A DNA stretch of 64,000 bases from a virus. Its lineage: Duplodnaviria > Caudoviricetes. The stretch spans positions 128,001-192,000 of the IMG/VR virus record IMGVR_UViG_3300013121_000027; one strand, 5' to 3'. The notes below the pieces were generated by a model. It was given only the letters and a program-made list of their open reading frames with translations. It did no database searches and had not been told where the DNA came from. Positions 1 to 64,000 of this stretch are shown piece after piece (positions within the stretch are counted from its first letter, which is position 1; the number at the start of each line of letters is the position of its first letter). Both the position numbers and the translations under genes were made by a program.

Positions 1-206
1 TAACCTATATTTTCATTAAAGCCAAAATATTTCAAATTATACTTGTGAAAATTTTCCGTTAACCATTCTCTTGTACCGTCAGTAGATGCGTTGTCTGAAA
101 TGTAAATATTCCAAACGCCTGGTTCATAATCGCTATGTAGCGTATCAAGAAGTCTCTCCAGTAATTTCTTCGTGTTGTAGTTCACGATCAAAAGATCCAC
201 TGCCAT
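1..206 (-). CDS. Family 2 glycosyltransferase (GT-A fold), N-terminal part; truncated by window edge
   Basis: Not in the ORF track. Manual translation from ATG at 206 (RBS AGAGGA upstream): MAVDLLIVNYNTKKLLERLLDTLHSDYEPGVWNIYISDNASTDGTREWLTENFHKYNLKYFGFNENIG..., which carries the GT2 signatures IVNYN, DNASTDGT and NENIG. Confidence 0.9.
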   Translation of the reverse strand, partial: MAVDLLIVNYNTKKLLERLLDTLHSDYEPGVWNIYISDNASTDGTREWLTENFHKYNLKYFGFNENIG

Positions 207-471
207 TATTTTCCTCTTCTACTTTCTCTATTCCGTAAAACATTAAATCTAAATCATGAGGTACAAGTAAAACTTTTTTATCTGGAAAAGCTTCTTTCAA
301 ATTCATACTCATATTTTCAAAATCAACACTTTCACTATTGCCGTTAAATCTTGCTATAATAAAATCATTAAAGGATTCGGCTTCAATAGCTTCTATATAA
401 GTTTTTTCTGATTCAATTTGATATATATAAAGCTTAACAAAATTGTTTTTACTCATATCGCCCAAATTCAT
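145..471 (-). CDS. Hypothetical protein (start may be 456)
   Basis: ORF in a tightly packed, overlapping minus-strand operon; 3' end overlaps the GT2 start by about 60 nt. Confidence 0.65.
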   Translation of the reverse strand: MNLGDMSKNNFVKLYIYQIESEKTYIEAIEAESFNDFIIARFNGNSESVDFENMSMNLKEAFPDKKVLLVPHDLDLMFYGIEKVEEENNGSGSFDRELQHEEITGETS

Positions 472-667
472 CCTCTGACGGATCTAAGGTTCTGGTTACC
501 CAATCTTCTATAATCGCAGCGATTGAATACCATGATTCTTTTTCTTCTTCTGGAGAATCAACAGCTAATGAATTATAGACGTCAATGATGTGTTGGAAAA
601 TAGAAGTGTCTGCAACTACACACGCTTCTCCTGGCATCAATTTAATTGTCAGTTTTCTCTTGCTCAT
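449..667 (-). CDS. Hypothetical protein
   Basis: 72-aa ORF overlapping both neighbours, RBS-like GAGGA upstream. Confidence 0.7.
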   Translation of the reverse strand: MSKRKLTIKLMPGEACVVADTSIFQHIIDVYNSLAVDSPEEEKESWYSIAAIIEDWVTRTLDPSEDEFGRYE

Positions 668-881
668 TTTTCAAATCCTCTACCTGCATTTGTTCTTCTG
701 TTAATGGAAAAACACATAGTTCTTTTGTGTCTGGTAAAAATGATACGAATAAAATCTTACGCCCATCGAGAGTACATCCTTTGGGTACTGGCGTTTTAAG
801 TGCTGTCGTTAGATTCGTAGCCGAATAAACTTGAGCAGATTGTTCGTAGCATATTATGTAATTAGTCTTAGCTGCGGGCAT
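642..881 (-). CDS. Hypothetical protein
   Basis: 79-aa ORF in the operon. Confidence 0.65.
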   Translation of the reverse strand: MPAAKTNYIICYEQSAQVYSATNLTTALKTPVPKGCTLDGRKILFVSFLPDTKELCVFPLTEEQMQVEDLKNEQEKTDN

Positions 882-1065
882 AATTAAAAAGTCCTAACCC
901 AGCAAGTGCTGTGCCTATTGACATACATGTTATCAAGAATGAATAGAAATGCAACATCCATACATTTTGTATTTTCTCTTGTAAATGTGCGGTGAACGAT
1001 ACATTAAAAGCCCAAACAAGAAAAAAGGCAGAAAATAAGAAACATAATACAGATAGATATATCAT
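868..1065 (-). CDS. Small membrane protein (2 predicted TM helices)
   Basis: Two hydrophobic stretches; ATGA overlap with the thyX stop. Confidence 0.65.
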   Translation of the reverse strand: MIYLSVLCFLFSAFFLVWAFNVSFTAHLQEKIQNVWMLHFYSFLITCMSIGTALAGLGLFNYARS

Positions 1066-1808
1066 AGTGCGAAAGCTCCCAACGTCACAGGGAAAAGTGG
1101 TTGTATTATCTTATACACGGCTTTTGCGTAGTCTTGTATTTCTACTTGCGCGTCTTCTGCTAATCTCTGTGAGAGAAAATGAAGTACAGATTGAAGACTC
1201 GCTGACCATCTATAATTTACATAGAGCCCATAAGCCGGAAGAAAAAGTCGCGCTTGTTCAGCGCAAATACTGTTATCCATAGCCCAACGATAATGCGACA
1301 ATTGACGCTCAACATCCTCCATCAATAACTGAAAGGCTAATCCGCCAATTTCAAATGAAACAATATCACCAGACCCCTGCTTTTTATTCTCTGGCGCAGA
1401 ACGCCATTGATCTGGACCGGGAATATAAAATTCCTCATCTGAGGTCACATAGCGGCGACTTGATTCATTCCAAGAGTCCATTGTATGATCACTACCAACA
1501 ATGTACTTCCAATGTTGGCGAGCTACCATGAGCGGTGCTTTAAATTCGAACGTAATAAACGCATGGCGGAAGGGACTAAAGTGTCCTTCCTTTAATAGAA
1601 AAGCTATAAGTCGAGCGTCTGCTTGATTAAGCTCAGTGCTTTCTTTAGCGAACGAAGCTCGTGCAGCATTTACCACTGATAAATCAGATCCCATAAAATC
1701 GACCCGTCTGACATACCCCTTATCCAATACTGGTATCAATACTGGTCTATCGGAATCGTCAATCTGTAATTCGTGTAGGTTAAGTGTGGCTGGATATAAA
1801 TTTTTCAC
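1062..1808 (-). CDS. thyX: Flavin-dependent thymidylate synthase
   Basis: Motifs VVNAARASF, GHFSPFRH, PLMVARQHWKY...SWNESSRRY, AEQARLFLP, LHFLSQRL..DAQVEI. Confidence 0.95.
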   Translation of the reverse strand: MKNLYPATLNLHELQIDDSDRPVLIPVLDKGYVRRVDFMGSDLSVVNAARASFAKESTELNQADARLIAFLLKEGHFSPFRHAFITFEFKAPLMVARQHWKYIVGSDHTMDSWNESSRRYVTSDEEFYIPGPDQWRSAPENKKQGSGDIVSFEIGGLAFQLLMEDVERQLSHYRWAMDNSICAEQARLFLPAYGLYVNYRWSASLQSVLHFLSQRLAEDAQVEIQDYAKAVYKIIQPLFPVTLGAFAL

Positions 1809-2140
1809 TCTTCATCCTCGTCATCATATTCATCATCATCTTCGTCATCTTCATCGTCAAATTCATTCTCAAAAAATTCTTCACAAAACTTTTCTGCCGC
1901 ATAGAACATTTCTTTTGCGTACAAAATTGCTTCGTCCGAAAGTGCTGGGTGTTCCACTTCGTCTTCCTCAAAGGAAGAAAAGAAATCATGAATGAATTCA
2001 GTTATAACAAAAAGTGCCTGAGAAAGATTCTTAATTCCAACGTGTAATTCTTTTACATTCATTTCATTAACGCTTGCGTCTGAAATATCCTGCAGATTAC
2101 TATTGGTTATAATTTCCATAAACTCATCGTCTGAGGGCAT
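1805..2140 (-). CDS. Highly acidic small protein with D/E tail
   Basis: RBS AGGAG; C-terminus EFDDEDDEDDDEYDDEDEE. Confidence 0.8.
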   Translation of the reverse strand: MPSDDEFMEIITNSNLQDISDASVNEMNVKELHVGIKNLSQALFVITEFIHDFFSSFEEDEVEHPALSDEAILYAKEMFYAAEKFCEEFFENEFDDEDDEDDDEYDDEDEE

Positions 2141-2159
2141 ACTAACTCCTAAAATAATT

Positions 2160-2180
2160 AAAGGGAGGTTTTACCCTCCC
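2160..2180 (-). terminator. Short GC hairpin with U-rich tail
   Basis: Minus strand GGGAGG-GTAAAA-CCTCCC-TTTAATTATTTT. Confidence 0.6.
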
Positions 2181-2184
2181 CCTA

Positions 2185-2213
2185 ATTATACCTTGTTATC
2201 TTTCTATTTTCAA
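2185..2213 (-). promoter_or_regulatory. Sigma70/SigA-type promoter
   Basis: TTGAAA-N17-TATAAT on the minus strand. Confidence 0.75.
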
Positions 2214-2464
2214 TCGTTTAGACTTGCAAAGCCTCTGTCATCTTGAATCATTTCTACTAACTCATAACCATCTTCTGACAATCCATCAAGATAGTCTGCA
2301 AAGGCACGAGCCATGTCAGCCGCTTCACCTAGGGAAGAAGCCCCATCCAAAATATACTGCGCCCGAACGACAACAGTATTAACATCTAATGATTCCGATC
2401 CATCAAATCCTTCCTCGTCATCTAAGAGGAAGGCATTAAAGAGTTCGTCCATTTTGATTGTCAT
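2210..2464 (-). CDS. Small acidic hypothetical protein
   Basis: 84 aa, RBS-like AAAGGG, very D/E-rich; RAQYILDGA..LGEAA...L..DGYEL...QDD segment. Confidence 0.75.
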   Translation of the reverse strand: MTIKMDELFNAFLLDDEEGFDGSESLDVNTVVVRAQYILDGASSLGEAADMARAFADYLDGLSEDGYELVEMIQDDRGFASLND

Positions 2465-2553
2465 TATTACCCTTTCGGAGTTGTTTTCTGTCAGGGCAGA
2501 ATATCACTGTTTTGATCAAAGCGCAACCTTTAATTATTACATTTTAATTACAG

Positions 2554-5031
2554 TCAGCCACATTTTGAACTACCGCAAGACTTACAAATCATACAGCCCT
2601 CTTGATATATCAAATCTTGCGCACCGCATTCTAAGCACTTTTTGTCTATCTTGGTACCATCTTCGATATAATGCTTTAGAACGCGGCTAACAGCCTTAGA
2701 GAAGCTAAAGAGGTCGTCCTCTTTCTCTGCTCCCTTTTGAATCTGCTCAACTACGAATCTAACATCGGTTCCATGTCTAAGCGCTAATGAGATAGTTCTT
2801 GTGAATGCTGAGTATGTAGCGTTGTCGAAAAGTGTGGCTATATCTTTCAGTACTGTCTCATTATCTTCATCTTCTTCATAATCATAATGAAAATCGTATC
2901 TGGCTTTAGGTGTTGTAGGACCATTATGCTTTACAGTTTTTCCATGCTTAACTCTCTTGGGCATAGTGACATTAGTAGAAAGACCGCCCATTATTTCATA
3001 TGGTCTTCCCTCAAGTAACCCAACAAAGAAAGTCCATTTCTCCCCCTGCACTGTCATATGATGCACTTCGCAGGGTAAAACGATTGGTCTTTTAGGAGCA
3101 TGATGTATATGAATTTGTGGTTTATCTTCTTTGTTTTGTTTTGGAGCGTTAGAAACAAGAACGCCAGAACGAGAACCATCACGATAGATCGTTACACCCT
3201 TGGTTCCCAATTCCCAACCAGTCATATAAATATCTTTAACGGTCTCTATTGAGACATCTTCTGGAAGATTGGTAGTATTTGAAATAGCATGGCAAACCCA
3301 TTTTTGAGCCGCCGCCTGAATTTTTACTTTCTGGAGCCAATCGATATCATTCGCAGTTGATTGATAATACGGCGAATCTTCCACGTCTTCCTTACCGGTT
3401 ATCTCCATCCATTTCTTAAACCAATGATGATAAACAGGAAACTCTAACCATTTATCCCCCATCTCATCTATGAAATCGGGTTTGACATCTCCGTCATTCG
3501 GATTAATTTTCTTACGACGTGTATACGACAAAGAAAATACGGGTTCAATACCAGAAGTAGTTTGTGTTTCAAGAGAAACAGAACCCGCTGGAGCCGTAGT
3601 GGTAAGTGCTATATTGCGTCTGCCATACTTCTTCCATTCATCAGTCAATCCTGGTATTTGACTAACGATTTGGTTGATGAATACGTGATTTTTTTCCAAT
3701 TCATAATCATAAGCAGGGAACGTACCGCGCTCTTTCGCTAATTCAATAGTTGACTCATAACAACCAATAGCTAATTCCTTATAGATATTCTCCACCACTT
3801 CTATACTCTCATCTGAACCGTAGCGTATATTCAAACCAGCAATCGCGTCTCCGATAGCTGTAAGACCAGTACCAGTACGACGACCATTAACACACGCATG
3901 GCGTATTTTTTGCCATAGGGAACGTTCGATTGCCTTAACGTCCTCTGGCTCTGGATCTATATCTATCTTTGACAGGATCTTATCGATACATTCAATTTCA
4001 AGATCAACCATGTCATCCATCAAGCGTTGCGCTCTAATACATACATTTCTAAAAAGGGGGAAATTGAACTTTGCGGCTGGCGTAAATGGATTCTCCACAA
4101 AGGATACAGTATTAACTAATAATAGACGGCAACTGTCATATGGACTAAGTACAATTTCTCCACATGGATTTGTTGATATCGAGCTAAATTCTGGATATGC
4201 ATCTGCTGGAGTTCTACGTTGTACCGTATCCCAAAATAGAAGACCTGGCTCGGCGCTATCATGTGCGGCAGTTATAATCTGATCCCATATGGATCGTGCA
4301 TTTACTTTTTTGACAATTGTTGGATAAGGCGAATCTACCGGAAATCGTAATTCAACATCGGTATCGTCTTTCACCGCCTGCATGAACTCATCCGTTAATC
4401 GGATTGAAATATTGGCTCCAGTGACCTTGGTCTTATCTCCCTTAATATGAATAAATGTTTCAATCTCTGGATGATGTACCGAGATAGAGAGCATGAGAGC
4501 CCCGCGTCTGCCTCCCTGAGCGACTTCGCGACAGGTGTTGGAGAATCGCTCCATAAACACGCCAATACCATCTGTGGTCTTTGCTGCGTTAGCCGTGCCA
4601 AGACCCTTAGGTCGAATGGTTGAGATATCAAATCCAACCCCACCACGACGCTTCATTATCTGTGCTTCTTCTTGATCCGTCTTTAGGATCCCGGCATAAC
4701 TGTCAAATGGCGCATCGATAACAAAACAATTAGAGATAGACATATTCTGATATGGATTACCAATACCAGCCATTGGGGAACCTTGCGGAACTATATACTT
4801 AAAATCTTTGAACAATTCAAATATCTCGTCTTCTGACATTGGATTTGAATATTTTTGTTCAATACGAGCAAATTCTTTAGCCAGTCTGCGATGCATATCA
4901 TCTGGCGTTTCTTCTAAAAGATTTCCTTGAGGATCTGTAAGTGCATACTTTCCAAGGAAAACATTTGCTGCTAAATCATCTCCCTCAAAATACTTAGTGG
5001 ACATTTCTAATGCTTCACTGCGCACTACCAT
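2554..5031 (-). CDS. nrdJ: Class II (adenosylcobalamin-dependent) ribonucleotide reductase
   Basis: SNCFV, KRRGGVG, QGGRRGALM, TNPCGEI, RRTGTG, TTAPAGSVS..TTSGIEP, KGVTIYRDGSR, C-terminal CxxC...EGC..CxxCG..KC; no intein or intron seen. Confidence 0.93.
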   Translation of the reverse strand: MVVRSEALEMSTKYFEGDDLAANVFLGKYALTDPQGNLLEETPDDMHRRLAKEFARIEQKYSNPMSEDEIFELFKDFKYIVPQGSPMAGIGNPYQNMSISNCFVIDAPFDSYAGILKTDQEEAQIMKRRGGVGFDISTIRPKGLGTANAAKTTDGIGVFMERFSNTCREVAQGGRRGALMLSISVHHPEIETFIHIKGDKTKVTGANISIRLTDEFMQAVKDDTDVELRFPVDSPYPTIVKKVNARSIWDQIITAAHDSAEPGLLFWDTVQRRTPADAYPEFSSISTNPCGEIVLSPYDSCRLLLVNTVSFVENPFTPAAKFNFPLFRNVCIRAQRLMDDMVDLEIECIDKILSKIDIDPEPEDVKAIERSLWQKIRHACVNGRRTGTGLTAIGDAIAGLNIRYGSDESIEVVENIYKELAIGCYESTIELAKERGTFPAYDYELEKNHVFINQIVSQIPGLTDEWKKYGRRNIALTTTAPAGSVSLETQTTSGIEPVFSLSYTRRKKINPNDGDVKPDFIDEMGDKWLEFPVYHHWFKKWMEITGKEDVEDSPYYQSTANDIDWLQKVKIQAAAQKWVCHAISNTTNLPEDVSIETVKDIYMTGWELGTKGVTIYRDGSRSGVLVSNAPKQNKEDKPQIHIHHAPKRPIVLPCEVHHMTVQGEKWTFFVGLLEGRPYEIMGGLSTNVTMPKRVKHGKTVKHNGPTTPKARYDFHYDYEEDEDNETVLKDIATLFDNATYSAFTRTISLALRHGTDVRFVVEQIQKGAEKEDDLFSFSKAVSRVLKHYIEDGTKIDKKCLECGAQDLIYQEGCMICKSCGSSKCG

Positions 5032-5731
5032 TTGAGACTTCTTTCCCTATATATTTAATAAGATTACTACCGCTGTTTTTTAATTTCATTATTTCATGAG
5101 TCTTTATTTCTAAGAGTTGTTTTTCGGAATAAACTTCATGAATTAGTCGTTCAAAAAAATATCCACTACGCCAATGAGGCAGTCTTTTTATCTTAGTAGA
5201 ATATTCTGGTTTCTCAAAAACTCCACAAATAACTCTACCACCATAAATATATACAAGATTTTGTAACTTCTCAGTAGATATCGTAGACTCTATAGTAGCG
5301 TTCTTTTCTTCTGCTTCTTGCATAAGCCAATTGAACGCTTGTCTTGTAATTGGATTGTAATGAAGAGGATATATAATACCTAAATCTAAACATTTATTTC
5401 GTATATCTTCAATCTTTTGGTCTGTTATATATATATCTCTTAACTCTGCTATCCAATCACGAGAGTTGTATTGCTGCCATTTAAAACACCAATTAAAAAG
5501 ATTAACTAAATCCGTATTCTTAAAAGCGGTAGGTTCATATTTGGGTAACATGGCAGAGAAAGCTACTCTTTTCCATTTCTCTTCTGTGCTGATACCCAAA
5601 GATCTTAAGTTGTTCAATATTGGAGACCAATCTATATCAGCCACATACAATGAAAGATATTTTTCTCGATCTATATTTACAATCTCCGGTAGGGCTTTTC
5701 TATCCTCAACGGATAAGCCATTCTCTTTCAC
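5015..5731 (-). CDS. Hypothetical protein (~238 aa), co-transcribed with nrdJ
   Basis: GTG at 5731 follows an AGGAG RBS; the longer track start (5779) lies inside a hairpin. Confidence 0.75.
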   Translation of the reverse strand: MKENGLSVEDRKALPEIVNIDREKYLSLYVADIDWSPILNNLRSLGISTEEKWKRVAFSAMLPKYEPTAFKNTDLVNLFNWCFKWQQYNSRDWIAELRDIYITDQKIEDIRNKCLDLGIIYPLHYNPITRQAFNWLMQEAEEKNATIESTISTEKLQNLVYIYGGRVICGVFEKPEYSTKIKRLPHWRSGYFFERLIHEVYSEKQLLEIKTHEIMKLKNSGSNLIKYIGKEVSNGSAQ

Positions 5732-5756
5732 TTTTACTCCTGAACATCTCTTATAG

Positions 5757-5794
5757 AAAACAGTACCCCTTCTACTCAACGTAGAAGGGGACTG
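5757..5794 (-). terminator. Rho-independent terminator-like hairpin
   Basis: Minus strand CAGT-CCCCTTCTAC-GTTGA-GTAGAAGGGG-(T)ACTG-TTTT. Confidence 0.75.
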
Positions 5795-5811
5795 AAATTT
5801 AAGCTACTTTT

Positions 5812-5840
5812 AGTATAGTGCACATAGCTGGAGATGACAA
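5812..5840 (-). promoter_or_regulatory. Sigma70/SigA-type promoter for the nucleotide-metabolism block
   Basis: TTGTCA-N17-TATACT on the minus strand. Confidence 0.75.
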
Positions 5841-5846
5841 CTGTTT

Positions 5847-6095
5847 TCAGATTTTTTTTCTAAGTTCCTTGACTGAATCTCTTGCGTTCTTGCTTAAAAA
5901 CAAATGATGAATAAGAACACTCCAACTTAATACTGTAAGAGGAAGTTTGAATGGATCCTGTAAAGCTTGCCAAAGTGCTGTTGACATCGTTTCTGCTTTT
6001 TTGGTTTTGATCGCAATAATATCATAAGTCGCTATAGCAAAAGCCATAGTAATCCAGGCGTACTCTCCAGTGGTTATTCTTTTTGTTTTATTCAT
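5847..6095 (-). CDS. Small 2-TM membrane protein (holin-like candidate)
   Basis: Two hydrophobic helices and a basic C-terminus, at the end of the structural operon. Confidence 0.6.
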   Translation of the reverse strand: MNKTKRITTGEYAWITMAFAIATYDIIAIKTKKAETMSTALWQALQDPFKLPLTVLSWSVLIHHLFLSKNARDSVKELRKKI

Positions 6096-6104
6096 ACTAC
6101 GCTA

Positions 6105-6680
6105 TTATAGCGCCTTAGCGGAAGGAACACCAGCCCATTCATTGATCTTATTGCGTCCGTAGTCGCTTTCTGTATTAGCTTGTCCACCATCATACAGAGC
6201 GCCGTCAGTAACACCCTTATAGGTATAGGGCTCAAATGCACCACCATAAGAAACATTTATCCTATGAGCATGCCCAGTACCGATTGCGACATCGGCAGAA
6301 GTAACACCATCAAAAACATAATTATTGTAATTACCATAGTATAAACTTCTTTGAGCATGACCATATCCGCTTGGAAATGCTGGAACTGTTCCTTTATACT
6401 CCAGCATTTTAAGTCTGGCATAATCAAGTCTCTCCCCGCCACCAGCTCCGGACATAGGAGCAATATGACGTCCGCCAGCATAAATATACTCAAGGATACG
6501 AGCATGCTTTACTGTACCAAGGGTATACTCATTGTCTGGGAAACCAGTTAAAACGCTGTCGGATGTCGACATAAGCGACCAGTTAGAATAAACGCCGACT
6601 TCACTGGTGTAAGTGTTGATCCAGTTATTGGTGTTGTCGCCTTGAAGGACTGGGCGATAGCCCACATAATAGGTTGTCAT
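6105..6680 (-). CDS. Gly/Tyr-rich putative virion protein
   Basis: Strong RBS AGGAG; internal repeats (YGHAQR/TGHAHR; FDGVT/YKGVT/YKGTV); preceded by its own TACTATAT motif. Confidence 0.75.
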   Translation of the reverse strand: MTTYYVGYRPVLQGDNTNNWINTYTSEVGVYSNWSLMSTSDSVLTGFPDNEYTLGTVKHARILEYIYAGGRHIAPMSGAGGGERLDYARLKMLEYKGTVPAFPSGYGHAQRSLYYGNYNNYVFDGVTSADVAIGTGHAHRINVSYGGAFEPYTYKGVTDGALYDGGQANTESDYGRNKINEWAGVPSAKAL

Positions 6681-6706
6681 ATTGTATATCTCCTATGTTA
6701 AGATTT

Positions 6707-6767
6707 ATGGCGTATGGAGCTATGGCAACTATAATGCGATCCTAAGGAAATAGCCCCATACGCTCAT
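6707..6767 (-). other. Structured 5' leader (14-bp stem)
   Basis: GCGUAUGGGGCUAU pairs with AUAGCUCCAUACGC (one G-U pair, which works only on the minus strand). Confidence 0.65.
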
Positions 6768-6769
6768 TC

Positions 6770-6777
6770 ATATAGTA
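6770..6777 (-). promoter_or_regulatory. Putative phage late-promoter motif TACTATAT
   Basis: Identical octamer in three intergenic gaps upstream of structural genes (6770, 55620, 58834). Confidence 0.65.
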
Positions 6778-6778
6778 A

Positions 6779-8041
6779 TCAGGTATATTTAAGAATCAAT
6801 CCCGATAAACTTGGTGAGCCACCCAATTCCGTTTTATTAAGAGTAACCTCGACCCATACCCTCTTGCTCAGCGGTACAGGAGTTAGGGTATAAGAACCAC
6901 TATTGTAAGAGGTTTCCCATATAACTCTTGAAGAAAAGCACGTGCTCACTGAGTTTTCTGGTATATTCCAAATCTGCGGAGTGAGGCTTGTTATGTTTGA
7001 AATGGTAGACCCGTTTGGTGCGTCAAATCTTATCATGGCTTTACCCGAATTTAAGAACTTGTCATAGCGAATATCTAATTTTGACATGCCATAAGAATAA
7101 ATATACTTGCCATTTTCGCTAAAACTATTCTTTTGTCTTAGTTTGAATCTAATTCCAGTTATTGGAAGTGGATCGAAATAAAAATTCTTCATTCCAGAAC
7201 TTAGAATTTCGTCACCAGACCATCCACCGGGAATAATATTGCCTGCCGCACCAGGCACATTGTAATAATGGGATAGATTATTAAAGACAGTCCATTGATT
7301 ACTTGCCGCCCCAAAAATAACATTTGTATCAGTAGTATAAGCTATCTCAAGAACATCTATAGATTTTAATGGGAAGGGAGTAAAAGATAGGCTATTAATG
7401 TCTGGAGTAATGGCGAGATCTGACGGAATTCTCACATACAGATAACATTGAGCCCCATTAGATAGATTTTGCGTAGTTGTTATAACGTTTCTTTCCCAGA
7501 TTTTACCGACCCTTGACATAAGAGCGTTATACGGTTGCGAAGTGTCTATTATAGCAGAGGCGTTATCTGCCGATGATTGGATCGGAGAAACGAACATTTC
7601 TAATGATGCCGGAATATTAAATGTGCCATTATCGTCTGTGTACTTAATTTTTGATAATGAACTTGATTCAACAAGTGGAAGGGTTAAGACGTTATACGGA
7701 TCATGGTAGGTGCATCTATCCACTGAATTGATTGTGAAAGATGGGGCAGAATCAAATCTGGCATTATCAATTTGATCCGCATCCACAAAAGCAATGGAGC
7801 TATTTGCCTGCTCCAATGCTAATAATCTATCTTCAAATGTTTCTATAAAATTAAGAAGACTTAAAGAATCTTTAATTGAAATTAAAAACCCATTATTCAT
7901 ATCGGCATTAAGACTAGCGATTTTATTGCGAAGAAAAACTAAATCTTTATATTCTTCTTCTATCCTCGCATTATAATCATCGCTATTTTGCGGACCTCTA
8001 AACTGAAATTTTCTTCTTTGCGTATAAGGTACATCAGCCAT
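6779..8041 (-). CDS. Virion/baseplate structural protein (paralog cluster)
   Basis: N-terminal RGPQNSDDYN plus coiled coil; beta-rich body; shares motifs with neighbours. Confidence 0.75.
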   Translation of the reverse strand: MADVPYTQRRKFQFRGPQNSDDYNARIEEEYKDLVFLRNKIASLNADMNNGFLISIKDSLSLLNFIETFEDRLLALEQANSSIAFVDADQIDNARFDSAPSFTINSVDRCTYHDPYNVLTLPLVESSSLSKIKYTDDNGTFNIPASLEMFVSPIQSSADNASAIIDTSQPYNALMSRVGKIWERNVITTTQNLSNGAQCYLYVRIPSDLAITPDINSLSFTPFPLKSIDVLEIAYTTDTNVIFGAASNQWTVFNNLSHYYNVPGAAGNIIPGGWSGDEILSSGMKNFYFDPLPITGIRFKLRQKNSFSENGKYIYSYGMSKLDIRYDKFLNSGKAMIRFDAPNGSTISNITSLTPQIWNIPENSVSTCFSSRVIWETSYNSGSYTLTPVPLSKRVWVEVTLNKTELGGSPSLSGLILKYT

Positions 8042-8394
8042 TATGCTAAGCCTTTCTCAATGATTTCTAATCTCGTATTGAGAGAATCAATTCTACTGCA
8101 TAGATCTGCCATTCCATTTAAAGAAATAGAATTAGGAGTAGCATCTCCGGAAAGATAAATTGAAATTGTTTCATTCGATCCATCTGCTAAAATAGATAAT
8201 TTTTCTAATAAATCAGTTTCTAAATCAGTCTCTTTTGCGAAAAGATTATAAACATCATAGGCAAAAAGCCCAGATTCTAAATTTAATCTTTCGCTATTCA
8301 TAGGTGATCTTAAGGCTTGACGCAACCTAATATAATTTGGCTGATAGAAGCTCGTAGTCGTATTATAAAATTGCGATAGAAAAGAAATGCTCAT
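8041..8394 (-). CDS. Small coiled-coil structural protein (paralog of the neighbours' N-termini)
   Basis: LRSPMNSERLN motif; contains DATP. Confidence 0.7.
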   Translation of the reverse strand: MSISFLSQFYNTTTSFYQPNYIRLRQALRSPMNSERLNLESGLFAYDVYNLFAKETDLETDLLEKLSILADGSNETISIYLSGDATPNSISLNGMADLCSRIDSLNTRLEIIEKGLA

Positions 8395-10571
8395 ACTGTA
8401 TCACCATACGAGAACCTTACTCTATAAGAGTCTAAAATTGGAGTGGATTTAACATCTTTTGAAGATCGAGCAAAATCAGCCCTTAATCTTAAAGCTGTTG
8501 GAGCAGTCAAGGTAGGCTTCTTATAACTTATCTTGAAGTTATTGGTAGGTTTTTTCCTTGTTATAATTTCACCATTATAAATAGTAAATGTATTTGCCGT
8601 ATTAACCTGGTTGTTCTTAAACTTATACAGGTCCACATATGTCCAATTATCTAATTTAACGACACCAAAATTAGACATATCATCATCAGACATTAGATTA
8701 ATAGTTCCAATATATGGATATTGATTGACGAGAGTTGTCGGCGGAATATTAATCATTGCAACTATATGATTTTTACCCTGCTTTAATTTCCATGGAACTG
8801 TTATCTTATCGATTCCAACTGGCATATTTGCTATTTCTCTACCGTTAAGAAATATTCTTACATCCCATATCCTTGAGTTGGTATCAGATTTCCTACACTC
8901 CTTAAGTATAACCGGTAATTCTTTTTCTACGTTTAAGAAAGTTTCCACGTAAATACTTTTATTATCTTCGCCTATATCTGCTCCATAGAAAAATTCATGT
9001 CCGGAATCTATTTCTCCATATGTTGTAGAATATGATGTTGGATCATCAAATTTCTGTTTCCAAAATGCAAATCCATTAGTGATAGCATTTTCATCGAGGT
9101 CTGTATAGAAGATTCTGGTACTATTGATACCTTCCTCAAGGGACAAAGTATTAGACAAAAATTCATCAGTAAATCCAGCAATGCGATAAACATCCAGACC
9201 GGCTATATAAGCTGGGGTCGGATTTCTTTTTGTTAAATCACTACTTGTAGAGTTTTGGTCTATTAGCTTTAAATCTGAAGCTGTTCTTGTATTTTTTCTA
9301 ATCATTTTAGATGATACAGTAGATCCATTAAATCTAACTACAGACTTAGTAGAATCTTGAGATATTGATATCGGAGTTATTTCTTTCCAGTCAAAATTAC
9401 TTATGGAAGAACCACCGTTGGGAATATCTTGTGCTATATAATACCTTATTGAAGTATTAGTAGGTATGAAATCTTGCGTAACGAGAGATACTGCGTCTAT
9501 GGCGGTTTCACTTGTTAACTCTGAAGCTATACCAAATGGTTCTGTTACTAAGGTAGCAAATGAGTCGTATACTTGTTCAAGAATCATAATTTCTTTGAAT
9601 CCAAAAGTGTAAACATATACGGTAGCTCCATTTATCTGTTCAACCGTATCAAATTCATTTTTAGACAATTGCAAATTAAATTTATTAATTTGATCCTTTA
9701 TTCCATCTCCAATGAATGAAATTTTCTCAGTACTTCTTTTAACATAAGAGCAAAATGGTTTTGTATAAGTAGTTGAATCTTCTGCTACAAACGTTGCGTT
9801 AATCCCGCACTGAACAGGTGTGATTCCAAATGGAGTAAGATCGATTCTACTCACAGCACCGGAAGTGAATTGAGTTGGTAACATCATCTGGATATCTACG
9901 GTAATAGGTTCTGGATATTGAACTTTGACATCAAAAAACCAAGCGGTATTTGTCATTCCATCAAACGCATTTTCAAAAGATGTTTTAATTAAAATAGGTA
10001 CAGTATTACCGCTTGAATTTCTTGCGGTTACAACAGGCTCAGATAACGCAGCCAGATTTAATCTTTTTGACATAGAACTTATTGCTGGAAGCGAAGCTAA
10101 TCCTGAATCCACATCAACAAAAGCGGAGGTTAAATTAAAATCAATAAAATCAGTAAAAGATAAATCATCAGAAAAAGAATAAAAATAGCCATCTGAATTA
10201 AAAATTCCAAGTAGAAAGTCATCTATCTTCTGTTCTAACATCGTCCTTTTAATCTTTAACCTTTGGAGATGCGTTCGCAGCACTGTATTAAGAATCATCA
10301 AGTCGTCTATTTGTTGTGCGCAAGCCTCATATAGGGTATCTATATTGACTATAACCATAGCCATAAAATCGTTTAACAATTCGGGATCACTAACTATATT
10401 TCTTGCAAAGACATTTAAATCAAAAATAATAGGATTGCCAGGTACATTTTTGCTAAAGTATTCGTTTAAGAATGGGTGAAAATCATCCCCCGTTGGAGCA
10501 ACGCCATTAACGAAATATGACTTAGCTATAAGCTCTAATATATTTTTGATCTGTATCTGACTTATGCTCAT
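8391..10571 (-). CDS. Virion/baseplate structural protein (paralog cluster)
   Basis: 726 aa; AFDG..NTAW, YTFGFKEI and C-terminal LRLRADF...STPILDSYRV motifs. Confidence 0.75.
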   Translation of the reverse strand: MSISQIQIKNILELIAKSYFVNGVAPTGDDFHPFLNEYFSKNVPGNPIIFDLNVFARNIVSDPELLNDFMAMVIVNIDTLYEACAQQIDDLMILNTVLRTHLQRLKIKRTMLEQKIDDFLLGIFNSDGYFYSFSDDLSFTDFIDFNLTSAFVDVDSGLASLPAISSMSKRLNLAALSEPVVTARNSSGNTVPILIKTSFENAFDGMTNTAWFFDVKVQYPEPITVDIQMMLPTQFTSGAVSRIDLTPFGITPVQCGINATFVAEDSTTYTKPFCSYVKRSTEKISFIGDGIKDQINKFNLQLSKNEFDTVEQINGATVYVYTFGFKEIMILEQVYDSFATLVTEPFGIASELTSETAIDAVSLVTQDFIPTNTSIRYYIAQDIPNGGSSISNFDWKEITPISISQDSTKSVVRFNGSTVSSKMIRKNTRTASDLKLIDQNSTSSDLTKRNPTPAYIAGLDVYRIAGFTDEFLSNTLSLEEGINSTRIFYTDLDENAITNGFAFWKQKFDDPTSYSTTYGEIDSGHEFFYGADIGEDNKSIYVETFLNVEKELPVILKECRKSDTNSRIWDVRIFLNGREIANMPVGIDKITVPWKLKQGKNHIVAMINIPPTTLVNQYPYIGTINLMSDDDMSNFGVVKLDNWTYVDLYKFKNNQVNTANTFTIYNGEIITRKKPTNNFKISYKKPTLTAPTALRLRADFARSSKDVKSTPILDSYRVRFSYGDTV

Positions 10572-10572
10572 T

Positions 10573-12552
10573 TTAGTCTCTTTTAATTATTTTTAGTTTA
10601 TAAGAATGAACTATTGGGGTGGCAGTTTGTTGATCGCTTGGTCTATCTATTTCTATTTTAACCCTTAAAGAGTTAACGGTTCCCTTTATATCATAATATC
10701 CAACCCCTGGATCTCTTAGATCACTTGGGGTAGGGTCGTTAAAAGCTATAATTTCTGGAATGTTTAAGAAATCGTCTTGAATTCTGGAGATTTGATACCA
10801 ACTCTTTCCATCATCTGGACTAATATAAAACTTAATCCAAGGCTCTGAAGAATCATAGCCGTTGGGTATAGATATATCTGCCTCTATCGAAACTCTATCT
10901 ATAATGCCAGGTATATTAAATTTTCTTGAGACAATAATACCCTTTGTATTGTATATATTTTTACCAACTTGTATATCACGAATACCAATAGCCCATCTTT
11001 TACCTTTAAAGTATTCTCTCTTTTGGACTAAATCACCCCAATCCAAATACCCTTGCGGATTACTAACCGAAGGATTCGGACCTAATCTTCTGAAACTTAA
11101 ATCATTTACATAGGAAGCAGATACAGTATTCCCTACACCGGCACCAGATCCAAGAATAGAACCACCACTATTAGACCCTACTGGATCTGGCGAGGGCGCC
11201 TCTTCAGTTCCAGAGTAGGCGATTGGGGAATCGTATGGAATACTTGCGTCATATGTCTCTGACGGTAAATTATAAACTGGATAATCTACAATATAGTTTG
11301 GGATATTGCCGGTATTGACGTTTGGATCATTAACTACATAATAGGTATGTCCTATATTACAATCTATTGGTTTTGGTTGTTCTATATTAAACCTAACATA
11401 TCTCACCATAGATCCTTCAGTTAGAAAAACCGCCGAACCGATTAATACTCTTTCGGTGTTAAGATTAGATATTTGTCTATTGATACTATTAGAAATCCAA
11501 ACATTTTCCGGACTTACCAAGTCCCAATTAGTTTTATCTACAGATGTTAAAATCTGAGTTATTTTAATGGGGTTATTAATATTGTCAGAAAGTCCAAATG
11601 GTATAAGGCTTATGTTATTTACTTGCTGCGCAGCTCCAAGATCTAACTCAAAACTTAATCTTAATATATTATCGACTAATCCATCAGCCCAATTGATAAG
11701 AGTACCAGATGTGCCATTCGAATCTCTCAAATATTTATCCATATCATCATTATTTAAAACATAATCAAAATTAAAGTTTCCAGCTAATCCACGTGCGACT
11801 TTACTTATGAAGTATTTTTCAAATTCAAACCAAGTATTTGGTTTTTGATCCAAAATATGATCAAGTTTTGCGTGACGATCAGTTTCTGCTTTGAATTGAT
11901 ATAATTTCTGTCCAGTAATCGGATTATATAATGCTGTCTGTGGGTCTAAAATTTCTTGATTATTACCCATTAACCCATTAGAACCATTCAATATGGTAAT
12001 CGTTGAAGTGGCAGTCAAACTAGAAGAGGTCGAGTTTATTTTTAAACAAACATTTCCGCTACCGACAAGAGAAGCTCTATTGTCTGGATGAACTAAATCC
12101 CAATCTATAAAGTCTTCTGTTATAAATCCATCGCCAAAATATATAAGAGATTTATTATCTACACTTGAATACATTTCAAGAGTTTTTATTTTGTTTTGAA
12201 GTTTTGTATTTTGCCCCATTGCCTTTAATACTTCGGTTTTCACAAAGTTATGAGAAAAGACAACTGAGGCATTAAGTAGATCTATTTGATCTTGTAAAAG
12301 ATTAACGTCATCCTGTACAGAAGCCCAAAAAGTATTCATCTTAGATGAAAGAGGAATCTCAGAAATGACCACTGGATCATAATTCGTTAATGCTTTACCA
12401 GCATGTAAATTGAACTTATTGAGGGTCTCATTTATAGTCTCTGAAATTTCTTGCGGTGTCTGATTTTTACTTGTGCTATACGCTTGTTGCATTTTTTTTA
12501 TTAATTGAATGGCTTGCGTATACAGCATTCGCGAAGGTGATTCTTGAGCCAT
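10573..12552 (-). CDS. Virion/baseplate structural protein (paralog cluster)
   Basis: 659 aa; ILDQKPNTWFE, WAIGIRDI, C-terminal LRVKIEI...TPIVHSYKLK. Confidence 0.75.
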   Translation of the reverse strand: MAQESPSRMLYTQAIQLIKKMQQAYSTSKNQTPQEISETINETLNKFNLHAGKALTNYDPVVISEIPLSSKMNTFWASVQDDVNLLQDQIDLLNASVVFSHNFVKTEVLKAMGQNTKLQNKIKTLEMYSSVDNKSLIYFGDGFITEDFIDWDLVHPDNRASLVGSGNVCLKINSTSSSLTATSTITILNGSNGLMGNNQEILDPQTALYNPITGQKLYQFKAETDRHAKLDHILDQKPNTWFEFEKYFISKVARGLAGNFNFDYVLNNDDMDKYLRDSNGTSGTLINWADGLVDNILRLSFELDLGAAQQVNNISLIPFGLSDNINNPIKITQILTSVDKTNWDLVSPENVWISNSINRQISNLNTERVLIGSAVFLTEGSMVRYVRFNIEQPKPIDCNIGHTYYVVNDPNVNTGNIPNYIVDYPVYNLPSETYDASIPYDSPIAYSGTEEAPSPDPVGSNSGGSILGSGAGVGNTVSASYVNDLSFRRLGPNPSVSNPQGYLDWGDLVQKREYFKGKRWAIGIRDIQVGKNIYNTKGIIVSRKFNIPGIIDRVSIEADISIPNGYDSSEPWIKFYISPDDGKSWYQISRIQDDFLNIPEIIAFNDPTPSDLRDPGVGYYDIKGTVNSLRVKIEIDRPSDQQTATPIVHSYKLKIIKRD

Positions 12553-15038
12553 TATATAATCTTTCTCGGATTTGCCTTAAGTGTCTTTGTTTTGAGTTGA
12601 ACATAGTTAACTGAAGGACTTACATAAGTATTGTCGTTTACTCTTAGGATAATTCTAAACCTTAAGTTGTTTGGTAGATACTGATAGAAAACCGTAAACT
12701 TTTCCGATATAGGCTTATTAAAAGCGATGCTTCTTCCAGAATGAACAAAAGCAGTTTGCGTTTCACTAAAATCAGAAAGAGAATTTTGAATAAGACCTTT
12801 ATAGTTCGTTTGATTCAAGGCAACAGATCCGTCATTCATTATTATAGTAATAGGTTGGTACGTACCCTGAAAACCATATTGTGAAGAGTAAGATCCAAAC
12901 TCTTCGATTTTTGTATAATCAACAAAAGGATCATTTTTTAAATCAATAATTTGATTATTATATGTTGAAGTAAATGTTTCTCCAGCGCCATAATCATCAA
13001 ACGCGGAAGCTAACAAAGATTGTCCGAAACCAAGATCTTCAAAGTTCACAATCTTACAAGTTGAAGATGGCTCATAATCAATTGTAAATAAATCTAAGTT
13101 ATTGAAAAATCCAGGACGGATCTGAATACCTTTTATCGTATTATTACTTACATTCTTAATGATATCAAAATTTGATGATTCAAGCAGAAATCCATTCTTA
13201 TAGATCCGAACCGATTTATTGATATCAGCCTCGAATCTAAACGTACCCGAGCCTGCCTCATCTATAAACAGCCTTTCACCATTAACCATAGATTCGTCTA
13301 TTGGAAGAATTGGAACCCAATCTGACTCTTTAGATGGGTTAGATTTATTCGAAACCGAGTACTCTATAGATGTGATTAAACTTGTATCTCTACCTCGTCC
13401 CTCAAAAATATAGTTTGTGTCATCAACTTTTATTTTTACTTCCCCAGAATCACTTGGGGCTGGTACTTTCTTTGAAACGAAAATACCTCTAAAAACACGT
13501 TCACCAGAACCAATCTGTATATTTCTTAATCCTAAATTATACTGATAGTCTAAAAACTTTTCTTCTTGTAATTTGGCATATGCGATAAGATCAGCAGATA
13601 GTGGTTGTTGTGGAGAAAGATCTATTTGGGCAGGGCGAGCATTTCCAGATACCATCGTAGATTGGTATGGAGAATTTGTTCTCATGAAGAATGGGTTAGC
13701 ATTAAAGATATGTCTATCCCTGAGCATTTCTGTATTACTAGCGAAAATATTTTCGTCAATCATTCTGCTCATAAAATGATTTATTTGGCTTTTAGAATTT
13801 ATAAAATCTTTCTTCGGATTATTTGAATCATATCCCATTATAATTTTATCTATAGTCAAAGGTCCAAATGAGGCATCAAAATCTATCTCTGGAATCTCCG
13901 ACTTAAATATTTTTACATTTTTTTGTTTTTTTTGTGATTTTATAAACAGTCTCTTTAATGCCTTCTTATTCCTCTTAAAGGAATTATCGGTATATATTGC
14001 AACTTCATTTTTATTTTTCTTAACTTCTTCACTGACTTTTCTGTAAACTATTTCCTGTTGTATTGGTGGAATTTCTCCCCTAAAATAAACAGATTGATTA
14101 AGTATTATTTTCACTTTAGAAATGGGACGAAGCTCAAAACCTAATACCGTTGTCTTATCTAATTTTAAGGGTTCATTTAAAATAGATACCGTTTCAGTTT
14201 TATTATTATCGTTGACAAATAGAACAACTTGCATAACGTCAACTACCAAATCAGAAAATGGCGTCAGCACTAATGAATCGCAAGATGATATTGAATTTAA
14301 AAGTATCTCTAATTCGACTTGTGCACCAGCCTTACCAAAAGTATTGTCGATCTTAGAGGTGATTGGCTTAGGGGAAGATACCGCAATACGCCAACCATTT
14401 CCAACGTCCGTATTAAGAGCTTTATCTATTCCAGTATTGGAAGTCACAAATTGTAGACAATTACTATTTATTATCTCTGCACTAATAGGATATTGGTTTT
14501 TTAGAGATTGTCTTAGAGATAAAACACCTGATGCACTATTAACAGCTGCAAGTTCATTACTCTGAAAGTCGTTTCCAGACCTATCGGTAAGTCTTAGTGA
14601 TGATTCCTCACGCATCGTCTCATCGTTAAAAGTTTCTGTGAATGCATAATCGTAGAAGCCACCATCAGAAAGAGTAAAGGCATAGTTAGAAATAGATTTT
14701 TCCATTGCCATTATTTCATCTTCTATTCCTTTAATTTCGGAAGATAGAATTGAAGTATGTGATTCTAATAAAAGAGAAATTCTATTAGCATTGGCAAAGA
14801 GTTCTAATAGCTTATTTGTGATATCTCTATTAGCCGCATGGAAAGACCTTTCGCTAATAATGGATCCAAAAGATTCTCTATTTAAAATAATTGGAGCATT
14901 CTGCTTTGTATCTGAAAGTTTTTTTGCAATTAGATCAAGATCAGTTTTACTTGCTCTTGCCTCTGATAAAAGGCTATATATATTAATTCTTTGTTTGGCA
15001 GATAGAGTAGTTATATATTCATCTAAAAAATTTCTCAT
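12552..15038 (-). CDS. Virion/baseplate structural protein (paralog cluster)
   Basis: 828 aa; YNLGLRNIQI, C-terminal LRFRIILR...SPSVNYVQLK. Confidence 0.75.
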   Translation of the reverse strand: MRNFLDEYITTLSAKQRINIYSLLSEARASKTDLDLIAKKLSDTKQNAPIILNRESFGSIISERSFHAANRDITNKLLELFANANRISLLLESHTSILSSEIKGIEDEIMAMEKSISNYAFTLSDGGFYDYAFTETFNDETMREESSLRLTDRSGNDFQSNELAAVNSASGVLSLRQSLKNQYPISAEIINSNCLQFVTSNTGIDKALNTDVGNGWRIAVSSPKPITSKIDNTFGKAGAQVELEILLNSISSCDSLVLTPFSDLVVDVMQVVLFVNDNNKTETVSILNEPLKLDKTTVLGFELRPISKVKIILNQSVYFRGEIPPIQQEIVYRKVSEEVKKNKNEVAIYTDNSFKRNKKALKRLFIKSQKKQKNVKIFKSEIPEIDFDASFGPLTIDKIIMGYDSNNPKKDFINSKSQINHFMSRMIDENIFASNTEMLRDRHIFNANPFFMRTNSPYQSTMVSGNARPAQIDLSPQQPLSADLIAYAKLQEEKFLDYQYNLGLRNIQIGSGERVFRGIFVSKKVPAPSDSGEVKIKVDDTNYIFEGRGRDTSLITSIEYSVSNKSNPSKESDWVPILPIDESMVNGERLFIDEAGSGTFRFEADINKSVRIYKNGFLLESSNFDIIKNVSNNTIKGIQIRPGFFNNLDLFTIDYEPSSTCKIVNFEDLGFGQSLLASAFDDYGAGETFTSTYNNQIIDLKNDPFVDYTKIEEFGSYSSQYGFQGTYQPITIIMNDGSVALNQTNYKGLIQNSLSDFSETQTAFVHSGRSIAFNKPISEKFTVFYQYLPNNLRFRIILRVNDNTYVSPSVNYVQLKTKTLKANPRKII

Positions 15039-18000
15039 TCAACCCACCTATTTCCATCAAGATCTTCTATTTGATAAGCTACGCCTATTGTAATGTTTCT
15101 TTCGATAACATCTTTTATTTGTTGATAGGTAAAATCATCTCTTAATTCAGCGGGAAGTCTTATGATTACAAAGCCACCTTTTTGATATGAAACTGCCTTA
15201 TCTGAAATAATATCCCAATAGGATTCTGCCTCTGGTTGTATAGTAGTCATATCCGAAAGAGAAAAGGCAGTAGATAATCCTCCACCGCGTTTTCTCGTAT
15301 CGAGAATAATTAAGTCGTTAATATCTGATGACGTCGAGATGTGTACTATCCCAATCAGAAGCGCTGTTGGATCGAAATCCACTCTACTTGGATTAAAAAT
15401 AGAATCATCACTTGTAAAATTAACGGTTCGTGTCCTGATAGAATCTGATATTAGAACTCCGGCATTGTCAAAAACCGATTCCGGTAACAAATATATATAA
15501 AGGGGTTTGTTAACAAAGTCAGAATTCTTACTTAAGAATGGATTAAAGTTAATCTTTGTTTGTGCATCGCCTTTGAAATTATATACCTTTTTATCGGAAG
15601 TATAATCTACTTTTATTAACTTTGGATCAAGATTTGACAAAGGACTATTTAATGTTATCGTTCCATTTTTTGAGTCAAAATCTTTAATATCGGAAAAAAC
15701 TAATTCAACCCAAGGGCTTGAAGCGCTACTCCTTCTATATACCGTAAAGACGGGCAAATATGGATCCGCTTCAGAGTTATTGTTTGTAGGAACTTGAGAA
15801 ATAAGAAATGGATACTGACTTATTTTAATGGTAGATTCATCAACTATGGTCGGGGTCTCGCCCTTGATATCCAAATAAGGACGTCCATACTTAGAAGACC
15901 AAGCTTCATTTTTAGCTTCTGGTACCGAATAAAATGCTTTAACTGTAGTACCTTGGTAGTTCTTTAGATAATTAGTATAGGATCCATTATCCCTTAATCG
16001 TAATTGAATATCTCTTGTGAAGAATCCAGTTTTAATTGGTAGAGACCATAGATCAGTTTTAGTGAGACCTTTTGACATGGGCTCTATTTTAATGGTTGAT
16101 TGTCGTCCAGAAGTAATAGAGTAAACTGGCATAGCCCATCTAAATGGGCGCATGATTGAATCTATATTTCCAGGAACATTTACTGACGAATCTAATTCAT
16201 ATATTGTTTTAACAGCTATAAATATATTTTGAGGTCCCCTTCTTACGTAATCATAATAGGAAACTTCGGGTTCGCCAAATGTATTAACTAAAAATTCTCC
16301 AGTCTGAATATCATAGAATCCATAGTAGATAGTTTGATCAGTTCCAAAGGCATTTAGTTTATACCTTGCAAAGTGCGTAGATGTCGTCACATTATCGGGA
16401 AGGGCAGATGGGAAACCAAATGGTTTACCGGACGAATCGCAAATAAGCCTTAATCCATCATCTTTTTTAATCCAACCATAATATTTTTCATATTGTTCAA
16501 TAGCACCAGATGTATTCTTGGTATAGAATCCATTTGATCCATTACCAATCATTACTCCATTCACAAAATTTTCCGAACTCAAAACGCTCTGATAACCCTT
16601 ATAGGTTAGCTTTAATTTATTCAGAATCGTAGATTGCCCATCTTCAGTTTCTTCTTGCGCATCTATGAACTCTACATCAAAGAATGCGCCAGTGCTTGAT
16701 GGCTGAATATCTAATGAATGTATATCCCACTTTATATTCGATAAGGCAGAACCATCTGACGATTGGAGCGCCAATGCTGGCGAGAAGATTTGTGGAACTC
16801 CATACTTAAAATTCACTGTTGCAGAAAACGACAGATCAACTCTCTCTTGGTAAGTTCTACCTGGTACAGTAACCGTGACATCTCTATAGTATCCTGCAGC
16901 TCCTGGGAAAAATTTCTTACCATAAACTGCAACATCACGAATACCAATAAATCTTGCGGAACCCCATCCAGCAGGTCCAGATTGAAATGCCCTAAATATG
17001 ATACTATTTGTCGTCGTTTGAGGAACATCAATATTAATCCATTGTCCATCCCCACCACTTTTTCCGATTATATTACCAGGGAATCCTCTGGAAAAATCAT
17101 ACCCATAAAGAGAATCTCTTTCTGCAATGTCAACCCAATCGATACTTAAATTATTTGTTACCGTATCTAAAGTATACGGAAGAATAGAAATTCTATATAT
17201 TGGGAATCTTTCATTAAACTTAATTAAAAATGCTTCACGAATTTGTCCAGGTCCATTATGTTCCCATGACTGCTTGCAGTAAAAAGTTTCTGGCAAGTCA
17301 TCAGAAAGCGAATTTAACATCATAAACTTTTTAGCATTATTTGCATATGATAAAAGAAGAGGGTCATTAAACCCTGGAATATTAGAAATGGCTATTAATT
17401 TATATCCTAATAGAGACCAAGTTTCAGCATCTACAATGCCATCTATATATCTTGCTCCCATATATGTTTGAAATTTTGTTACGGCAGCCGCCGTTTTAGA
17501 TCCATATACACCATCTACCTGTAATCCTGGTCCAGCTATATCGCCAAAAAATATGACATAGTTTAATATTTGCTGAACGACCTTAACTAATTGTCCACTT
17601 GAACTCGCTGTAGAATTGGTCGTCGCGGTAAAGGTTGGCAACTGTCCAAATCCATTTGGAAAAACTTGATCTATGGTATAATTTTTGTAATAAGAAACGG
17701 CGCTAATAGATGTAGAAGTCCTTATAATGGGAAGTCCAGCATCGTTAGTCGTGAATGAAACCTCATACGGTATCACTCCGTGGTATAGTGGGAGTTCGCC
17801 CTTAACAAAATTTCCAGACGTATCGGTTAATAGTAAGCCAGAACTATTCTTTAACATAACCCATCGACTACCATAACTCCAAACCGGACGATATCCAGAC
17901 GGGTAAGGTGTCGAAGGCGTAATCGTATAAGTTGTAGAGGACGATCCCGCATGCAAGAATCCATGAATACCAGGATACGCCCAGTTATTGGGCAGTGTAT

Positions 18001-21000
18001 TATAATAGTTAGCAGAAGTCCAGGTGTCCATTCCGACCGGTTTTGGATATCCATCCTGATGCTTATATTTTGTTTCGTATCTATTTGCACCATCGGTATT
18101 CCAATGAAGAACAACATCAGAGAACGTATCGGCAGTTGGTGGTACCCATACCTGTGTGGTTGTCGTGCTCTCCTCTACGGTTACACTTCTGATAGCTCTA
18201 CCGGTAAGCGAAAAAGTGACAGTCGTATCGCCTATTGAACTATCTATATGGGAAACGTTTGCCTGTAGTTGATATGGTTTCGTCGGATAAACTCTTTGAC
18301 CAGATCCTGGACCAATACCAGATACCATTTCATCTCTTACAACATAAGAACCCAAATGGAATGGAATATTAAAAGCAGGAGAATAAGCTTTTGTCCATGC
18401 GGTTGGAATAGAGTTGTCGTTTATTAAATCAGTCGTTAATGTTTGAACCAATGGATTTGTTATGACGATAAAGTATCTCTTTGTTGCTCCAGTAAAAGAA
18501 TTAAATAAATCATTTGTATGATTGGGGTCTAACCTATTTATCTCTTCCTGAATGATTTGTTTGGCGGTTTTGTCAGAAAGAATCCTTTGCCAGGTTGGTT
18601 CTACGTCGGTAGATTTAACTGGAAGGAGTGCAAAGTTATACTTTATTTTTTCGTCTTCCGCTAAAATACCATTAGATGGATCTATAACCCATGATGTTTT
18701 CCAATCGCTATAGACGGTAACACTTTGAGTATTGCTGTTATTTGTTCCAATAGTATTATTATTAAAATCCGGTCCAGCTTTATTAATTGTCGAATACAAC
18801 ATGGTATTTAATCTCAATTTCATCTCACACGCATTGGCGGCTGAACTAACCATAGCTTTTAGGTTGCGTAGATATGAAGAATTAAGAAGATTTATATCTG
18901 ACAATTGCAATGAACGAGAAGCCATATTGCCATTAACATCAAATAAATGATCTTCAAAAAGACATGAAGTCGAAATGAATAAATTCCCACCACCATTAAA
19001 TCTCTTATGTAGAGCAGTTTTATGATATGCCTGAGTGTATGACTTTTCTATCGAGCAAGAACCATGAATGGTTATTACTTTCCCAGTCGTATCCGTAATA
19101 GTCTCATCTGGATCTAATGCGGTAAAGTCAGCATTTAAAACAGTGGTTCCATCAATTCCATCTCTAATAATTGCATTAAAGAGTTTTCCAGCCGTTGAGT
19201 AAGCACCGTTAGCGTAAGATCCTATATGAAGACCACCAGTTCCACTGAGATAGATTGATGTGACGCCATTTGTCGTATTGGTGGTAAGCGTAGTCCAAGT
19301 TGTTGGCTCGGTATCTTGATCTGCGGCGTATTTAAATGTGATAACTCTGTCACTACCATTAGCAATGTCAAGAGTAACCTTAATCCAATAAGTTTGTCCA
19401 TCAGAAAATGGAACGACGCTCGAAAGACTTGTTGAAATAGCGGTACCGTTTGTACTCCACCATAGGTTAAGTTTTCCATCTCCATCAACCAAAAGGGCAT
19501 ATTGGTACTCTCCGGATGTCGTCCAAGATTTTCCTATTAATCCCTGATTTTCTCCATATATCCAGTTGTCAAGAGCAACCCTACATACTATTTCTAAATC
19601 GGTATCAATGTTTAATGAGGCGTGATCTGGTGATGTAAGCTGTGTTCCATCTATTCTTTCTGTTCTTATATAAGTTTTATCGGAATCCGTATTAAGAGCT
19701 TCGAGAACTGGTCTAAAAGCGGCTGAGTCATAAGATTTAATAAACTGAAAAGAAACATCGGCTATATTTTGATATGCAGAAAGCGATTCTTCTTTTTCCT
19801 GATCTGTGAGTGACCATCCAGCAATGACATCTGCATCTGAAAGAATGGACCCTGTATCGGTATAGCTATTGATTATATCTGAAACATTAGGTGGCCAATT
19901 TTCCCACATACCAAAGGCACCGAATGTATCATCCTGATTGTCTATAGTAGCGTCATAGATTCTTAACGTAGAGGCTGATACCATATCGGTAACGTTAAGT
20001 GGATCGATTAAAGATGTCTGAAGTGTTTCCGAGAATTCAAAATCGGTTAAGCCAGATAGATCGCAAGAACTTGAAGTCTCAAGAATAAACGTCTTACCGA
20101 GTTGTTCAACGAAATAGTTTATTTTAGGTAAATATGGAGATATATCAATCGACTCCGCGGACGGTGCCCAAAGAAGGATATCGAAATTAGATAATTGATC
20201 TAAAGTTATTGATCCAATGTCTACATGCCAGTATGCGGCTTGTGTCTTTGTAAAACCCACTACATTGGAGTAATCGTAAGTTTCATGAAGTGGATTCACA
20301 AATTGAATTTTCGTGAAATTAAAATCACTTATGTTTAACTGATGAAAGAAGAAATTGGCTCTGGTAGAAAGATGATCGCCACCAGGTGGAACGACAACAC
20401 CAACCCGAATAAAAGTTGGCTCTTGACTAACAGTATTTGTTCCTGTATTTTCTTGCACTCTTGGACGCGTTATCTCACATGCCATCCGCCATCTGAAAAG
20501 CTGAAATACTCTTGGATCTGGAACCGCTTTACGCGGCACAAAGTATTTCCACCCATTAGAATTAACAGTAGAAGTTCCCAGAAGGTTTTGCTTCTTAGAA
20601 TATGGCTTAGATGAAAATATTTTTTCATTTATATTAGCTTGATCTACTACATCTGTTTCTTCTGGAATATATTTAAAATAATTGATAGGATTTATTTTCT
20701 CTTTAAATCCTTCTTCAAAATTTTTTAAGTTACCATTAATAGTTATTTCGGTTTTATTATAAACTAAAAATAGATCTTCAGTAATTGCATCTACGTGTAA
20801 AAAAACATGAATTCTATACACGGAATTTCTTGAGTCGGGATCTACCTGAACGCCATTTGGCTCAACGATAAAAATTTTATATTTCTTTTTTTCATTTTCA
20901 TCAACGAAATCAGATCCATTTTTATCTATAACTTTCACTAAGTTACCTAAATACTCTATCAAAGAACCAAAAGCAAGTCCGGTAAAATCTAAATGAAAAT

Positions 21001-21364
21001 ACCTACTCGCATGCAAAAAGGGTAAAGCCACATCCAAAACATAATCGGATTCTTTTACATTGGAAGGATCATCCATATTAAAGACGTCACCAACTATTGG
21101 ATATTCCTCTTCCCAAACTTGATTGCCATTTTCATCTTCAAGAACACCAAGAGCATTAGCATAGGCTATCTTGACTTTATTCTGTTCCGAGTTGTTAACA
21201 GAAAATGCGGCTTGTGAAGTATCAACTATGACGATATTATTCTCTGGATTAACTTTAGGTGGTTGTACCCACGCTAAGTTTACAGCCCCCTCCGGAACTA
21301 TTTGCCCACGCCTTAAAGCTTGTTCGATATTATCATCGGCTATATTTTCAAATCGTTTTGTCAT
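15035..21364 (-). CDS. Large multidomain baseplate/receptor-binding protein with LamG-like and peptidoglycan-binding domains
   Basis: LamG/ConA-like segment at ~19060-19680 (PDHASLNI...GKSW...LHIGS...GKLFNAII); PG_binding_1-like segment at ~17410-17600 (VKVVQQIL...VDGVYGSKTAAAVTKFQ...IDGIVDAETWSLL). Confidence 0.8.
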   Translation of the reverse strand: MTKRFENIADDNIEQALRRGQIVPEGAVNLAWVQPPKVNPENNIVIVDTSQAAFSVNNSEQNKVKIAYANALGVLEDENGNQVWEEEYPIVGDVFNMDDPSNVKESDYVLDVALPFLHASRYFHLDFTGLAFGSLIEYLGNLVKVIDKNGSDFVDENEKKKYKIFIVEPNGVQVDPDSRNSVYRIHVFLHVDAITEDLFLVYNKTEITINGNLKNFEEGFKEKINPINYFKYIPEETDVVDQANINEKIFSSKPYSKKQNLLGTSTVNSNGWKYFVPRKAVPDPRVFQLFRWRMACEITRPRVQENTGTNTVSQEPTFIRVGVVVPPGGDHLSTRANFFFHQLNISDFNFTKIQFVNPLHETYDYSNVVGFTKTQAAYWHVDIGSITLDQLSNFDILLWAPSAESIDISPYLPKINYFVEQLGKTFILETSSSCDLSGLTDFEFSETLQTSLIDPLNVTDMVSASTLRIYDATIDNQDDTFGAFGMWENWPPNVSDIINSYTDTGSILSDADVIAGWSLTDQEKEESLSAYQNIADVSFQFIKSYDSAAFRPVLEALNTDSDKTYIRTERIDGTQLTSPDHASLNIDTDLEIVCRVALDNWIYGENQGLIGKSWTTSGEYQYALLVDGDGKLNLWWSTNGTAISTSLSSVVPFSDGQTYWIKVTLDIANGSDRVITFKYAADQDTEPTTWTTLTTNTTNGVTSIYLSGTGGLHIGSYANGAYSTAGKLFNAIIRDGIDGTTVLNADFTALDPDETITDTTGKVITIHGSCSIEKSYTQAYHKTALHKRFNGGGNLFISTSCLFEDHLFDVNGNMASRSLQLSDINLLNSSYLRNLKAMVSSAANACEMKLRLNTMLYSTINKAGPDFNNNTIGTNNSNTQSVTVYSDWKTSWVIDPSNGILAEDEKIKYNFALLPVKSTDVEPTWQRILSDKTAKQIIQEEINRLDPNHTNDLFNSFTGATKRYFIVITNPLVQTLTTDLINDNSIPTAWTKAYSPAFNIPFHLGSYVVRDEMVSGIGPGSGQRVYPTKPYQLQANVSHIDSSIGDTTVTFSLTGRAIRSVTVEESTTTTQVWVPPTADTFSDVVLHWNTDGANRYETKYKHQDGYPKPVGMDTWTSANYYNTLPNNWAYPGIHGFLHAGSSSTTYTITPSTPYPSGYRPVWSYGSRWVMLKNSSGLLLTDTSGNFVKGELPLYHGVIPYEVSFTTNDAGLPIIRTSTSISAVSYYKNYTIDQVFPNGFGQLPTFTATTNSTASSSGQLVKVVQQILNYVIFFGDIAGPGLQVDGVYGSKTAAAVTKFQTYMGARYIDGIVDAETWSLLGYKLIAISNIPGFNDPLLLSYANNAKKFMMLNSLSDDLPETFYCKQSWEHNGPGQIREAFLIKFNERFPIYRISILPYTLDTVTNNLSIDWVDIAERDSLYGYDFSRGFPGNIIGKSGGDGQWINIDVPQTTTNSIIFRAFQSGPAGWGSARFIGIRDVAVYGKKFFPGAAGYYRDVTVTVPGRTYQERVDLSFSATVNFKYGVPQIFSPALALQSSDGSALSNIKWDIHSLDIQPSSTGAFFDVEFIDAQEETEDGQSTILNKLKLTYKGYQSVLSSENFVNGVMIGNGSNGFYTKNTSGAIEQYEKYYGWIKKDDGLRLICDSSGKPFGFPSALPDNVTTSTHFARYKLNAFGTDQTIYYGFYDIQTGEFLVNTFGEPEVSYYDYVRRGPQNIFIAVKTIYELDSSVNVPGNIDSIMRPFRWAMPVYSITSGRQSTIKIEPMSKGLTKTDLWSLPIKTGFFTRDIQLRLRDNGSYTNYLKNYQGTTVKAFYSVPEAKNEAWSSKYGRPYLDIKGETPTIVDESTIKISQYPFLISQVPTNNNSEADPYLPVFTVYRRSSASSPWVELVFSDIKDFDSKNGTITLNSPLSNLDPKLIKVDYTSDKKVYNFKGDAQTKINFNPFLSKNSDFVNKPLYIYLLPESVFDNAGVLISDSIRTRTVNFTSDDSIFNPSRVDFDPTALLIGIVHISTSSDINDLIILDTRKRGGGLSTAFSLSDMTTIQPEAESYWDIISDKAVSYQKGGFVIIRLPAELRDDFTYQQIKDVIERNITIGVAYQIEDLDGNRWVE

Positions 21365-21366
21365 GA

Positions 21367-24300
21367 TTAAAATTCCTTATAATCAGGATATTGTGGCGTA
21401 GCAGCTATAGAATCGTAAGTCGTTCCCAATATACCCATTTGGTACTGGGTATACTTGTCTATCGCATACCAGGAGGGTGGAGTCCAAATAATAACATCCT
21501 CATTTAACCCTGGTTCTAAAACCAGTTCATCATATGTTGTTGGGAAAGCGGGAGTCGCAGTATATTCTGGAAGATTCCAATAAGGAGTAGATGACTGTTC
21601 GGTACCAAGTGGTAGTCCAGAAATAAGATCTATACTATTAGTAACATCCGGATACTCATACCAATACACTAAATCACCAATTGTGGTAAAAGTTCCAGAT
21701 GGTGAAGCCGATTCGGATTCTGTTGATACAAACCAATATCCCGGAGTATCAGATGGATTAAATGGTCCAATTGAGAATCTACCATTTTGATCCGCTACAA
21801 CTCGTCCGTGTATACCGTCTAATCCTGGAGTCGCAGAAGAAGTATCCCAATCTATATTAAAAACTTCATATATAGTTCTTCCTTTACGCCAATATACATA
21901 AGCATTACTAACAGCATCGTGACCACTTGTGGTTACTTTGCCGTAAACGAAATTAGCATTTTCTGGATCGGCTAAAATATAATCTGAATCTGGTATCGCA
22001 TAAATACTATATGTTTCCGTCGGTATGACTTCAATATCAAATTTCGCAGTAGTAGAAAAATCCCCTTCAACCAGAATAATTCCCTGATCTAAAGTTCCAG
22101 GAGTAGCAGGTGCCAATGCTGGAGTAGAGGGGTAAGCCGGTGTGGCTGGGGTCCAAATATTTGATTGAAGTGTAAATGCGGTAAACCCATTATTATCCGT
22201 TATAACCACATCGTCTGACAAAGATCCAAAGTTAGTAAAAACATTTAGAGATTGGTAGGGTTTTGGATTGCCATTTATATCTGTTGTTTTGACAGTGACT
22301 ATGGCATAATCAATTCCATCGGACACTATTTTTGTTGGACTTATAGAGATATCAATTCTGTCAAGATCATAAATATCGTGATCTATATAGATAAATCCAT
22401 CATCTATAAATGTCTCGTTTGGATTAAGCTCAATATCGGCTGGTGTAGCTGGATCATAAATGGAAACCTCATATTCTATCCTATAGTAATCTGCCCCAAT
22501 TTCTCCAGGTGGTCTATCAAAAAAGACTTTTGTTTTATTTAAACCATCACTATCTACAAAATCATTATCTATATAGTATGAATAATTAGGAATATAATTG
22601 ACGTCATATTCATGAATTGAAATTGTTGGCGTTGCCAACTGTATCTCGTTGGATAATGTATAATTGGCAATCAATCCAAGAGATGAATTCGTGGTCGTAT
22701 CTACGATTGTTATATCTCTTATATCTTGGTATGAAGCTTTAAGCGCAGCCGTGTCATTCCCTGTTATTCTTTCTGTATTATCAATAGATAAAAGTGGTGT
22801 AGCGCTGTCGTAATTAAAGAATGAGGTTTGTCTAAGTTCAGCTATTGGCGTAGCACCATCTATAGCTTTAATTATAATAGGAGCACCTTGTCTGTTAAGA
22901 TCTGAAAGAACTTTATAAGATCCGGTAGCTTGTTCTGTATTTGGACTCGCATATAAATAATACTCATCCGTATCATCGTAAAACCATCCAGAATGGAGCT
23001 TTGGATTCCATTTCTGATTTATATTTGGTCTTAATCTACAAAAAATACGTAAAGTACTTAAATTATAAGTCAGTGTATCTGGATCATAGATCTCTATATT
23101 GACTGTGGATGGATACTGAACGGACAAATCAGTTTCTCCATAGTCCACAACGGCAGGTTTTATTGTGTTGGTTTCAAGCCAAACTATAACATTTGGTTCA
23201 TCAACGCTCTCAACACCAATCCATGTTAAGATATAATCTTCGGTTTCTGGAATATTGAAATCTGCTCTTGTTAATTCAAGATTGTCTAATAGATAGTCGC
23301 TACTATTAAAGTCTTGAGTTTTTCCATTTCTCCATGGTCCACTGGCATCTACGGTTCCACTTATTGGAGTTACGATAGAGCTTTCAAAGATCTCCCATAC
23401 ACCAATGTTAACTGGATAAGCTGCGCCTGACGTAGTAGAAAAGGTTAAGGATGTTGTTCCCGCGCTAAATGTCTTGTAATAATCGTCTGTCCAGGTAGTA
23501 TTTCCGTCTACAGCTATATATGTATTGGGTATAAAAATAGGAGTTGAAGCCACAGCATCAGAATATGCCCCAAACGTAGTAAGATTATAATTTGTTATAA
23601 AATCTACTTTGATAAGCCTTGAGCTTGTTGATGCTGGCCAGACAAAATTTGGAAGAGTTAGAACATAATCCTGAGCAGTCATGTCAGGCATTACGCCATT
23701 TAATGTTATATTATACGTATATTTTTCCGTTTGCCATGTATCAGGCGTTGCACCTAAATAATTTGTACTATGGCTTTCAAACCAAAATGCACCAAAGTGG
23801 TTCCACCAGGTATATGGACTCTTGGTTAATGAAGTTCCACCATCAAGCCCCATAATTGTACCTGGTTCGCCATCAAACCATGCCTTATAATCACTCTGTG
23901 TTGGAGCATTCATATAAGCTGGCGTTGCCGCATCTCCATTAAAGTGTCCTGGATAAATATTAACAGCTGATACTAACGGAAGTGGAATTTGAGACCCATA
24001 ACTAACACCGGTTGATTTATTTTTAAAATCAAATCCGATATCTGTATATCCATCTGGAGTGGTCCATTCTATTAGGGCACGAGAGGCTGGCGATGGTGTT
24101 GGCGTATAGTAATCCACATCACTTTTGGCGGTGGCGGTAACATTACAGTAGAAGGTATGTTGAGTTGGTGAAGCTCCATCTTCATAAACTGATAACTCGA
24201 TTGTAAAATATCCCTGCAAAACAGGATTATCCCAAACGGCATTTGCAGCCGTACCATAAATCTGGACAGCAAACGATAGCGGAATATGTTCTGATCGTAA

Positions 24301-25890
24301 AGTCTTTTTACGTCCCTTTATCTTTAAAGTTGTATTAAAATCATACTTATTTTGCACTTCGCGCGGTCTAAATACATAAAGATCATTACCATCACCAACG
24401 CCAGATTCAAGATACTCTTGTGACACTGGCGTAGCATCTAATTGCCTTGGTAGTGTGTCAAATCCCTTATGTCCATTAAAACCATCAGCATCCCAGAAGG
24501 CATTTCCGTATTTGAAAAATCCCCAAGTCATAGGATATTTAATTGCCAATTCTTGAACCAGATCTTTAAATTTTTGAGTTGGGATACCATCAACAAAGAA
24601 GTCTTCATCATTTTCTATATCGGATATTTCTATGACTTCAGGAGTAGCCCCAAGGAAAGCGGAATCCGGAGTCGCGTTTGAATATCTCCAAAGGTTCAAT
24701 TCTCGTCTTAAAGTTTTCTTAAATAATTCTTTACTAACGCCCGGGTTATTTATATAAACATCTAAAATCCTCTTCCTAAAAGAATCATTATCTTCTAGAT
24801 ACCCATTAGGGGTTGCACTTTGAATCCTAAAGAGATCAACAGAGACACCAAGATCATCAAGCCCATTCCAAATATGATATGGCTTTTGATATACTTTAGT
24901 TCCGTTTATTAAAAGTTCGTCATATAAAATATTAGTAAATATTTCATCTGTAGCCCTAGACCAATAACATGCATTGTCGTCATCTTGTGATGCGTAAAAT
25001 TCCTCAACGCTTGAGGTCTTAGCTAACGATATACCATCACCAGTTATAGACCAAACAATATCTGGTACGCCCTGTGTAATATAAATCCAAGCTTTTTGAT
25101 CTAAATCAACTGTATCGATATAATATTGATATTCCTGATACTTTATTTTTTGAGTAAGATCAGTAAGCCACTCTCCAGCAATAGCATTTAAAAACTCTCC
25201 ACCTACTGAGATTGGTGTTGCTTTATCTTCTTTAAGGGGATCGTCTGGATCATGCTCACGAAGTGCCATCCATTGTGGAAATTTATCTTGTATTTTTTTT
25301 GTTGATGCGAAATATCCATTTGTTACAGGTGGATCTATCTCTACAGCAATAATCATCTCTATAGATTTGCCGTCTACAAGGATAGTCGAATCTAAATCAA
25401 AAATAAGTTCAAAGAACGCATACCTGGACGATTCAATATTGAAAACATTTCTTCCCAAGATGATATTTTCTTGAACGGACCAATCACTTACCATTGATGG
25501 GGTGGCATGAAGATAATAAGGAGTGGAATCAGAAAAGTCGGAGGTGTAAACCGAGAGTTTACTTCCAACAGCCGACGAGATTGAGGCATCGAATGATACC
25601 TTCCAGTCCATAATATCGATTCTGGCTGACGTATCTACGAACCTTCCAGAATCTACAAAACCAATTTCCGATTCAGTTGCAGATAACTGATTTAATCCAG
25701 TATAAACGCCATTATTTAAAAGGTTAGTCCCAAAACCAATCCTTTTAACTGTATAGTTTTTGTATTGTGAATTAAAGTATAGATCGAAAACGTCCGTACG
25801 CCAAGTATACCTCGTATTGGTATCGTCTAAGATATCGGATGTCTTACTGACGAAATCATTTTCAGTAAAACGCAGATGATAAAGTTTCAT
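21367..25890 (-). CDS. Large baseplate/tail protein with a Big-1 (invasin-type Ig) domain and 17 Ala-Thr-Pro motifs
   Basis: Directly after baseplate J; LDDLG...LFR...EDNDSFRKRI wedge-like motif; Ig-like SPTKIVSDG.DYAIVTVKTTDINGNP...TDNNGFTAFTL at ~22165-22350. Confidence 0.8.
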   Translation of the reverse strand: MKLYHLRFTENDFVSKTSDILDDTNTRYTWRTDVFDLYFNSQYKNYTVKRIGFGTNLLNNGVYTGLNQLSATESEIGFVDSGRFVDTSARIDIMDWKVSFDASISSAVGSKLSVYTSDFSDSTPYYLHATPSMVSDWSVQENIILGRNVFNIESSRYAFFELIFDLDSTILVDGKSIEMIIAVEIDPPVTNGYFASTKKIQDKFPQWMALREHDPDDPLKEDKATPISVGGEFLNAIAGEWLTDLTQKIKYQEYQYYIDTVDLDQKAWIYITQGVPDIVWSITGDGISLAKTSSVEEFYASQDDDNACYWSRATDEIFTNILYDELLINGTKVYQKPYHIWNGLDDLGVSVDLFRIQSATPNGYLEDNDSFRKRILDVYINNPGVSKELFKKTLRRELNLWRYSNATPDSAFLGATPEVIEISDIENDEDFFVDGIPTQKFKDLVQELAIKYPMTWGFFKYGNAFWDADGFNGHKGFDTLPRQLDATPVSQEYLESGVGDGNDLYVFRPREVQNKYDFNTTLKIKGRKKTLRSEHIPLSFAVQIYGTAANAVWDNPVLQGYFTIELSVYEDGASPTQHTFYCNVTATAKSDVDYYTPTPSPASRALIEWTTPDGYTDIGFDFKNKSTGVSYGSQIPLPLVSAVNIYPGHFNGDAATPAYMNAPTQSDYKAWFDGEPGTIMGLDGGTSLTKSPYTWWNHFGAFWFESHSTNYLGATPDTWQTEKYTYNITLNGVMPDMTAQDYVLTLPNFVWPASTSSRLIKVDFITNYNLTTFGAYSDAVASTPIFIPNTYIAVDGNTTWTDDYYKTFSAGTTSLTFSTTSGAAYPVNIGVWEIFESSIVTPISGTVDASGPWRNGKTQDFNSSDYLLDNLELTRADFNIPETEDYILTWIGVESVDEPNVIVWLETNTIKPAVVDYGETDLSVQYPSTVNIEIYDPDTLTYNLSTLRIFCRLRPNINQKWNPKLHSGWFYDDTDEYYLYASPNTEQATGSYKVLSDLNRQGAPIIIKAIDGATPIAELRQTSFFNYDSATPLLSIDNTERITGNDTAALKASYQDIRDITIVDTTTNSSLGLIANYTLSNEIQLATPTISIHEYDVNYIPNYSYYIDNDFVDSDGLNKTKVFFDRPPGEIGADYYRIEYEVSIYDPATPADIELNPNETFIDDGFIYIDHDIYDLDRIDISISPTKIVSDGIDYAIVTVKTTDINGNPKPYQSLNVFTNFGSLSDDVVITDNNGFTAFTLQSNIWTPATPAYPSTPALAPATPGTLDQGIILVEGDFSTTAKFDIEVIPTETYSIYAIPDSDYILADPENANFVYGKVTTSGHDAVSNAYVYWRKGRTIYEVFNIDWDTSSATPGLDGIHGRVVADQNGRFSIGPFNPSDTPGYWFVSTESESASPSGTFTTIGDLVYWYEYPDVTNSIDLISGLPLGTEQSSTPYWNLPEYTATPAFPTTYDELVLEPGLNEDVIIWTPPSWYAIDKYTQYQMGILGTTYDSIAATPQYPDYKEF

Positions 25891-25905
25891 TCTTATACCT
25901 TATAT

Positions 25906-27057
25906 TTAAGAAAGAGCGACACCAACAACTATATCGCCAGGGATAATTTGTTCATCATAAGCTGGTTTATAATTGCGTCTTGTAAGTTCGCTACCATTAA
26001 TAGAAAATCTTTTAACTATGACATCTTTTATAATACTTGTCGATTCTAATATTGTTGATATAAGTCTATTATATACTAATTGCTCCCCTGGCATCAAGGA
26101 ATTAAGATATCTTACAATGCCAACATTTGCTCTTTGTATTGCGTTCTCGGTAATTTGATTATTTCCAGCCATTGGAATAATTAAATCTACAGAGATATCA
26201 ACTGGTTTAGTTGTGGGAAGACGAACAAACATTCTTGTTCCAAGTGGACGAACAGATTCCATCGCTGCTGTAACTTGCGATGAAACTTGCTTTGTGTTAA
26301 CATTCCTCTCCGGTACGACTATAGCCTCAAATGATCCCATACCATAAGGCGTTTGACCGATGGAAATATCTCTGACTCCGGCTACGCTTAATGCTGCAAA
26401 TCTGACAGCTTGGACAGTTCCACTTGCGTTGACTCTTATTTGCTTTATGATCCTTGCTCTATAAGAATCATCTTCTTCGTAATTAATCAATTGAGAAATC
26501 GTTTTTGGATTAGTGCAAAAAACAGTGGCTCCGGGAGGAGAAGCGAAGTCGTGAAGAATAAGAGAATTTGGAGCCGCAGTGAATACTGAATCGCTAAAGT
26601 TTGGAATTAATCCAGTGTAAGCTACTTTCCTTCCCATAAGAATAGTAGTTTCTTCCTGCGTTTTATATGAAAATGTTCTGCCTATATATGTTGTAGCATC
26701 GGTGTAAACATTGGTTCCACTTGGGATTTTGATATCGAATGGCGCAGGGGTTTGAGTGAAAAATATAAACGCTCCAAGTTTTTTATCTATGATTGCTAAA
26801 TCGTTTATAGTCTTTCTTGTAACCCCATAAAGAGAACCAAATAAATCAAGTGCTGCGCCGGTGGCGGTAGATAATATGTTCTGATTTAGATTATAATCTA
26901 ATATATCATACATGTCACCAAGCTCTGTCGTTATAGCCTCTGTTATTGCTCGCGCGACAGATCCTGGATTCGTTGCGGAAATAGAGGAAGATAAAGATAT
27001 TTTTCTTAGTGCTTGAGATAAAATATCTGCATTATTCTTTTTTAGGTATCCTGGCAT
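25906..27057 (-). CDS. Baseplate J / gp47-like wedge protein
   Basis: PGSVARAI, TATGAALDLFG..YGVTR, EEDDSYRARI, ALSVAGV. Confidence 0.9.
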   Translation of the reverse strand: MPGYLKKNNADILSQALRKISLSSSISATNPGSVARAITEAITTELGDMYDILDYNLNQNILSTATGAALDLFGSLYGVTRKTINDLAIIDKKLGAFIFFTQTPAPFDIKIPSGTNVYTDATTYIGRTFSYKTQEETTILMGRKVAYTGLIPNFSDSVFTAAPNSLILHDFASPPGATVFCTNPKTISQLINYEEDDSYRARIIKQIRVNASGTVQAVRFAALSVAGVRDISIGQTPYGMGSFEAIVVPERNVNTKQVSSQVTAAMESVRPLGTRMFVRLPTTKPVDISVDLIIPMAGNNQITENAIQRANVGIVRYLNSLMPGEQLVYNRLISTILESTSIIKDVIVKRFSINGSELTRRNYKPAYDEQIIPGDIVVGVALS

Positions 27058-27067
27058 TTTAAATCCT

Positions 27068-27451
27068 TTAAATAATCCCGAGCTCTTGCTCGATAGAAAG
27101 TATCATTTCAGATCTATTTCCAATAGTTATGTAAATATCAAATCTAATAGATTGAATTCCAGTAGGGATTGCCTTGACTGATACTTGTGTATTAATAAAT
27201 TTATTATTCTTAGCAAGAGCAGCCTTTATTAATTCACACCCATATTGTCCAGTTCTTTCCGTCTGTGGCATGCCTATAAGGGATTCCAATTCGGTACCTA
27301 AGGCTGGGTATAGGGCATAATCAGTAATTGGAGTCATCATAATCATATATGCTTGCTGGGAAAAATCCCTCCAATTAGTATCTGTTAAGGCTAAATCGCC
27401 AGTGCTCGAAATCGTTAAATCTCCAGTGTCTGTCATATAAAGATCGGGCAT
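27068..27451 (-). CDS. gp25/gpW-like baseplate wedge subunit
   Basis: TGDL...GDLAL, YPALGTELESLIG; typical position before baseplate J. Confidence 0.8.
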   Translation of the reverse strand: MPDLYMTDTGDLTISSTGDLALTDTNWRDFSQQAYMIMMTPITDYALYPALGTELESLIGMPQTERTGQYGCELIKAALAKNNKFINTQVSVKAIPTGIQSIRFDIYITIGNRSEMILSIEQELGII

Positions 27452-27810
27452 TAGGATTCTCCATCTACGAAATGATTTATTCCATCATAAAGCCCAGATG
27501 TTTGGTTCTTGGGAAAAATGAAAGCTGGTTCAGAAAACTTAGTTGCTTTTGGATTAAATGCTAATTTATTCCACTTTAGTCCTTCATCATCTTTGGTTAA
27601 AAATTTAACATTATCACCAACAAGGAATATGCAATGTTGTGAAGCGCTTATAATAATTCCAAGTCCATCTTGAGCCATGATTTGAATATCGCCATTATCT
27701 GATAGTTTTATAAAAGAAAAGACATCAGGATGAGTTATTCCAACTTCTCTACCGTTAAATTTAGACTGCTTTGATAAAAGCTCATAAGGTCTGGTGAATG
27801 AAGTTGACAT
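27451..27810 (-). CDS. Putative baseplate spike-associated protein (beta-helix-like part)
   Basis: SFIKLSDNGDIQI...GIIIS beta-strand pattern; position between spike OB-fold gene and gp25-like gene. Confidence 0.55.
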   Translation of the reverse strand: MSTSFTRPYELLSKQSKFNGREVGITHPDVFSFIKLSDNGDIQIMAQDGLGIIISASQHCIFLVGDNVKFLTKDDEGLKWNKLAFNPKATKFSEPAFIFPKNQTSGLYDGINHFVDGES

Positions 27811-27814
27811 ATTA

Positions 27815-28174
27815 TTAAAGTCCTAACAAATAATTAGGCAATCCTATATTGGCTTGTGTTTGTTTAGAATAATCATATTGGCTATACTTGTGATTATAGT
27901 AGTGGGTAATTAGCGGTTGAGAAATGTTATTGTTTTTAAATACAACCCAACATTCTCTTCCCGGTGATGGTGCCACCGTTTGAATTCCAAGCTGGACAGG
28001 ACACATAACTCCATTTAATATATCCTCAATCACATCCGTGTTCTCCCCAGATATCAAAACTGTTGCCGTATTGTCTATAGCATTGTAAGAGGCTATAACA
28101 CCCAATCTGCCCGCAAGATTTTGTTGTCTTCCCGTTGCAAATGCATCTTGGATTTGTTGTTCTATTTTAGACAT
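27815..28174 (-). CDS. Putative baseplate spike (gpV-like OB-fold) protein
   Basis: Start reassigned to ATG 28174 (RBS AAGGA); GVIASYN..NTATV...VAPSPGRECWVVF. Confidence 0.6.
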   Translation of the reverse strand: MSKIEQQIQDAFATGRQQNLAGRLGVIASYNAIDNTATVLISGENTDVIEDILNGVMCPVQLGIQTVAPSPGRECWVVFKNNNISQPLITHYYNHKYSQYDYSKQTQANIGLPNYLLGL

Positions 28175-28182
28175 AATTATCC

Positions 28183-29910
28183 TTATACTGGCGTTGGACC
28201 TCTTGGGTTGGGTCTTGGTGGAGTTGGGGCGGGAGTTGGTGATGGCGCTGGCACGTTGGGGGGTGTGGTAGAATTTCCTGTGGAGGTTGGATCTCGCAAT
28301 ACAGACATAAGTGTGCCTGCGGCGGATCTTAAAAACCCGCAATGTATGTGAGTAGGATTAACGTCCTTATGTAATTTATAATTATTTGGATACGTATATT
28401 CATACGGTCCAGCTATAAAAGATGGTCTTGATGTCGTTGAAAATGTTGACAAGTATGTGAATAATTTATCCGCAACACGCCTCCAATTTTTTTGATCTGC
28501 AGACCACAAATACGCAGTGCCCTCAGATGCCAACCCAATTTTACCTATATCAATAGCACCACCATATAGATGATTTTCTCCTTCAGATGCGGAATCCTCA
28601 GCAAGACCTCTAAATGATGATAAATACATATCTAAAATAAATCCACCTTCAAGAATAACCCACAAATAGTTAAGAAGAGAAGGGAATAAGAATGCCCTAT
28701 CTCCCTCTCTAAAAAGGGCTCCTGGTTCAGAAGTAATAACACCTTTAGTCATAAGGGCTTGAAAGTTATGAACATAACGTAATAAATCTACTTCATTTTG
28801 CGTCTTACCGGTCCATCCTCTATCTTGACCCATTAAACAATTAGGATGATTTAATATTTTTTGTCCGGCATACTTGATATCAGCTATAGAATCTGTACCG
28901 CCCCCAGCAGTGGACGGGAGACCTTCACTCGCAGCTCCAGCTGGAGGCATAAAGGGACCGACTGGTGTGTCATCTGGCATGAATCCAAGAATAACTTCTG
29001 CTCCATGATTAGTGCCAAGATAAGTATGTGTATCTGCCGTATTACCACAAATCCATGAATTACCAGTGCCATCGGTATCATTATGATAAGGGCGAGGACC
29101 CCAGTCTCCAGGAGTACATACGACACCTTTTTTGGTTTCTACGCTATAAACTAAAATCTTAGTTTTCCAATAGTCAGCTTTAGTTACCGCTTCACTTTGA
29201 TCAGCTATATCATTACGTCCGGCTTTTCTATAATCGGCTTGGGGAGCGCCTTTAAATGGCCAAGCCATAGCCATATAGTACTGTTCGGAAACCGGATCCA
29301 TTAATCCCCAAGCCCCACCTGTTCCTGCGACATTCGCATTATCGGGATTTTCTCCAGCGTTTTTACCATCTGGACGCATCATATAAAGAGGATGTTGATG
29401 CTCTGGTATTATACCCTGTAATTGTTGGTGTTGGGCGATATCCGTTTGCAGATTATCAGAAGTGGCAAGGTGCATTTCAATAGTTGAAAACCCCCTTGAT
29501 TTCCATATAAATCCCTTACCATTTGGAGCTACTTTAGGTAAACTAACGACATAACTTTCTTTTATTGTGCCATCGCCCTCAAAAGGACTATCCCCTCCAC
29601 CTAAAGCCGAATGTATTTTTCCTGACCCATAAGAAGATAGGCTATCGGCGCCGACCCCATAAAGACCTACAAGATCTTGAGTTGCTGCCTTATTTAATAC
29701 TAACAATTGATCTGATGGATCTTTAACGGCAAAAGTACCCTGCATGATATCAGATACATCATATGTTGTTGCGCCATAGGTTTGCTGCCCACTAATGGAT
29801 GCGGTAGTCTTAATTGGACCGCTAGCGTAGGATTGATTCTCGTTTGCGAATGTTCCAACGGAACCGTCATCCATCAAATTTGCTTGTGTGGGCGTAGGAA
29901 AATTACCCAT
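28183..29910 (-). CDS. Tail-associated cell-wall hydrolase: RlpA/DPBB-like domain plus M15-type Zn peptidase, Pro-rich tail
   Basis: KILVY...GVVCTPGDWGP; HLYGGAID (H-x6-D) and HIHCG (HxH). Confidence 0.7.
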   Translation of the reverse strand: MGNFPTPTQANLMDDGSVGTFANENQSYASGPIKTTASISGQQTYGATTYDVSDIMQGTFAVKDPSDQLLVLNKAATQDLVGLYGVGADSLSSYGSGKIHSALGGGDSPFEGDGTIKESYVVSLPKVAPNGKGFIWKSRGFSTIEMHLATSDNLQTDIAQHQQLQGIIPEHQHPLYMMRPDGKNAGENPDNANVAGTGGAWGLMDPVSEQYYMAMAWPFKGAPQADYRKAGRNDIADQSEAVTKADYWKTKILVYSVETKKGVVCTPGDWGPRPYHNDTDGTGNSWICGNTADTHTYLGTNHGAEVILGFMPDDTPVGPFMPPAGAASEGLPSTAGGGTDSIADIKYAGQKILNHPNCLMGQDRGWTGKTQNEVDLLRYVHNFQALMTKGVITSEPGALFREGDRAFLFPSLLNYLWVILEGGFILDMYLSSFRGLAEDSASEGENHLYGGAIDIGKIGLASEGTAYLWSADQKNWRRVADKLFTYLSTFSTTSRPSFIAGPYEYTYPNNYKLHKDVNPTHIHCGFLRSAAGTLMSVLRDPTSTGNSTTPPNVPAPSPTPAPTPPRPNPRGPTPV

Positions 29911-32900
29911 TTAATTTCCTCCATTCTCAGGGAGTTGATTTGTTGCGTCATTACGCCAATTATTATTCCAAATAGAGTCTTTCATTTCCACATTACCATA
30001 ACCAGTCATAACCATTTCCCAGTTAACCGTATATGGTCTACCATCTGGTAAATATTGATCAAAAGAAATGGGTGGATATTGGCTCGCATACCCCTTTAGG
30101 ATATTTAATGCTTGACCAGACTCAGTGCCAAGTGGAACATTATTAAAAACTAATCCCACATATCTATCAAAGGATTTTAAGTGCCTCTTGTCGAATCTTA
30201 TGGCTACTTTTCTATTTTCTGGATTCGCAAATTTATTACGCAGATACTGCAAAGCCATTTTTCCCAAATCGTTATCTGGAATAAAATCAGTTTCATCAAT
30301 TGATGTATACGGCTTATCGTGATATTGCAATTCGTAAGTGTTGACTATATTCATTCTTACCTTAACTACATTACCAGCTGAGAAAAATCCTCCACCATCA
30401 ACTATCTTAACGTTAAGAGTGTCACCGTCTTCAACTCCAATCCACTGCTGCCCATCGATAGTTTCTCCTTCGGATCCAATTATGATACCGGTAGCAACAA
30501 TGTAATTCTCATTTGCCACATCTTGAACGTCTCTACCAGCAATTTTAAGAATGTTTGCATTTACTTGATTAACAAACCAAGAGGTATCTCTATAGAGAGA
30601 TACAGTCTCTACTTCAGACCATCCTAATGCCCCAAGTAAATCATTCGTGGTGATTCTAAAATGTCCATTCTCCATTACATTAACCATTCCAGAACCGACA
30701 CCCATTACTGACGGAAGTAATTTGATAGTATGATTTGTGCCAACCGCAACACCTTGATAGTAACCTAATCCAGCATCCATTGGTTGCCCATCTTTGTTAA
30801 GATACTGAATATATAATCCATGTTGATCTATTAGATTTTCTTTGACCCATTCCCACCCTTTCCAAATAAGATCCCCAACAGCCCAACCGGCAGTGGCGCC
30901 GACTATAGTTCCGCCGCCAGGCTCAATAAGCGTACCAATTGCAGCACCGCCAACCGTTAATCCGGCAGTAGCAAGGGCTAAACCTATATCAAGTTTTGCA
31001 GCTTGATTCATTGCTTCGTCTCTCGCGGATAGACCTTTTATACCTTCAGCCGCAAATACGGCACCAAGATCTCTAATAACAGCGGTGTTACCATGGGTAT
31101 ATTGCCATGATCCATGGATCTGTGTGCTCATATTCTTATAGATATCATCTGTAGTGATAGATTCTGTAGCATGAGCTATTGCTCTATCTGTAGTAATGCC
31201 TAAGTAAGCACGCATGTCATCCCTAAGATTATAATTAGACATTTTAGCCCAAGCATAAGAGAGAAGGGAATATCTTACTGGATCATTAACTGAAATAAGT
31301 GGATTGGGGGTTATTGCGGTAACAAAACCGGTTTCTGGAGTAAAGTGATGAATCACTCTTTGAGCTTCAACTACGCCATACATTCTTTCATAGACATCAG
31401 CTATGTAAACCAGGTCAAACGGTCTTATATCGGGATCCCCAATAATGAGAAGCTCACCTTGATAAATTTGCTTTAGACTTTCCCTTAGATGATAAAGGGC
31501 AACTCTTCTTGCAGAAAGTTCATCAGATGATCCTGTAGAAATTTTAGCAACAGCCCTCAAAGATTCTATTGGATGCATGAGAGGTTGTAAAAACCCGAAA
31601 AATCCATTTCCAACCGCGTTATCCCAAAGTAATCCAGTTTCAACAGTTTTTTCCACTTGCCTTTCTGGTGAAACGCCTTTATCGAAGTGGACGGTTACAG
31701 GATGTTTACCACTGGTCGTCGCCGTTATAACGGTTGCAACGCCCTGTAGGTTTTCTTTAATTCCGTTGCTAAGGATGTTATCAAACGAGCTTGTGTAATG
31801 AATTCTTTGAAATGGCTCTCTTATTTCTATAACCGGTTCGCCATATTCTCTGGTGAATGGATTATCAACAAGCCTCAAAATGTCATCTTGATTTGTGCCA
31901 AGTTTATAATATATAGAATCATTTAACGATGCATTTAAAATATTTGCTTGTTTTTGATATGTTCCGCTCATGCTAAGAGCATTGCCGACTTGGGTAAGGG
32001 ACATTCTAATGGAAGAAATAAAGCCAGTTATGGTATTGGCTATTAAACCAAGAACCTGCCCAATATTTTTGTCGAACCAATCAGTTATATCTTCTATTGT
32101 TCCACTAACAAAGTTATGCGCATCTTTTCCTGCTTTTGCGTTAGCTGTCATCCATTGTTTTGTCGATTTAGAAGTAACTAATCCACTATCAGGATCGATT
32201 TCTACATCAGTCCCAACTAAAAATCTTTCGAATGCGGAAATTACTTTATCCCAACCCCAATGATTAGAGTTATCGCCAAGAGGATTTAATGTATCGCCAA
32301 GTCCATCTCCAACCTTATCAACAACAGCGATAACCCATGCTCTATTGTATGGGTCTTGCCATAAAAATCTTATAAATAAATCCCAAGTATCGTCAAACTT
32401 AGCCAGCATTTCTTGCATAGGGAAGTATTGAATGTATATGTCATTCGCTTTTTCTGATATTCCTTCAGCTTTATTTCTTAACGTCTCCCATATATCACTG
32501 GCTTCATGTAATGATCTATTTGAATTCATTGAATCAACAGTGCCAGAATAATTTTCATCAAATGCTTTTCTGGTTAATTCTCCTATTTTATCCACGCCAT
32601 ATCCAGTTTCTGGATCTATCCAAATAGGAATAGTTGAGAATTTCCAACCAAACTGAAAGGCGAAGGTGATAGGATCCCTATTTAATAAATCAGTAAAGGC
32701 ACTGCGATCAGAAGCTGACAGCGTTTCCATATAAGCTTCTACGGTGTTTTCTGGCTTATCGACTGTACCAGTAAATAAATTAGGGGCACTGCTGCTGCTC
32801 GTATACCCCTGCATCCCTGCTTTTTCCCAAGACTTTTGTAGAGCTTCCAATCCAGTTGTTATAGTTTTGTCTGCTTGATCGACTCTTTCTGCGTAACTTG

Positions 32901-35900
32901 CTATGACAGCCTCTACGAATGCTCTAATCGTTGCTTCATCCGTATTCTTCTTATCACTGGCTGTCTTTAATGCTATTTCCGCATAATCCACATCCAGAAC
33001 CACTGGAGCCCTAGTACCTAAATCTGTGCTTGCCTGAAATACTAAAAGCGGAGCGACATCCACTAATTGTTTGACCTGTTCATAAGGTAAAACGCCAAGT
33101 TCTGATTCTCCCAAAACCTTATAAAAACGTTCTAAAATGCCATTTTTATCTTGTCCAGACTGAATTAAGGCGTCTAATCTTTGAAGCTCAGCCGCTATCT
33201 CTTCTTGACTGGTCAGATACACCCCTAAATCGGTATCGCCAATAATATGATAAGGGTCAAATTGTCCCGTATCAGTAAAGTTAAGAATATCTCTTAATCC
33301 TTTGGCTTTGTCTATAGTTTTTGTTATTTGCGCGGCGCTTTTATCCATCTCGCGTCTTGTATCGGCAAGAAGACTCTGAGCAACAGCATCTGCTTTATCT
33401 ATAAGTGGTCTTAAATTTGGATTTTTAGGAATACCAGTAGTGACGGGGATTACACCAGATGTATATAGCCAATGTGGTTTACCATAGAATAAGGTTGATC
33501 TATCTTCAAATGGACGAACTGCGATAATATAATTAGGAAGAAGCGCAGCACAAAGCTCAAACATATCCCAAACGCTCTTCATATATGTAGAAGCCCTAAA
33601 TGATACCTCATCAAAACCCTGGATATCATCATCTGATGCATAGGCAGCTAACCCAAGCAAATGACCTATTGGATTACCGGGCGAAGCAAGACGACCTATT
33701 CCACCAACTAGTTTTTTACCAAGAGATAATCCCAAACCAATCTTACCATATCCCGGTATTGGAAGTATTGCTTTAAAAAGCAGATCTATCCCCGGAATAT
33801 TTCCTACAAGTGGTATTTCATGTATAAGGTGTGATGTGAAATTATCAAACGAATTAAGGGCATTCAATCCCATTTTGATTGGGGATAATAACCCATCAAT
33901 AATTCCAGAATTGCCAAATTCATTACTTGTATCTACAAATAATTTTTGAGAATTTAAATTGGCATCGTGGAGCAGATCCAAAATCTCACTATCGGTTTCT
34001 TGCCCGCCAGCAACAAGAACTTGCCATATATCCGCTATATCTTCTCGATTAGCTTCTGTATCTACCTTAATTGAATTTTGTTGTTCCTTAGTTAAAGTTA
34101 TATCACCAGTTTGCGTATCTACCGTATTAAGCTTCGCAACCTTTTGTCCATTTGCATCATTATAATAAGTTATAGCTGACGTAATTGTTATACCGGCATC
34201 AATCTGATCCCCACCCATAAATTGAGCAATTCCAGTACCATTTCCTGGATAAATATTCCTTTTAAAAATTTCATAGTCTCTTTTTGCAAATGAATTAATC
34301 CATAATAATTGACCTATCTGCATCATGGTACTATTTAGATTAAGATTCGTACCAACCGCCGCATTACTCAAAATTTTAGCTATGTCAACACTTGCACTTA
34401 TAGTAGGACCTATAAGTCCAGTAAATCCGGTAGTATCAGCCGTGCTTTGCATAGCTTCCCCCACCTTACCGAGAACTGTAGCGGTATCCTGACCTTCATT
34501 ACTTGACATTGGTTCATATAGCATAGAACCAAAATGTCTTATGCCAAATCTTGAATCAGAGAAAAGAACACCTTTAGATCCCCAAGAAACCCATTCCTTA
34601 AACTTACTTGAACCCATCGTTAATAATCTAACGATCAAGTCTCTTGGTTCTGACATCCATAGATTAGACAATCCGCCGTCAAGCTTACCGCTACTACCTT
34701 TGGGATCATTTGTATTAACTAATCCACTAAACTCAACAGCATCAGATTGAGCAATAATAGTCATTATATCGCCAGGTTCGACTTCCGTAATAACGCCGTT
34801 GAAAATAGTTTGAAGGGCGTTAGGGTTAGCGGAATACCCTGCTCTTAAATGGATTCTTACTCCAGGCTTTAGTCTAATATTATTGATCTCGAAAATCGTA
34901 TCCTTTAATCCACTCTCTATATTCCTTTGACGATTTTCCATTGTTGAGATCCATTGACCTACAGCAGTTTCGTATAAGGGATCATCTTCGGTGATGATTT
35001 GTTCGCGATAGGGAGTAGTTAATTTTTGATAGATATTACTTAGTCTTAAAACAAGAGTATCTTCTAATGGCTTTTCCGATTGCGAAACAGAGAAATCTAT
35101 AACGGAATTTAGTCCATAAAAATTATCAAATAATTTGATACCAGCGAATTTTCCACCCTCATCAATTAGCCATAGCATATAGGTAGGGAATGCCCTGAGC
35201 ATTCTACCTCTTATATTCCTATAAGAATAATCTTGCATTATAGCTTCATATTGTTGATTGGGATTTTTTGCTTTATCCAAATACTCTCTTTGATAATCGG
35301 ATAGTCCAGAAAGACTTGAATCTGATTTGATATCTTTAAGATTACTGGATGCTAAATCCTCATTTAAATATGATATACCAGTCGAGTATTCAACTTCATT
35401 AGTTCTCGTATTCTTTGTTCCAAGCGCAAAAAAACCACCTTCAAAAAAGGATAGAATAGTGGCTTCTTCTTTATTGTTATCATTATAGCTTCCAAGATAA
35501 ATTGTATATTCCGGTTCGGGCATTGCATTATCGCCCTTATAATTTGGATCCATGTTATTGCCACCGCGAGAAAGATGACCGTCTGCTAATTGCCAATAAC
35601 TTGGGATTTTCCCGCCCGCATCAATTAAGTCTTTTAGTTTAGCTTCCAAATTAGTCATTTGATTAGTGAGCATATTTCGAATTGGGACATCTAAAGATCC
35701 GTCATCTGCAGATAATTGCGCCTGAATCTTGGCGATTTCCTGAATATAATTCATTGCATCTGAATCAAAACCCCACTTAAAGATGTCGGTATCGTCATTG
35801 CTCGTTTTGAATGCTCTGAAATACCAATCAGGATCAAGATGTCCTACTAATTTTCCATCTTCATCTATAATCTCCAATGGAAAATCAGGATATCCATTAA

Positions 35901-38214
35901 AAGCGCCCCATATCTGCTTAAGTCTTAGGAATGGATTTCTTTTCCCTGCTAATTCAACCATTTCACGTTGTTGATCGGAAGACAGTCTTTCGCGTTCTCC
36001 CTGCATTACATCAAAATCTATAAATGAAAGTCTAACTTTATAAACGTGCGGAAAATTAGGAACTGTTTCAGTTTCAAAATCAAGAGGTAGAACATATTTT
36101 ACTCCACATAACGCAGTTAATATATTTTTGACTCCAAGAAATCCTAATACACCATGAGCTTTTTCTATTCGCGCTAAACCATTTACATGCTCAAATAATC
36201 TTCTAAATTTAATAAGATTTTCTTCACCTATAACAGTCATGTCTACTTGAACGGTAGAATCCCCACCGCCAATATGTTGATACGTTGGTTCGTCTTGTAA
36301 TTGAACCTGTAGTCTGGCAAAATTATTAGAAAGCGAAACAGCAACACCATTAACTATACAATGAGACCAATCAACCATCATCTGATCCATTGGAACTTTC
36401 CACTCTTTAATTGTATAGTTGGCATAATTTGTACGACTATTTTTTATTTCATTGAGAGATGAATCATCTTGAAGAAGCGAACCGTAAATAGCAAAAAACC
36501 ATTCTTCCTTCAGCATTGCTCTTATTGCTGTTTCGCTACTGGTAGTTATCGTGCCGTCTCTTAAGCCATCTGTTATTTGTTTATCTATAAATTCCTGCAT
36601 TTTTTGAGGATTCATAGAATTCCAAGCAATTTTATTAGCATTGAGCCATTGTTGTAACACTTTAGCTTGATTGCGATACTTAGAATATCTATAAGCCCTG
36701 TCATAATCAACTAAACTAAACGATGGAGAATTGATTATATCTAATCCAATTAAACTTAGAACGCCATCCCAAATATCTTTTGTTATAACAAGATCTTCGC
36801 CTGGTTGTCTAAAATCTGTTGTATCTGGAGCGAAAATTCTTGATGGGTCTGAGATTGGATAATAGAATCTAAAGTTTCTACCATCGGCAATATCGTCTAC
36901 TTTACTGAATCTTGCAATTGGATCGTTTTCGATCCCAACACCACCCGAGACATTCGGAATGGGTCCTTCCATCGTCGTTGTTTTTACCTTTTCTACCAAA
37001 AATCCTTGACTGACTCTCGATTCTAATCTTGTAGCCGCACGACCCATATACTGTCTAAATTTACCCCAGTGTATAGCTTGGTCAAAGTCTTGAATCATCG
37101 GCATCAGTGGTGCATAATTGTATTTTGCTAATTCTAGATTAACAGAAACAACGAATGGAAAATCCGGGACTGTTGAAACAGTCATCCCCATAAGTGCAAC
37201 TGCATCTATATCAAATGTTCTATTTAAAAACTCATTTTTAATAGGAAGAATAGGGGAATATTTAAATTGGGTGATTAATCCCCTCAATGAAGATAAATAT
37301 GAATCAATAACATAATCAGGAACGAGTGATCTTACTGTCTGATATTTATCACCAGCTGGACCACTTAAATCTTTTCTTATAATCGGATTCGGATCCCAGT
37401 TAAAGAAATCTATATCTCTTGCCGTATCTCCTTTAAAACCCCAAATTGTTTCATGATTAGGAAAATAAAGACTAACAGTAATCGAAGTTTCGCTATGTCC
37501 GAGATTTGTTTTAGATGAGTTCTGCTGTCTTAGAGTTCCACCACTTAAAGAACCTGCCGTAAAACCTTGATGAACCGAAATGCTTGTAGGCGGAACAAAA
37601 AAAGTTGATCCACCTATTCGACATTGGTAAGGTTTTGTTAACGCTGGTCCAGTATCCTCTCTGAATTTGCCATTATTGCGAAGAAAAATATTTCTTATTT
37701 TTTTATCGGTATCAAGATAATCAAAATATCCAGTAAATCCCTCACCCATTTGCGCTATTTTAGCATTGATTTCATCTGTTATAAGATCATATGGATCTAC
37801 ATTTGGTGGAGTGCTGGCTCTTGTCGCTTTATATTGTTTATACTCTTCAAGTATATATTGAAGCCTATATCCCTTAAGTGCGCTTTGATCGTTATCAAAA
37901 CCAAATTGTGGAATATCAACTGTGGAAGTATATTTCTGAATGAGACTCATTGCGCGAGTCTCATCTGCTAAAAGTAGATCAAGCATTCGCGTTTCGTATG
38001 GATTAAGATCATCGTTCTTTATTAATTTTTGATAGGTATTTTCCGGATTTTTAGCCAACATAAGAAAGTCGTTAAAAACCACTCTAACAGCCTGTTTATC
38101 GCCCTCGTTAAGCGCAGCGTAAGAAGTATATCCTCCACTTATAAAATTAGCAGCGATATAATCTTGTAGACTTTTCGTCCTGCCTTTATCTAAATCAGTT
38201 TCTGCGTTAGACAT
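29911..38214 (-). CDS. Giant baseplate hub (gp27/gpD/VgrG-like) protein with glycine-zipper segment and C-terminal thermonuclease-like domain
   Basis: LKPGVRIHLRAGY...IFNGVITEV...AQSD and GELLIIGDPDIRPFDLVYI...VIHHFTPETGFVT hub motifs; SNase-like VEDGDT..VRM..VNTYE..FDRYVG..VNWEMV.TGYG. Confidence 0.75.
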   Translation of the reverse strand: MSNAETDLDKGRTKSLQDYIAANFISGGYTSYAALNEGDKQAVRVVFNDFLMLAKNPENTYQKLIKNDDLNPYETRMLDLLLADETRAMSLIQKYTSTVDIPQFGFDNDQSALKGYRLQYILEEYKQYKATRASTPPNVDPYDLITDEINAKIAQMGEGFTGYFDYLDTDKKIRNIFLRNNGKFREDTGPALTKPYQCRIGGSTFFVPPTSISVHQGFTAGSLSGGTLRQQNSSKTNLGHSETSITVSLYFPNHETIWGFKGDTARDIDFFNWDPNPIIRKDLSGPAGDKYQTVRSLVPDYVIDSYLSSLRGLITQFKYSPILPIKNEFLNRTFDIDAVALMGMTVSTVPDFPFVVSVNLELAKYNYAPLMPMIQDFDQAIHWGKFRQYMGRAATRLESRVSQGFLVEKVKTTTMEGPIPNVSGGVGIENDPIARFSKVDDIADGRNFRFYYPISDPSRIFAPDTTDFRQPGEDLVITKDIWDGVLSLIGLDIINSPSFSLVDYDRAYRYSKYRNQAKVLQQWLNANKIAWNSMNPQKMQEFIDKQITDGLRDGTITTSSETAIRAMLKEEWFFAIYGSLLQDDSSLNEIKNSRTNYANYTIKEWKVPMDQMMVDWSHCIVNGVAVSLSNNFARLQVQLQDEPTYQHIGGGDSTVQVDMTVIGEENLIKFRRLFEHVNGLARIEKAHGVLGFLGVKNILTALCGVKYVLPLDFETETVPNFPHVYKVRLSFIDFDVMQGERERLSSDQQREMVELAGKRNPFLRLKQIWGAFNGYPDFPLEIIDEDGKLVGHLDPDWYFRAFKTSNDDTDIFKWGFDSDAMNYIQEIAKIQAQLSADDGSLDVPIRNMLTNQMTNLEAKLKDLIDAGGKIPSYWQLADGHLSRGGNNMDPNYKGDNAMPEPEYTIYLGSYNDNNKEEATILSFFEGGFFALGTKNTRTNEVEYSTGISYLNEDLASSNLKDIKSDSSLSGLSDYQREYLDKAKNPNQQYEAIMQDYSYRNIRGRMLRAFPTYMLWLIDEGGKFAGIKLFDNFYGLNSVIDFSVSQSEKPLEDTLVLRLSNIYQKLTTPYREQIITEDDPLYETAVGQWISTMENRQRNIESGLKDTIFEINNIRLKPGVRIHLRAGYSANPNALQTIFNGVITEVEPGDIMTIIAQSDAVEFSGLVNTNDPKGSSGKLDGGLSNLWMSEPRDLIVRLLTMGSSKFKEWVSWGSKGVLFSDSRFGIRHFGSMLYEPMSSNEGQDTATVLGKVGEAMQSTADTTGFTGLIGPTISASVDIAKILSNAAVGTNLNLNSTMMQIGQLLWINSFAKRDYEIFKRNIYPGNGTGIAQFMGGDQIDAGITITSAITYYNDANGQKVAKLNTVDTQTGDITLTKEQQNSIKVDTEANREDIADIWQVLVAGGQETDSEILDLLHDANLNSQKLFVDTSNEFGNSGIIDGLLSPIKMGLNALNSFDNFTSHLIHEIPLVGNIPGIDLLFKAILPIPGYGKIGLGLSLGKKLVGGIGRLASPGNPIGHLLGLAAYASDDDIQGFDEVSFRASTYMKSVWDMFELCAALLPNYIIAVRPFEDRSTLFYGKPHWLYTSGVIPVTTGIPKNPNLRPLIDKADAVAQSLLADTRREMDKSAAQITKTIDKAKGLRDILNFTDTGQFDPYHIIGDTDLGVYLTSQEEIAAELQRLDALIQSGQDKNGILERFYKVLGESELGVLPYEQVKQLVDVAPLLVFQASTDLGTRAPVVLDVDYAEIALKTASDKKNTDEATIRAFVEAVIASYAERVDQADKTITTGLEALQKSWEKAGMQGYTSSSSAPNLFTGTVDKPENTVEAYMETLSASDRSAFTDLLNRDPITFAFQFGWKFSTIPIWIDPETGYGVDKIGELTRKAFDENYSGTVDSMNSNRSLHEASDIWETLRNKAEGISEKANDIYIQYFPMQEMLAKFDDTWDLFIRFLWQDPYNRAWVIAVVDKVGDGLGDTLNPLGDNSNHWGWDKVISAFERFLVGTDVEIDPDSGLVTSKSTKQWMTANAKAGKDAHNFVSGTIEDITDWFDKNIGQVLGLIANTITGFISSIRMSLTQVGNALSMSGTYQKQANILNASLNDSIYYKLGTNQDDILRLVDNPFTREYGEPVIEIREPFQRIHYTSSFDNILSNGIKENLQGVATVITATTSGKHPVTVHFDKGVSPERQVEKTVETGLLWDNAVGNGFFGFLQPLMHPIESLRAVAKISTGSSDELSARRVALYHLRESLKQIYQGELLIIGDPDIRPFDLVYIADVYERMYGVVEAQRVIHHFTPETGFVTAITPNPLISVNDPVRYSLLSYAWAKMSNYNLRDDMRAYLGITTDRAIAHATESITTDDIYKNMSTQIHGSWQYTHGNTAVIRDLGAVFAAEGIKGLSARDEAMNQAAKLDIGLALATAGLTVGGAAIGTLIEPGGGTIVGATAGWAVGDLIWKGWEWVKENLIDQHGLYIQYLNKDGQPMDAGLGYYQGVAVGTNHTIKLLPSVMGVGSGMVNVMENGHFRITTNDLLGALGWSEVETVSLYRDTSWFVNQVNANILKIAGRDVQDVANENYIVATGIIIGSEGETIDGQQWIGVEDGDTLNVKIVDGGGFFSAGNVVKVRMNIVNTYELQYHDKPYTSIDETDFIPDNDLGKMALQYLRNKFANPENRKVAIRFDKRHLKSFDRYVGLVFNNVPLGTESGQALNILKGYASQYPPISFDQYLPDGRPYTVNWEMVMTGYGNVEMKDSIWNNNWRNDATNQLPENGGN

Positions 38215-38219
38215 AAATC

Positions 38220-38636
38220 TTATCCTATCTTCTTCTTAAGAATAGAAATAGAACTATCTTTTGAAGAAGTCAATCTACTATCGGACATCATTCGATATGG
38301 TGTCATATGCGAATTATTATTTCTATTTGGGGAAATATCAATCAATTTAGTTCTACTTTTCATTCTATCATGTTGATTCGTCGCATTCAAATAACCTGTA
38401 TCATTAGCTATTAGATGTGTACTCGGGGCATTCTTTAATCCAGCACTTGACCCTCTATTTAATTGCGCTCTTGACTTTGCAATGCGCGCAGGACCCTCAC
38501 TCGCTGGTCGAGATACTTGTTGCTGTTCAGATCCAGAAGCAACATTGAGAGCTTTTTTCATAGCTGTTGGGGTGGCTTTACTTCCTATACTTGGATTGCC
38601 AACATGCCCCAAATTAACAGGTTTACCAATAGGCAT
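38220..38636 (-). CDS. Small basic low-complexity protein (possible internal virion protein)
   Basis: 138 aa, K/R/S-rich, few acidic residues; translationally close to both giant neighbours. Confidence 0.65.
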   Translation of the reverse strand: MPIGKPVNLGHVGNPSIGSKATPTAMKKALNVASGSEQQQVSRPASEGPARIAKSRAQLNRGSSAGLKNAPSTHLIANDTGYLNATNQHDRMKSRTKLIDISPNRNNNSHMTPYRMMSDSRLTSSKDSSISILKKKIG

Positions 38637-38641
38637 AGCTT

Positions 38642-41600
38642 TTATCCAAGCCTTTCATTAAGAACATCACGAGACGAGTAAGCCGTTTTGCCAACGGTAC
38701 GGCGAGAGCTATATATATTAGTACGGCTTGATCCGCCAGTTATCTCACTTAAATTAATACTTAATCTATGAGGATCATATCCGCTCGATGTATTGACGGT
38801 ATACATCATTCCACCGCTACTTGTACCAGCTTGTGAAGGGTAAATAGAGGAGATGGCTTGCATGCCGACCGGATCGTAATCCTCATATGGACTACCTCCA
38901 GGAAGAAGAGGTGGTCCACCCATGTCTTCTGGTGCTGGGTTTTTCGCGAACCTATGAATTAAACCAATTCCCGCAAAAATCCCAAATCCATATACACTCT
39001 TTCTAAATACAGATTCACTCTTCCATAGGTCCTTAATTAGATCACGGTTTATCCTCGTCATATATTGTCTGCTAGCTCTTGGTACTTCTTCAGCTGCAGC
39101 ATCAGAAAGAGATCTTGCAGCAAATCTACCAGAACCTGGAGTTGGTTCATTTATTCCGACTTGCCCTTTCCGTGGGCGATATTTAGGCATTTTGTGAGGA
39201 AATGCAGACTTTAATTCATGAAACTCTGGCGAATCATTACTTACCCTTTCGATTATGTTATCTGCAAATTCAAGAACTTTATCCGAAGCTCTACTTCCAC
39301 CTTCTTGTACCATATTACGTTTAACAGCCTTAGCCATTTGAATCATAGATCCTCTTATCTTTGGATCATATATTTGAGCCGCATCAATGTTACCTAAGCT
39401 ATTAAGAATCTCAAGTCCGCGTTGTATTGGGTCATCTATAGCATTTGCTTTATTACCTATTACAAATCTACCTTTTCTTGTTCCCCTAAAAAATGTTCGT
39501 ATTTCGTCAAAACTTTCTATTCCGCGTAATTGAGCTATAGTTTTTGGTCGTTCAATCAATTCTCTTCGTGCTTCAGCAAGCATATCAATCATCGATCCGC
39601 CACCATCTAATCCCATATCTTCTAAGACGTTAAGGCTTATCTTGTTTTCTGCTGCTAATTTATCTATAGCTAAAATTTGTCTCTTTAATTTATGTGTTGG
39701 TATTAAGACGGTTTTATTCTTTTTGACAACCTTCTTAAAAAGCCCCATATCGTATAACTTACGAACTGCTGCAGTATGAAGTTCATCTATACCACCGGCT
39801 AAAAATTCTTCTGCACTGTCAAACTGCTCCATACCATGAATGTTCCACCGTTTCGATAATTCTGCCTCAAATGATTTCATATCAGAAATAAATTTGGAAG
39901 CATTTACTTCCTCTTCAGTGGTAAATACTAACCCACTCAATGACTTAACACGCTCTTCAAAAGCGGTTTCAATAACCGGTTTACCCATATCTGTAATATG
40001 CTCACCCAAAATAGCTTTACCTTTATAGAAGCCAGACATAGTACTTTCCTTGGTGACTTCCGTAATAGATTTAATTTTCCTTTTGGCGCCAATTTGTTCA
40101 TTATACGCTTGAATAAATCTTTGTTGAAACGGTTTTGACATTCTTGCCTGTGCCATAGCGCTATCAAAGCCAATATTAAGTTGTTCTGCGCCTACTGGTA
40201 AACTCCTATTATATCTTTCGATTAAGGCTTGAGCTTTAGCAAATGCAGCGCCAAACTTTCTTGGATTGTTGTGTAATATTTCCCTTTCCAAATCGTCAAT
40301 AAGAAAAATATTACCTGTTTTTTTAATTTCGTCTACTGTGACTTCATACTCTACGAATTGTTGTTTAGAGCTTTTTGCTATCTTAATAATTTGCGCTCTT
40401 AATTCTGGTGGAAGATTGCTATTATTTAATATATCATCCCAAGCATTGTCTAAAGCAAACCTGGCATCAGTTAATTGTCCAAGAAGTCCATTAGCTCTGG
40501 CTTCTATTCCAAGTCTATCCTCTATAAGTTTATCTAATGTTTTGCCTCTGGTTAGTCGATCTAATTCTGCTCTTTGTTCTCTGGATAAACTTGTAGCTTT
40601 AAATCTTGTATATAGGGCATCGTGCCACTCATCAGTTCCGGCAGAAATCTCAAAAGGAAAAGCTCCAGCATTGGCTCCAAGAGTCCTTTCCAGTTTTCTT
40701 TCTGAAACAATAGCGTTAGCAGCGGCGTTAGCTCGCTCCGTTGGAGTACCCCCACCAAAAGAACGACTTGTGTGGTACGAATGAGAAGCCGATGGCGTAG
40801 TATATCTATTCATAGATTCAACAGTTGTCCTCATACCTTTAGGACTTGTGTTTAGAGGCATGGCGGGACTTCCATCAGCCAGAGGGGCAGCTGGAGAGAA
40901 AGTAGACGCTAAATCAATTTTAGCTATTCTCTTATTTCTCATCATTAAAAGGTGCAACTTGCTTCGGGTACTATCCAATTCAAAGGTTGCTGTTCTAATC
41001 TTTTGAGTCAATCTTTTATAAGTTTTTTCGTAATCTGGAAGCCTTGTATCTAATGCTTCTCGCTGTAAAAAAAGATTTTCTATTTCAGATGAAAGCTTTC
41101 GCTCTTCAACTGATAACTGTCTAACTTGATTATAATTTCCTCTTAAAATATCTTTTTTACCAGATTTTGATATTTCAATATCGGGTTGATCAAAAATTCT
41201 TCTAAATGCTGAACTTTGATCTTCCGAAGTTAAATCAACATTATAATAACCAAACTCACCCTTTTCGGTTGGATCTCTTATACCGAGAGCAAAAATGCGA
41301 CGAGTTTTTTCATCATACTGCATGTGCCAAACGATACGATCGTCAAGGTCATGTCCACCGTGAAGCATACTGTGCGTTAAGAAAGATCCAGGATGTATGT
41401 GAGCAACGCCCTTCTCAAATCGAACCGTCCCAGGATCTACAAGATCTTTATTCGCCTCAGGAAAAACCGTTAAGTGAGTACCTACCGATCCCCTTATTGG
41501 GAAGTTCAGATTATAATTTGGAATTGACCTGCCACCTAATATTATTTGCTCATCATTTTTTACGGTTAAGAAATGATCTTGTACCGCATCTAATAATTGA

Positions 41601-43054
41601 GATGTTATTCGAGGGCTTTGATTTATATCTAAACCAGAATCCAAAGTTGTCTTTATCCTTTGGGCAAATGCTCTGGAACGCATTTTTTTTGCTATGACGG
41701 TTTCGTTATCCTCTGGTAAAATTTCCATTTCAGATAATTCATTAATGAGATTCCTTATTCCTGGAGTAATTTTTCCATTTTTGATATCGCTTATTAACTC
41801 ATTGATAACGATTTTGGATTCGTTAACAAAGGAAAAATTATCCCCAAAAAGTCTACTGTGTGCGGATAAACTTAAAATGTTAGTTCTACCCTGTTTTGGT
41901 ACTCCGTGACTTTCAAAAGATAAGAAGTAAGTTCCGCGTAATTCGCGTTTTTTATCTGCGCTGGAAACAAAAGCGTGTGTATTTGCAAATCTTTCCTTTG
42001 ATAATCTAAAAATCTTCCTAAAAACTTCCTCATTCTCCTCCATAATAACACCGGCATCGCCTTTATAGTTAAAATCTTCGGACACCATTCGGATATTAAC
42101 TCTTCCGGTAGAAAACATTGATTTTCTTTGTTTTGTAATTTCTTCTCTTATTGTTTTCGCTGTGGCAAGATGCTTTGCTCGTTCAGTCAATGGAAGTCTG
42201 GAGGCTTGTGCCTCTATCGAATTTGCTTCTTGTTCTAAATTAGAAAACATTTGTTCTACAGTTCTTCTATTTAAAAGAACTTCACCATCGTACATTTTTT
42301 CAAATGCTGTCTTCCTACTTATTTTTTTTGTACCAGGTGCTGTACTCGCGATAAAAGAATCAACCAATCTACCCGCGTCAGGGTTAAAAGCTTCAGCTAC
42401 TCTTTTTGGATTAAAATGGTGCACGCTAATAGGCGTATCTGCCATAGAAAAAACCCGATCAGATAAGAAAACGCTTAATCGCTTAGAGAGGCTATCGCTT
42501 TTCTCAAAAACGGTTGGGAAAGCATTATGATCAGATAGAACTTTCTGTACCTCCGCTATTGTCAACCTTTTATTTCCAGAAGTAACATCTAAATGGACCA
42601 ATTTTCCATTATTAAACCTTGGGACTCCATATATTTCTCCTGTAGGAGATTTTATTTCACCTAAAACAGTTTCAGCAGTGTCTTTATTTAAATCCCAAGT
42701 TCTAACAGTTGGAGTATATCCTAATCTATCGAATAACATAGCCAATCTATTGGTGGCTGCTCCAACATATTCGTTTTCTAAAAGATTAGAAGAATACGTT
42801 CTTGTGCTTCTTAAAGGTCCTGATCGATAAAATACGTCGTGCCATTCTTCAAAGGACATGGCTTTCTTACCAGTTGGACCAAAAGTAAATTTAATTTGAT
42901 TACCATCTTGAACCAATTTGGTTTGCGGATAAAATTCTTCAAGAATTAAATCAACGGAGCGTTTAACATTTGAATCTGTAAAATATCTACGGATATTTGG
43001 GTGATAGATTAAATTCTTTAATCTTTCATCGTGTCTAAAATTAGGGATTGCCAT
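38642..43054 (-). CDS. Putative single-subunit two-barrel (YonO/QDE-1-like) RNA polymerase, probably virion-associated
   Basis: Ordered motifs YDGEVLLN, NIR...YKG, SSADKK, RTNIL, HGGHDLDD, GIRDPTEKGE, LLGQLTD, VDEIKKTG; C-terminal hydrophobic helix. Confidence 0.65.
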   Translation of the reverse strand: MAIPNFRHDERLKNLIYHPNIRRYFTDSNVKRSVDLILEEFYPQTKLVQDGNQIKFTFGPTGKKAMSFEEWHDVFYRSGPLRSTRTYSSNLLENEYVGAATNRLAMLFDRLGYTPTVRTWDLNKDTAETVLGEIKSPTGEIYGVPRFNNGKLVHLDVTSGNKRLTIAEVQKVLSDHNAFPTVFEKSDSLSKRLSVFLSDRVFSMADTPISVHHFNPKRVAEAFNPDAGRLVDSFIASTAPGTKKISRKTAFEKMYDGEVLLNRRTVEQMFSNLEQEANSIEAQASRLPLTERAKHLATAKTIREEITKQRKSMFSTGRVNIRMVSEDFNYKGDAGVIMEENEEVFRKIFRLSKERFANTHAFVSSADKKRELRGTYFLSFESHGVPKQGRTNILSLSAHSRLFGDNFSFVNESKIVINELISDIKNGKITPGIRNLINELSEMEILPEDNETVIAKKMRSRAFAQRIKTTLDSGLDINQSPRITSQLLDAVQDHFLTVKNDEQIILGGRSIPNYNLNFPIRGSVGTHLTVFPEANKDLVDPGTVRFEKGVAHIHPGSFLTHSMLHGGHDLDDRIVWHMQYDEKTRRIFALGIRDPTEKGEFGYYNVDLTSEDQSSAFRRIFDQPDIEISKSGKKDILRGNYNQVRQLSVEERKLSSEIENLFLQREALDTRLPDYEKTYKRLTQKIRTATFELDSTRSKLHLLMMRNKRIAKIDLASTFSPAAPLADGSPAMPLNTSPKGMRTTVESMNRYTTPSASHSYHTSRSFGGGTPTERANAAANAIVSERKLERTLGANAGAFPFEISAGTDEWHDALYTRFKATSLSREQRAELDRLTRGKTLDKLIEDRLGIEARANGLLGQLTDARFALDNAWDDILNNSNLPPELRAQIIKIAKSSKQQFVEYEVTVDEIKKTGNIFLIDDLEREILHNNPRKFGAAFAKAQALIERYNRSLPVGAEQLNIGFDSAMAQARMSKPFQQRFIQAYNEQIGAKRKIKSITEVTKESTMSGFYKGKAILGEHITDMGKPVIETAFEERVKSLSGLVFTTEEEVNASKFISDMKSFEAELSKRWNIHGMEQFDSAEEFLAGGIDELHTAAVRKLYDMGLFKKVVKKNKTVLIPTHKLKRQILAIDKLAAENKISLNVLEDMGLDGGGSMIDMLAEARRELIERPKTIAQLRGIESFDEIRTFFRGTRKGRFVIGNKANAIDDPIQRGLEILNSLGNIDAAQIYDPKIRGSMIQMAKAVKRNMVQEGGSRASDKVLEFADNIIERVSNDSPEFHELKSAFPHKMPKYRPRKGQVGINEPTPGSGRFAARSLSDAAAEEVPRASRQYMTRINRDLIKDLWKSESVFRKSVYGFGIFAGIGLIHRFAKNPAPEDMGGPPLLPGGSPYEDYDPVGMQAISSIYPSQAGTSSGGMMYTVNTSSGYDPHRLSINLSEITGGSSRTNIYSSRRTVGKTAYSSRDVLNERLG

Positions 43055-46000
43055 TTAAAAACTCCCAGCATTCAACTGCAATATATTGCCAGAAAATGGA
43101 GTAGGTGACACAGAAACAGAACCACTTATACCATTATCAAATAAGAATCTTTTTATTTGAGCCCTTGTACTAAATCCGCCGCTTCTCTTATTGTAGTCTG
43201 GGTAAGCGGGATTTAATAAATTAGCTTCTTGTACTTGTTGCGGATAATAACCCATTTGCGCAAGATCCAATCCTAAACTCTGAGCCATTTTTATCTTTAG
43301 AGTATCAGTGCTTATTCCACTTGTCCATATATCAGAATCAGGTGGCGGAAGTTCGTGTTCGTTAAAATACTCTCTAAGATCTGGCTTTTCTTCTACTGGC
43401 ATACCCCAAGCCGCCTCAAGCATTCTTCTTTCTAATCTTGGTGCAGTTGAAAGGATCTGCTGCTTTTCTTCTTCAGGGGCATACAGCATGGCTCTAAAAT
43501 GTTCTCTTTTTCTCTTTGGAACAGCCATAGCTAATTTCTCTGGAGTAACTTTATCAAAATCCATTCCATACATAGTAGTATTAGCCTGATTCTGGAAAAG
43601 TTGTGCAGATTGCAAATCGCCAAGTCTTTGAGCTTGAGAGGCTAATCTTGATGATCTTACATACTCAAATATATCTGCATATTCTTCAATGCTTGCTTGT
43701 TGTTTTCTATACATTGGAATATATCTATCGCCAGTAATACCTTCGTAGGCATTGCCGAGAGCTGAGGAAGCCAATCCCATAGTACCACCAATAACGCTAC
43801 CAATAGCGGCTGAACGAGAGCTTGCACCGAACAAAGCACCGAGAACACCGCCAGCTGAGGCGGCGGCGAGCGGATTTCTTTGTGATGCTTTGTGCATTGC
43901 TGGTTTAATGAAGCTTTGGATTGGATTTTCCCAAGATGGGAAAGTCGCACCGTAAACATTATTCCTTTCCCAATCTTCCACTGCTGTTCTTGGCGTACCA
44001 AGTTTAGTGTTAAGATAGGTATCTCTGTGAGTTAGCCATTCCCAAGTCCTACCTATAGTAAAAGATGCTGGGTGTTTAAGCATTTGATCTGGAGAACTAT
44101 ACTTATATTCATATGGCGTAAACTCATTTTTAGTTCTCATAGCTTCAACTTGAGCTCTTGTTAATGAGACTTGAGCGCTTTCTGCAGTGGAAAGATTACC
44201 TCTTTTAATCAAAGTATCTATATATTTATATTCTTGCGACCAAGGAGCAATATCTCCTAGGATGTCATGAACATTTACTAATCCCAATTTGCCTGTTGCG
44301 TCAGGAAACATTTGATGAGTTCGAGCATAACCAATACCAGGCAATCTCATTTCCGCATCAGGAACGGCATTATATGGATCACCGCTCTTAATGTTAGCTA
44401 ATGGGTAATCTACACCGGGTAGCCATGGGTATCTCTTTCCCATTGCGTTAGGTATATTATTGATATAGTTCATACCTGCAGGTTCTTTTGGTACGAATCT
44501 ACGAATGATTTCTGAGATTTCAAAGTTAGAATACTTACCCTCGATTGGTAGAGGTAGATCTCCCAAGCCTCCAATCTGCATATTCCAAAAACTTCTATTA
44601 GATGAATACCCTCGTGATGCTGGTTCAAGAACAGATTTTTGCGGAGTTAAATCCTTATTTCCAATACCGAATCCTTCCCTAACAGATGCGGCAGCGAAAC
44701 CATAAATACCAAAGAGTTCTTGAGATTGGAATCCAAGACGTCTTGCCGACATATTTATGGTTCCATAATCGAGGGTGCCACCAGCGGAAACCACTCTTGG
44801 GTTCATCTGTCCACGCTTTGTCGGTGTTGCATAAGCTAAATTAGAATACGATGTATTCATACCAGAGGCGGTTTGTCTAACCAAAGAGGATGCGGTTCCT
44901 CGTGGATTCGCATAACCCATTCCGCCATAAAATGGCGCTATAGAAGATGTCGCGCCGGTATATCCTGCATTTATATTAGAGAGTGATCTACCGGCGACAT
45001 ATCCACTATAAGAAGATTGTCCACCACCATAAGATTCCTGTCCTTGTCCTATACCTCCGCTATATGGGAAATAGGCACCTGATTCTCCAACTGGCTGATA
45101 TTCACTCAGGATTTGCGACATTTCTCCGCCATGCATTCTACGACGCGGCTTTAATACTCTTCCTATAGTCGCATTAAGGGCTCCAGTTAATGGTCCCCAT
45201 GGACCAGTAAAATAATCACCAGTTAATGGATAAGGACGCGAGTTATAATCTTCTCTTTCTCTTCTATATGGATCTAATGGTTTTAATGGCGAAAAATCAT
45301 ATCCGAAAAGAAGCCTCTCCATAGGAGTTTCTTTCATCTCCGGTGTAAATGATGCGCCAGATTTTAAACGCTTATACCATGACGGGCGGAAGTATTGTAT
45401 TCTTCCACCGCGAAATGGCGTATTGCCAAGGATCCAGAATCGCCCTTTTCTGATTGGGACTTCGCCATTTACTAATTCATTTCTCTTTTGTTCTGCGGTT
45501 TGCCCACCAGGTATTATTCCAGCCCAAGCCGTCTGCCCAGCGGCTACAACATCTCCAGCCTTACCAAGAAAATAGGGAGAGTAAACTCTATTACCATATT
45601 TATCTTTTTCGTTAACTGCACCGCCGATAGTCCTATCGACAGCTAATGCAGTTACGCCAGCTGCATAGATTGGTAAAACCCTCTTACCAACAAAACCTCT
45701 GGCAAAAAGATCTACTGGACTCTTATATCTTGTTTCGTCAACTCCTAATCCAAAGTTTTCAAAATATCTATTAAGACGACCAATCAAGTGGGTCATCGGA
45801 ACTTGTGATCCCGACATCGCTTGTGGATCTCTCCAACTTAATCCAGCCGCACCCTTAAGAGCTCTAAGGGGATTTCTGTCAAAAGCCGTTCTAAACGTCG
45901 GCATAAAAACAGTCGAGGTGCCAGTTGGGTTATTTCTAAACGGCTTTTCATACGGTACTTGCTGCGATAGATTGCTAAACCCTCTTCTAATAAACCCTTT

Positions 46001-49000
46001 TGGATGAGCTACACGACCAGAACCTACATCCGCAAGGGCTTCTTGTACGTGTGCGCCACGCCCAAGGACTTCTTCTAAGATTGCCTTATTGTGTTCTACT
46101 GGCATCATGCCAGGTTTAAAAGTTATATTTCGAGCATGTTCAAATTCAAAACTTAAAACAGCCGCGCGTGCTTCAATTCTCTCAGCGTGTGTAATAGCGC
46201 CTTTCATATACATTGTTTCGAATTCGGTCAACAAATCCTGAATGGTAGTATCAAAACCCTGTCCCATTCCAGGAAGAGTTTTTCTCATAATGATATAATC
46301 AAAAAGTCCAGATTTTAACTCGTCTACTCTTCTATTCAACCCTGGGGATTTACTTCCTTGTGGAATTGCTAAATCCCAAACGTTTTCTTGTTTTTCTTCT
46401 TGTCTTAGAATATTTCTAACGTGCTGCTGAAGTCTACTAACTTCACGACGACTAATATTACCTTGAGCTGGAAGAGTCCCAAGGTCTTCGTCTAAAACTC
46501 GTCTGGCTACACGTGACAATATATTTCCATCAATATCAAGAATATTTGTTTTTGTCCCACCTATATTTATTTCAAACAAATCTTTAAATTTTGAGGATTG
46601 ACTTAATCCCCTAAGGGCTTTCATTGGTGGGATTTTGCTTCTTAATGAAGAAAAAAGTGTATTGAGTCCTTCAGAAAGCTCTGGCGTTATACTACTTGGG
46701 TCAAATCCCGGATGATTTATCCATCCAGCAGCCGCTCGTGGATTTTTAAGAGCACCTTCTTCACCCCTAATTCTACGCTTCCATCTTCCTAAAAGGCTTT
46801 CTCTTCCAAAAAATACATTATTCTCTTGATCGGTGCTAACATCAAAGGATCTCTTCAATCCAGTTTGATATTGAGATGATGGAACGTCCTTCTGTCCAAG
46901 AATATTACCTAATGAACGTCCCAACATCGTATCTGTATTGGTTGTAAATGGTCTAAATAATCCACGATATTGTTGAACTCTAACTTCTCCACTGATGTTA
47001 GAGAATATTCCAGCAACACGACCCTTTGATGCTCTTGCTGAAGATTTCAAATATAAATAAAAATTAGGATCTACAAATTCTGCGCCAGCCGCTTTCGCCT
47101 CAAGCTTTCCAATCATAGCTATTGGCTGAGTTGATCTACCTGGCGCAACAATAACAGATGGACTATGCCTCATAGCCCTGAATGATTGATATCCACCAGC
47201 TTGAAATGGCTTTAGTTTAATAAGGGGAAGTTGAAATTCTTCTTGGAATTTATCAAATCCAGAAAGAAGATTACGACCAACTCGACCAAAGTCTAAAATT
47301 CTTCCAGATTTACTTACAACCACCTTGTTAATTCTGAGGTCAGATCTACCCATGGCAGCTGCATCCGATGGCGATTGTCCTGGCGCTCTCCTGCTAATAA
47401 AGTCTGATATCTGATCTTGTACTGCCTTTTTATTGCCACCAAAATAACCGCCAACCAAAGCCTCTTCAACGCTAAATGGTCTAAATCCAAATATATTCGC
47501 ACCACGTGTTGTCCATGGGGCGGCTATTTCTTTTTTATCTATTAAGAAGCCACGTAGTTTTTTAAGATTATTTGGATCAAATCCCTTACCTAATAGATGT
47601 CCCTCTAAGATAGAAGTTGGTACTAAGTTGCCGGAAGAGTCGACTGTTGAAATTCCAAGTCTTTGTGCTGAACGTCTTATTAAGAAGTTTCTACGAGCTC
47701 CAAGTTGAGAATCGTCAAAGAGTTCATGAGCTTTTTTGATTGGCGATAAAGCTTTTACCGCTTCGGGAGCTATTAAAGAATCGTGAGCGACATTCCAAGC
47801 TCCAGTTATTTCGGCATGAAGACCTCTTTGGACCTGTCTACTGGCAAATATATTATCTGCCCTACTAACGCCCTCTTTAAAGGAATCGAATCCAGTCTTA
47901 CCAGATTTTAAAGAAATTCCATGTGCACCTGCAGACTCGACTACATGATCCCACCAAGCAGTAAGTTTTTCTTCTTCAGTTTTAAAAGCAAGATTACCTT
48001 GCCATTCTTTAGAGGTAAATTTAAATCTCCCAATAAAATCACTTCCTTCACCAGCCGTGCGTGAAAGAGGTAATGGAGAAATATTTTGTGACTCTTTTAC
48101 AAATTTTAGAGCAGCTTCCTTAGATAAACCAGATGTCTTTTCTAACTCTTCTATTAAGACATCTTTGTAATAGTCTGTTTGTCTGCCAGTATAAAATGCG
48201 CTTTTGGTCCAATCTGGATTCTTTGATCCATTGGGTAGTAATGGACCACCACCACCCAACGTAACGGTATCTCTTGCATATTTTTCAAGGTGCGTTCCGC
48301 TACCTTTATCCATAAAGTTTAAAAGGTCTAAGTACTTTTTGGGATGATCCTTAGCTATCTGCTGTAGTGTTGTAGCTCCATGTAATACATCTTGATATAG
48401 GTCATAAGTTTTTCCTATATCTGTAAAAGATTTTCTTCCTTTTGAGATTGCTGAACCCATTCCTTTAAACGGTCCAGGAAGTAGGTCAATAGCTTGATTC
48501 CTATTACTTTTATTTGAAATAATATCTTTTGCCTGTAAGAAAAGCCTTCTTGCATATCCAGAATTAGCATATTGTGGAGTGTTCGTTAGAACGGCATTCG
48601 CTCTTCTTTTTGCGAATGATTTTAAGGTCAAATTATTCTCAGCGGCATCATCTATCATAGATGAAAAGGCGCCAAGAGATTGATGAGAAAACCTAATGGT
48701 TTTATTCATCATTTCGCCAAAGTCAACGCCCATTTGTCCAAGAATAGTTCTTGTTGCTATAAAGTTTAAATTCTTTTGAGTTCCAGGGCGGGACATAGCT
48801 TGCATCGCGTAATTACGATAACTATTTTGAATAGTCCCAGCACCAAGTTCAAATGGTAAAACGTTAAACGTTAGAGTCTTGAGTGTTTGATATGAAAAAT
48901 CGCCCAAAACATCAAATGGATTAGCCCAATTAACTTTATTTCTTGGATTTTCATTTTGTCCGAGTAACGGATCAAGAACAGCTTTCTGAGATACGTAAAG

Positions 49001-49531
49001 TGCTGGAGCCTCATATGGTAATCTTCTGGCTTGCGATACGAGTTTCCTTTGAAGAGTGTCTTTATATGTCCAAGACTGTCCTTGACTTGTAGCTATATTA
49101 TAGCTATCTATAATATTAGTTTCGTCACGCTTTATAGACGTCACGATTCCATTTTGGTCTAAGATTTTTCTGCCTATAATAAGTTCATCATTAGGATCTG
49201 CTAACGTCCTGTTAACGCCCTCTAACGAATCAAGAATATCCTGAATTTTTCTATAGGACGTAAGAGCTTTTTTGCTACTGTCCGCAAGTTCACCGGTACC
49301 ATGCGCCATTTCCTGAAGACGCATACCAAGTCTGAAGCCACCCTCCTTAACTACCTTACCTGCTGTCGCCATAGCGACGATAGAAGCCCCCGCAACGGCA
49401 AAAAAGCGCATCACGGGATGACCGTTCAGCGCTTTCTCTATAAGATTAGAATTACCATTACCCGGTTCCTCAACTTGCTGTTGAGGCATTCCAAACCCGA
49501 GGTTATACCGGGGACCTTTATCGCGGATCAT
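43055..49531 (-). CDS. Tape-measure-like / ejected virion protein
   Basis: 2158 aa, basic and helical with several TM or Gly-zipper segments; immediately downstream of two chaperone-like genes and the tube genes. Confidence 0.65.
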   Translation of the reverse strand: MIRDKGPRYNLGFGMPQQQVEEPGNGNSNLIEKALNGHPVMRFFAVAGASIVAMATAGKVVKEGGFRLGMRLQEMAHGTGELADSSKKALTSYRKIQDILDSLEGVNRTLADPNDELIIGRKILDQNGIVTSIKRDETNIIDSYNIATSQGQSWTYKDTLQRKLVSQARRLPYEAPALYVSQKAVLDPLLGQNENPRNKVNWANPFDVLGDFSYQTLKTLTFNVLPFELGAGTIQNSYRNYAMQAMSRPGTQKNLNFIATRTILGQMGVDFGEMMNKTIRFSHQSLGAFSSMIDDAAENNLTLKSFAKRRANAVLTNTPQYANSGYARRLFLQAKDIISNKSNRNQAIDLLPGPFKGMGSAISKGRKSFTDIGKTYDLYQDVLHGATTLQQIAKDHPKKYLDLLNFMDKGSGTHLEKYARDTVTLGGGGPLLPNGSKNPDWTKSAFYTGRQTDYYKDVLIEELEKTSGLSKEAALKFVKESQNISPLPLSRTAGEGSDFIGRFKFTSKEWQGNLAFKTEEEKLTAWWDHVVESAGAHGISLKSGKTGFDSFKEGVSRADNIFASRQVQRGLHAEITGAWNVAHDSLIAPEAVKALSPIKKAHELFDDSQLGARRNFLIRRSAQRLGISTVDSSGNLVPTSILEGHLLGKGFDPNNLKKLRGFLIDKKEIAAPWTTRGANIFGFRPFSVEEALVGGYFGGNKKAVQDQISDFISRRAPGQSPSDAAAMGRSDLRINKVVVSKSGRILDFGRVGRNLLSGFDKFQEEFQLPLIKLKPFQAGGYQSFRAMRHSPSVIVAPGRSTQPIAMIGKLEAKAAGAEFVDPNFYLYLKSSARASKGRVAGIFSNISGEVRVQQYRGLFRPFTTNTDTMLGRSLGNILGQKDVPSSQYQTGLKRSFDVSTDQENNVFFGRESLLGRWKRRIRGEEGALKNPRAAAGWINHPGFDPSSITPELSEGLNTLFSSLRSKIPPMKALRGLSQSSKFKDLFEINIGGTKTNILDIDGNILSRVARRVLDEDLGTLPAQGNISRREVSRLQQHVRNILRQEEKQENVWDLAIPQGSKSPGLNRRVDELKSGLFDYIIMRKTLPGMGQGFDTTIQDLLTEFETMYMKGAITHAERIEARAAVLSFEFEHARNITFKPGMMPVEHNKAILEEVLGRGAHVQEALADVGSGRVAHPKGFIRRGFSNLSQQVPYEKPFRNNPTGTSTVFMPTFRTAFDRNPLRALKGAAGLSWRDPQAMSGSQVPMTHLIGRLNRYFENFGLGVDETRYKSPVDLFARGFVGKRVLPIYAAGVTALAVDRTIGGAVNEKDKYGNRVYSPYFLGKAGDVVAAGQTAWAGIIPGGQTAEQKRNELVNGEVPIRKGRFWILGNTPFRGGRIQYFRPSWYKRLKSGASFTPEMKETPMERLLFGYDFSPLKPLDPYRREREDYNSRPYPLTGDYFTGPWGPLTGALNATIGRVLKPRRRMHGGEMSQILSEYQPVGESGAYFPYSGGIGQGQESYGGGQSSYSGYVAGRSLSNINAGYTGATSSIAPFYGGMGYANPRGTASSLVRQTASGMNTSYSNLAYATPTKRGQMNPRVVSAGGTLDYGTINMSARRLGFQSQELFGIYGFAAASVREGFGIGNKDLTPQKSVLEPASRGYSSNRSFWNMQIGGLGDLPLPIEGKYSNFEISEIIRRFVPKEPAGMNYINNIPNAMGKRYPWLPGVDYPLANIKSGDPYNAVPDAEMRLPGIGYARTHQMFPDATGKLGLVNVHDILGDIAPWSQEYKYIDTLIKRGNLSTAESAQVSLTRAQVEAMRTKNEFTPYEYKYSSPDQMLKHPASFTIGRTWEWLTHRDTYLNTKLGTPRTAVEDWERNNVYGATFPSWENPIQSFIKPAMHKASQRNPLAAASAGGVLGALFGASSRSAAIGSVIGGTMGLASSALGNAYEGITGDRYIPMYRKQQASIEEYADIFEYVRSSRLASQAQRLGDLQSAQLFQNQANTTMYGMDFDKVTPEKLAMAVPKRKREHFRAMLYAPEEEKQQILSTAPRLERRMLEAAWGMPVEEKPDLREYFNEHELPPPDSDIWTSGISTDTLKIKMAQSLGLDLAQMGYYPQQVQEANLLNPAYPDYNKRSGGFSTRAQIKRFLFDNGISGSVSVSPTPFSGNILQLNAGSF

Positions 49532-49535
49532 TTAT

Positions 49536-50258
49536 TTACCCACCCAACATTTGATGCAGTTTTCTTGCTATCGGATCATCACTCCTTACTTGTCCTGATG
49601 CTTTGACGAGAATATCATCAGCAAGAGTGTCAAGTGCAGCAACAGGACTCGCTGGCGTCATTTGTCTTTCTTCTTTAGATATACGTCTAAGGAGTTCTTC
49701 TCTATCTACTCTTTGTTTTGACTCACGTTTTGTTTGATTTTCTTGCGGATTATCAACTGGGACCAAATCTAATTTAATACCATTTTCTGATTTTACCCCA
49801 CGAACCGCTTGTTGTATTGTCAGTATCTCTTCTGATAGTACCAATTTTTCCAGTAATTGTTTCATATTAAGCGAATTCAAAAACTCTTCCGAATATACTG
49901 GCATTGCAGCTATTATAAAAGCTTTTATCCTTACAAGGATATTCTCAAGTACTTCAGTCCTTGCAGCTTCCAGCGTTGAAAGGATAAAATCTATATCGGA
50001 TCCAGATATATTAGCTATTGCTTGAGCTAATTGAGAAACATGTCCGGCTTTGATGGTATCAATATCAAAATTTAGAGGATAAACTACAGCAGTCTTAACG
50101 AATAGATCCTCAAGATCTGTTTCGTTTTCTGATAACTTTTCGAGAAAAGCCATCTCTTCAAATGTTAAAGCCCTATAAAGAATTTCTTTACCACCAAAAA
50201 TAATAGAATGAATATCCCCATATTCATTTTGAAGTTTGGCGTAAATCTCTTTATCCAT
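49536..50258 (-). CDS. Tail assembly chaperone-like protein 2
   Basis: EYGDI...YRALTFEE...AVVYP...AG..SQLAQAI..ISG, paralogous to the next ORF; position before the tape measure. Confidence 0.65.
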   Translation of the reverse strand: MDKEIYAKLQNEYGDIHSIIFGGKEILYRALTFEEMAFLEKLSENETDLEDLFVKTAVVYPLNFDIDTIKAGHVSQLAQAIANISGSDIDFILSTLEAARTEVLENILVRIKAFIIAAMPVYSEEFLNSLNMKQLLEKLVLSEEILTIQQAVRGVKSENGIKLDLVPVDNPQENQTKRESKQRVDREELLRRISKEERQMTPASPVAALDTLADDILVKASGQVRSDDPIARKLHQMLGG

Positions 50259-50746
50259 TAGAGTTGGACGACATCCACACTTGTAAAGCCAGAAGCTGCC
50301 ATAATCTGTTGAGATAGGATTGATGGCAGTCCGGCTAAATTACCAGCAAAGTCTTTATTCGTAAAGGACGGGAATAAGGCACAGATTTGCGTAACAAGCT
50401 CCTCATTGACCATCTCAGCCTCTGACTGGGTGACATTGCCACTTGCTACCAGTTGTTCAATTTGTTTCACTACAGCCTTAAATTCGGACCTATTAAGAGT
50501 TCTCCAAGCCACATGATAATCGGTAGTTACGGAAGTGACATATACGTCACCGTATTTATCTTTCCATTCTTTAGCCTGACCAGCAGTGGGACCATCAGCC
50601 CATAGTTTTTCGTCTGGATTCAATTCTTCGACAGCCAACGTCGTAAGATCTTCTTCATCTACTTCTTCAGTAGATTTAACCTCTTCTTCACTCATATCTA
50701 AAGCCTCTTCTTCTATTTGTGTTTGGGGACGGGTAATTTTAGGCAT
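50258..50746 (-). CDS. Tail assembly chaperone-like protein 1
   Basis: EWKDKYGDVY...WRTLNRSEF...CALFP...AGLPSILSQQIM..SGF. Confidence 0.7.
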   Translation of the reverse strand: MPKITRPQTQIEEEALDMSEEEVKSTEEVDEEDLTTLAVEELNPDEKLWADGPTAGQAKEWKDKYGDVYVTSVTTDYHVAWRTLNRSEFKAVVKQIEQLVASGNVTQSEAEMVNEELVTQICALFPSFTNKDFAGNLAGLPSILSQQIMAASGFTSVDVVQL

Positions 50747-50778
50747 GATAAATCCTTCTAATCGATAAACCTAATCTT

Positions 50779-50807
50779 AGTATAGATGAAAAATTTTACA
50801 ATGTAAA
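50779..50807 (-). promoter_or_regulatory. Sigma70/SigA-type promoter upstream of the chaperones
   Basis: TTTACA-N17-TATACT. Confidence 0.6.
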
Positions 50808-50808
50808 G

Positions 50809-51765
50809 TTATGTAATTTGCGAAGCTCGGGGAGCACCGCCGCCAGATGAACTTGTAGATATTGCATTATCTGATGGAACATACACTTTTTGCATTGACC
50901 CATCTTCTGGCTTTAATAATCTTTCATCTCTCGCCATAAAAGTATAAGTTTCTAAAAGAGGAGTTCCTTCCGTATCATACTCTGTTTGCTTAGAAATCAA
51001 TTCCACATTCTCCAACAGGATCTGCATGTCCATTTCTTCAAATGGTAATTTGACCAGTCTTTCATTAAGATCAGCCATCATCGTATCATATCCGTATTTA
51101 TTCCTAATCTCTGATGCACTATAGGAAGGGTTATCGTGAGTGACAGATGTTTGCTGAAGCCCATATCTAATAACGAAATTAAATGGTGGATGAATACTGA
51201 ATAAATGCTGTTGCGTTGCTTCAAGATTTGTATCGTAATGTCTACGCCAATAAGTATTAATTAAAGTCTCATCCGTATCTAATCCTCTTACCTGATGAAG
51301 ATTATTCACTTGTTTTGAGGCGACAGTTTTTGCTCTTATTTGAGCTGCCTCAGCTATTTTTGAAGTTAAAAGATATGGCGCTGTGGAGATAAGACTAAAG
51401 GCGCCAGTTACAATTCTTGTACCTCTTAACATGGCATCGTAAGTATATGACCAAAACCCATAAAGAGGTTGCTTCTGTTGTTGGATATTGTAAGCAAAAG
51501 AATAAATTGGAAGAGGATCTCGTCCGTCGAGTCCATCTATCGTGATTTGAATATCTTGTCCAGAAAAGAAGTAATCAAAGTATGGGTTATTGAAAGATGT
51601 ATATTTTTCAAACGCATAAGCCCATTTACTGAATAGATCCGCTTCCGCCTCGTTCCACCAATTTATAGAAGATTGAGGAACTATAGATCCAGAAAGGGAT
51701 TGATGTTCGTTACGTTGACTTATAGATTTATCTTCAAATTGGGTTATTCGACCTGGACCACTCAT
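50809..51765 (-). CDS. Tail tube paralog 3 (tube-fold/initiator-like)
   Basis: FSGQDIQI, PLYGFWS...GTRIVTGAF, PPFNFVI, ETYTFMARD. Confidence 0.75.
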   Translation of the reverse strand: MSGPGRITQFEDKSISQRNEHQSLSGSIVPQSSINWWNEAEADLFSKWAYAFEKYTSFNNPYFDYFFSGQDIQITIDGLDGRDPLPIYSFAYNIQQQKQPLYGFWSYTYDAMLRGTRIVTGAFSLISTAPYLLTSKIAEAAQIRAKTVASKQVNNLHQVRGLDTDETLINTYWRRHYDTNLEATQQHLFSIHPPFNFVIRYGLQQTSVTHDNPSYSASEIRNKYGYDTMMADLNERLVKLPFEEMDMQILLENVELISKQTEYDTEGTPLLETYTFMARDERLLKPEDGSMQKVYVPSDNAISTSSSGGGAPRASQIT

Positions 51766-51777
51766 TAATTATCTCCT

Positions 51778-52419
51778 TCAAAAACTGGAATTACTTGTGC
51801 TATTCGAAAAAGAAATTGTATTTATCGTAGATTGCACACCAGAACTTATAACTTGTGGATTGTACGATGTTAATGGTTGAATACCACGAGCCATATACGT
51901 ATAAACCTGTTCGGTAACGAGGTCATCTACTGACATCGTTCCACCTTCATCAACGATGGTGACGCCTAAAATTCTCATAACTGAAAATCTTCCATATTCA
52001 TTAGAAAACGTTAATACAACATCAAATGGCGGTAACATATCAGCAAGTGGAAACATTGGATTTGTTGCCAAACCAAATTGTCCAGATGCTCCATGAACTA
52101 ATTCTTTATACTGTGCAAGACGATAAAAGGCGTATGAATTAAAGACAGTAAAGACTAAACTCCCAGCTATTGTTCTTGGACCTTTAATAAATCCTCTCGG
52201 ATTAACTTTTCCAAGTATGCGAACTGGCTTATTTTCTCTGTGTATAGAATATGATATTGTTTGAAGTTCACCAAGATTAAGTGGTTTTTCTTCATTCGGT
52301 AAAATAATTTGAGCAGTTATATCTACACCAGAAAATGAATCATAAACTATGGGAGCATCGTCATATTGTTGTCTATTCTTATAGACGCCATAAGTAAACG
52401 GTTGAAGAATTTCTCCCAT
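51778..52419 (-). CDS. Tail tube paralog 2
   Basis: FSGVDITA, ISYSIHRE..PVR.LG..NPRGF.KGPRTIAGSLVF, DMLPPFDV, EQVYTYMAR. Confidence 0.8.
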   Translation of the reverse strand: MGEILQPFTYGVYKNRQQYDDAPIVYDSFSGVDITAQIILPNEEKPLNLGELQTISYSIHRENKPVRILGKVNPRGFIKGPRTIAGSLVFTVFNSYAFYRLAQYKELVHGASGQFGLATNPMFPLADMLPPFDVVLTFSNEYGRFSVMRILGVTIVDEGGTMSVDDLVTEQVYTYMARGIQPLTSYNPQVISSGVQSTINTISFSNSTSNSSF

Positions 52420-52439
52420 AATAGAAAACCTTGTCTTTT

Positions 52440-52477
52440 AAAAGGTGAGGGACATACCTGATAGTACATCCCCCACC
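52440..52477 (-). terminator. Rho-independent terminator after the major tube gene
   Basis: GGTGGGGGATGTAC-TATCAG-GTATGTCCCTCACC-TTTT (G-U pairs on the minus strand). Confidence 0.75.
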
Positions 52478-52492
52478 CATTAAATAAAATAC

Positions 52493-52999
52493 TTAGCTAC
52501 CAAGACCGAAGCCTGCAACTACTGTAGCATCAACAGTTGTATCAACTGTATCAAAGCCACCGCGAGCAGTTGGGATCATTGGTCCTATTTCTCTTGCTAC
52601 GAAAGTCATCGTCTCTTCCATTACCAAGTCATCCATTGAGGCTCCAGAACCTTCATTCAAAAGTTCCACACCATAGATTGACTTAACGGCTGATTGACCA
52701 TATTCGTTAGAGAAGGTGATTGTAATATCGAACGGAGGTACCTGATCAGCATAATATGGAAGTGCGCTTGTTATACCAAAAGCTGTGCTTGATGCATCTG
52801 GTAAAGCGGCGACAATTCCACCTGCTGAGTTACTACCCATGTTCGGAATAACGTTCCAAGCTCTTGTCCAAATCTTGAAACTGTCATTTGCGGAGTTTGC
52901 CGCAATGAGGTTATAAAGTGCTGGTCTATCGAAAGTCATGAAAATAAGACTTCCGGCAATTCCTCTTTTACCTCTGGAAAAGGAACGTGGATTGGGGCT
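52493..52999 (-). CDS. Major tail tube protein, exon 2
   Basis: SPNPRSFSRGKRGIAGSLIF...DQVPPFDITITFSNEYG...TFVAR, collinear with the uninterrupted paralog at 51778-52419. Confidence 0.88.
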   Translation of the reverse strand, partial: SPNPRSFSRGKRGIAGSLIFMTFDRPALYNLIAANSANDSFKIWTRAWNVIPNMGSNSAGGIVAALPDASSTAFGITSALPYYADQVPPFDITITFSNEYGQSAVKSIYGVELLNEGSGASMDDLVMEETMTFVAREIGPMIPTARGGFDTVDTTVDATVVAGFGLGS

Positions 53000-54046
53000 C
53001 AATATTGAGTAATATTGGACTATCTCTTAGATAAAATTTTCCGGAATATCTGCACTAAGGAGTGCAGCTGCGAATGAACCAAAAAGTCTTTGTATTGGCT
53101 TATGAGAAAAAGAATTTTCCCAGTATAAATACTTAACTATTGGAAACCCATCTTCTGGGGATCCATTTATCTCCCAAAAATTTCTTAAAGAAGAAACTAT
53201 TTTTAATTGAGCTTCTTCTATTGATATTTTGGTTGATACGGTTCTTTTTGCTTCTTTTTTTTCTATTGGATTTGAATGTAGTTTATATCCTTGTGGTATT
53301 TTATATTTAAGAGTTTTATGTATAAAAGGTTCCACTATTAAAAGGAATTTCCAAGCTTCATTTCTTGATAGGTAAGTATAATAATATTGTTTGCCTTTTT
53401 TATTTCGTAAGGCTATTTCCATATTTATATTATATTTACTTTTTAATTGACTTTGTAAAACTTTGTGAGATTGCAAGTCAAATCCATAAGAGCTTAATTC
53501 TATTTTTCCACGGAAAACATCATAACTTCCATCATCCATATACCAAACTGCCATATTAAATGGATTTAGTTCTATATCTAATGGAACTTGTTTATGTGAA
53601 TCTATATACCAATAATCTCTCATTGGTTTAAAAATTTTATTTCCATAAACATGGAATCTATATTCTCTGGATGCAACCTCTCTTTCTCCAAAAGATGATT
53701 TTCTATCTCTAAAAGAGATATTACAAGAAAATCCTTCCTCTTTAAAGAATGATTGTTTCCATTCTAAATATTCCATTTGCGATTTTCCATGAGATTCAGA
53801 ATAATAATAGTTCATACTATTCTGTCTCTTATCAAAAGAAGCAATAATCGCTCCATCTCCCAAAAGGGAGCCAGTAATAAGATTACTGAGATTAATATTA
53901 TCTTTAATCATTTTAAAATAACCTCTTTGGGCTAAATTCTGACGCCTCTTACAAGTAAAAGTTTCGTCAAGTCTCTACAGCTGCTGATTATATCAGCGTG
54001 CCTCGGGATTTTACCCCCGATTTCAGATTAATTGGGCAGTTCATCC
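53000..54046 (-). mobile_element. Group I self-splicing intron (1047 nt) in the tail tube gene
   Basis: 5' splice site after U of GGU with P1 UGGGU/GCCCA; P4 UCGGG/CCCGA; GUAGAGACU (R element); AAGAGAUAGUC (S element); P9 CAAUAUU-ACUC-AAUAUUG; terminal G at 53000; removal restores ...APVFTMG|SPNPRSF in frame. Confidence 0.9.
53027..53911 (-). CDS. Intron-encoded LAGLIDADG homing endonuclease (two motifs) with a C-terminal helical endonuclease-associated repeat
   Basis: LITGSLLGDGAI and MAVWYMDDGS; C-terminal PIQRLFGSFAAALLSADI; very AT-rich. Confidence 0.9.
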   Translation of the reverse strand: MIKDNINLSNLITGSLLGDGAIIASFDKRQNSMNYYYSESHGKSQMEYLEWKQSFFKEEGFSCNISFRDRKSSFGEREVASREYRFHVYGNKIFKPMRDYWYIDSHKQVPLDIELNPFNMAVWYMDDGSYDVFRGKIELSSYGFDLQSHKVLQSQLKSKYNINMEIALRNKKGKQYYYTYLSRNEAWKFLLIVEPFIHKTLKYKIPQGYKLHSNPIEKKEAKRTVSTKISIEEAQLKIVSSLRNFWEINGSPEDGFPIVKYLYWENSFSHKPIQRLFGSFAAALLSADIPENFI

Positions 54047-54220
54047 ACCCATTGTAAACACAGGAGCTTTTTCGCGTGAAACGCTCCATGTAATTCCTGC
54101 AAGGGTTCCAACCACAGTTCCATTGAATGTAGCTACTATATCTGCGCCAGAGAACGTAGTATACGTTCTGGTATATTGTTCAATAGTGCTCGTATTCCTT
54201 GAACCTAAAAGGTCAGCCAT
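54047..54220 (-). CDS. Major tail tube protein, exon 1 (spliced product 226 aa)
   Basis: ATG at 54220 after GAGGAG; RTYTTFSGADIVATF...ITWSVSREKAPVFTMG. Confidence 0.88.
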
Positions 54221-54338
54221 ATGTATCATCTCCTCGCTACATTACAAATGTAGCATCTGTAGGGATATTGTATTCTTTTCAGTTTTTCGAAAAGATCTTT
54301 TTATGCGGCTCGCAAATTTATTTGGAACATCTATCGCA

Positions 54339-55571
54339 TTAGAAGTTTACTGACACCTGAACAACTACTTCACGCAGTTCAAAAGCTGGGACGATTGCGA
54401 GATCGATATAAGCCTTATTGTCTGCTGGTGAGTATTGGACTCTGAAGTCTGATTGGTTAATCGCACCAAGCTTAGTCATTGATTGAAGCGAAGAAGAGAT
54501 TTGTGTCTGGAACGCGTTTTGCATCGTGATAGACATACCTTCGCCAACATAGTTCTGAGCGATGTTCTTAATTAGCTTAACTGCATCGAATACGATTCGA
54601 ATTGTTGAAAGTCTAATAAAGTCAGATGTCGTAGCGGCGAACGTAGTACCATCAACCCACTTGGGGATTCTGCTGAAGTCGAGCTGTCCAACAACAACAC
54701 CCTTACCAGAAAGCGTCTCGGCTTGAGCACGAGTCACATTATAGCGCAGTTGGTCAATATTATACATCGGCTTATTGGTTGTTGCGCTCCAAGATGAGAG
54801 ACGAGAAATAAGCGCAGCATACAAGCAGGCACCATTGCTATACCCCCAATCTGTCGGTGCAGAGATGGGATGCACTTCTGTAGCGATAACAGAAATGTAA
54901 TCACCAGAAGTAAAAGAGTCCTTATTGATAAGTGAAGAAAATGCTATACCATCAGCTAATTGTGTTGGAGTTGGGTTTTGAGGTCCAGCAATTGGATTTA
55001 CGCCTATGACTCCAACTACTGGATATGAATTGTATGTGATTTCCGAGCACTTATCGGCAACTTGCTTTGCCCAGCTATAGGAAGCATTAGTCGAGTTGTC
55101 CGCATAGAAGAAATCGCTTGAACTACCACCAGGAGTTGCAACTGGAGTTGCATAGTCATCCCAGTCTGTCGTTACACTACCGCGACCCCAAGGCACTACT
55201 ATATCTGCGCGAACAGCTTCAACCGAGGCGAAAGCCTCATCGAAAATATTCAATGTTGGATAAGTAGCACTGGCAATGGTACCAGCGCCATGATTAAATG
55301 TAGTGTTAGAAGGTAATGGGATAAAAGCAACTCTCGGCGCTCCACCAGTGCTTAATTCGTAGAAGGCGCGGTGGATTTGAGAATTTTCACCAAACTTTGT
55401 AATAACATCTTGCTCAGAAGTAGCAAGGTAGGGCACAAAATCTGGAGCAGCCGCCGTAGCATCATTGCTTCTTTTAGCAATAACAGCAATAAGAGGACCA
55501 CCTGGCAGGTCGGTTCTTGCTTGGTTGTAGAAACGATCTAGAATTGTAGTTTTGACACCTGGGAGAGCCAT
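54339..55571 (-). CDS. Tail sheath protein (major)
   Basis: MALPGVKT N-terminus; sheath C-terminal domain RLSTIRIV...YVGE...IDLAIVPAFELREV; GGAGG RBS. Confidence 0.88.
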   Translation of the reverse strand: MALPGVKTTILDRFYNQARTDLPGGPLIAVIAKRSNDATAAAPDFVPYLATSEQDVITKFGENSQIHRAFYELSTGGAPRVAFIPLPSNTTFNHGAGTIASATYPTLNIFDEAFASVEAVRADIVVPWGRGSVTTDWDDYATPVATPGGSSSDFFYADNSTNASYSWAKQVADKCSEITYNSYPVVGVIGVNPIAGPQNPTPTQLADGIAFSSLINKDSFTSGDYISVIATEVHPISAPTDWGYSNGACLYAALISRLSSWSATTNKPMYNIDQLRYNVTRAQAETLSGKGVVVGQLDFSRIPKWVDGTTFAATTSDFIRLSTIRIVFDAVKLIKNIAQNYVGEGMSITMQNAFQTQISSSLQSMTKLGAINQSDFRVQYSPADNKAYIDLAIVPAFELREVVVQVSVNF

Positions 55572-55619
55572 TTGGAAACCTCCATAAACAATATGTAGTA
55601 GTGCGGCGTTGACCTATGG

Positions 55620-55627
55620 ATATAGTA
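55620..55627 (-). promoter_or_regulatory. Putative late-promoter motif TACTATAT
   Basis: Second copy, about 50 nt upstream of the sheath ATG. Confidence 0.65.
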
Positions 55628-55689
55628 CGAGAAAAACGCCTATATACAACATTTAAAAGGTGTTTCTATATAATCAAAATTGATTTTTA

Positions 55690-56397
55690 TTAGCTATTAG
55701 TATTATTATCCAGTAGTGAAGTATAAATAGGATAAGTGATTGGTGTAGCGTCAGGCTCATAGGATGGTGTTGCGTCGTCCGCAACAATTGCTTGAACTTG
55801 TAGGAAGATACTATCAAGCTTATCTATACTGGTAGTAAGAACTTTTTGAATGCCAACCATGTAGGCGATCGAGCGAGAGGAAAGATCATCTCCATATCGT
55901 GTTTCGTGAGAATCTGACATTCTACGTACGTATGAAATAGATTCAAGACCCAACATTTGTAACATGGGCTTGATCTGAATCATGAAATCCTCATACTCTT
56001 CTATAATTTCTTCTGCAACTCTGGGTACTTTATGAATTGCGGTAAACTTAACAATAATATAAAAACTTTCTATAAAGATTGCAAGCTTTTTAGTTGGATC
56101 AGTTGGATCATCAACCGTCTCATACGGTTTTGGTTTAGGAGAATTATTTTTGGGCTTTTTATCTTCTAAAGTGTAAATAATATAACCAAGTTCTGGATTG
56201 AATATCTTTTGTTCGCCAAAGGGACCAAATTTAATTTCAGGATGCCCTTCACTCCATAATTTATTTACCACATCTATAAATTGTAAATAAGATAAATTTC
56301 CTTTAGATTTTAATGGTGGAAGAACAGAACCATATGGCTGTATATATTCTGGAGATGGATATGGAGTTTGCTTTTGCGTTGAAAAATCAAATTTCAT
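55690..56397 (-). CDS. Putative tail completion/terminator protein
   Basis: Between the two sheath genes; alpha/beta pattern ESFYIIVKFTAIH...AEEIIEEYEDFM...RSIAYMV; C-terminal DATP x2. Confidence 0.6.
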   Translation of the reverse strand: MKFDFSTQKQTPYPSPEYIQPYGSVLPPLKSKGNLSYLQFIDVVNKLWSEGHPEIKFGPFGEQKIFNPELGYIIYTLEDKKPKNNSPKPKPYETVDDPTDPTKKLAIFIESFYIIVKFTAIHKVPRVAEEIIEEYEDFMIQIKPMLQMLGLESISYVRRMSDSHETRYGDDLSSRSIAYMVGIQKVLTTSIDKLDSIFLQVQAIVADDATPSYEPDATPITYPIYTSLLDNNTNS

Positions 56398-57578
56398 GAC
56401 CCTGGACCTACCTCAACTTGAAATGTAATCTGTCTTAATCCAAAAACTGGAGTTAAACTTATTATGACAGATATTTTTTGGCTTTGATTTGTTTCTACTA
56501 TATTAAGAGTAAAGTCTTTGATAACCGAAGCGTTTTTCAAATAGAACATATAAGAGGAAACGATTTCCTTAAATTTAGCTATATAGATAGAGCCAATAAA
56601 TGCATATCCGTATTCTCTAATTTGATTGATAACATTGGCAATAATCCTCATTTGACCAAGTGACCAAAAATCACTTCCATCTTGTCCCAATGTATTATCG
56701 GTTAGAAGAATGACTTGATTCGCGTAGCCTCTTTTTCCTCTTGTTGTTCTGGTTGCGCAATTTATTTTTGCAGTAGCTAATTCTTCTATCTTGGAAGAAG
56801 ATAAATCATTGCCAACAAGAGTAGAGACTAATGGTAATTGTATTCCGGTAACACTATGATCTAAAGGTGCCGTTGCCATAACTGCAGCAGTTTTAACTGC
56901 TAATGATGAAATATAACTGAGTGTCATTTGCGGATTCGTTATAAGACCTTCTCCCATAACTAAGAAAACAAATTTACCAGCTTCACCTAATGAACTTATT
57001 CTTTCGTCTGTAGTCATATCAATTATTGATTGATCAGAAAACGCACTTATCCTTGTTCCTAAAACGCCGAAACAAACAGCTCCAGTAATTGTAAAAAAAC
57101 TGCCGCAAAAATCTACCAATTGTGTTAGAAAATCTACGTCTCCCGCATCATAAAAAACAGCCTCAACTGGAACTATTATCTCTGGAAAATCATATCCACT
57201 TAAAGCGCTATAAGCTACAGTTAGTCTATCGTAATATTTCTCATAGAAAGTTTTGCTACCCCATTCTGTACGAGGGGTTAACCTATCGGCAATAGTAGGT
57301 TCGTATTCACTCATAGGTGCTACCGGATAAAGCCAAATATCTTTACATCCACAATTATATACTTCCAGAAATGCGCGCAACAGGGGTGATTGCGAATCTT
57401 TACCCAAAAAAGCAACTGCGTTCTTTGCATTTGTCACCCTATATGGCTCATACATTATATCAGCATCGGCATGACCCATTAATAAAATTGTATCAGTTAG
57501 CCCAGATCCAAGTATTTGGTATGCGGAAGATTCCAGCATTGTGCCAGATAATGATGGGACAGATAAAAGATTTGCCAT
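56394..57578 (-). CDS. Tail sheath paralog 2
   Basis: Sheath C-terminal pattern DFWSLGQMRII...FIG...IKDFTL...ISLTPVFGLRQI. Confidence 0.75.
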   Translation of the reverse strand: MANLLSVPSLSGTMLESSAYQILGSGLTDTILLMGHADADIMYEPYRVTNAKNAVAFLGKDSQSPLLRAFLEVYNCGCKDIWLYPVAPMSEYEPTIADRLTPRTEWGSKTFYEKYYDRLTVAYSALSGYDFPEIIVPVEAVFYDAGDVDFLTQLVDFCGSFFTITGAVCFGVLGTRISAFSDQSIIDMTTDERISSLGEAGKFVFLVMGEGLITNPQMTLSYISSLAVKTAAVMATAPLDHSVTGIQLPLVSTLVGNDLSSSKIEELATAKINCATRTTRGKRGYANQVILLTDNTLGQDGSDFWSLGQMRIIANVINQIREYGYAFIGSIYIAKFKEIVSSYMFYLKNASVIKDFTLNIVETNQSQKISVIISLTPVFGLRQITFQVEVGPGS

Positions 57579-57589
57579 TTAACTCACCC

Positions 57590-57988
57590 TTAGTTGGGCT
57601 GGATTCTCGTTGCGGATGCTATATAATAAACGATCTCTCCGGCAATGCCACGTAATCCAACTACAGTATCAATAGACCATACGGTTTGATTTGTTTCGGT
57701 TCTCGGATTTTCTTCATATATTCTATCACCGTCAAAAGGTTGTGCGGATTCTTTAAAGAAATAAACTCTTTCAGAGGTAGATAAGAGCCCTTCGATTTCC
57801 TCTTGTCCCTTATTCATAATTGTTCTATTATTTGGTATAGAATATCTAACTGTGTGAATTTCTAATTTATCCGAATAAGAAACTTGATTATCGGTGCTCT
57901 GAGTTCTTCTTTGTAAGAATATATCGTGCCCATATTTTTTTAATATGGACTCAAAATTTGATTTCATATAATTAATATTTTTAGTCAT
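57590..57988 (-). CDS. Putative head-closure/neck protein
   Basis: ILKKYGHDIFLQRR...YFF...P..GDRIYE...W.I..V...RG..GEI.YY beta-barrel pattern; position. Confidence 0.6.
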   Translation of the reverse strand: MTKNINYMKSNFESILKKYGHDIFLQRRTQSTDNQVSYSDKLEIHTVRYSIPNNRTIMNKGQEEIEGLLSTSERVYFFKESAQPFDGDRIYEENPRTETNQTVWSIDTVVGLRGIAGEIVYYIASATRIQPN

Positions 57989-58803
57989 TAATCAAACTTC
58001 CTTAATGACCTGGATGGAATTGGATTGACGAAATTAGATCCTTTAACTACAGTAGAAAACGTAACCTTACTCTTTAGTAATTCAGCTTTTAGTGCATAAG
58101 CCATCTCACACCATGTCGTAGCGTTACCTCGATAAACAGAATTTCTGGAACCTCCACTACCACCACCAAATCCATTATTAATTGTCAAATCGCCAAGACT
58201 AAAACTGTCACTCTTACCAAATCCATTTATTCCACCATCTATTAGGTATGTCTTTGATAATTCGCAGAGCGTTGCGGCTATTAAATATTCTCTCATTAAA
58301 GAAGTTATCGTAAGACCTTGACCAAACCATTCTTCCAATTGCAGAGACTGTTTATATATAATCTCTGTCACCTCAACTAAATCAACTTCTGGGAAGATTT
58401 CAACTACCCAATCTGGATCTATATATAAAGGATCTAATTCTCCTAAAAATAATTGTTGATAAGTTGAACCTAAAGTTATTGTTGGCTCCGATGTTCCAAC
58501 ATAAAATACTCTTGGATTTTCTATTGTTGATGGCGTTGCCCCAGTTAATGTACCTATAAAGAGTAATTTAAACTTGCCATTATCTGGAGTCGTCCAATCA
58601 TAATGATAAAGCCCAAGAGAATCATTAACTATCGGGTCTATGACGCCTTGAAGATCATAAACTTCAGTTGTAGAATTGTATTTATATATAGCGCCAGAAA
58701 CAGAGGTTGGCGCAATCAATTCATCAACATCGCCAGTTGGATCGAAATCGATAAATCTTACAGAAACTCTTACTTGTTGTCCTACTCTAATATTAGAAGC
58801 CAT
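57988..58803 (-). CDS. Putative neck/head-tail adaptor with N-terminal Ig-like domain
   Basis: GLYHYDWT Ig-like N-terminus; helical C-terminus with FSLGDLTI; contains GATP. Confidence 0.6.
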   Translation of the reverse strand: MASNIRVGQQVRVSVRFIDFDPTGDVDELIAPTSVSGAIYKYNSTTEVYDLQGVIDPIVNDSLGLYHYDWTTPDNGKFKLLFIGTLTGATPSTIENPRVFYVGTSEPTITLGSTYQQLFLGELDPLYIDPDWVVEIFPEVDLVEVTEIIYKQSLQLEEWFGQGLTITSLMREYLIAATLCELSKTYLIDGGINGFGKSDSFSLGDLTINNGFGGGSGGSRNSVYRGNATTWCEMAYALKAELLKSKVTFSTVVKGSNFVNPIPSRSLRKFD

Positions 58804-58833
58804 ACAAAATCCTCTTATCTATAAGGCACATTG

Positions 58834-58841
58834 ATATAGTA
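58834..58841 (-). promoter_or_regulatory. Putative late-promoter motif TACTATAT
   Basis: Third copy, about 30 nt upstream of the neck gene ATG. Confidence 0.65.
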
Positions 58842-58849
58842 CCAATGAA

Positions 58850-61837
58850 TCAACTTAAAACGATGGGTTTATTCTTATCTAGAATTTCCGTAGAAGAAAC
58901 ACTTTCTTTTTTACTTGGTAGTAAAATAAGAGAGTTTGCCAAAACCTTTTTTTCATTATTATCTAAAGATAAAGATCCAAGAAGTTCTTTATTATTAATA
59001 TTTAGTATTTCATTTCCAGAAAGAATATCAAAATCGTTTCTTATTAAAGATGTATAGCTTTCAATTACAGGATTTATTACATCTGCAAACGGGAACGTAG
59101 CTAAAGCGGTAATTACGCCCAGGGTATCCGACGCTCCAATAAACTCAAAATCATGACCAACTATAGTTATAATTTCGCCTATTGATATTACATTAGAGCT
59201 ACTTATGAAATAAATTTCTTTTTCAAATGTAGCAAATCCAGATGTATTATTGGTACTTGAGAAAATAGAAACCTTATTTACTGAAAATACCGAAGTTGCT
59301 TCTGTATCGGTTGAGCTACTTAGGGTTGCTACGTGCTCTACTACGAAATGGATATTTCCGTTTGTATTCGATACCCCGTTTGCTGCCTCAACAGTGAACC
59401 CTATAGCGAAGGACGCCACGCCAGAGGAAATACTTACCCCCGTAATCGTTACTGGGTGATTAACCGTGGCGCTTAGGGCGGCTGAGGTAGTACTCGATCC
59501 GGTTAGAGTCGATGGGATCTGGGCGGTGAATGATGCGAAACCGGATGAAGTAGAGTTTCCGCTGGCAGAAAATGCTATTGGACGGACAAAAGAAGCTGAT
59601 CCAGTCGACGCAGAAACGCCAGATATGGTTACAGAATGCTCGACCCCAAACGTAGCAGTGGCTGTAGTGCTGCTTGTTCCACTTGGATATATCAAAACGA
59701 CCGGAACAATAGACGTAGCGCCAGAGGTCGTACCGCTTCCGGAAGCGGTGAAAGAATGCTCTACAATTACGGATATATTAGATGAGGTATTCGAATTACC
59801 TGAAGCAGAAAGGCTACGATTAACGGTAGCCGATACACTACCAGAGCTTGTAGAAATACCGTCAGCGCTAAACGATACTTCCCCAAATCCACCAACGACA
59901 TCAAAAATTGCCGACCCAGAAGTTGTAGAAGAACCAGCCACGGTTATAGGATGGTCAACTATAATTGAAGCTGTTGCGGAAGAAGTAGATGCGCCAGATA
60001 AACTTGCTAAAATGGAACATATAACTGAAGCAGTGCCAGAAGTATTACTGGAACCAATAGCTGTGAAGCTTACGTTAGGAATAAATGTAACAGTCGAGGA
60101 AACATTACTTATACCAGCGACTACAACAACATGTTCTACTGTGATAGCGCCATTGGATGTAATTATCTGATTTCCAGATTCATCCGTTCTATAATCGCCA
60201 TCTTCATCTATTCTTTCAACGATTCCGGCATCACCGTAGGTCGGACTTGTGCCGACGAATGAAACAGCCCCACCACTTGCTACCGTAGATGTTGCACTTC
60301 CGGATGTTGTACTTGATCCAGCTAAAACAGCTGGGTGATCTAAGGTAAATGTTGATACACCAGAGGTTGATACCGATCCAGCAGAAACAAATGGGTGATC
60401 AACTATGAGGGTAACAATTCCAGATGTTGTACTTATACCAGAAACAGTTACGGGATGATTGACTCCAAAATCTACAGATCCAGAAGAGCTTGAATTTCCA
60501 GATGTTGTAACTATGTGCTCAACTACAAATCCTACGTTACCAGAGGAAGTACTTGTTCCGTCCGGATATATAAGGACTATTGGAATAACCGAGGCGGCAC
60601 CGGTGGTATTACTTGTTCCGCTACTAGTAAATGATGTATCTCTTATAAAAATAGATGAACCAGATGACGCAATTGAACCACTTGACATCGTAACTGGATG
60701 ATTGACGCCAATCGTTATTGCACCAGAAGTGGTAGATAATCCATTTGCCACCAAAGTAATATTAGGCGTAACTGTAAAGGTAGCAGTTCCAGTAGTCGAA
60801 ATCGTTTGACTAAATGTAGCTGGATGCTCAACTATAATATTTGCGACTGAAGCTACATTGGTGTTAGATGTCCCGGAAAAAACAGCTGCCGTATTTCTTA
60901 TAAAGGTCGCTGTACCAGTAACTGCCACATTAGACGTCGCTGTAATTGGATGATTTACTCCAAAAGTCGCAGTTCCTGAAGTATTAGATGTGCTTGAGAA
61001 TATGGCTGGATGATTTGCTGTAAATAAGCCAGCCGCCGATGAGGATATAGAACTACTCGCTGTGAATGCAAGTGTAACCGTTATATTCGCTACACCACTA
61101 CTTGTCGCAACTCCAGAAGAAGTTACTATAATATTCTTTGTAAAAGTTGAAGCAGCAGATGATGTAGATGATCCGCTTAAAGTTAAAAGTACGATTGGGA
61201 TAATCGAAGCTACACCAGAAGATGTTGAAGTTCCACCGCCAGTAAATGCGGTATTCCTTACAAAAGTGGCAGATCCAACCGCAGATGCTACTCCAGAAGC
61301 CGTAACTACGTGATTTACGGTTATAAGTGAAATAGATCCAGATGAAGTGGATGATCCAGTTGCAGTAAATGACTTATCTGGCGCTATATTAGCAGAACCA
61401 GAAGTAGTTGAGGATCCACTACCCGAAACTACATGGTTAACTACCGAAGTTAATACCCCAGAAGTAGAGCTTGTTCCAGATGCGGAAAATGGAAGATTTG
61501 TTACAAAAGTCGCAATGCCAACAGCTGTAGACGATCCACTTACCGTAGCTGGATGATTGACAGTTATAAGCGAAACAGACCCAGACGACGTGCTACTTCC
61601 TGCAGCCGTGAAAGCTTTATCTGGAGCTATATTAGCTGTACCAGAAGACGTCGAGGTTCCAGTTGCAGTGACAACATGATTTACGGTTGCTGTAACCGTA
61701 CCAGAACTTGTGCTATCTCCAGAAGCAGTGACGATGTGATCAATGCTAAATGTACTGGTACCGGAAGATGTGGATGATCCAGCAGCCGTGAATGTAATAT
61801 TAGCGGATGATGCACCGAAGAGAATTAGTAGACTCAT
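58850..61837 (-). CDS. Ser/Thr/Gly-rich tandem-repeat fibre protein
   Basis: 995 aa built from about 40-45 units of 20-21 aa, consensus [FV]T[AV]SGxSxSSGxAxxxV[ND]H[PV]. Confidence 0.85.
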   Translation of the reverse strand: MSLLILFGASSANITFTAAGSSTSSGTSTFSIDHIVTASGDSTSSGTVTATVNHVVTATGTSTSSGTANIAPDKAFTAAGSSTSSGSVSLITVNHPATVSGSSTAVGIATFVTNLPFSASGTSSTSGVLTSVVNHVVSGSGSSTTSGSANIAPDKSFTATGSSTSSGSISLITVNHVVTASGVASAVGSATFVRNTAFTGGGTSTSSGVASIIPIVLLTLSGSSTSSAASTFTKNIIVTSSGVATSSGVANITVTLAFTASSSISSSAAGLFTANHPAIFSSTSNTSGTATFGVNHPITATSNVAVTGTATFIRNTAAVFSGTSNTNVASVANIIVEHPATFSQTISTTGTATFTVTPNITLVANGLSTTSGAITIGVNHPVTMSSGSIASSGSSIFIRDTSFTSSGTSNTTGAASVIPIVLIYPDGTSTSSGNVGFVVEHIVTTSGNSSSSGSVDFGVNHPVTVSGISTTSGIVTLIVDHPFVSAGSVSTSGVSTFTLDHPAVLAGSSTTSGSATSTVASGGAVSFVGTSPTYGDAGIVERIDEDGDYRTDESGNQIITSNGAITVEHVVVVAGISNVSSTVTFIPNVSFTAIGSSNTSGTASVICSILASLSGASTSSATASIIVDHPITVAGSSTTSGSAIFDVVGGFGEVSFSADGISTSSGSVSATVNRSLSASGNSNTSSNISVIVEHSFTASGSGTTSGATSIVPVVLIYPSGTSSTTATATFGVEHSVTISGVSASTGSASFVRPIAFSASGNSTSSGFASFTAQIPSTLTGSSTTSAALSATVNHPVTITGVSISSGVASFAIGFTVEAANGVSNTNGNIHFVVEHVATLSSSTDTEATSVFSVNKVSIFSSTNNTSGFATFEKEIYFISSSNVISIGEIITIVGHDFEFIGASDTLGVITALATFPFADVINPVIESYTSLIRNDFDILSGNEILNINNKELLGSLSLDNNEKKVLANSLILLPSKKESVSSTEILDKNKPIVLS
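59100..61795 (-). repeat. Degenerate ~60-63-nt coding tandem repeat array
   Basis: Protein-level periodicity; a 4-unit block (ANIAPDK.FTA.GSSTSSGS.SLITVNH) is duplicated at ~61555-61640 and ~61310-61395. Confidence 0.85.
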
Positions 61838-62655
61838 CTACGACTCACCATTGTACCCATTTCCCAGTTCATGGGAATTGTATTAGGGGCTCTGTTCTGA
61901 GACAAAACCGCACCGTTTATCGTTGAGATAGTCGGATTGCCAACAGTTAGGCTCGTCTGCGCCCATCGCCTTGTCCATGCTCCTCCGTAGTCAAGATGGA
62001 AAGTAGCAATCTCGAATGTCGCAGCATAACCAGCAGAGACAAGATTCTGGATATCAAATTTACCACACTGAGTTGGTAGAACAAGTTTCTCGTAAATAAG
62101 ATTTGATTCCCCGGGAAGAATGGTTCCAGCGGTAACAGTCGGGAGAATCCCACGTCCTGTTTGCGTACCAGCGTGAATAGCCAAGCAGTCGCCTATGTCT
62201 CCCTGAAAGGCAACCGTGCCAGTACCACGATTTCCGATAGTCATGGCGGTGCCAGCCGTGAAGTTGCCCGCAGGAGCTGTTGTTTGTGCCATCGTCGCAT
62301 TGCGCCACCCGCTCACGTCATCATAAACCCAGGCAACAACACTCAACTGAGGTCCTGTATTTCTGGTTGTGGAAAAAAGAGCGATAAAGTGCCACTTGTT
62401 CGTGGTGATCGCAGCAGTAGTAGATGTCCACACACCATTAGTGGTGGCGTTTGCCGTAGTCCACGTCAGTTCGCTCGTAGTTCCGGCTACACCAAGACCG
62501 ATTGTATTCCCGCAGGATAGATAGTATCTTCCGGTTGTTAGTGTAGTTGGATAGAACCATCCTGCGTGAAACGATTGGGCATTGTTGCCATTCGCGCCGG
62601 CTGCCATACCAAGGTTGATGTCATCCGCGGTGTTACCCCCAAACGTGTATGCCAT
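61834..62655 (-). CDS. LamG/concanavalin-A-like lectin-domain protein
   Basis: AGWFYP, NKWHFIAL, MTIGNR, FQGDIGD; RBS GGAGGAG. Confidence 0.7.
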   Translation of the reverse strand: MAYTFGGNTADDINLGMAAGANGNNAQSFHAGWFYPTTLTTGRYYLSCGNTIGLGVAGTTSELTWTTANATTNGVWTSTTAAITTNKWHFIALFSTTRNTGPQLSVVAWVYDDVSGWRNATMAQTTAPAGNFTAGTAMTIGNRGTGTVAFQGDIGDCLAIHAGTQTGRGILPTVTAGTILPGESNLIYEKLVLPTQCGKFDIQNLVSAGYAATFEIATFHLDYGGAWTRRWAQTSLTVGNPTISTINGAVLSQNRAPNTIPMNWEMGTMVSRR

Positions 62656-62661
62656 ATTGGT

Positions 62662-62958
62662 TCACTCCTCCCAAGTTGCTACCGGACTCTCATCAAGTGC
62701 TGTAGGCAATAGGACTTCCACTTCTTCGACGGACAACCCCCCCTCTTCAGGGCGGCGGCGTTCGGTTGCGGTTAAATCTGGCCAGACAATCCGACACCTA
62801 CATATTTCCCCATTTTCTTCCCATTCGATTATTGCTCCGACCGGAGCCTTCTTGATCGGGGCATCATCCTGCGTCTGCCACGCTTCCAGTACGGTCGCGG
62901 GATGTCCACGCCAATCAATAACTTGTCCTATTTCAAGAGTATCGCCACGAATATCCAT
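62662..62958 (-). CDS. Hypothetical protein (98 aa)
   Basis: True start MDIRG at 62958 via a TGATG overlap with the upstream gene. Confidence 0.65.
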   Translation of the reverse strand: MDIRGDTLEIGQVIDWRGHPATVLEAWQTQDDAPIKKAPVGAIIEWEENGEICRCRIVWPDLTATERRRPEEGGLSVEEVEVLLPTALDESPVATWEE

Positions 62959-63758
62959 CAGTTGCGCTCCACATATATAATAAGTTGTATGTCGGTTGCC
63001 GCGGCGAATGGAGTTGCGGCAATGGCACCACGGGTGATGATCCCGGCGTACAGCGACGTTCCACCCGAGCAAACGTAGGGGATCGCCAGGTTGAATGCTT
63101 GGGCGATACGGTTGTTGCCGATGTCGAATGCGCCCGCTAACTGCACCAGACCGACAATCTTCAAGGCGTCCGCGTCAGAAATGGCATAGGCAGCATTATC
63201 CGCCGCGAGGGTGATAGACGAGTCAGTAAACACCACATCCATTGTGCCGATAGTGTCCGCAGCCGAAATAACCTGCACCCCAGTGATAACCCCAGACCCA
63301 CCCGAGGCACGAGAAGCCCCAGCAATAGTAAACTGGTTACCGACTTGATCGCCAGCTGTATACGCCGTCGCCGTGGTGGTTAGACCACCGGATTGCACGG
63401 ACACGCGGACCAACTCACGATGAGCCATAACACGCTGTTCGCCGGTGGATGTCGTTGACATAGCGGAATAATCTCCGTCAGTCCCCGCCCCAGTGTAGTT
63501 ACGCACACCAAGAAGCAACACCCCAGTATCTCCATCGGTATGGGCGGCGTCTTCAGCCTTGCCGAGCGCCGTAGCTGTGACGCCAGGGACAACCCTTGTC
63601 ACATCAACGTCCAAACCGTTGGTCGCATCTCCACCGATTGCACCGGTGCCATCGAGAGTACCATCAACTAACTTAACACGTTGATAATGAACACCCGATA
63701 CATCATCAGTGGCGACAGTAGTGCCAGATCCGGCGGTAATAGCTACATTGTCAGCCAT
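62958..63758 (-). CDS. Putative virion accessory/fibre protein
   Basis: MADNVAITAGSGTTVATDD..GVHYQRVKL N-terminus; Ala/Gly/Thr-rich, beta-sandwich-like C-terminus. Confidence 0.7.
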   Translation of the reverse strand: MADNVAITAGSGTTVATDDVSGVHYQRVKLVDGTLDGTGAIGGDATNGLDVDVTRVVPGVTATALGKAEDAAHTDGDTGVLLLGVRNYTGAGTDGDYSAMSTTSTGEQRVMAHRELVRVSVQSGGLTTTATAYTAGDQVGNQFTIAGASRASGGSGVITGVQVISAADTIGTMDVVFTDSSITLAADNAAYAISDADALKIVGLVQLAGAFDIGNNRIAQAFNLAIPYVCSGGTSLYAGIITRGAIAATPFAAATDIQLIIYVERN

Positions 63759-63773
63759 ATCGGCTCACCCCAA

Positions 63774-64000
63774 TCAGGAGGCTACGCCGATAGTTAGTGT
63801 GATAGCTGAGATAGCGGCGGTATATGTATCTCCTGCTGTATAGGCGTTAGCTGTGATCGTTCCACTGAAACAAAATGTACCAGTACCATCTGTGTCAGCT
63901 CCTGCACCTCTCCAAAGAGAGAAGTGTGTCGCATCTTGCGAACCAGCGATGTTTGTCCATTGTACTTGAGCAGAGTTAGTCATTGAGCCACCTGAAGCCG
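63774..64000 (-). CDS. Small structural (fibre/collar-type) protein, 5'-truncated by window edge
   Basis: Frame is open to the window end (ASGGSMTNS...); THFSLW...GTF.FSG...AGDT pattern. Confidence 0.6.
   Translation of the reverse strand, partial: ASGGSMTNSAQVQWTNIAGSQDATHFSLWRGAGADTDGTGTFCFSGTITANAYTAGDTYTAAISAITLTIGVAS

What the first reader, a model, noticed from the sequence alone, without database searches (positions are those of the whole stretch)
21367..25890. Ala-Thr-Pro tripeptide saturating structural proteins: candidate sequon for a phage virion-modification (glycosylation) system
Seen: the 1507-aa baseplate protein has 17 ATP tripeptides (HATP, KATP, SATP x3, NATP, GATP x3, DATP, AATP x2, LATP, PATP x3, TATP) plus several STP/ASP variants. 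From composition, under one would be expected. Codons differ between copies (GCC-ACC-CCA, GCA-ACA-CCA, GCA-ACC-CCT, GCG-ACT-CCG, GCT-ACG-CCA), so this is protein-level selection, not a DNA repeat. ATP also appears in loop or terminal positions of the sheath (YATPVATP), tail-completion protein (DATPSYEPDATP), neck protein (GATP), the 117-aa baseplate protein (DATP) and 62958-63758 (AATP). I saw none in nrdJ, thyX, the putative RNAP or the 2767-aa hub. A GT2 glycosyltransferase begins at the window edge (1-206). Established: some mycobacteriophages glycosylate virion proteins with their own glycosyltransferases, and actinobacterial O-glycosylation targets Thr in Ala/Pro contexts. Inference: a sequon-directed system that decorates the outer virion surface (glycan shield, host attachment or protease resistance).
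Basis: partly seen in the sequence, partly recalled or inferred. Interest (0 to 1): 0.85.

Follow-up and report, generated by a model that had tools for sequence, protein, structure and literature searches.

The report
Ala/Ser-Thr-Pro tag on phage baseplate arm
One large outer baseplate protein of an uncultured 231-kb water phage carries 17 scattered copies of the three-residue tag Ala-Thr-Pro (chance gives 0.5); about 175 relatives keep the tag and a few lineages lost it all at once, so some other factor reads it, most likely a phage sugar-adding enzyme, though no chemistry has been done.

Summary
The 1507-aa protein (window 21367-25890, minus strand) has 17 ATP and 4 STP where 0.52 ATP is expected (0 of 2000 shuffles). 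The sites use 12 different 9-mers, so the selection is on the protein. ATP is the top tripeptide outlier in the whole 231-kb genome.

The motif is [A/S]-T-P. All 120 first-found homologues (27-62% identical) carry it, at 18.0 ± 3.8 tags per protein. Ten sites are nearly fixed and 115 are lineage-specific. All 14 sites that fall in the AlphaFold models lie in coil or at strand edges.

The decisive result is block loss. Six proteins nested inside the tagged family have 0-2 tags, from 3-5 independent losses. In them the central Thr is the residue lost (kept 4/49, against Pro 24/49). The tag is therefore not needed for the fold and is read in trans.

The best candidate reader is Thr O-glycosylation by phage GT-A glycosyltransferases, three of which are core genes of this family. 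This is inference: there is no chemistry. I could not test whether tagless lineages also lost the transferases, because their contigs were unreachable.

"Saturating structural proteins" overstates the pattern. It sits mainly in this one protein and one tail fibre outside the window.

This scan has reported the same tag before, in related phages on other DNA.

The parts
21367..25890 (-). Tagged peripheral baseplate protein, 1507 aa, with 17 ATP and 4 STP. It has an N-terminal alpha/beta core and a C-terminal string of Ig-like beta-sandwich domains.
   Evidence: for the counts. It lies directly downstream of the Baseplate_J gene. Big_1/Invasin_D3 match at residues 1178-1244. AlphaFold models. 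The C-terminal model matches intimin/invasin Ig-like domains.
24640..24648 (-). Tag at residue 415 (GATPE), the most conserved site in the family.
   Evidence: ATP in 117 of 120 homologues. In the tagless lineages this site keeps A-x-P but loses the Thr (AYP, AYP, AHP, SDP, ALP).
24667..24675 (-). Tag at residue 406.
   Evidence: [AS]TP in 110 of 120 homologues. It lies in the coil at residues 209-232 of model 1.
25213..25221 (-). Tag at residue 224.
   Evidence: ATP in 47 of 58 close homologues. It lies in a loop between helices.
24427..24435 (-). Tag at residue 486.
   Evidence: ATP in 43 of 58 close homologues. It lies in a low-confidence loop.
22795..22803 (-). Tag at residue 1030.
   Evidence: [AS]TP in 93 of 120 homologues. 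It lies in coil just before a strand.
22441..22449 (-). Tag at residue 1148 (YDPATP).
   Evidence: ATP in 54 of 58 close homologues, and STP in 37 of 62 distant ones. It lies at a coil/strand edge.
21826..21834 (-). Tag at residue 1353.
   Evidence: [AS]TP in 40 of 58 close and 21 of 62 distant homologues. It lies in the loop at 406-421 of model 2.
25906..27057 (-). Baseplate J-like wedge protein with 0 tags. It fixes the place of the tagged protein in the baseplate module.
   Evidence: PF04865 at E 4e-17 and phrog_6 at E 2e-40. 0 ATP.
55690..56397 (-). 235-aa virion protein with two ATP sites (residues 209 and 217, DATPSYEPDATP).
   Evidence: 2 observed against 0.05 expected. Both sites are ATP in all three complete relatives, although overall identity is only 28-33%. 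phrog_20284, virion structural protein.
54339..55571 (-). Tail sheath with 2 ATP, of which one site (residue 145) is conserved.
   Evidence: Tail-sheath PHROGs. Residue 145 is [AS]TP in all three relatives.
1..206 (-). First 68 codons of a 271-aa GT2 glycosyltransferase (genome 127391-128206). It is a core gene of the phage family and the last gene of a glycan-synthesis cluster that lies outside the window.
   Evidence: PF00535 at E 3e-16. Orthologues at 42-45% identity in G001, G002 and G005.

Best explanation
[Ala/Ser]-Thr-Pro is a short recognition tag (sequon) on surface loops of the outermost baseplate protein. It also occurs on a few other virion proteins, and in this phage on one tail fibre.

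A trans-acting factor encoded by the phage family reads the tag. The most likely factor is a soluble GT-A glycosyltransferase that attaches a sugar to the Thr hydroxyl in the host cytoplasm, before or during tail assembly. Further phage transferases, and in this genome methyltransferases and a 4,6-dehydratase, would then build the glycan.

The likely result is a glycan coat on the exposed baseplate arm, serving as protection, adhesion or masking.

Shown here: the tag is real, it is under strong purifying selection, it is repeatedly re-invented, it lies in loops, the fold does not need it, it is lost all-or-none, and the Thr is the critical residue.

For: 1. Size and spread of the excess. 17 ATP against 0.52 expected. 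All 120 homologues carry 4-21 ATP, and 61 IMG/VR orthologues carry 13-27 [AS]TP while neighbouring baseplate genes carry 0-1, across loci of 32-51% G+C.

2. Strictness of the motif. 83% of all TP dipeptides in the family follow A or S, A-T-P outnumbers A-S-P 1530 to 202, and K/R are depleted at positions -3 to -1.

3. Sequon-like turnover. There are 156 distinct tag columns, 10 core and 115 rare, yet the number per protein is steady at 18.0 ± 3.8.

4. Block loss. Tag density is bimodal. Six in-family proteins have 0-2 tags while their sisters have 11-16. P0155 groups with P0052 and P0049 (support 0.92 and 0.99), and P0156 with P0154 and P0151 (support 1.0).

5. The Thr is what is lost. At conserved sites in tagless proteins Thr is kept 4/49, against Pro 24/49 (Fisher p 1e-5) and A/S 21/49. 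In P0155 tag-Thr is kept 1/9, against 40/54 for other conserved Thr (p 6e-4).

6. The tag follows the phage, not the fold.
- Bacillus-phage homologues of the N-terminal core have 0 ATP.
- This phage's FN3 fibre has 13 tags, while most of its homologues elsewhere have 0-6 (one has 7) against about 2 expected.

7. All 14 modelled sites lie in coil or at strand edges.

8. Candidate enzymes.
- Three GT-A genes are core to G000, G001, G002 and G005: a 271-aa GT2, a 245-aa GT2-like protein, and a 261-aa protein between the portal gene and a protease-like gene.
- The 261-aa protein matches procollagen galactosyltransferase at E 2e-10 and has an invariant D-S-D.
- It is present in 7 of 8 tagged records, including all 5 that are at least 90% complete.
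- The two Bacillus phages with tagless homologues have neither PF00535 nor this gene.
- G000 also carries a GT17-like gene, two more GT2s, two methyltransferases and a Polysacc_synt_2 dehydratase.

9. No conserved alternative enzyme was found. There is no prolyl-hydroxylase family hit. The one weak kinase-like ORF falls below the Pfam cut-off and is absent from the relatives.
Against: - No chemistry exists for any member of this family.
- Glycosyltransferases are common in jumbo phages and can serve host-envelope or other targets. In relatives the accessory GT17/GT2 pair sits beside poly-Thr proteins, which may be its real substrates.
- The key test, co-loss of the transferases in the tagless lineages, could not be run here.
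- The only negative contrast I have (the Bacillus phages) is phylogenetically distant, so it counts as one event.
- [A/S]-T-P matches no known bacterial O-glycosylation sequon. A Pro at +1 is also the hallmark of proline-directed kinases.
- A general glycan shield would be expected on the capsid and sheath, but the tag is nearly confined to one protein.
- Tripeptides containing Pro favour loops anyway, so the loop location is weak evidence.
Confidence: 0.5

Rival explanations
1. Docking or assembly code. The [A/S]-T-P loops are bound non-covalently by another phage protein, such as a fibre, a decoration protein or an assembly chaperone. Lineages that lost that partner then lost the tags.
For: The block loss and the Thr-specific decay show only that a trans-acting reader exists, not that it is an enzyme. 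The tag is nearly confined to one baseplate protein, which suits a specific partner better than a general coat.
Against: - About 18 binding sites per chain, 115 of them lineage-specific and constantly relocated, is unlike a protein-protein interface, which keeps fixed positions.
- The same tripeptide appears on an unrelated fibre, the sheath and a 235-aa protein.
- A three-residue epitope gives little binding energy.
- No candidate partner was identified.
Confidence: 0.15
2. A different covalent modification of the same tag, for example Thr phosphorylation by a proline-directed kinase (phage or host), or a modification of the Pro with Thr acting as a recognition residue.
For: [S/T]-P is the classic proline-directed kinase motif. 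There is a strong preference for Thr over Ser. A weak Pkinase-like ORF lies at genome 17080-18174 (E 2e-6, below the cut-off).
Against: - The kinase-like ORF has no orthologue in G001, G002 or G005, which all carry the tag.
- No 2OG-Fe(II) prolyl-hydroxylase family hit was found.
- A host enzyme would not explain block loss among closely related phages unless they had switched hosts.
- Three core glycosyltransferases have no other assigned substrate.
Confidence: 0.12
3. A purely structural motif. A-T-P is a favoured turn or strand-edge element of this fold and is conserved for folding alone.
For: - Ten sites are positionally conserved down to 28% identity.
- A and P are partly retained in tagless proteins, at 43% and 49%, so they carry some structural load.
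- All sites are in loops or at strand edges.
Against: - Six full-length in-family proteins fold without the tags.
- Bacillus-phage homologues of the core have none.
- Thr is replaced by E, D, V, R and K.
- Tag-Thr decays faster than other conserved Thr (p 6e-4).
- 115 rare sites arise in non-homologous contexts.
- An unrelated fibre gained 13 tags only in this genome.
Confidence: 0.07

Closest known systems
Virion O-glycosylation of mycobacteriophages (Che8, Rita) by phage-encoded glycosyltransferases: Freeman et al. 2023, Cell Host Microbe 31:1216, as cited and summarised in PMC11256854
   Same: The phage carries its own glycosyltransferases, and methyltransferases as well in this genome. The presumed substrate is a virion protein modified in the cytoplasm, and the presumed outcome is a glycan coat.
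   Different: - In mycobacteriophages the glycans are reported on the major capsid proteins (PMC11256854). Here the target is loops of one peripheral baseplate protein.
- A strict three-residue tag with about 18 copies per chain has no counterpart that I know of.
- The phages are unrelated (uncultured aquatic jumbo myophages, against actinobacterial siphophages).
- Chemistry is proven there and absent here.
- I could not read the primary paper, which is not held.
Sequon-directed protein glycosylation in general: N-X-S/T, and the Bacteroidetes O-glycosylation motif D-(S/T)-(A/I/L/V/M/T) (from my own knowledge)
   Same: It behaves the same way in evolution.
   Different: The motif is different. 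Those systems act in the periplasm or ER through oligosaccharyltransferases, whereas a phage tail protein must be modified in the cytoplasm.
Cytoplasmic flagellin O-glycosylation, e.g. Caulobacter FlmG (PMC7591256, listed)
   Same: Soluble glycosyltransferases modify Ser/Thr on the surface-exposed parts of a structural protein before it is assembled.
   Different: I know of no three-residue sequon for flagellins. No homology between FlmG and the phage enzymes was tested here.
Peripheral baseplate proteins encoded after the gp6/Baseplate_J gene in contractile tails (T4 gp7, P2 gpI, Afp12 type; from my own knowledge)
   Same: The gene sits directly downstream of Baseplate_J. It is large and carries Ig-like domains.
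   Different: No sequence or fold match to a solved baseplate protein was found for the N-terminal core. The nearest cultured homologues are unannotated 536-590-aa Bacillus-phage proteins without tags.

Membership tests
Phage-encoded virion glycosylation (mycobacteriophage type) | The phage genome encodes glycosyltransferases | tested here: met
   Four PF00535 hits, one GT17-like gene and one GT25-like gene in G000. Three of them are core to four complete genomes.
Phage-encoded virion glycosylation (mycobacteriophage type) | Glycan covalently attached to a virion protein | not testable with these tools
   This needs mass spectrometry or glycostaining of virions, and no cultured member exists.
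Phage-encoded virion glycosylation (mycobacteriophage type) | The target is the major capsid protein, as reported for Che8 and Rita (PMC11256854) | tested here: not met
   The major capsid protein (346 aa, L001:1933-2973) has 0 ATP and one non-conserved STP. The tags sit on the baseplate protein.
Sequon-directed protein modification | A short motif in strong excess on the substrate, in unrelated local contexts and with varied codons | tested here: met
   17 observed against 0.52 expected, with 12 distinct 9-mers. 156 tag columns across the family.
Sequon-directed protein modification | The motif depends on a trans-acting reader: all-or-none loss, with the acceptor residue decaying first | tested here: met
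   3-5 independent block losses. Thr kept 4/49, against Pro 24/49. 1/9 against 40/54 in P0155.
   The two distant Bacillus phages lack both the tags and the GT genes. In-family tagless contigs could not be fetched.
Sequon-directed protein modification | The motif matches a described sequon | tested here: not met
   [A/S]-T-P is neither N-X-S/T nor D-(S/T)-(A/I/L/V/M/T). Literature searches found no [A/S]-T-P phage sequon.
GT25 / procollagen galactosyltransferase-like GT-A enzyme (the 261-aa core protein, L001:5492-6277) | Sequence similarity to the family and a DxD-type metal/nucleotide motif | tested here: met
   A profile of 4 orthologues matches COLGALT1 residues 25-155 at E 2e-10. The motif L-D-S-D is invariant. 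No Pfam hit at E 0.01, so membership is distant.
Proline-directed kinase substrate | A kinase conserved together with the [S/T]-P sites | tested here: not met
   There is only a sub-threshold Pkinase hit (24 bits against a cut-off of 31.7), and it has no orthologue in the tagged relatives.
Peripheral baseplate (gp7 / gpI / Afp12-like) protein | Position after the Baseplate_J gene, and fold similarity to a solved baseplate protein | tested here: inconclusive
   The gene order is met. Foldseek found no match at E 0.001 or better for the N-terminal core. The C-terminus is made of generic Ig-like domains.

The most novel reading that the evidence does not exclude
A whole family of uncultured aquatic jumbo phages uses a strict three-residue sequon, [A/S]-T-P, to direct a phage-encoded cytoplasmic enzyme to about 18 surface loops of the baseplate arm. 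To my knowledge this would be the first defined O-modification sequon in any phage. It would come with an identifiable enzyme set (a GT25-like gene and two GT2 genes) and natural loss-of-function lineages to serve as controls.
Probability: 0.5. Interest if true: 0.85.

Novelty: new variant of a known kind. Interest (0 to 1): 0.75.

Why it matters
Virion glycosylation in phages is known experimentally from only a few mycobacteriophages. I found no report of a short, portable sequon there. A three-residue tag that a small phage enzyme reads in the bacterial cytoplasm would show that phages coat their host-contacting machinery and not only their capsids. It would also give a compact tool for site-directed protein modification in bacteria.

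The hypothesis is directly testable. About 175 natural tagged variants, six natural tagless variants and three candidate enzymes are in hand.

The evolutionary evidence for such a system is strong.

Tried and rejected
**Readings rejected**
- DNA repeat or compositional artefact. The sites use 12 distinct 9-mers, and the tag persists across loci of 32-55% G+C.
- Hidden internal protein repeat. Spacing is aperiodic and the flanks are unrelated.
- Prolyl hydroxylation. PF13640 gives no hit in the genome; only this one 2OG family was searched.
- Kinase. The only hit is sub-threshold and is not conserved in relatives.

**Searches that did not settle the question**
- Fold identity of the N-terminal core: no PDB match.
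- Cultured phages carrying the system. None found: the baseplate protein gives only 4 distant GenBank hits, and the GT25-like gene gives none.

**Attempts to reach the genomes of the tagless lineages all failed**
- P0155 and P0146 are not in IMG/VR.
- A profile of the six tagless proteins retrieved only tagged relatives from IMG/VR and from metagenome contigs.
- Their contigs exist only in ENA or Logan assemblies.

**Other dead ends**
- The Freeman et al. primary paper is not held.
- Rfam found nothing in the window, and there are no tRNAs in the 123 kb scanned.
- The host remains unknown.

Full report
**What the window is.** The window is bases 128001-192000 of a 231,459-bp IMG/VR virus record. 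The record has direct terminal repeats, is rated 100% complete and is 38% G+C. It is a jumbo myophage. The window holds a sheath gene, Baseplate_J and many very large virion proteins, all on the minus strand. The nearest cultured relatives are Bacillus jumbo phages, at about 24% identity over part of one protein.

**The observation.** The ORF at 21367-25890(-) encodes 1507 aa with 17 ATP tripeptides, where its composition predicts 0.52. None of 2000 shuffles reaches 17.
- 17 of its 21 AT dipeptides are followed by P. 21 of its 28 TP dipeptides are preceded by A (17) or S (4).
- Spacing is aperiodic and the flanks are unrelated.
- The sites use 12 distinct 9-mers.
- Genome-wide, ATP is the top tripeptide outlier, at z 12.2 against 6.0 for the next.
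- The GT2 at the window edge is real.

**How far the excess extends.**
- Two proteins carry 28 sites against 1.35 expected. One is this protein. The other is a 1618-aa FN3 tail fibre outside the window (L001:10772-15628).
- The rest of the virion module has 19 against 5.7 (0 of 1000 shuffles).
- The rest of the genome has 12 against 6.8.
- A few minor sites are nevertheless deeply conserved. Both ATP sites of the 235-aa protein at 55690-56397 are ATP in three relatives that share only 28-33% identity. The same holds for one sheath site and for one site in each of two proteins next to the capsid gene.

**A family property.** All 120 homologues found first (27-62% identical) carry 4-21 ATP against 0.2-0.9 expected. 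The more distant ones mix ATP with STP.
- The motif is [A/S]-T-P. 83% of all TP dipeptides follow A or S, A-T-P outnumbers A-S-P 1530 to 202, and Lys/Arg are depleted just upstream.
- In 61 IMG/VR loci with a complete orthologue the count is 13-27. Adjacent baseplate genes have 0-1, across loci of 32-51% G+C.
- In three complete relatives (G001, G002, G005) the excess is essentially confined to this orthologue.
- Ten sites are nearly fixed; residue 415 is ATP in 117 of 120. Yet there are 156 distinct tag columns, 115 of them rare, and the number per protein stays at 18.0 ± 3.8.
- This mix of fixed sites, turnover and steady density is how glycosylation sequons evolve.

**Structure.** Two AlphaFold models were made with 54-sequence alignments: residues 190-560 (pLDDT 75) and 940-1507 (pLDDT 79).
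- All 14 modelled ATP sites lie in coil or at strand edges.
- The C-terminal part is a chain of Ig-like domains of the intimin/invasin type (Big_1).
- The N-terminal core has no PDB match.

**The decisive result: block loss.** A full HMMER scan of 1.8 billion representative proteins found 181 long-form relatives, and their tag density is bimodal.
- Six in-family proteins have 0-2 tags: P0146, P0150, P0155, P0156, P0157 and P0160.
- They are nested among tagged sisters. P0155 (1 tag) groups with P0052 (16) and P0049 (14) at supports 0.92 and 0.99. P0156 groups with P0154 and P0151 at support 1.0.
- This gives at least three and up to five independent losses.
- P0155 is as similar to its sisters (56-58%) as they are to each other (57%).
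- At nine conserved sites the tagless proteins keep Pro in 24/49 cells and A/S in 21/49, but Thr in only 4/49. Thr is replaced by E, D, V, R or K (Fisher p 1e-5).
- In P0155 tag-Thr survives at 1/9 sites, against 40/54 for other Thr conserved in both sisters (p 6e-4).
- The fold therefore does not need the tags. They stand or fall together, and the Thr is the residue under the special constraint. Something encoded elsewhere reads them.

**The tag follows the phage, not the fold.** Bacillus-phage homologues of the N-terminal core (536 and 590 aa) have no ATP, and the short-form relatives have none or almost none. Conversely, this phage's FN3 fibre has 13 tags, while most of its homologues in other phages have 0-6 (one has 7) against about 2 expected.

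**Candidate readers.**
- Just upstream of the window lies a glycan-synthesis cluster (genome 118330-128206). It holds a GT17-like gene, two methyltransferases, four GT2 or GT2-like genes, a Polysacc_synt_2 4,6-dehydratase and a Dam methylase.
- Only part of the cluster is conserved. The 271-aa GT2 and the 245-aa GT2-like gene are shared by all four complete genomes.
- A third core gene is a 261-aa protein between the portal gene and a protease-like gene. Its profile matches procollagen galactosyltransferase at E 2e-10, and it has an invariant D-S-D.
- That gene is in 7 of 8 tagged records, including all 5 that are at least 90% complete. It is in no GenBank phage.
- The two tagless Bacillus phages have neither a PF00535 gene nor this one.
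- No prolyl-hydroxylase hit was found. The only kinase-like ORF is sub-threshold and not conserved.

**What remains unproven.** Nothing shows that a sugar is attached. Whether the tagless lineages also lost the transferases is the test that matters, and I could not run it.
- Their contigs are held only in ENA or Logan assemblies.
- Four scans of IMG/VR and the metagenome collection returned only tagged relatives.
- Earlier notes of this scan, on related genomes, state that one tagless lineage lacks two transferase genes. That is an unchecked lead, not evidence I can count.

**Verdict.** The glycosylation reading is partly supported. A trans-read tag is strongly supported, at about 0.85. Thr O-glycosylation by phage GT-A enzymes is the best single mechanism, at about 0.5. 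The rivals are a docking code (0.15), another covalent modification (0.12) and a purely structural motif (0.07).

Phage virion glycosylation is known from mycobacteriophages (Freeman et al. 2023, via PMC11256854). A strict three-residue tag on a baseplate arm, with natural knock-out lineages, would be a new variant of it.

The same tag has already been reported by this scan in related phages on other DNA.

Noticed in passing
window 52493-54208 (minus strand): A tail-tube-like gene is split by an insert of about 1 kb that carries a 294-aa ORF with a LAGLIDADG-type motif (53027-53911). Residues 1-54 of the relatives' 233-aa protein align to 54208-54047. Residue 55 onward (SPNPRSFSRGKRG...) resumes at about 52999. 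This looks like an intron with a homing endonuclease. Rfam finds no group I or II intron at the gathering threshold.
   Followed up: partly
genome 118330-128206 (L003:10330-20000 and window 1-206): A glycan-synthesis cluster holding a GT17-like gene, two methyltransferases, four GT2 or GT2-like genes, a Polysacc_synt_2 4,6-dehydratase and a Dam methylase. Only the 271-aa and 245-aa GT2 genes are shared by all four complete genomes. The dehydratase, both methyltransferases and one GT2 are specific to this phage.
   Followed up: partly
L001:5492-6277 (genome 197492-198277, minus strand): A 261-aa core gene lies between the portal gene and a protease-like gene. It has no Pfam hit, but its profile matches procollagen galactosyltransferase (COLGALT1) at E 2e-10 and it has an invariant L-D-S-D. 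It is a glycosyltransferase embedded in the head-morphogenesis module and is absent from all GenBank phages.
   Followed up: partly
relatives G001 (111364-121174), G005 (89931-92225), G002 (204960-207701): Large proteins with poly-Thr runs of up to 27 residues. In G001 and G005 they sit directly beside the GT17-like/GT2 pair. TTT is the top tripeptide outlier in G002 and G005 and the second in G001. The window's genome has no such protein. They may be a second, mucin-like substrate class for the accessory transferases.
   Followed up: no
window 58850-62655: A 995-aa and a 273-aa protein are very rich in Thr (15-17%) and Ala and lie in a locally G+C-rich stretch (48% against 38%). They have no ATP, no PHROG hit for the 995-aa protein, and no orthologue in the three complete relatives.
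   Followed up: no
The neighbouring 825-aa ORF is a ribonucleotide reductase (PF02867, E 1e-86).
   Followed up: partly
window 15035-21364: The 2109-aa protein just downstream of the tagged protein carries a PG_binding_1 domain (residues 1256-1319, E 2e-10). This suggests a virion-borne component that binds or degrades the cell wall. It has 0 ATP and one STP.
   Followed up: no

Follow-up and report, generated by a model that had tools for sequence, protein, structure and literature searches.

A candidate virion RNA polymerase, highly divergent in sequence, encoded in the tail module of uncultured jumbo phages

Introduction

To our knowledge, the DxDxD loop is invariant among two-barrel RNA polymerases, whose barrel topology has been fixed since LUCA, and a virion RNA polymerase associated with a tail-lumen protein is so far known to us from the siphovirus P23-45. 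A long open reading frame lying amid tail genes in the 231-kb genome of an uncultured phage bears on both points. Does its product, P0001, belong to this superfamily despite an unusual active site, and is it carried in the virion? We addressed these questions for a window of 64,000 nucleotides of the phage genome, beginning with an earlier note on this DNA that had proposed a packaged polymerase.

Results

The gene and its family

38642..43054, minus strand: whole gene of P0001, candidate virion RNA polymerase (1470 aa), with homologues

The frame translates without internal stops into the 1470 residues claimed previously, and all the motif coordinates given earlier convert correctly (residue 254 = nt 42295; D569-D572 = 41350-41339; R593 = 41278; G859 = 40480; D908 = 40333). 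An exhaustive HMMER search yielded 36 homologues and another search two, giving 38 proteins of ∼1285–1745 aa (about 1400 aa), plus two fragments. Aligned with P0001 using MAFFT, the 38 show overall identities of 16–33%. This previously undescribed family belongs to uncultured jumbo myophages (∼225–235 kb) recovered in metagenomes of sludge, wastewater and aquaculture. One sludge metatranscriptome run contains a 250-nt contig identical to the P0001 gene; because the library may contain DNA, this is no firm evidence of expression.

Two shorter paralogues, P0040 (873 aa) and P0041 (∼900 aa), are encoded in an early/middle block on the opposite strand of the same genome, and P0040 has more than 120 homologues of its own. 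Searches of Pfam and PHROGs with P0001 and both paralogues were empty, and none of the 50,697 phage records searched by tblastn matched P0001 or P0040. Pfam searches with all 39 family members returned coiled-coil noise only, as did phmmer and profile searches against PDB sequences, and feature and shape searches of the ESM Atlas returned nothing informative.

Structural matches to two-barrel polymerases

A confident model of P0001 has two-barrel RNA polymerases as its best and only long matches in the PDB. In two independent searches, all long structural matches (240–400 aligned residues) fell into this one superfamily, the others being helical fragments of 60–130 residues; the best Foldseek E-value was 5e-3 and TM-scores were low. 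As judged from secondary structure and alignment ranges, the model has the catalytic core fold common to QDE-1, RDR and multisubunit RNA polymerases, and these matches support the two-barrel fold that had been proposed from motifs. At the sequence level, the PF05183 profile has no match in the genome at E ≤ 10 or in the 39 family members at E ≤ 1. Alignment of the P0001 family to the YonO-like family with hhalign gave a probability of <5%, and profile–profile comparisons with the members from 0305phi8-36 were not significant. P0001 has very probably the fold of cellular RNA polymerases and would be a new single-chain member of strong sequence divergence; we regard its polymerase fold and activity as highly likely.

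Conserved motifs of the polymerase core

42479..42484, minus strand: K191-R192, near-invariant basic pair in the first core helix (conservation, model secondary structure)
41870..42307, minus strand: first barrel, beta-subunit-like, aa ∼250–395, with D256/G257, R322, K331/G332 and K369 (conservation, secondary structure)
41570..41869, minus strand: helical connector between the barrels, aa 396–495, in a clamp-like position (helices only, pLDDT 82–92)
40421..40486, minus strand: bridge-helix candidate, aa 857–878, L858-G859-x3-N863 (D863 here; conservation, secondary structure)
40313..40345, minus strand: E904-x3-D908-x2-K-x-G motif (conservation)

Across P0001 and its 38 homologues, G566, G567, D569, D571, D572, R593, P595, E600 and D908 are invariant. 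Residues K191, R192, D256, G257, R322, K331, G332, L858, G859, N863 and E904 are kept in at least 86% of rows, the N863 column reading D in P0001, and K369 is kept in 30/38 (79%). D256 is found in 34/38 rows, R322 in 32/37 and K331 in 37/39, and all three are invariant throughout the paralogue family. The residues singled out in the earlier note are the best-conserved positions across the 38 homologues, with GGxDxDD and RxP invariant and the DG, KG and E904/D908 motifs conserved. The motifs far exceed chance expectation.

Six conserved motifs are collinear with functional residues of QDE-1, RDR2 and YonO-like proteins. The basic pair may be the counterpart of R671 in the auxiliary helix of QDE-1, which binds the product strand (PMC9508822); the VIA alignment begins at QDE-1 residue 657 (model residue 1). 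In the first barrel, which is split by a helical hairpin insertion (aa 263–316), D256, R322, K331 and K369 follow the order of QDE-1 D709, R738, K743 and K767 (PMC9508822), and an Asp and two basic residues, ordered as the first three of these, thereby lie in the barrel other than that of the Asp triad. The L-to-N spacing in the bridge-helix candidate equals that of L1082/N1087 in the QDE-1 bridge helix (PMC9508822). The E904/D908 motif appears to be the counterpart of the RdRP/YonO 'D-F-x-K-T-G' motif of the trigger-loop region, which is found in RDR2 and in gp99 of phage 0305phi8-36 and includes D1116 in QDE-1 (PMC9508822).

A proposed rewiring of the catalytic barrel

41234..41566, minus strand: catalytic barrel, aa 497–607 (conservation, secondary structure)
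41339..41359, minus strand: predicted metal-binding loop G566-G567-x-D569-x-D571-D572, with DxDD and not DxDxD
41255..41278, minus strand: R593-x-P595-x3-G599-E600, invariant 'Pro-gate'-like element located 24 aa downstream of the Asp loop

The catalytic barrel runs from a variable R/N516-x-P518 through strands and a helix to the Asp loop, continues with a strand ending in Y580-D581 and a hairpin, and then reaches the invariant R593-x-P595...G599-E600 and a further strand. Two features had been noted as unusual, and both are borne out by the family. In place of the superfamily signature DxDxD, P0001 keeps three acidic residues with the third shifted by one position, and DxDD is invariant in virion-type (39/39) and sampled non-virion-type (41/41) sequences and present in the third paralogue, P0041. 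The RxP...GE element lies downstream of the Asp loop and is likewise invariant, also in sampled paralogue-type sequences. The canonical R-x-P precedes the Asp loop in QDE-1 (PMC9508822). The same is true of YonO-like proteins, whereas the invariant R-x-P of P0001 follows this loop: no invariant Pro-gate is seen ∼35–45 residues before it, and R593-x-P595 sits 24 residues after D569.

Another R-x-P, variable and placed ahead of the Asp loop, had been listed earlier and not weighed. It lies 53 residues before D569 and reads N516 in P0001; the Arg at this position is lost in P0001 and in ∼40% of the family.

Given an invariant RxP...GE after the Asp loop, the catalytic barrel very probably lacks standard connectivity. 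The simple circular permutation suggested earlier is one of two topologies that fit the data: strand order 1-2-5-6-3-4 or the circular permutant 3-4-5-6-1-2. The two best hhalign alignments, both non-significant, pair the upstream R-x-P either with the beta1 R-I-P of YonO or with its Pro-gate R-S-P, and since they disagree they do not settle the topology. If true, a rewired catalytic double-psi barrel would be without precedent in the superfamily.

Insertions and C-terminal regions

40505..41227, minus strand: ∼240-aa insertion, virion-type-specific, with a long coiled-coil hairpin and a low-complexity Ser/Thr/Pro-rich stretch
39200..40102, minus strand: C-terminal domain, aa 985–1285, well-folded and mostly helical (model)
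38645..39157, minus strand: C-terminal tail module, aa 1300–1470, absent from the paralogues
38957..38995, minus strand: Gly-rich hydrophobic helix V1354-I1366, within the tail module
38882..38917, minus strand: conserved GPPLLPGGSxYE block, aa 1380–1391, following the helix

The ∼240-aa insertion is absent from the paralogue family. The domain at aa 985–1285 is poorly conserved in sequence and has no specific structural match. The hydrophobic helix had been placed at the end of the protein; it in fact spans approximately V1354-I1366, ∼100 residues before the C-terminus.

Tail-module neighbourhood and transcription genes

43055..49531, minus strand: upstream gene (2158 aa), C-terminal 900 aa homologous to 0305phi8-36 ORF145
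38220..38636, minus strand: downstream 138-aa protein, low-complexity, basic, Ser/Asn-rich
29911..38214, minus strand: 2767-aa baseplate hub/cell-wall lysin (homologue of 0305phi8-36 ORF147; C-terminal match of endonuclease type)

The gene was said to lie between a tape-measure-like gene and the hub, and it does lie between a tape-measure-like virion gene and the hub/lysin, homologues of ORF145, a virion protein by mass spectrometry, and ORF147 of 0305phi8-36. The TAA stop of the 2158-aa gene abuts the P0001 ATG, and P0001 is translationally coupled to the ORF145 homologue. Genes for sheath, tube and chaperone precede P0001, an order kept in relatives, and every relative examined has a 134–148-aa gene 3′ of the polymerase gene. 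P0001 occupies the slot of the putative tape-measure protein ORF146 of 0305phi8-36. We rejected P0001 itself as a tape measure protein: it has no similarity to ORF146 (best BLASTP E 0.4; C-terminal profile E 1.4), and its model is a globular alpha/beta core, not a helical rod.

Homology to P0001 makes P0040 and P0041 candidates for a separate, non-virion polymerase. No other RNA polymerase or sigma factor was detectable in the genome, and no split beta/beta′ homologues were found; the search for a T7-type enzyme had no positive control and is uninformative either way. When regions upstream of genes were scanned by simple k-mer counting for a common promoter word, A-rich words alone turned up. 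Stretches rich in A ahead of start codons hint at a Bacteroidota host.

Discussion

The explanation that we favour on balance is an active, DNA-dependent two-barrel RNA polymerase delivered with the virion. In such an enzyme, D256 of the first barrel and D569/D571/D572 of the second would hold two Mg ions, R322, K331 and K369 would bind the RNA 3′ end and NTP phosphates, the helix with L858/N863 would be the bridge helix, and E904/D908 would lie in the trigger-loop region. P0001 would be made late, together with the translationally coupled tail-lumen protein, packaged via its extra C-terminal ∼470 aa and ejected with the DNA. It would then transcribe the first genes, including both non-virion paralogues, and later transcription would pass to P0040/P0041, as happens in P23-45, phiKZ/AR9 and crAss-like phages. 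Gene position, conserved synteny and analogy point to packaging, ejection and early transcription, and we lean slightly towards virion delivery and an early role.

All the evidence for a polymerase fold would apply equally to an active two-barrel enzyme that stays unpackaged, for example one serving late transcription or replication priming from a gene whose place in the tail operon is incidental. The C-terminal region lacks similarity to known ejection or tape-measure proteins, and gp99 of 0305phi8-36 adjoins the terminal repeat and is not noted as a virion protein in a record whose structural proteins are annotated from mass spectrometry. We nevertheless consider this unlikely. The position of P0001 is strictly conserved and translationally coupled within a block of sheath, tube, chaperone, lumen protein and hub; the extra ∼470-aa C-terminal part and 240-aa insertion are missing from both paralogues, which are already there for intracellular transcription; and P0001 diverges much more quickly than do the paralogues (identity to P0001 is 24–32% for most homologues, with two at 30% and one at 37%, versus 30–72% for paralogue homologues).

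The ORF146 slot, the non-canonical DxDD triad and the loss of the upstream Arg could also be read as signs of a non-polymerising descendant, a tail-lumen or ejection protein exapted as a scaffold or DNA-binding 'pilot'. Such a descendant is very improbable: the residues expected to bind metal, NTP and RNA are invariant or nearly so despite 16–33% identity, and the paralogues, a far better conserved family, have the same invariant DxDD and RxP...GE, which argues that these are the normal active site of the family and not decay. It is also very improbable that P0001 is no polymerase at all but has its own fold or is a different Mg-dependent enzyme, the structural matches then stemming from a beta/alpha arrangement that is common or from an artefact of the model. 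The weak Foldseek E-values, low TM-scores, non-significant profile–profile comparisons and uninformative ESM Atlas shape search would fit that idea, but the confinement of all long matches from two independent searches to a single superfamily, and the six motifs in the order of QDE-1, RDR2 and YonO-like functional residues, speak against it.

A large, clearly constrained DxDD family with a transposed R-x-P would reveal the extent to which this active site tolerates rebuilding, and what the Pro-gate loop does could be studied in it as a natural experiment. As the family is invisible to Pfam, PHROGs and HHalign, jumbo phages scored as lacking an RNA polymerase and dependent on the host may encode their own transcription machinery. 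The strategy of a virion polymerase riding with a tail-lumen protein, known so far from P23-45, would also be used by contractile-tailed jumbo relatives of 0305phi8-36. More tentatively, and with slightly less than even odds, the three paralogues may form a new deep two-barrel clade with a rewired catalytic barrel. Such a clade would make a contractile-tailed jumbo lineage fully independent of the host polymerase, and its virion copy would pass through the tail beside the tape-measure-like protein.

Compared with QDE-1 and RDR2 (PDB 2J7N, 7Y7P, 7W82, 7EU0), P0001 has no detectable sequence similarity, DxDD in place of D-Y/L-D-G-D, and its invariant RxP after the Asp loop. It adds large insertions (aa 263–316, 610–850), a C-terminal extension and a phage tail-module context, and its template, unlike theirs, is presumably DNA. 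YonO of SPbeta and the YonO-like gp99 of 0305phi8-36 (PF05183) are single-chain phage two-barrel enzymes, as predicted for P0001. Visual comparison and an hhalign alignment, the latter non-significant, both show their motifs as collinear with those of P0001. Phage 0305phi8-36 is the closest cultured structural relative, with virion proteins 23–32% identical, although a search of it with the A1 profile found no homologue. Its gp99 matches Pfam RdRP at E 1e-20, whereas the P0001 family has no match; in gp99, R-I-P, R-S-P and GGxDxDGD follow one another in the canonical order, and its gene adjoins the terminal repeat while that of P0001 lies in the tail module.

In P23-45, gp96 is a virion RNA polymerase fused to the tape measure and gp64/gp62 is the non-virion enzyme (PMC10770324). 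P0001 is instead a separate gene, coupled to a lumen protein and unfused, with a different active-site order, and it belongs to a contractile-tailed jumbo phage with two non-virion paralogues, not to a siphovirus. The virion polymerase gp66 of crAss-like phi14:2 (PDB 6VR4), a cargo protein of a podovirus, has a DFDxD triad and shows no sequence relationship to P0001. Phages phiKZ and AR9 carry virion and non-virion multisubunit RNA polymerases and are independent of the host enzyme (PMC7598289). Pfam detects these enzymes, which are split beta/beta′ homologues of a kind missing from this genome, but the jumbo-phage strategy that we propose here, with one packaged and one intracellular set of RNA polymerases, would be the same.

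Conservation across the P0001 family

The open reading frame at 38642–43054 (-) encodes P0001, a 1470-aa candidate virion RNA polymerase, and the motifs and coordinates assigned to it in an earlier note are all correct. No match was found in Pfam, PHROG or PDB sequences, nor by tblastn among 50,697 phage genomes, and P0001 falls outside every sequence-defined family. Exhaustive searching of 1.8 billion cluster representatives with HMMER yielded 37 proteins at E ≤ 1e-3, including P0001, nearly all of them 1285–1590 aa long, and a word-seeded search contributed two more distant homologues. Identity to P0001 across the alignment of this virion-type family is 16–33%. Contigs at least 99% identical to parts of the P0001 gene occur in metagenomes of several independent studies, activated-sludge and aquaculture samples among them.

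Residues G566, G567, D569, D571, D572, R593, P595, E600 and D908 are invariant in the virion-type alignment, and K191, R192, D256, G257, R322, K331, G332, L858, G859, N863 and E904 are kept in at least 86% of rows (column 863 is Asp in P0001 itself). K369 is kept in 30 of 38 rows, and a C-terminal block, GPPLLPGGSxYE at 1380–1391, is also conserved. As read from the alignment, this pattern is that of an enzyme. Since the conserved columns single out the very residues picked in the earlier note, that observation is confirmed and chance is excluded.

Predicted fold and active site

An AlphaFold2 model of residues 180–1000, built from the 39-sequence alignment, is confident (mean pLDDT 87.9, pTM 0.88). 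The earlier note had proposed a two-barrel polymerase, and the leading Foldseek matches of the model in the PDB all belong to that superfamily, albeit with weak E-values (best 5e-3): rows 1–16 consist entirely of two-barrel RNA polymerases (QDE-1, crAss-like phi14:2 gp66, RDR2, P23-45 gp96), with P32 gp64 and bacterial beta' chains lower down. In BFVD, the top two matches are uncharacterised uncultured-phage proteins (E 1e-13 and 2e-12), and crAss-like phage proteins follow from rank 3 onward (E 1e-5 and weaker).

Fold comparison (three values per entry, in the order recorded)
Maize RDR2: 10.1; 363; 4.4
QDE-1: 9.5–9.6; 329–378; 4.0–4.9
P74 gp62 / P32 gp64: 7.0–7.2; 314–317; 5.2
P23-45 gp96: 6.7; 249; 4.0
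phi14:2 gp66: 4.9; 385; 5.3

Eight residues are invariant in all two-barrel RNA polymerases (D709, R738, K743, R962, P964, D1007, D1009 and D1011 in QDE-1 numbering; PMC2919709). Further QDE-1 residues are R671 in the auxiliary helix, K767, L1082 and N1087 in the bridge helix, and D1116 in the trigger loop (PMC9508822). Judging from sequence, the conserved residues of the virion-type family appear to run in the same order as these functional residues. The motifs 'Q-I-R..G.K-G' and 'D-F-x-K-T-G' are present in RDR2 and in YonO-like gp99 of Bacillus phage 0305phi8-36, a cultured relative.

Putative QDE-1 counterparts of P0001 residues
K191/R192: R671
D256: D709
R322: R738
K331: K743
K369: K767
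D569/D571/D572: Asp triad D1007/D1009/D1011
L858...N863: L1082...N1087, spacing identical
E904/D908: region of D1116

P0001 is thus very probably a two-barrel polymerase whose predicted active site is intact though non-canonical. It keeps the predicted fold and chemistry of the superfamily, and fails two of its textbook signatures, DxDxD and R-x-P before the Asp loop.

Connectivity of the catalytic barrel

The DxDD triad is present in 39/39 virion-type sequences, in 41/41 sampled sequences of the paralogue family (homologues of P0040, a shorter P0001 paralogue in the same genome) and in the third paralogue, P0041. Its presence in all three groups argues that DxDD is the normal state of the family, not decay. 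In YonO-like proteins and QDE-1, R-I-P (strand 1) is followed after ∼42 aa by R-S-P (the Pro-gate) and after another ∼41 aa by GGxDxDGD, whereas in the virion-type and paralogue families R/N-[FI]-P is followed after ∼53–58 aa by GGxDxDD and, 22–24 aa later, by an invariant R-[DS]-P-x3-G-E. The upstream R-x-P shows good conservation in the paralogue family and varies in the virion-type family, with Arg in ∼60% of rows and N516 in P0001.

In the P0001 model, a helix leads into the Asp loop and a strand ending at Y580-D581, which resembles the 'W-D' of RdRPs; after this come a tight hairpin, a strand ending at R593-x-P595 and, beyond G599-E600, another strand. The helical connector and the upstream R-x-P are separated by no more than one short strand in the paralogue family, as they are in several members of the virion-type family; a six-stranded barrel can hence be completed only by the two strands that come after the Asp-loop strand. 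We conclude that the connectivity of the catalytic barrel is non-canonical. The permutation idea of the earlier note is partly supported: the changed element order is real, and the circular permutation that it proposed is one of two fitting readings. The strands may run 3-4-5-6-1-2, as in a circular permutant, or 1-2-5-6-3-4, with the Pro-gate hairpin transposed. Strand neighbourhood in the double-psi barrel is reportedly 1-5-2-4-3-6, with which both orders are compatible, and the two best profile alignments, both non-significant, favour opposite readings.

Tail module and gene context

The window covers bases 128001–192000 of a 231,459-bp IMG/VR virus record. A 141-bp repeat is common to both ends of that record, making the assembly effectively circular and its start point arbitrary. 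The minus-strand block around P0001 is a contractile-tail module.

Genes of the tail module, in order of transcription
two tail-sheath paralogues
53027–53911 (-), LAGLIDADG homing endonuclease, between the second sheath and tube genes
51778–52419 (-), probable tail-tube protein
318-aa protein
two small genes in tail-chaperone position
2158-aa protein
38642–43054 (-), P0001
38220–38636 (-), 138-aa protein, basic, Ser/Asn-rich and probably disordered, after a 5-nt spacer
29911–38214 (-), 2767-aa hub/lysin protein with lysin and endonuclease-like matches, the latter C-terminal (residues ∼2594–2691; phrog_452, E 7e-5)
small baseplate genes, a gp6/J-type wedge protein and several further giant virion proteins

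The PHROGs hit of the tube protein is labelled 'major head protein', apparently a carry-over from the 0305phi8-36 record, where the homologue's note reads 'tail tube'. Local GC reaches 0.53 at 62001–64000, compared to ∼0.37–0.40 elsewhere in the window. Genome-wide, the commonest words upstream of start codons are A-rich (GAAAAAGATG type) rather than Shine-Dalgarno-like, a hint of a Bacteroidota-type host. The 2158-aa gene ends in a stop codon that abuts the P0001 ATG, and this ATG is preceded, unlike the A-rich trend, by GGGAG 9 nt upstream.

The C-terminal ∼900 aa of the 2158-aa protein are homologous (32% identity) to ORF145 of 0305phi8-36, a virion protein by mass spectrometry, and the 2767-aa protein has its homologue in ORF147, the hub/lysin of that phage. 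P0001 is flanked, as previously described, by a tape-measure-like gene and the hub. The slot between ORF145 and ORF147 holds ORF146, a putative tape-measure protein, in 0305phi8-36, whereas here P0001 and the 138-aa gene occupy it. The order [∼2100 aa][polymerase][134–148 aa][2700–3700 aa] is found again in three relatives, one of them a 224.6-kb contig. Compared to its paralogues, P0001 has an extra 240-aa coiled-coil and low-complexity insertion and ∼470 extra C-terminal residues, comprising a folded helical domain, then a hydrophobic helix rich in Gly and the conserved Pro/Gly block; the C-terminal part showed no similarity to ORF146 or anything else. Gene context and these extra regions agree, circumstantially, with a tail-assembled, ejected protein. 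P0001 is a candidate virion polymerase of this phage lineage, with the balance tilting slightly in its favour.

Paralogues and a proposed transcription scheme

A family-profile search of the same genome identified two paralogues.

Paralogues of P0001 (genome coordinates)
33951–36572 (+), P0040, 873 aa, E 1e-21
227348–230275 (+), P0041, ∼900 aa from probable internal start M79, E 6e-10

Both carry DxDD and RxP...GE and are encoded in the plus-strand block, with the structural genes on the other strand. P0040 ends in a Cys-rich, zinc-ribbon-like tail. Its family is homologous to the virion-type family (hhalign probability 99.8) and, with >120 homologues at 30–72% identity, far better conserved. 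One P0040 homologue lies on a 224,602-bp contig, and a contig with a P0001 homologue is of the same size. P0041 lies near the start of the plus-strand block, inside a GC-rich island (∼225000–231459 and 1–5000; 0.50–0.55 versus 0.37 for the genome). YonO/RdRP-like gp99 (208026–211682) is encoded just inside the right terminal repeat of 0305phi8-36, a position comparable to the one that P0041 occupies here, where the early block begins.

The genome gave no beta/beta' or sigma-70 signal, and no T7-type RNA polymerase match in a search run without a positive control. The simplest scheme would be one packaged and two intracellular polymerases: packaged P0001 would start transcription, and the paralogues would continue it. 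In P23-45, a packaged polymerase starts and an intracellular polymerase continues (PMC10770324). A scheme of this kind is also described for phiKZ/AR9 and the crAss-like phages.
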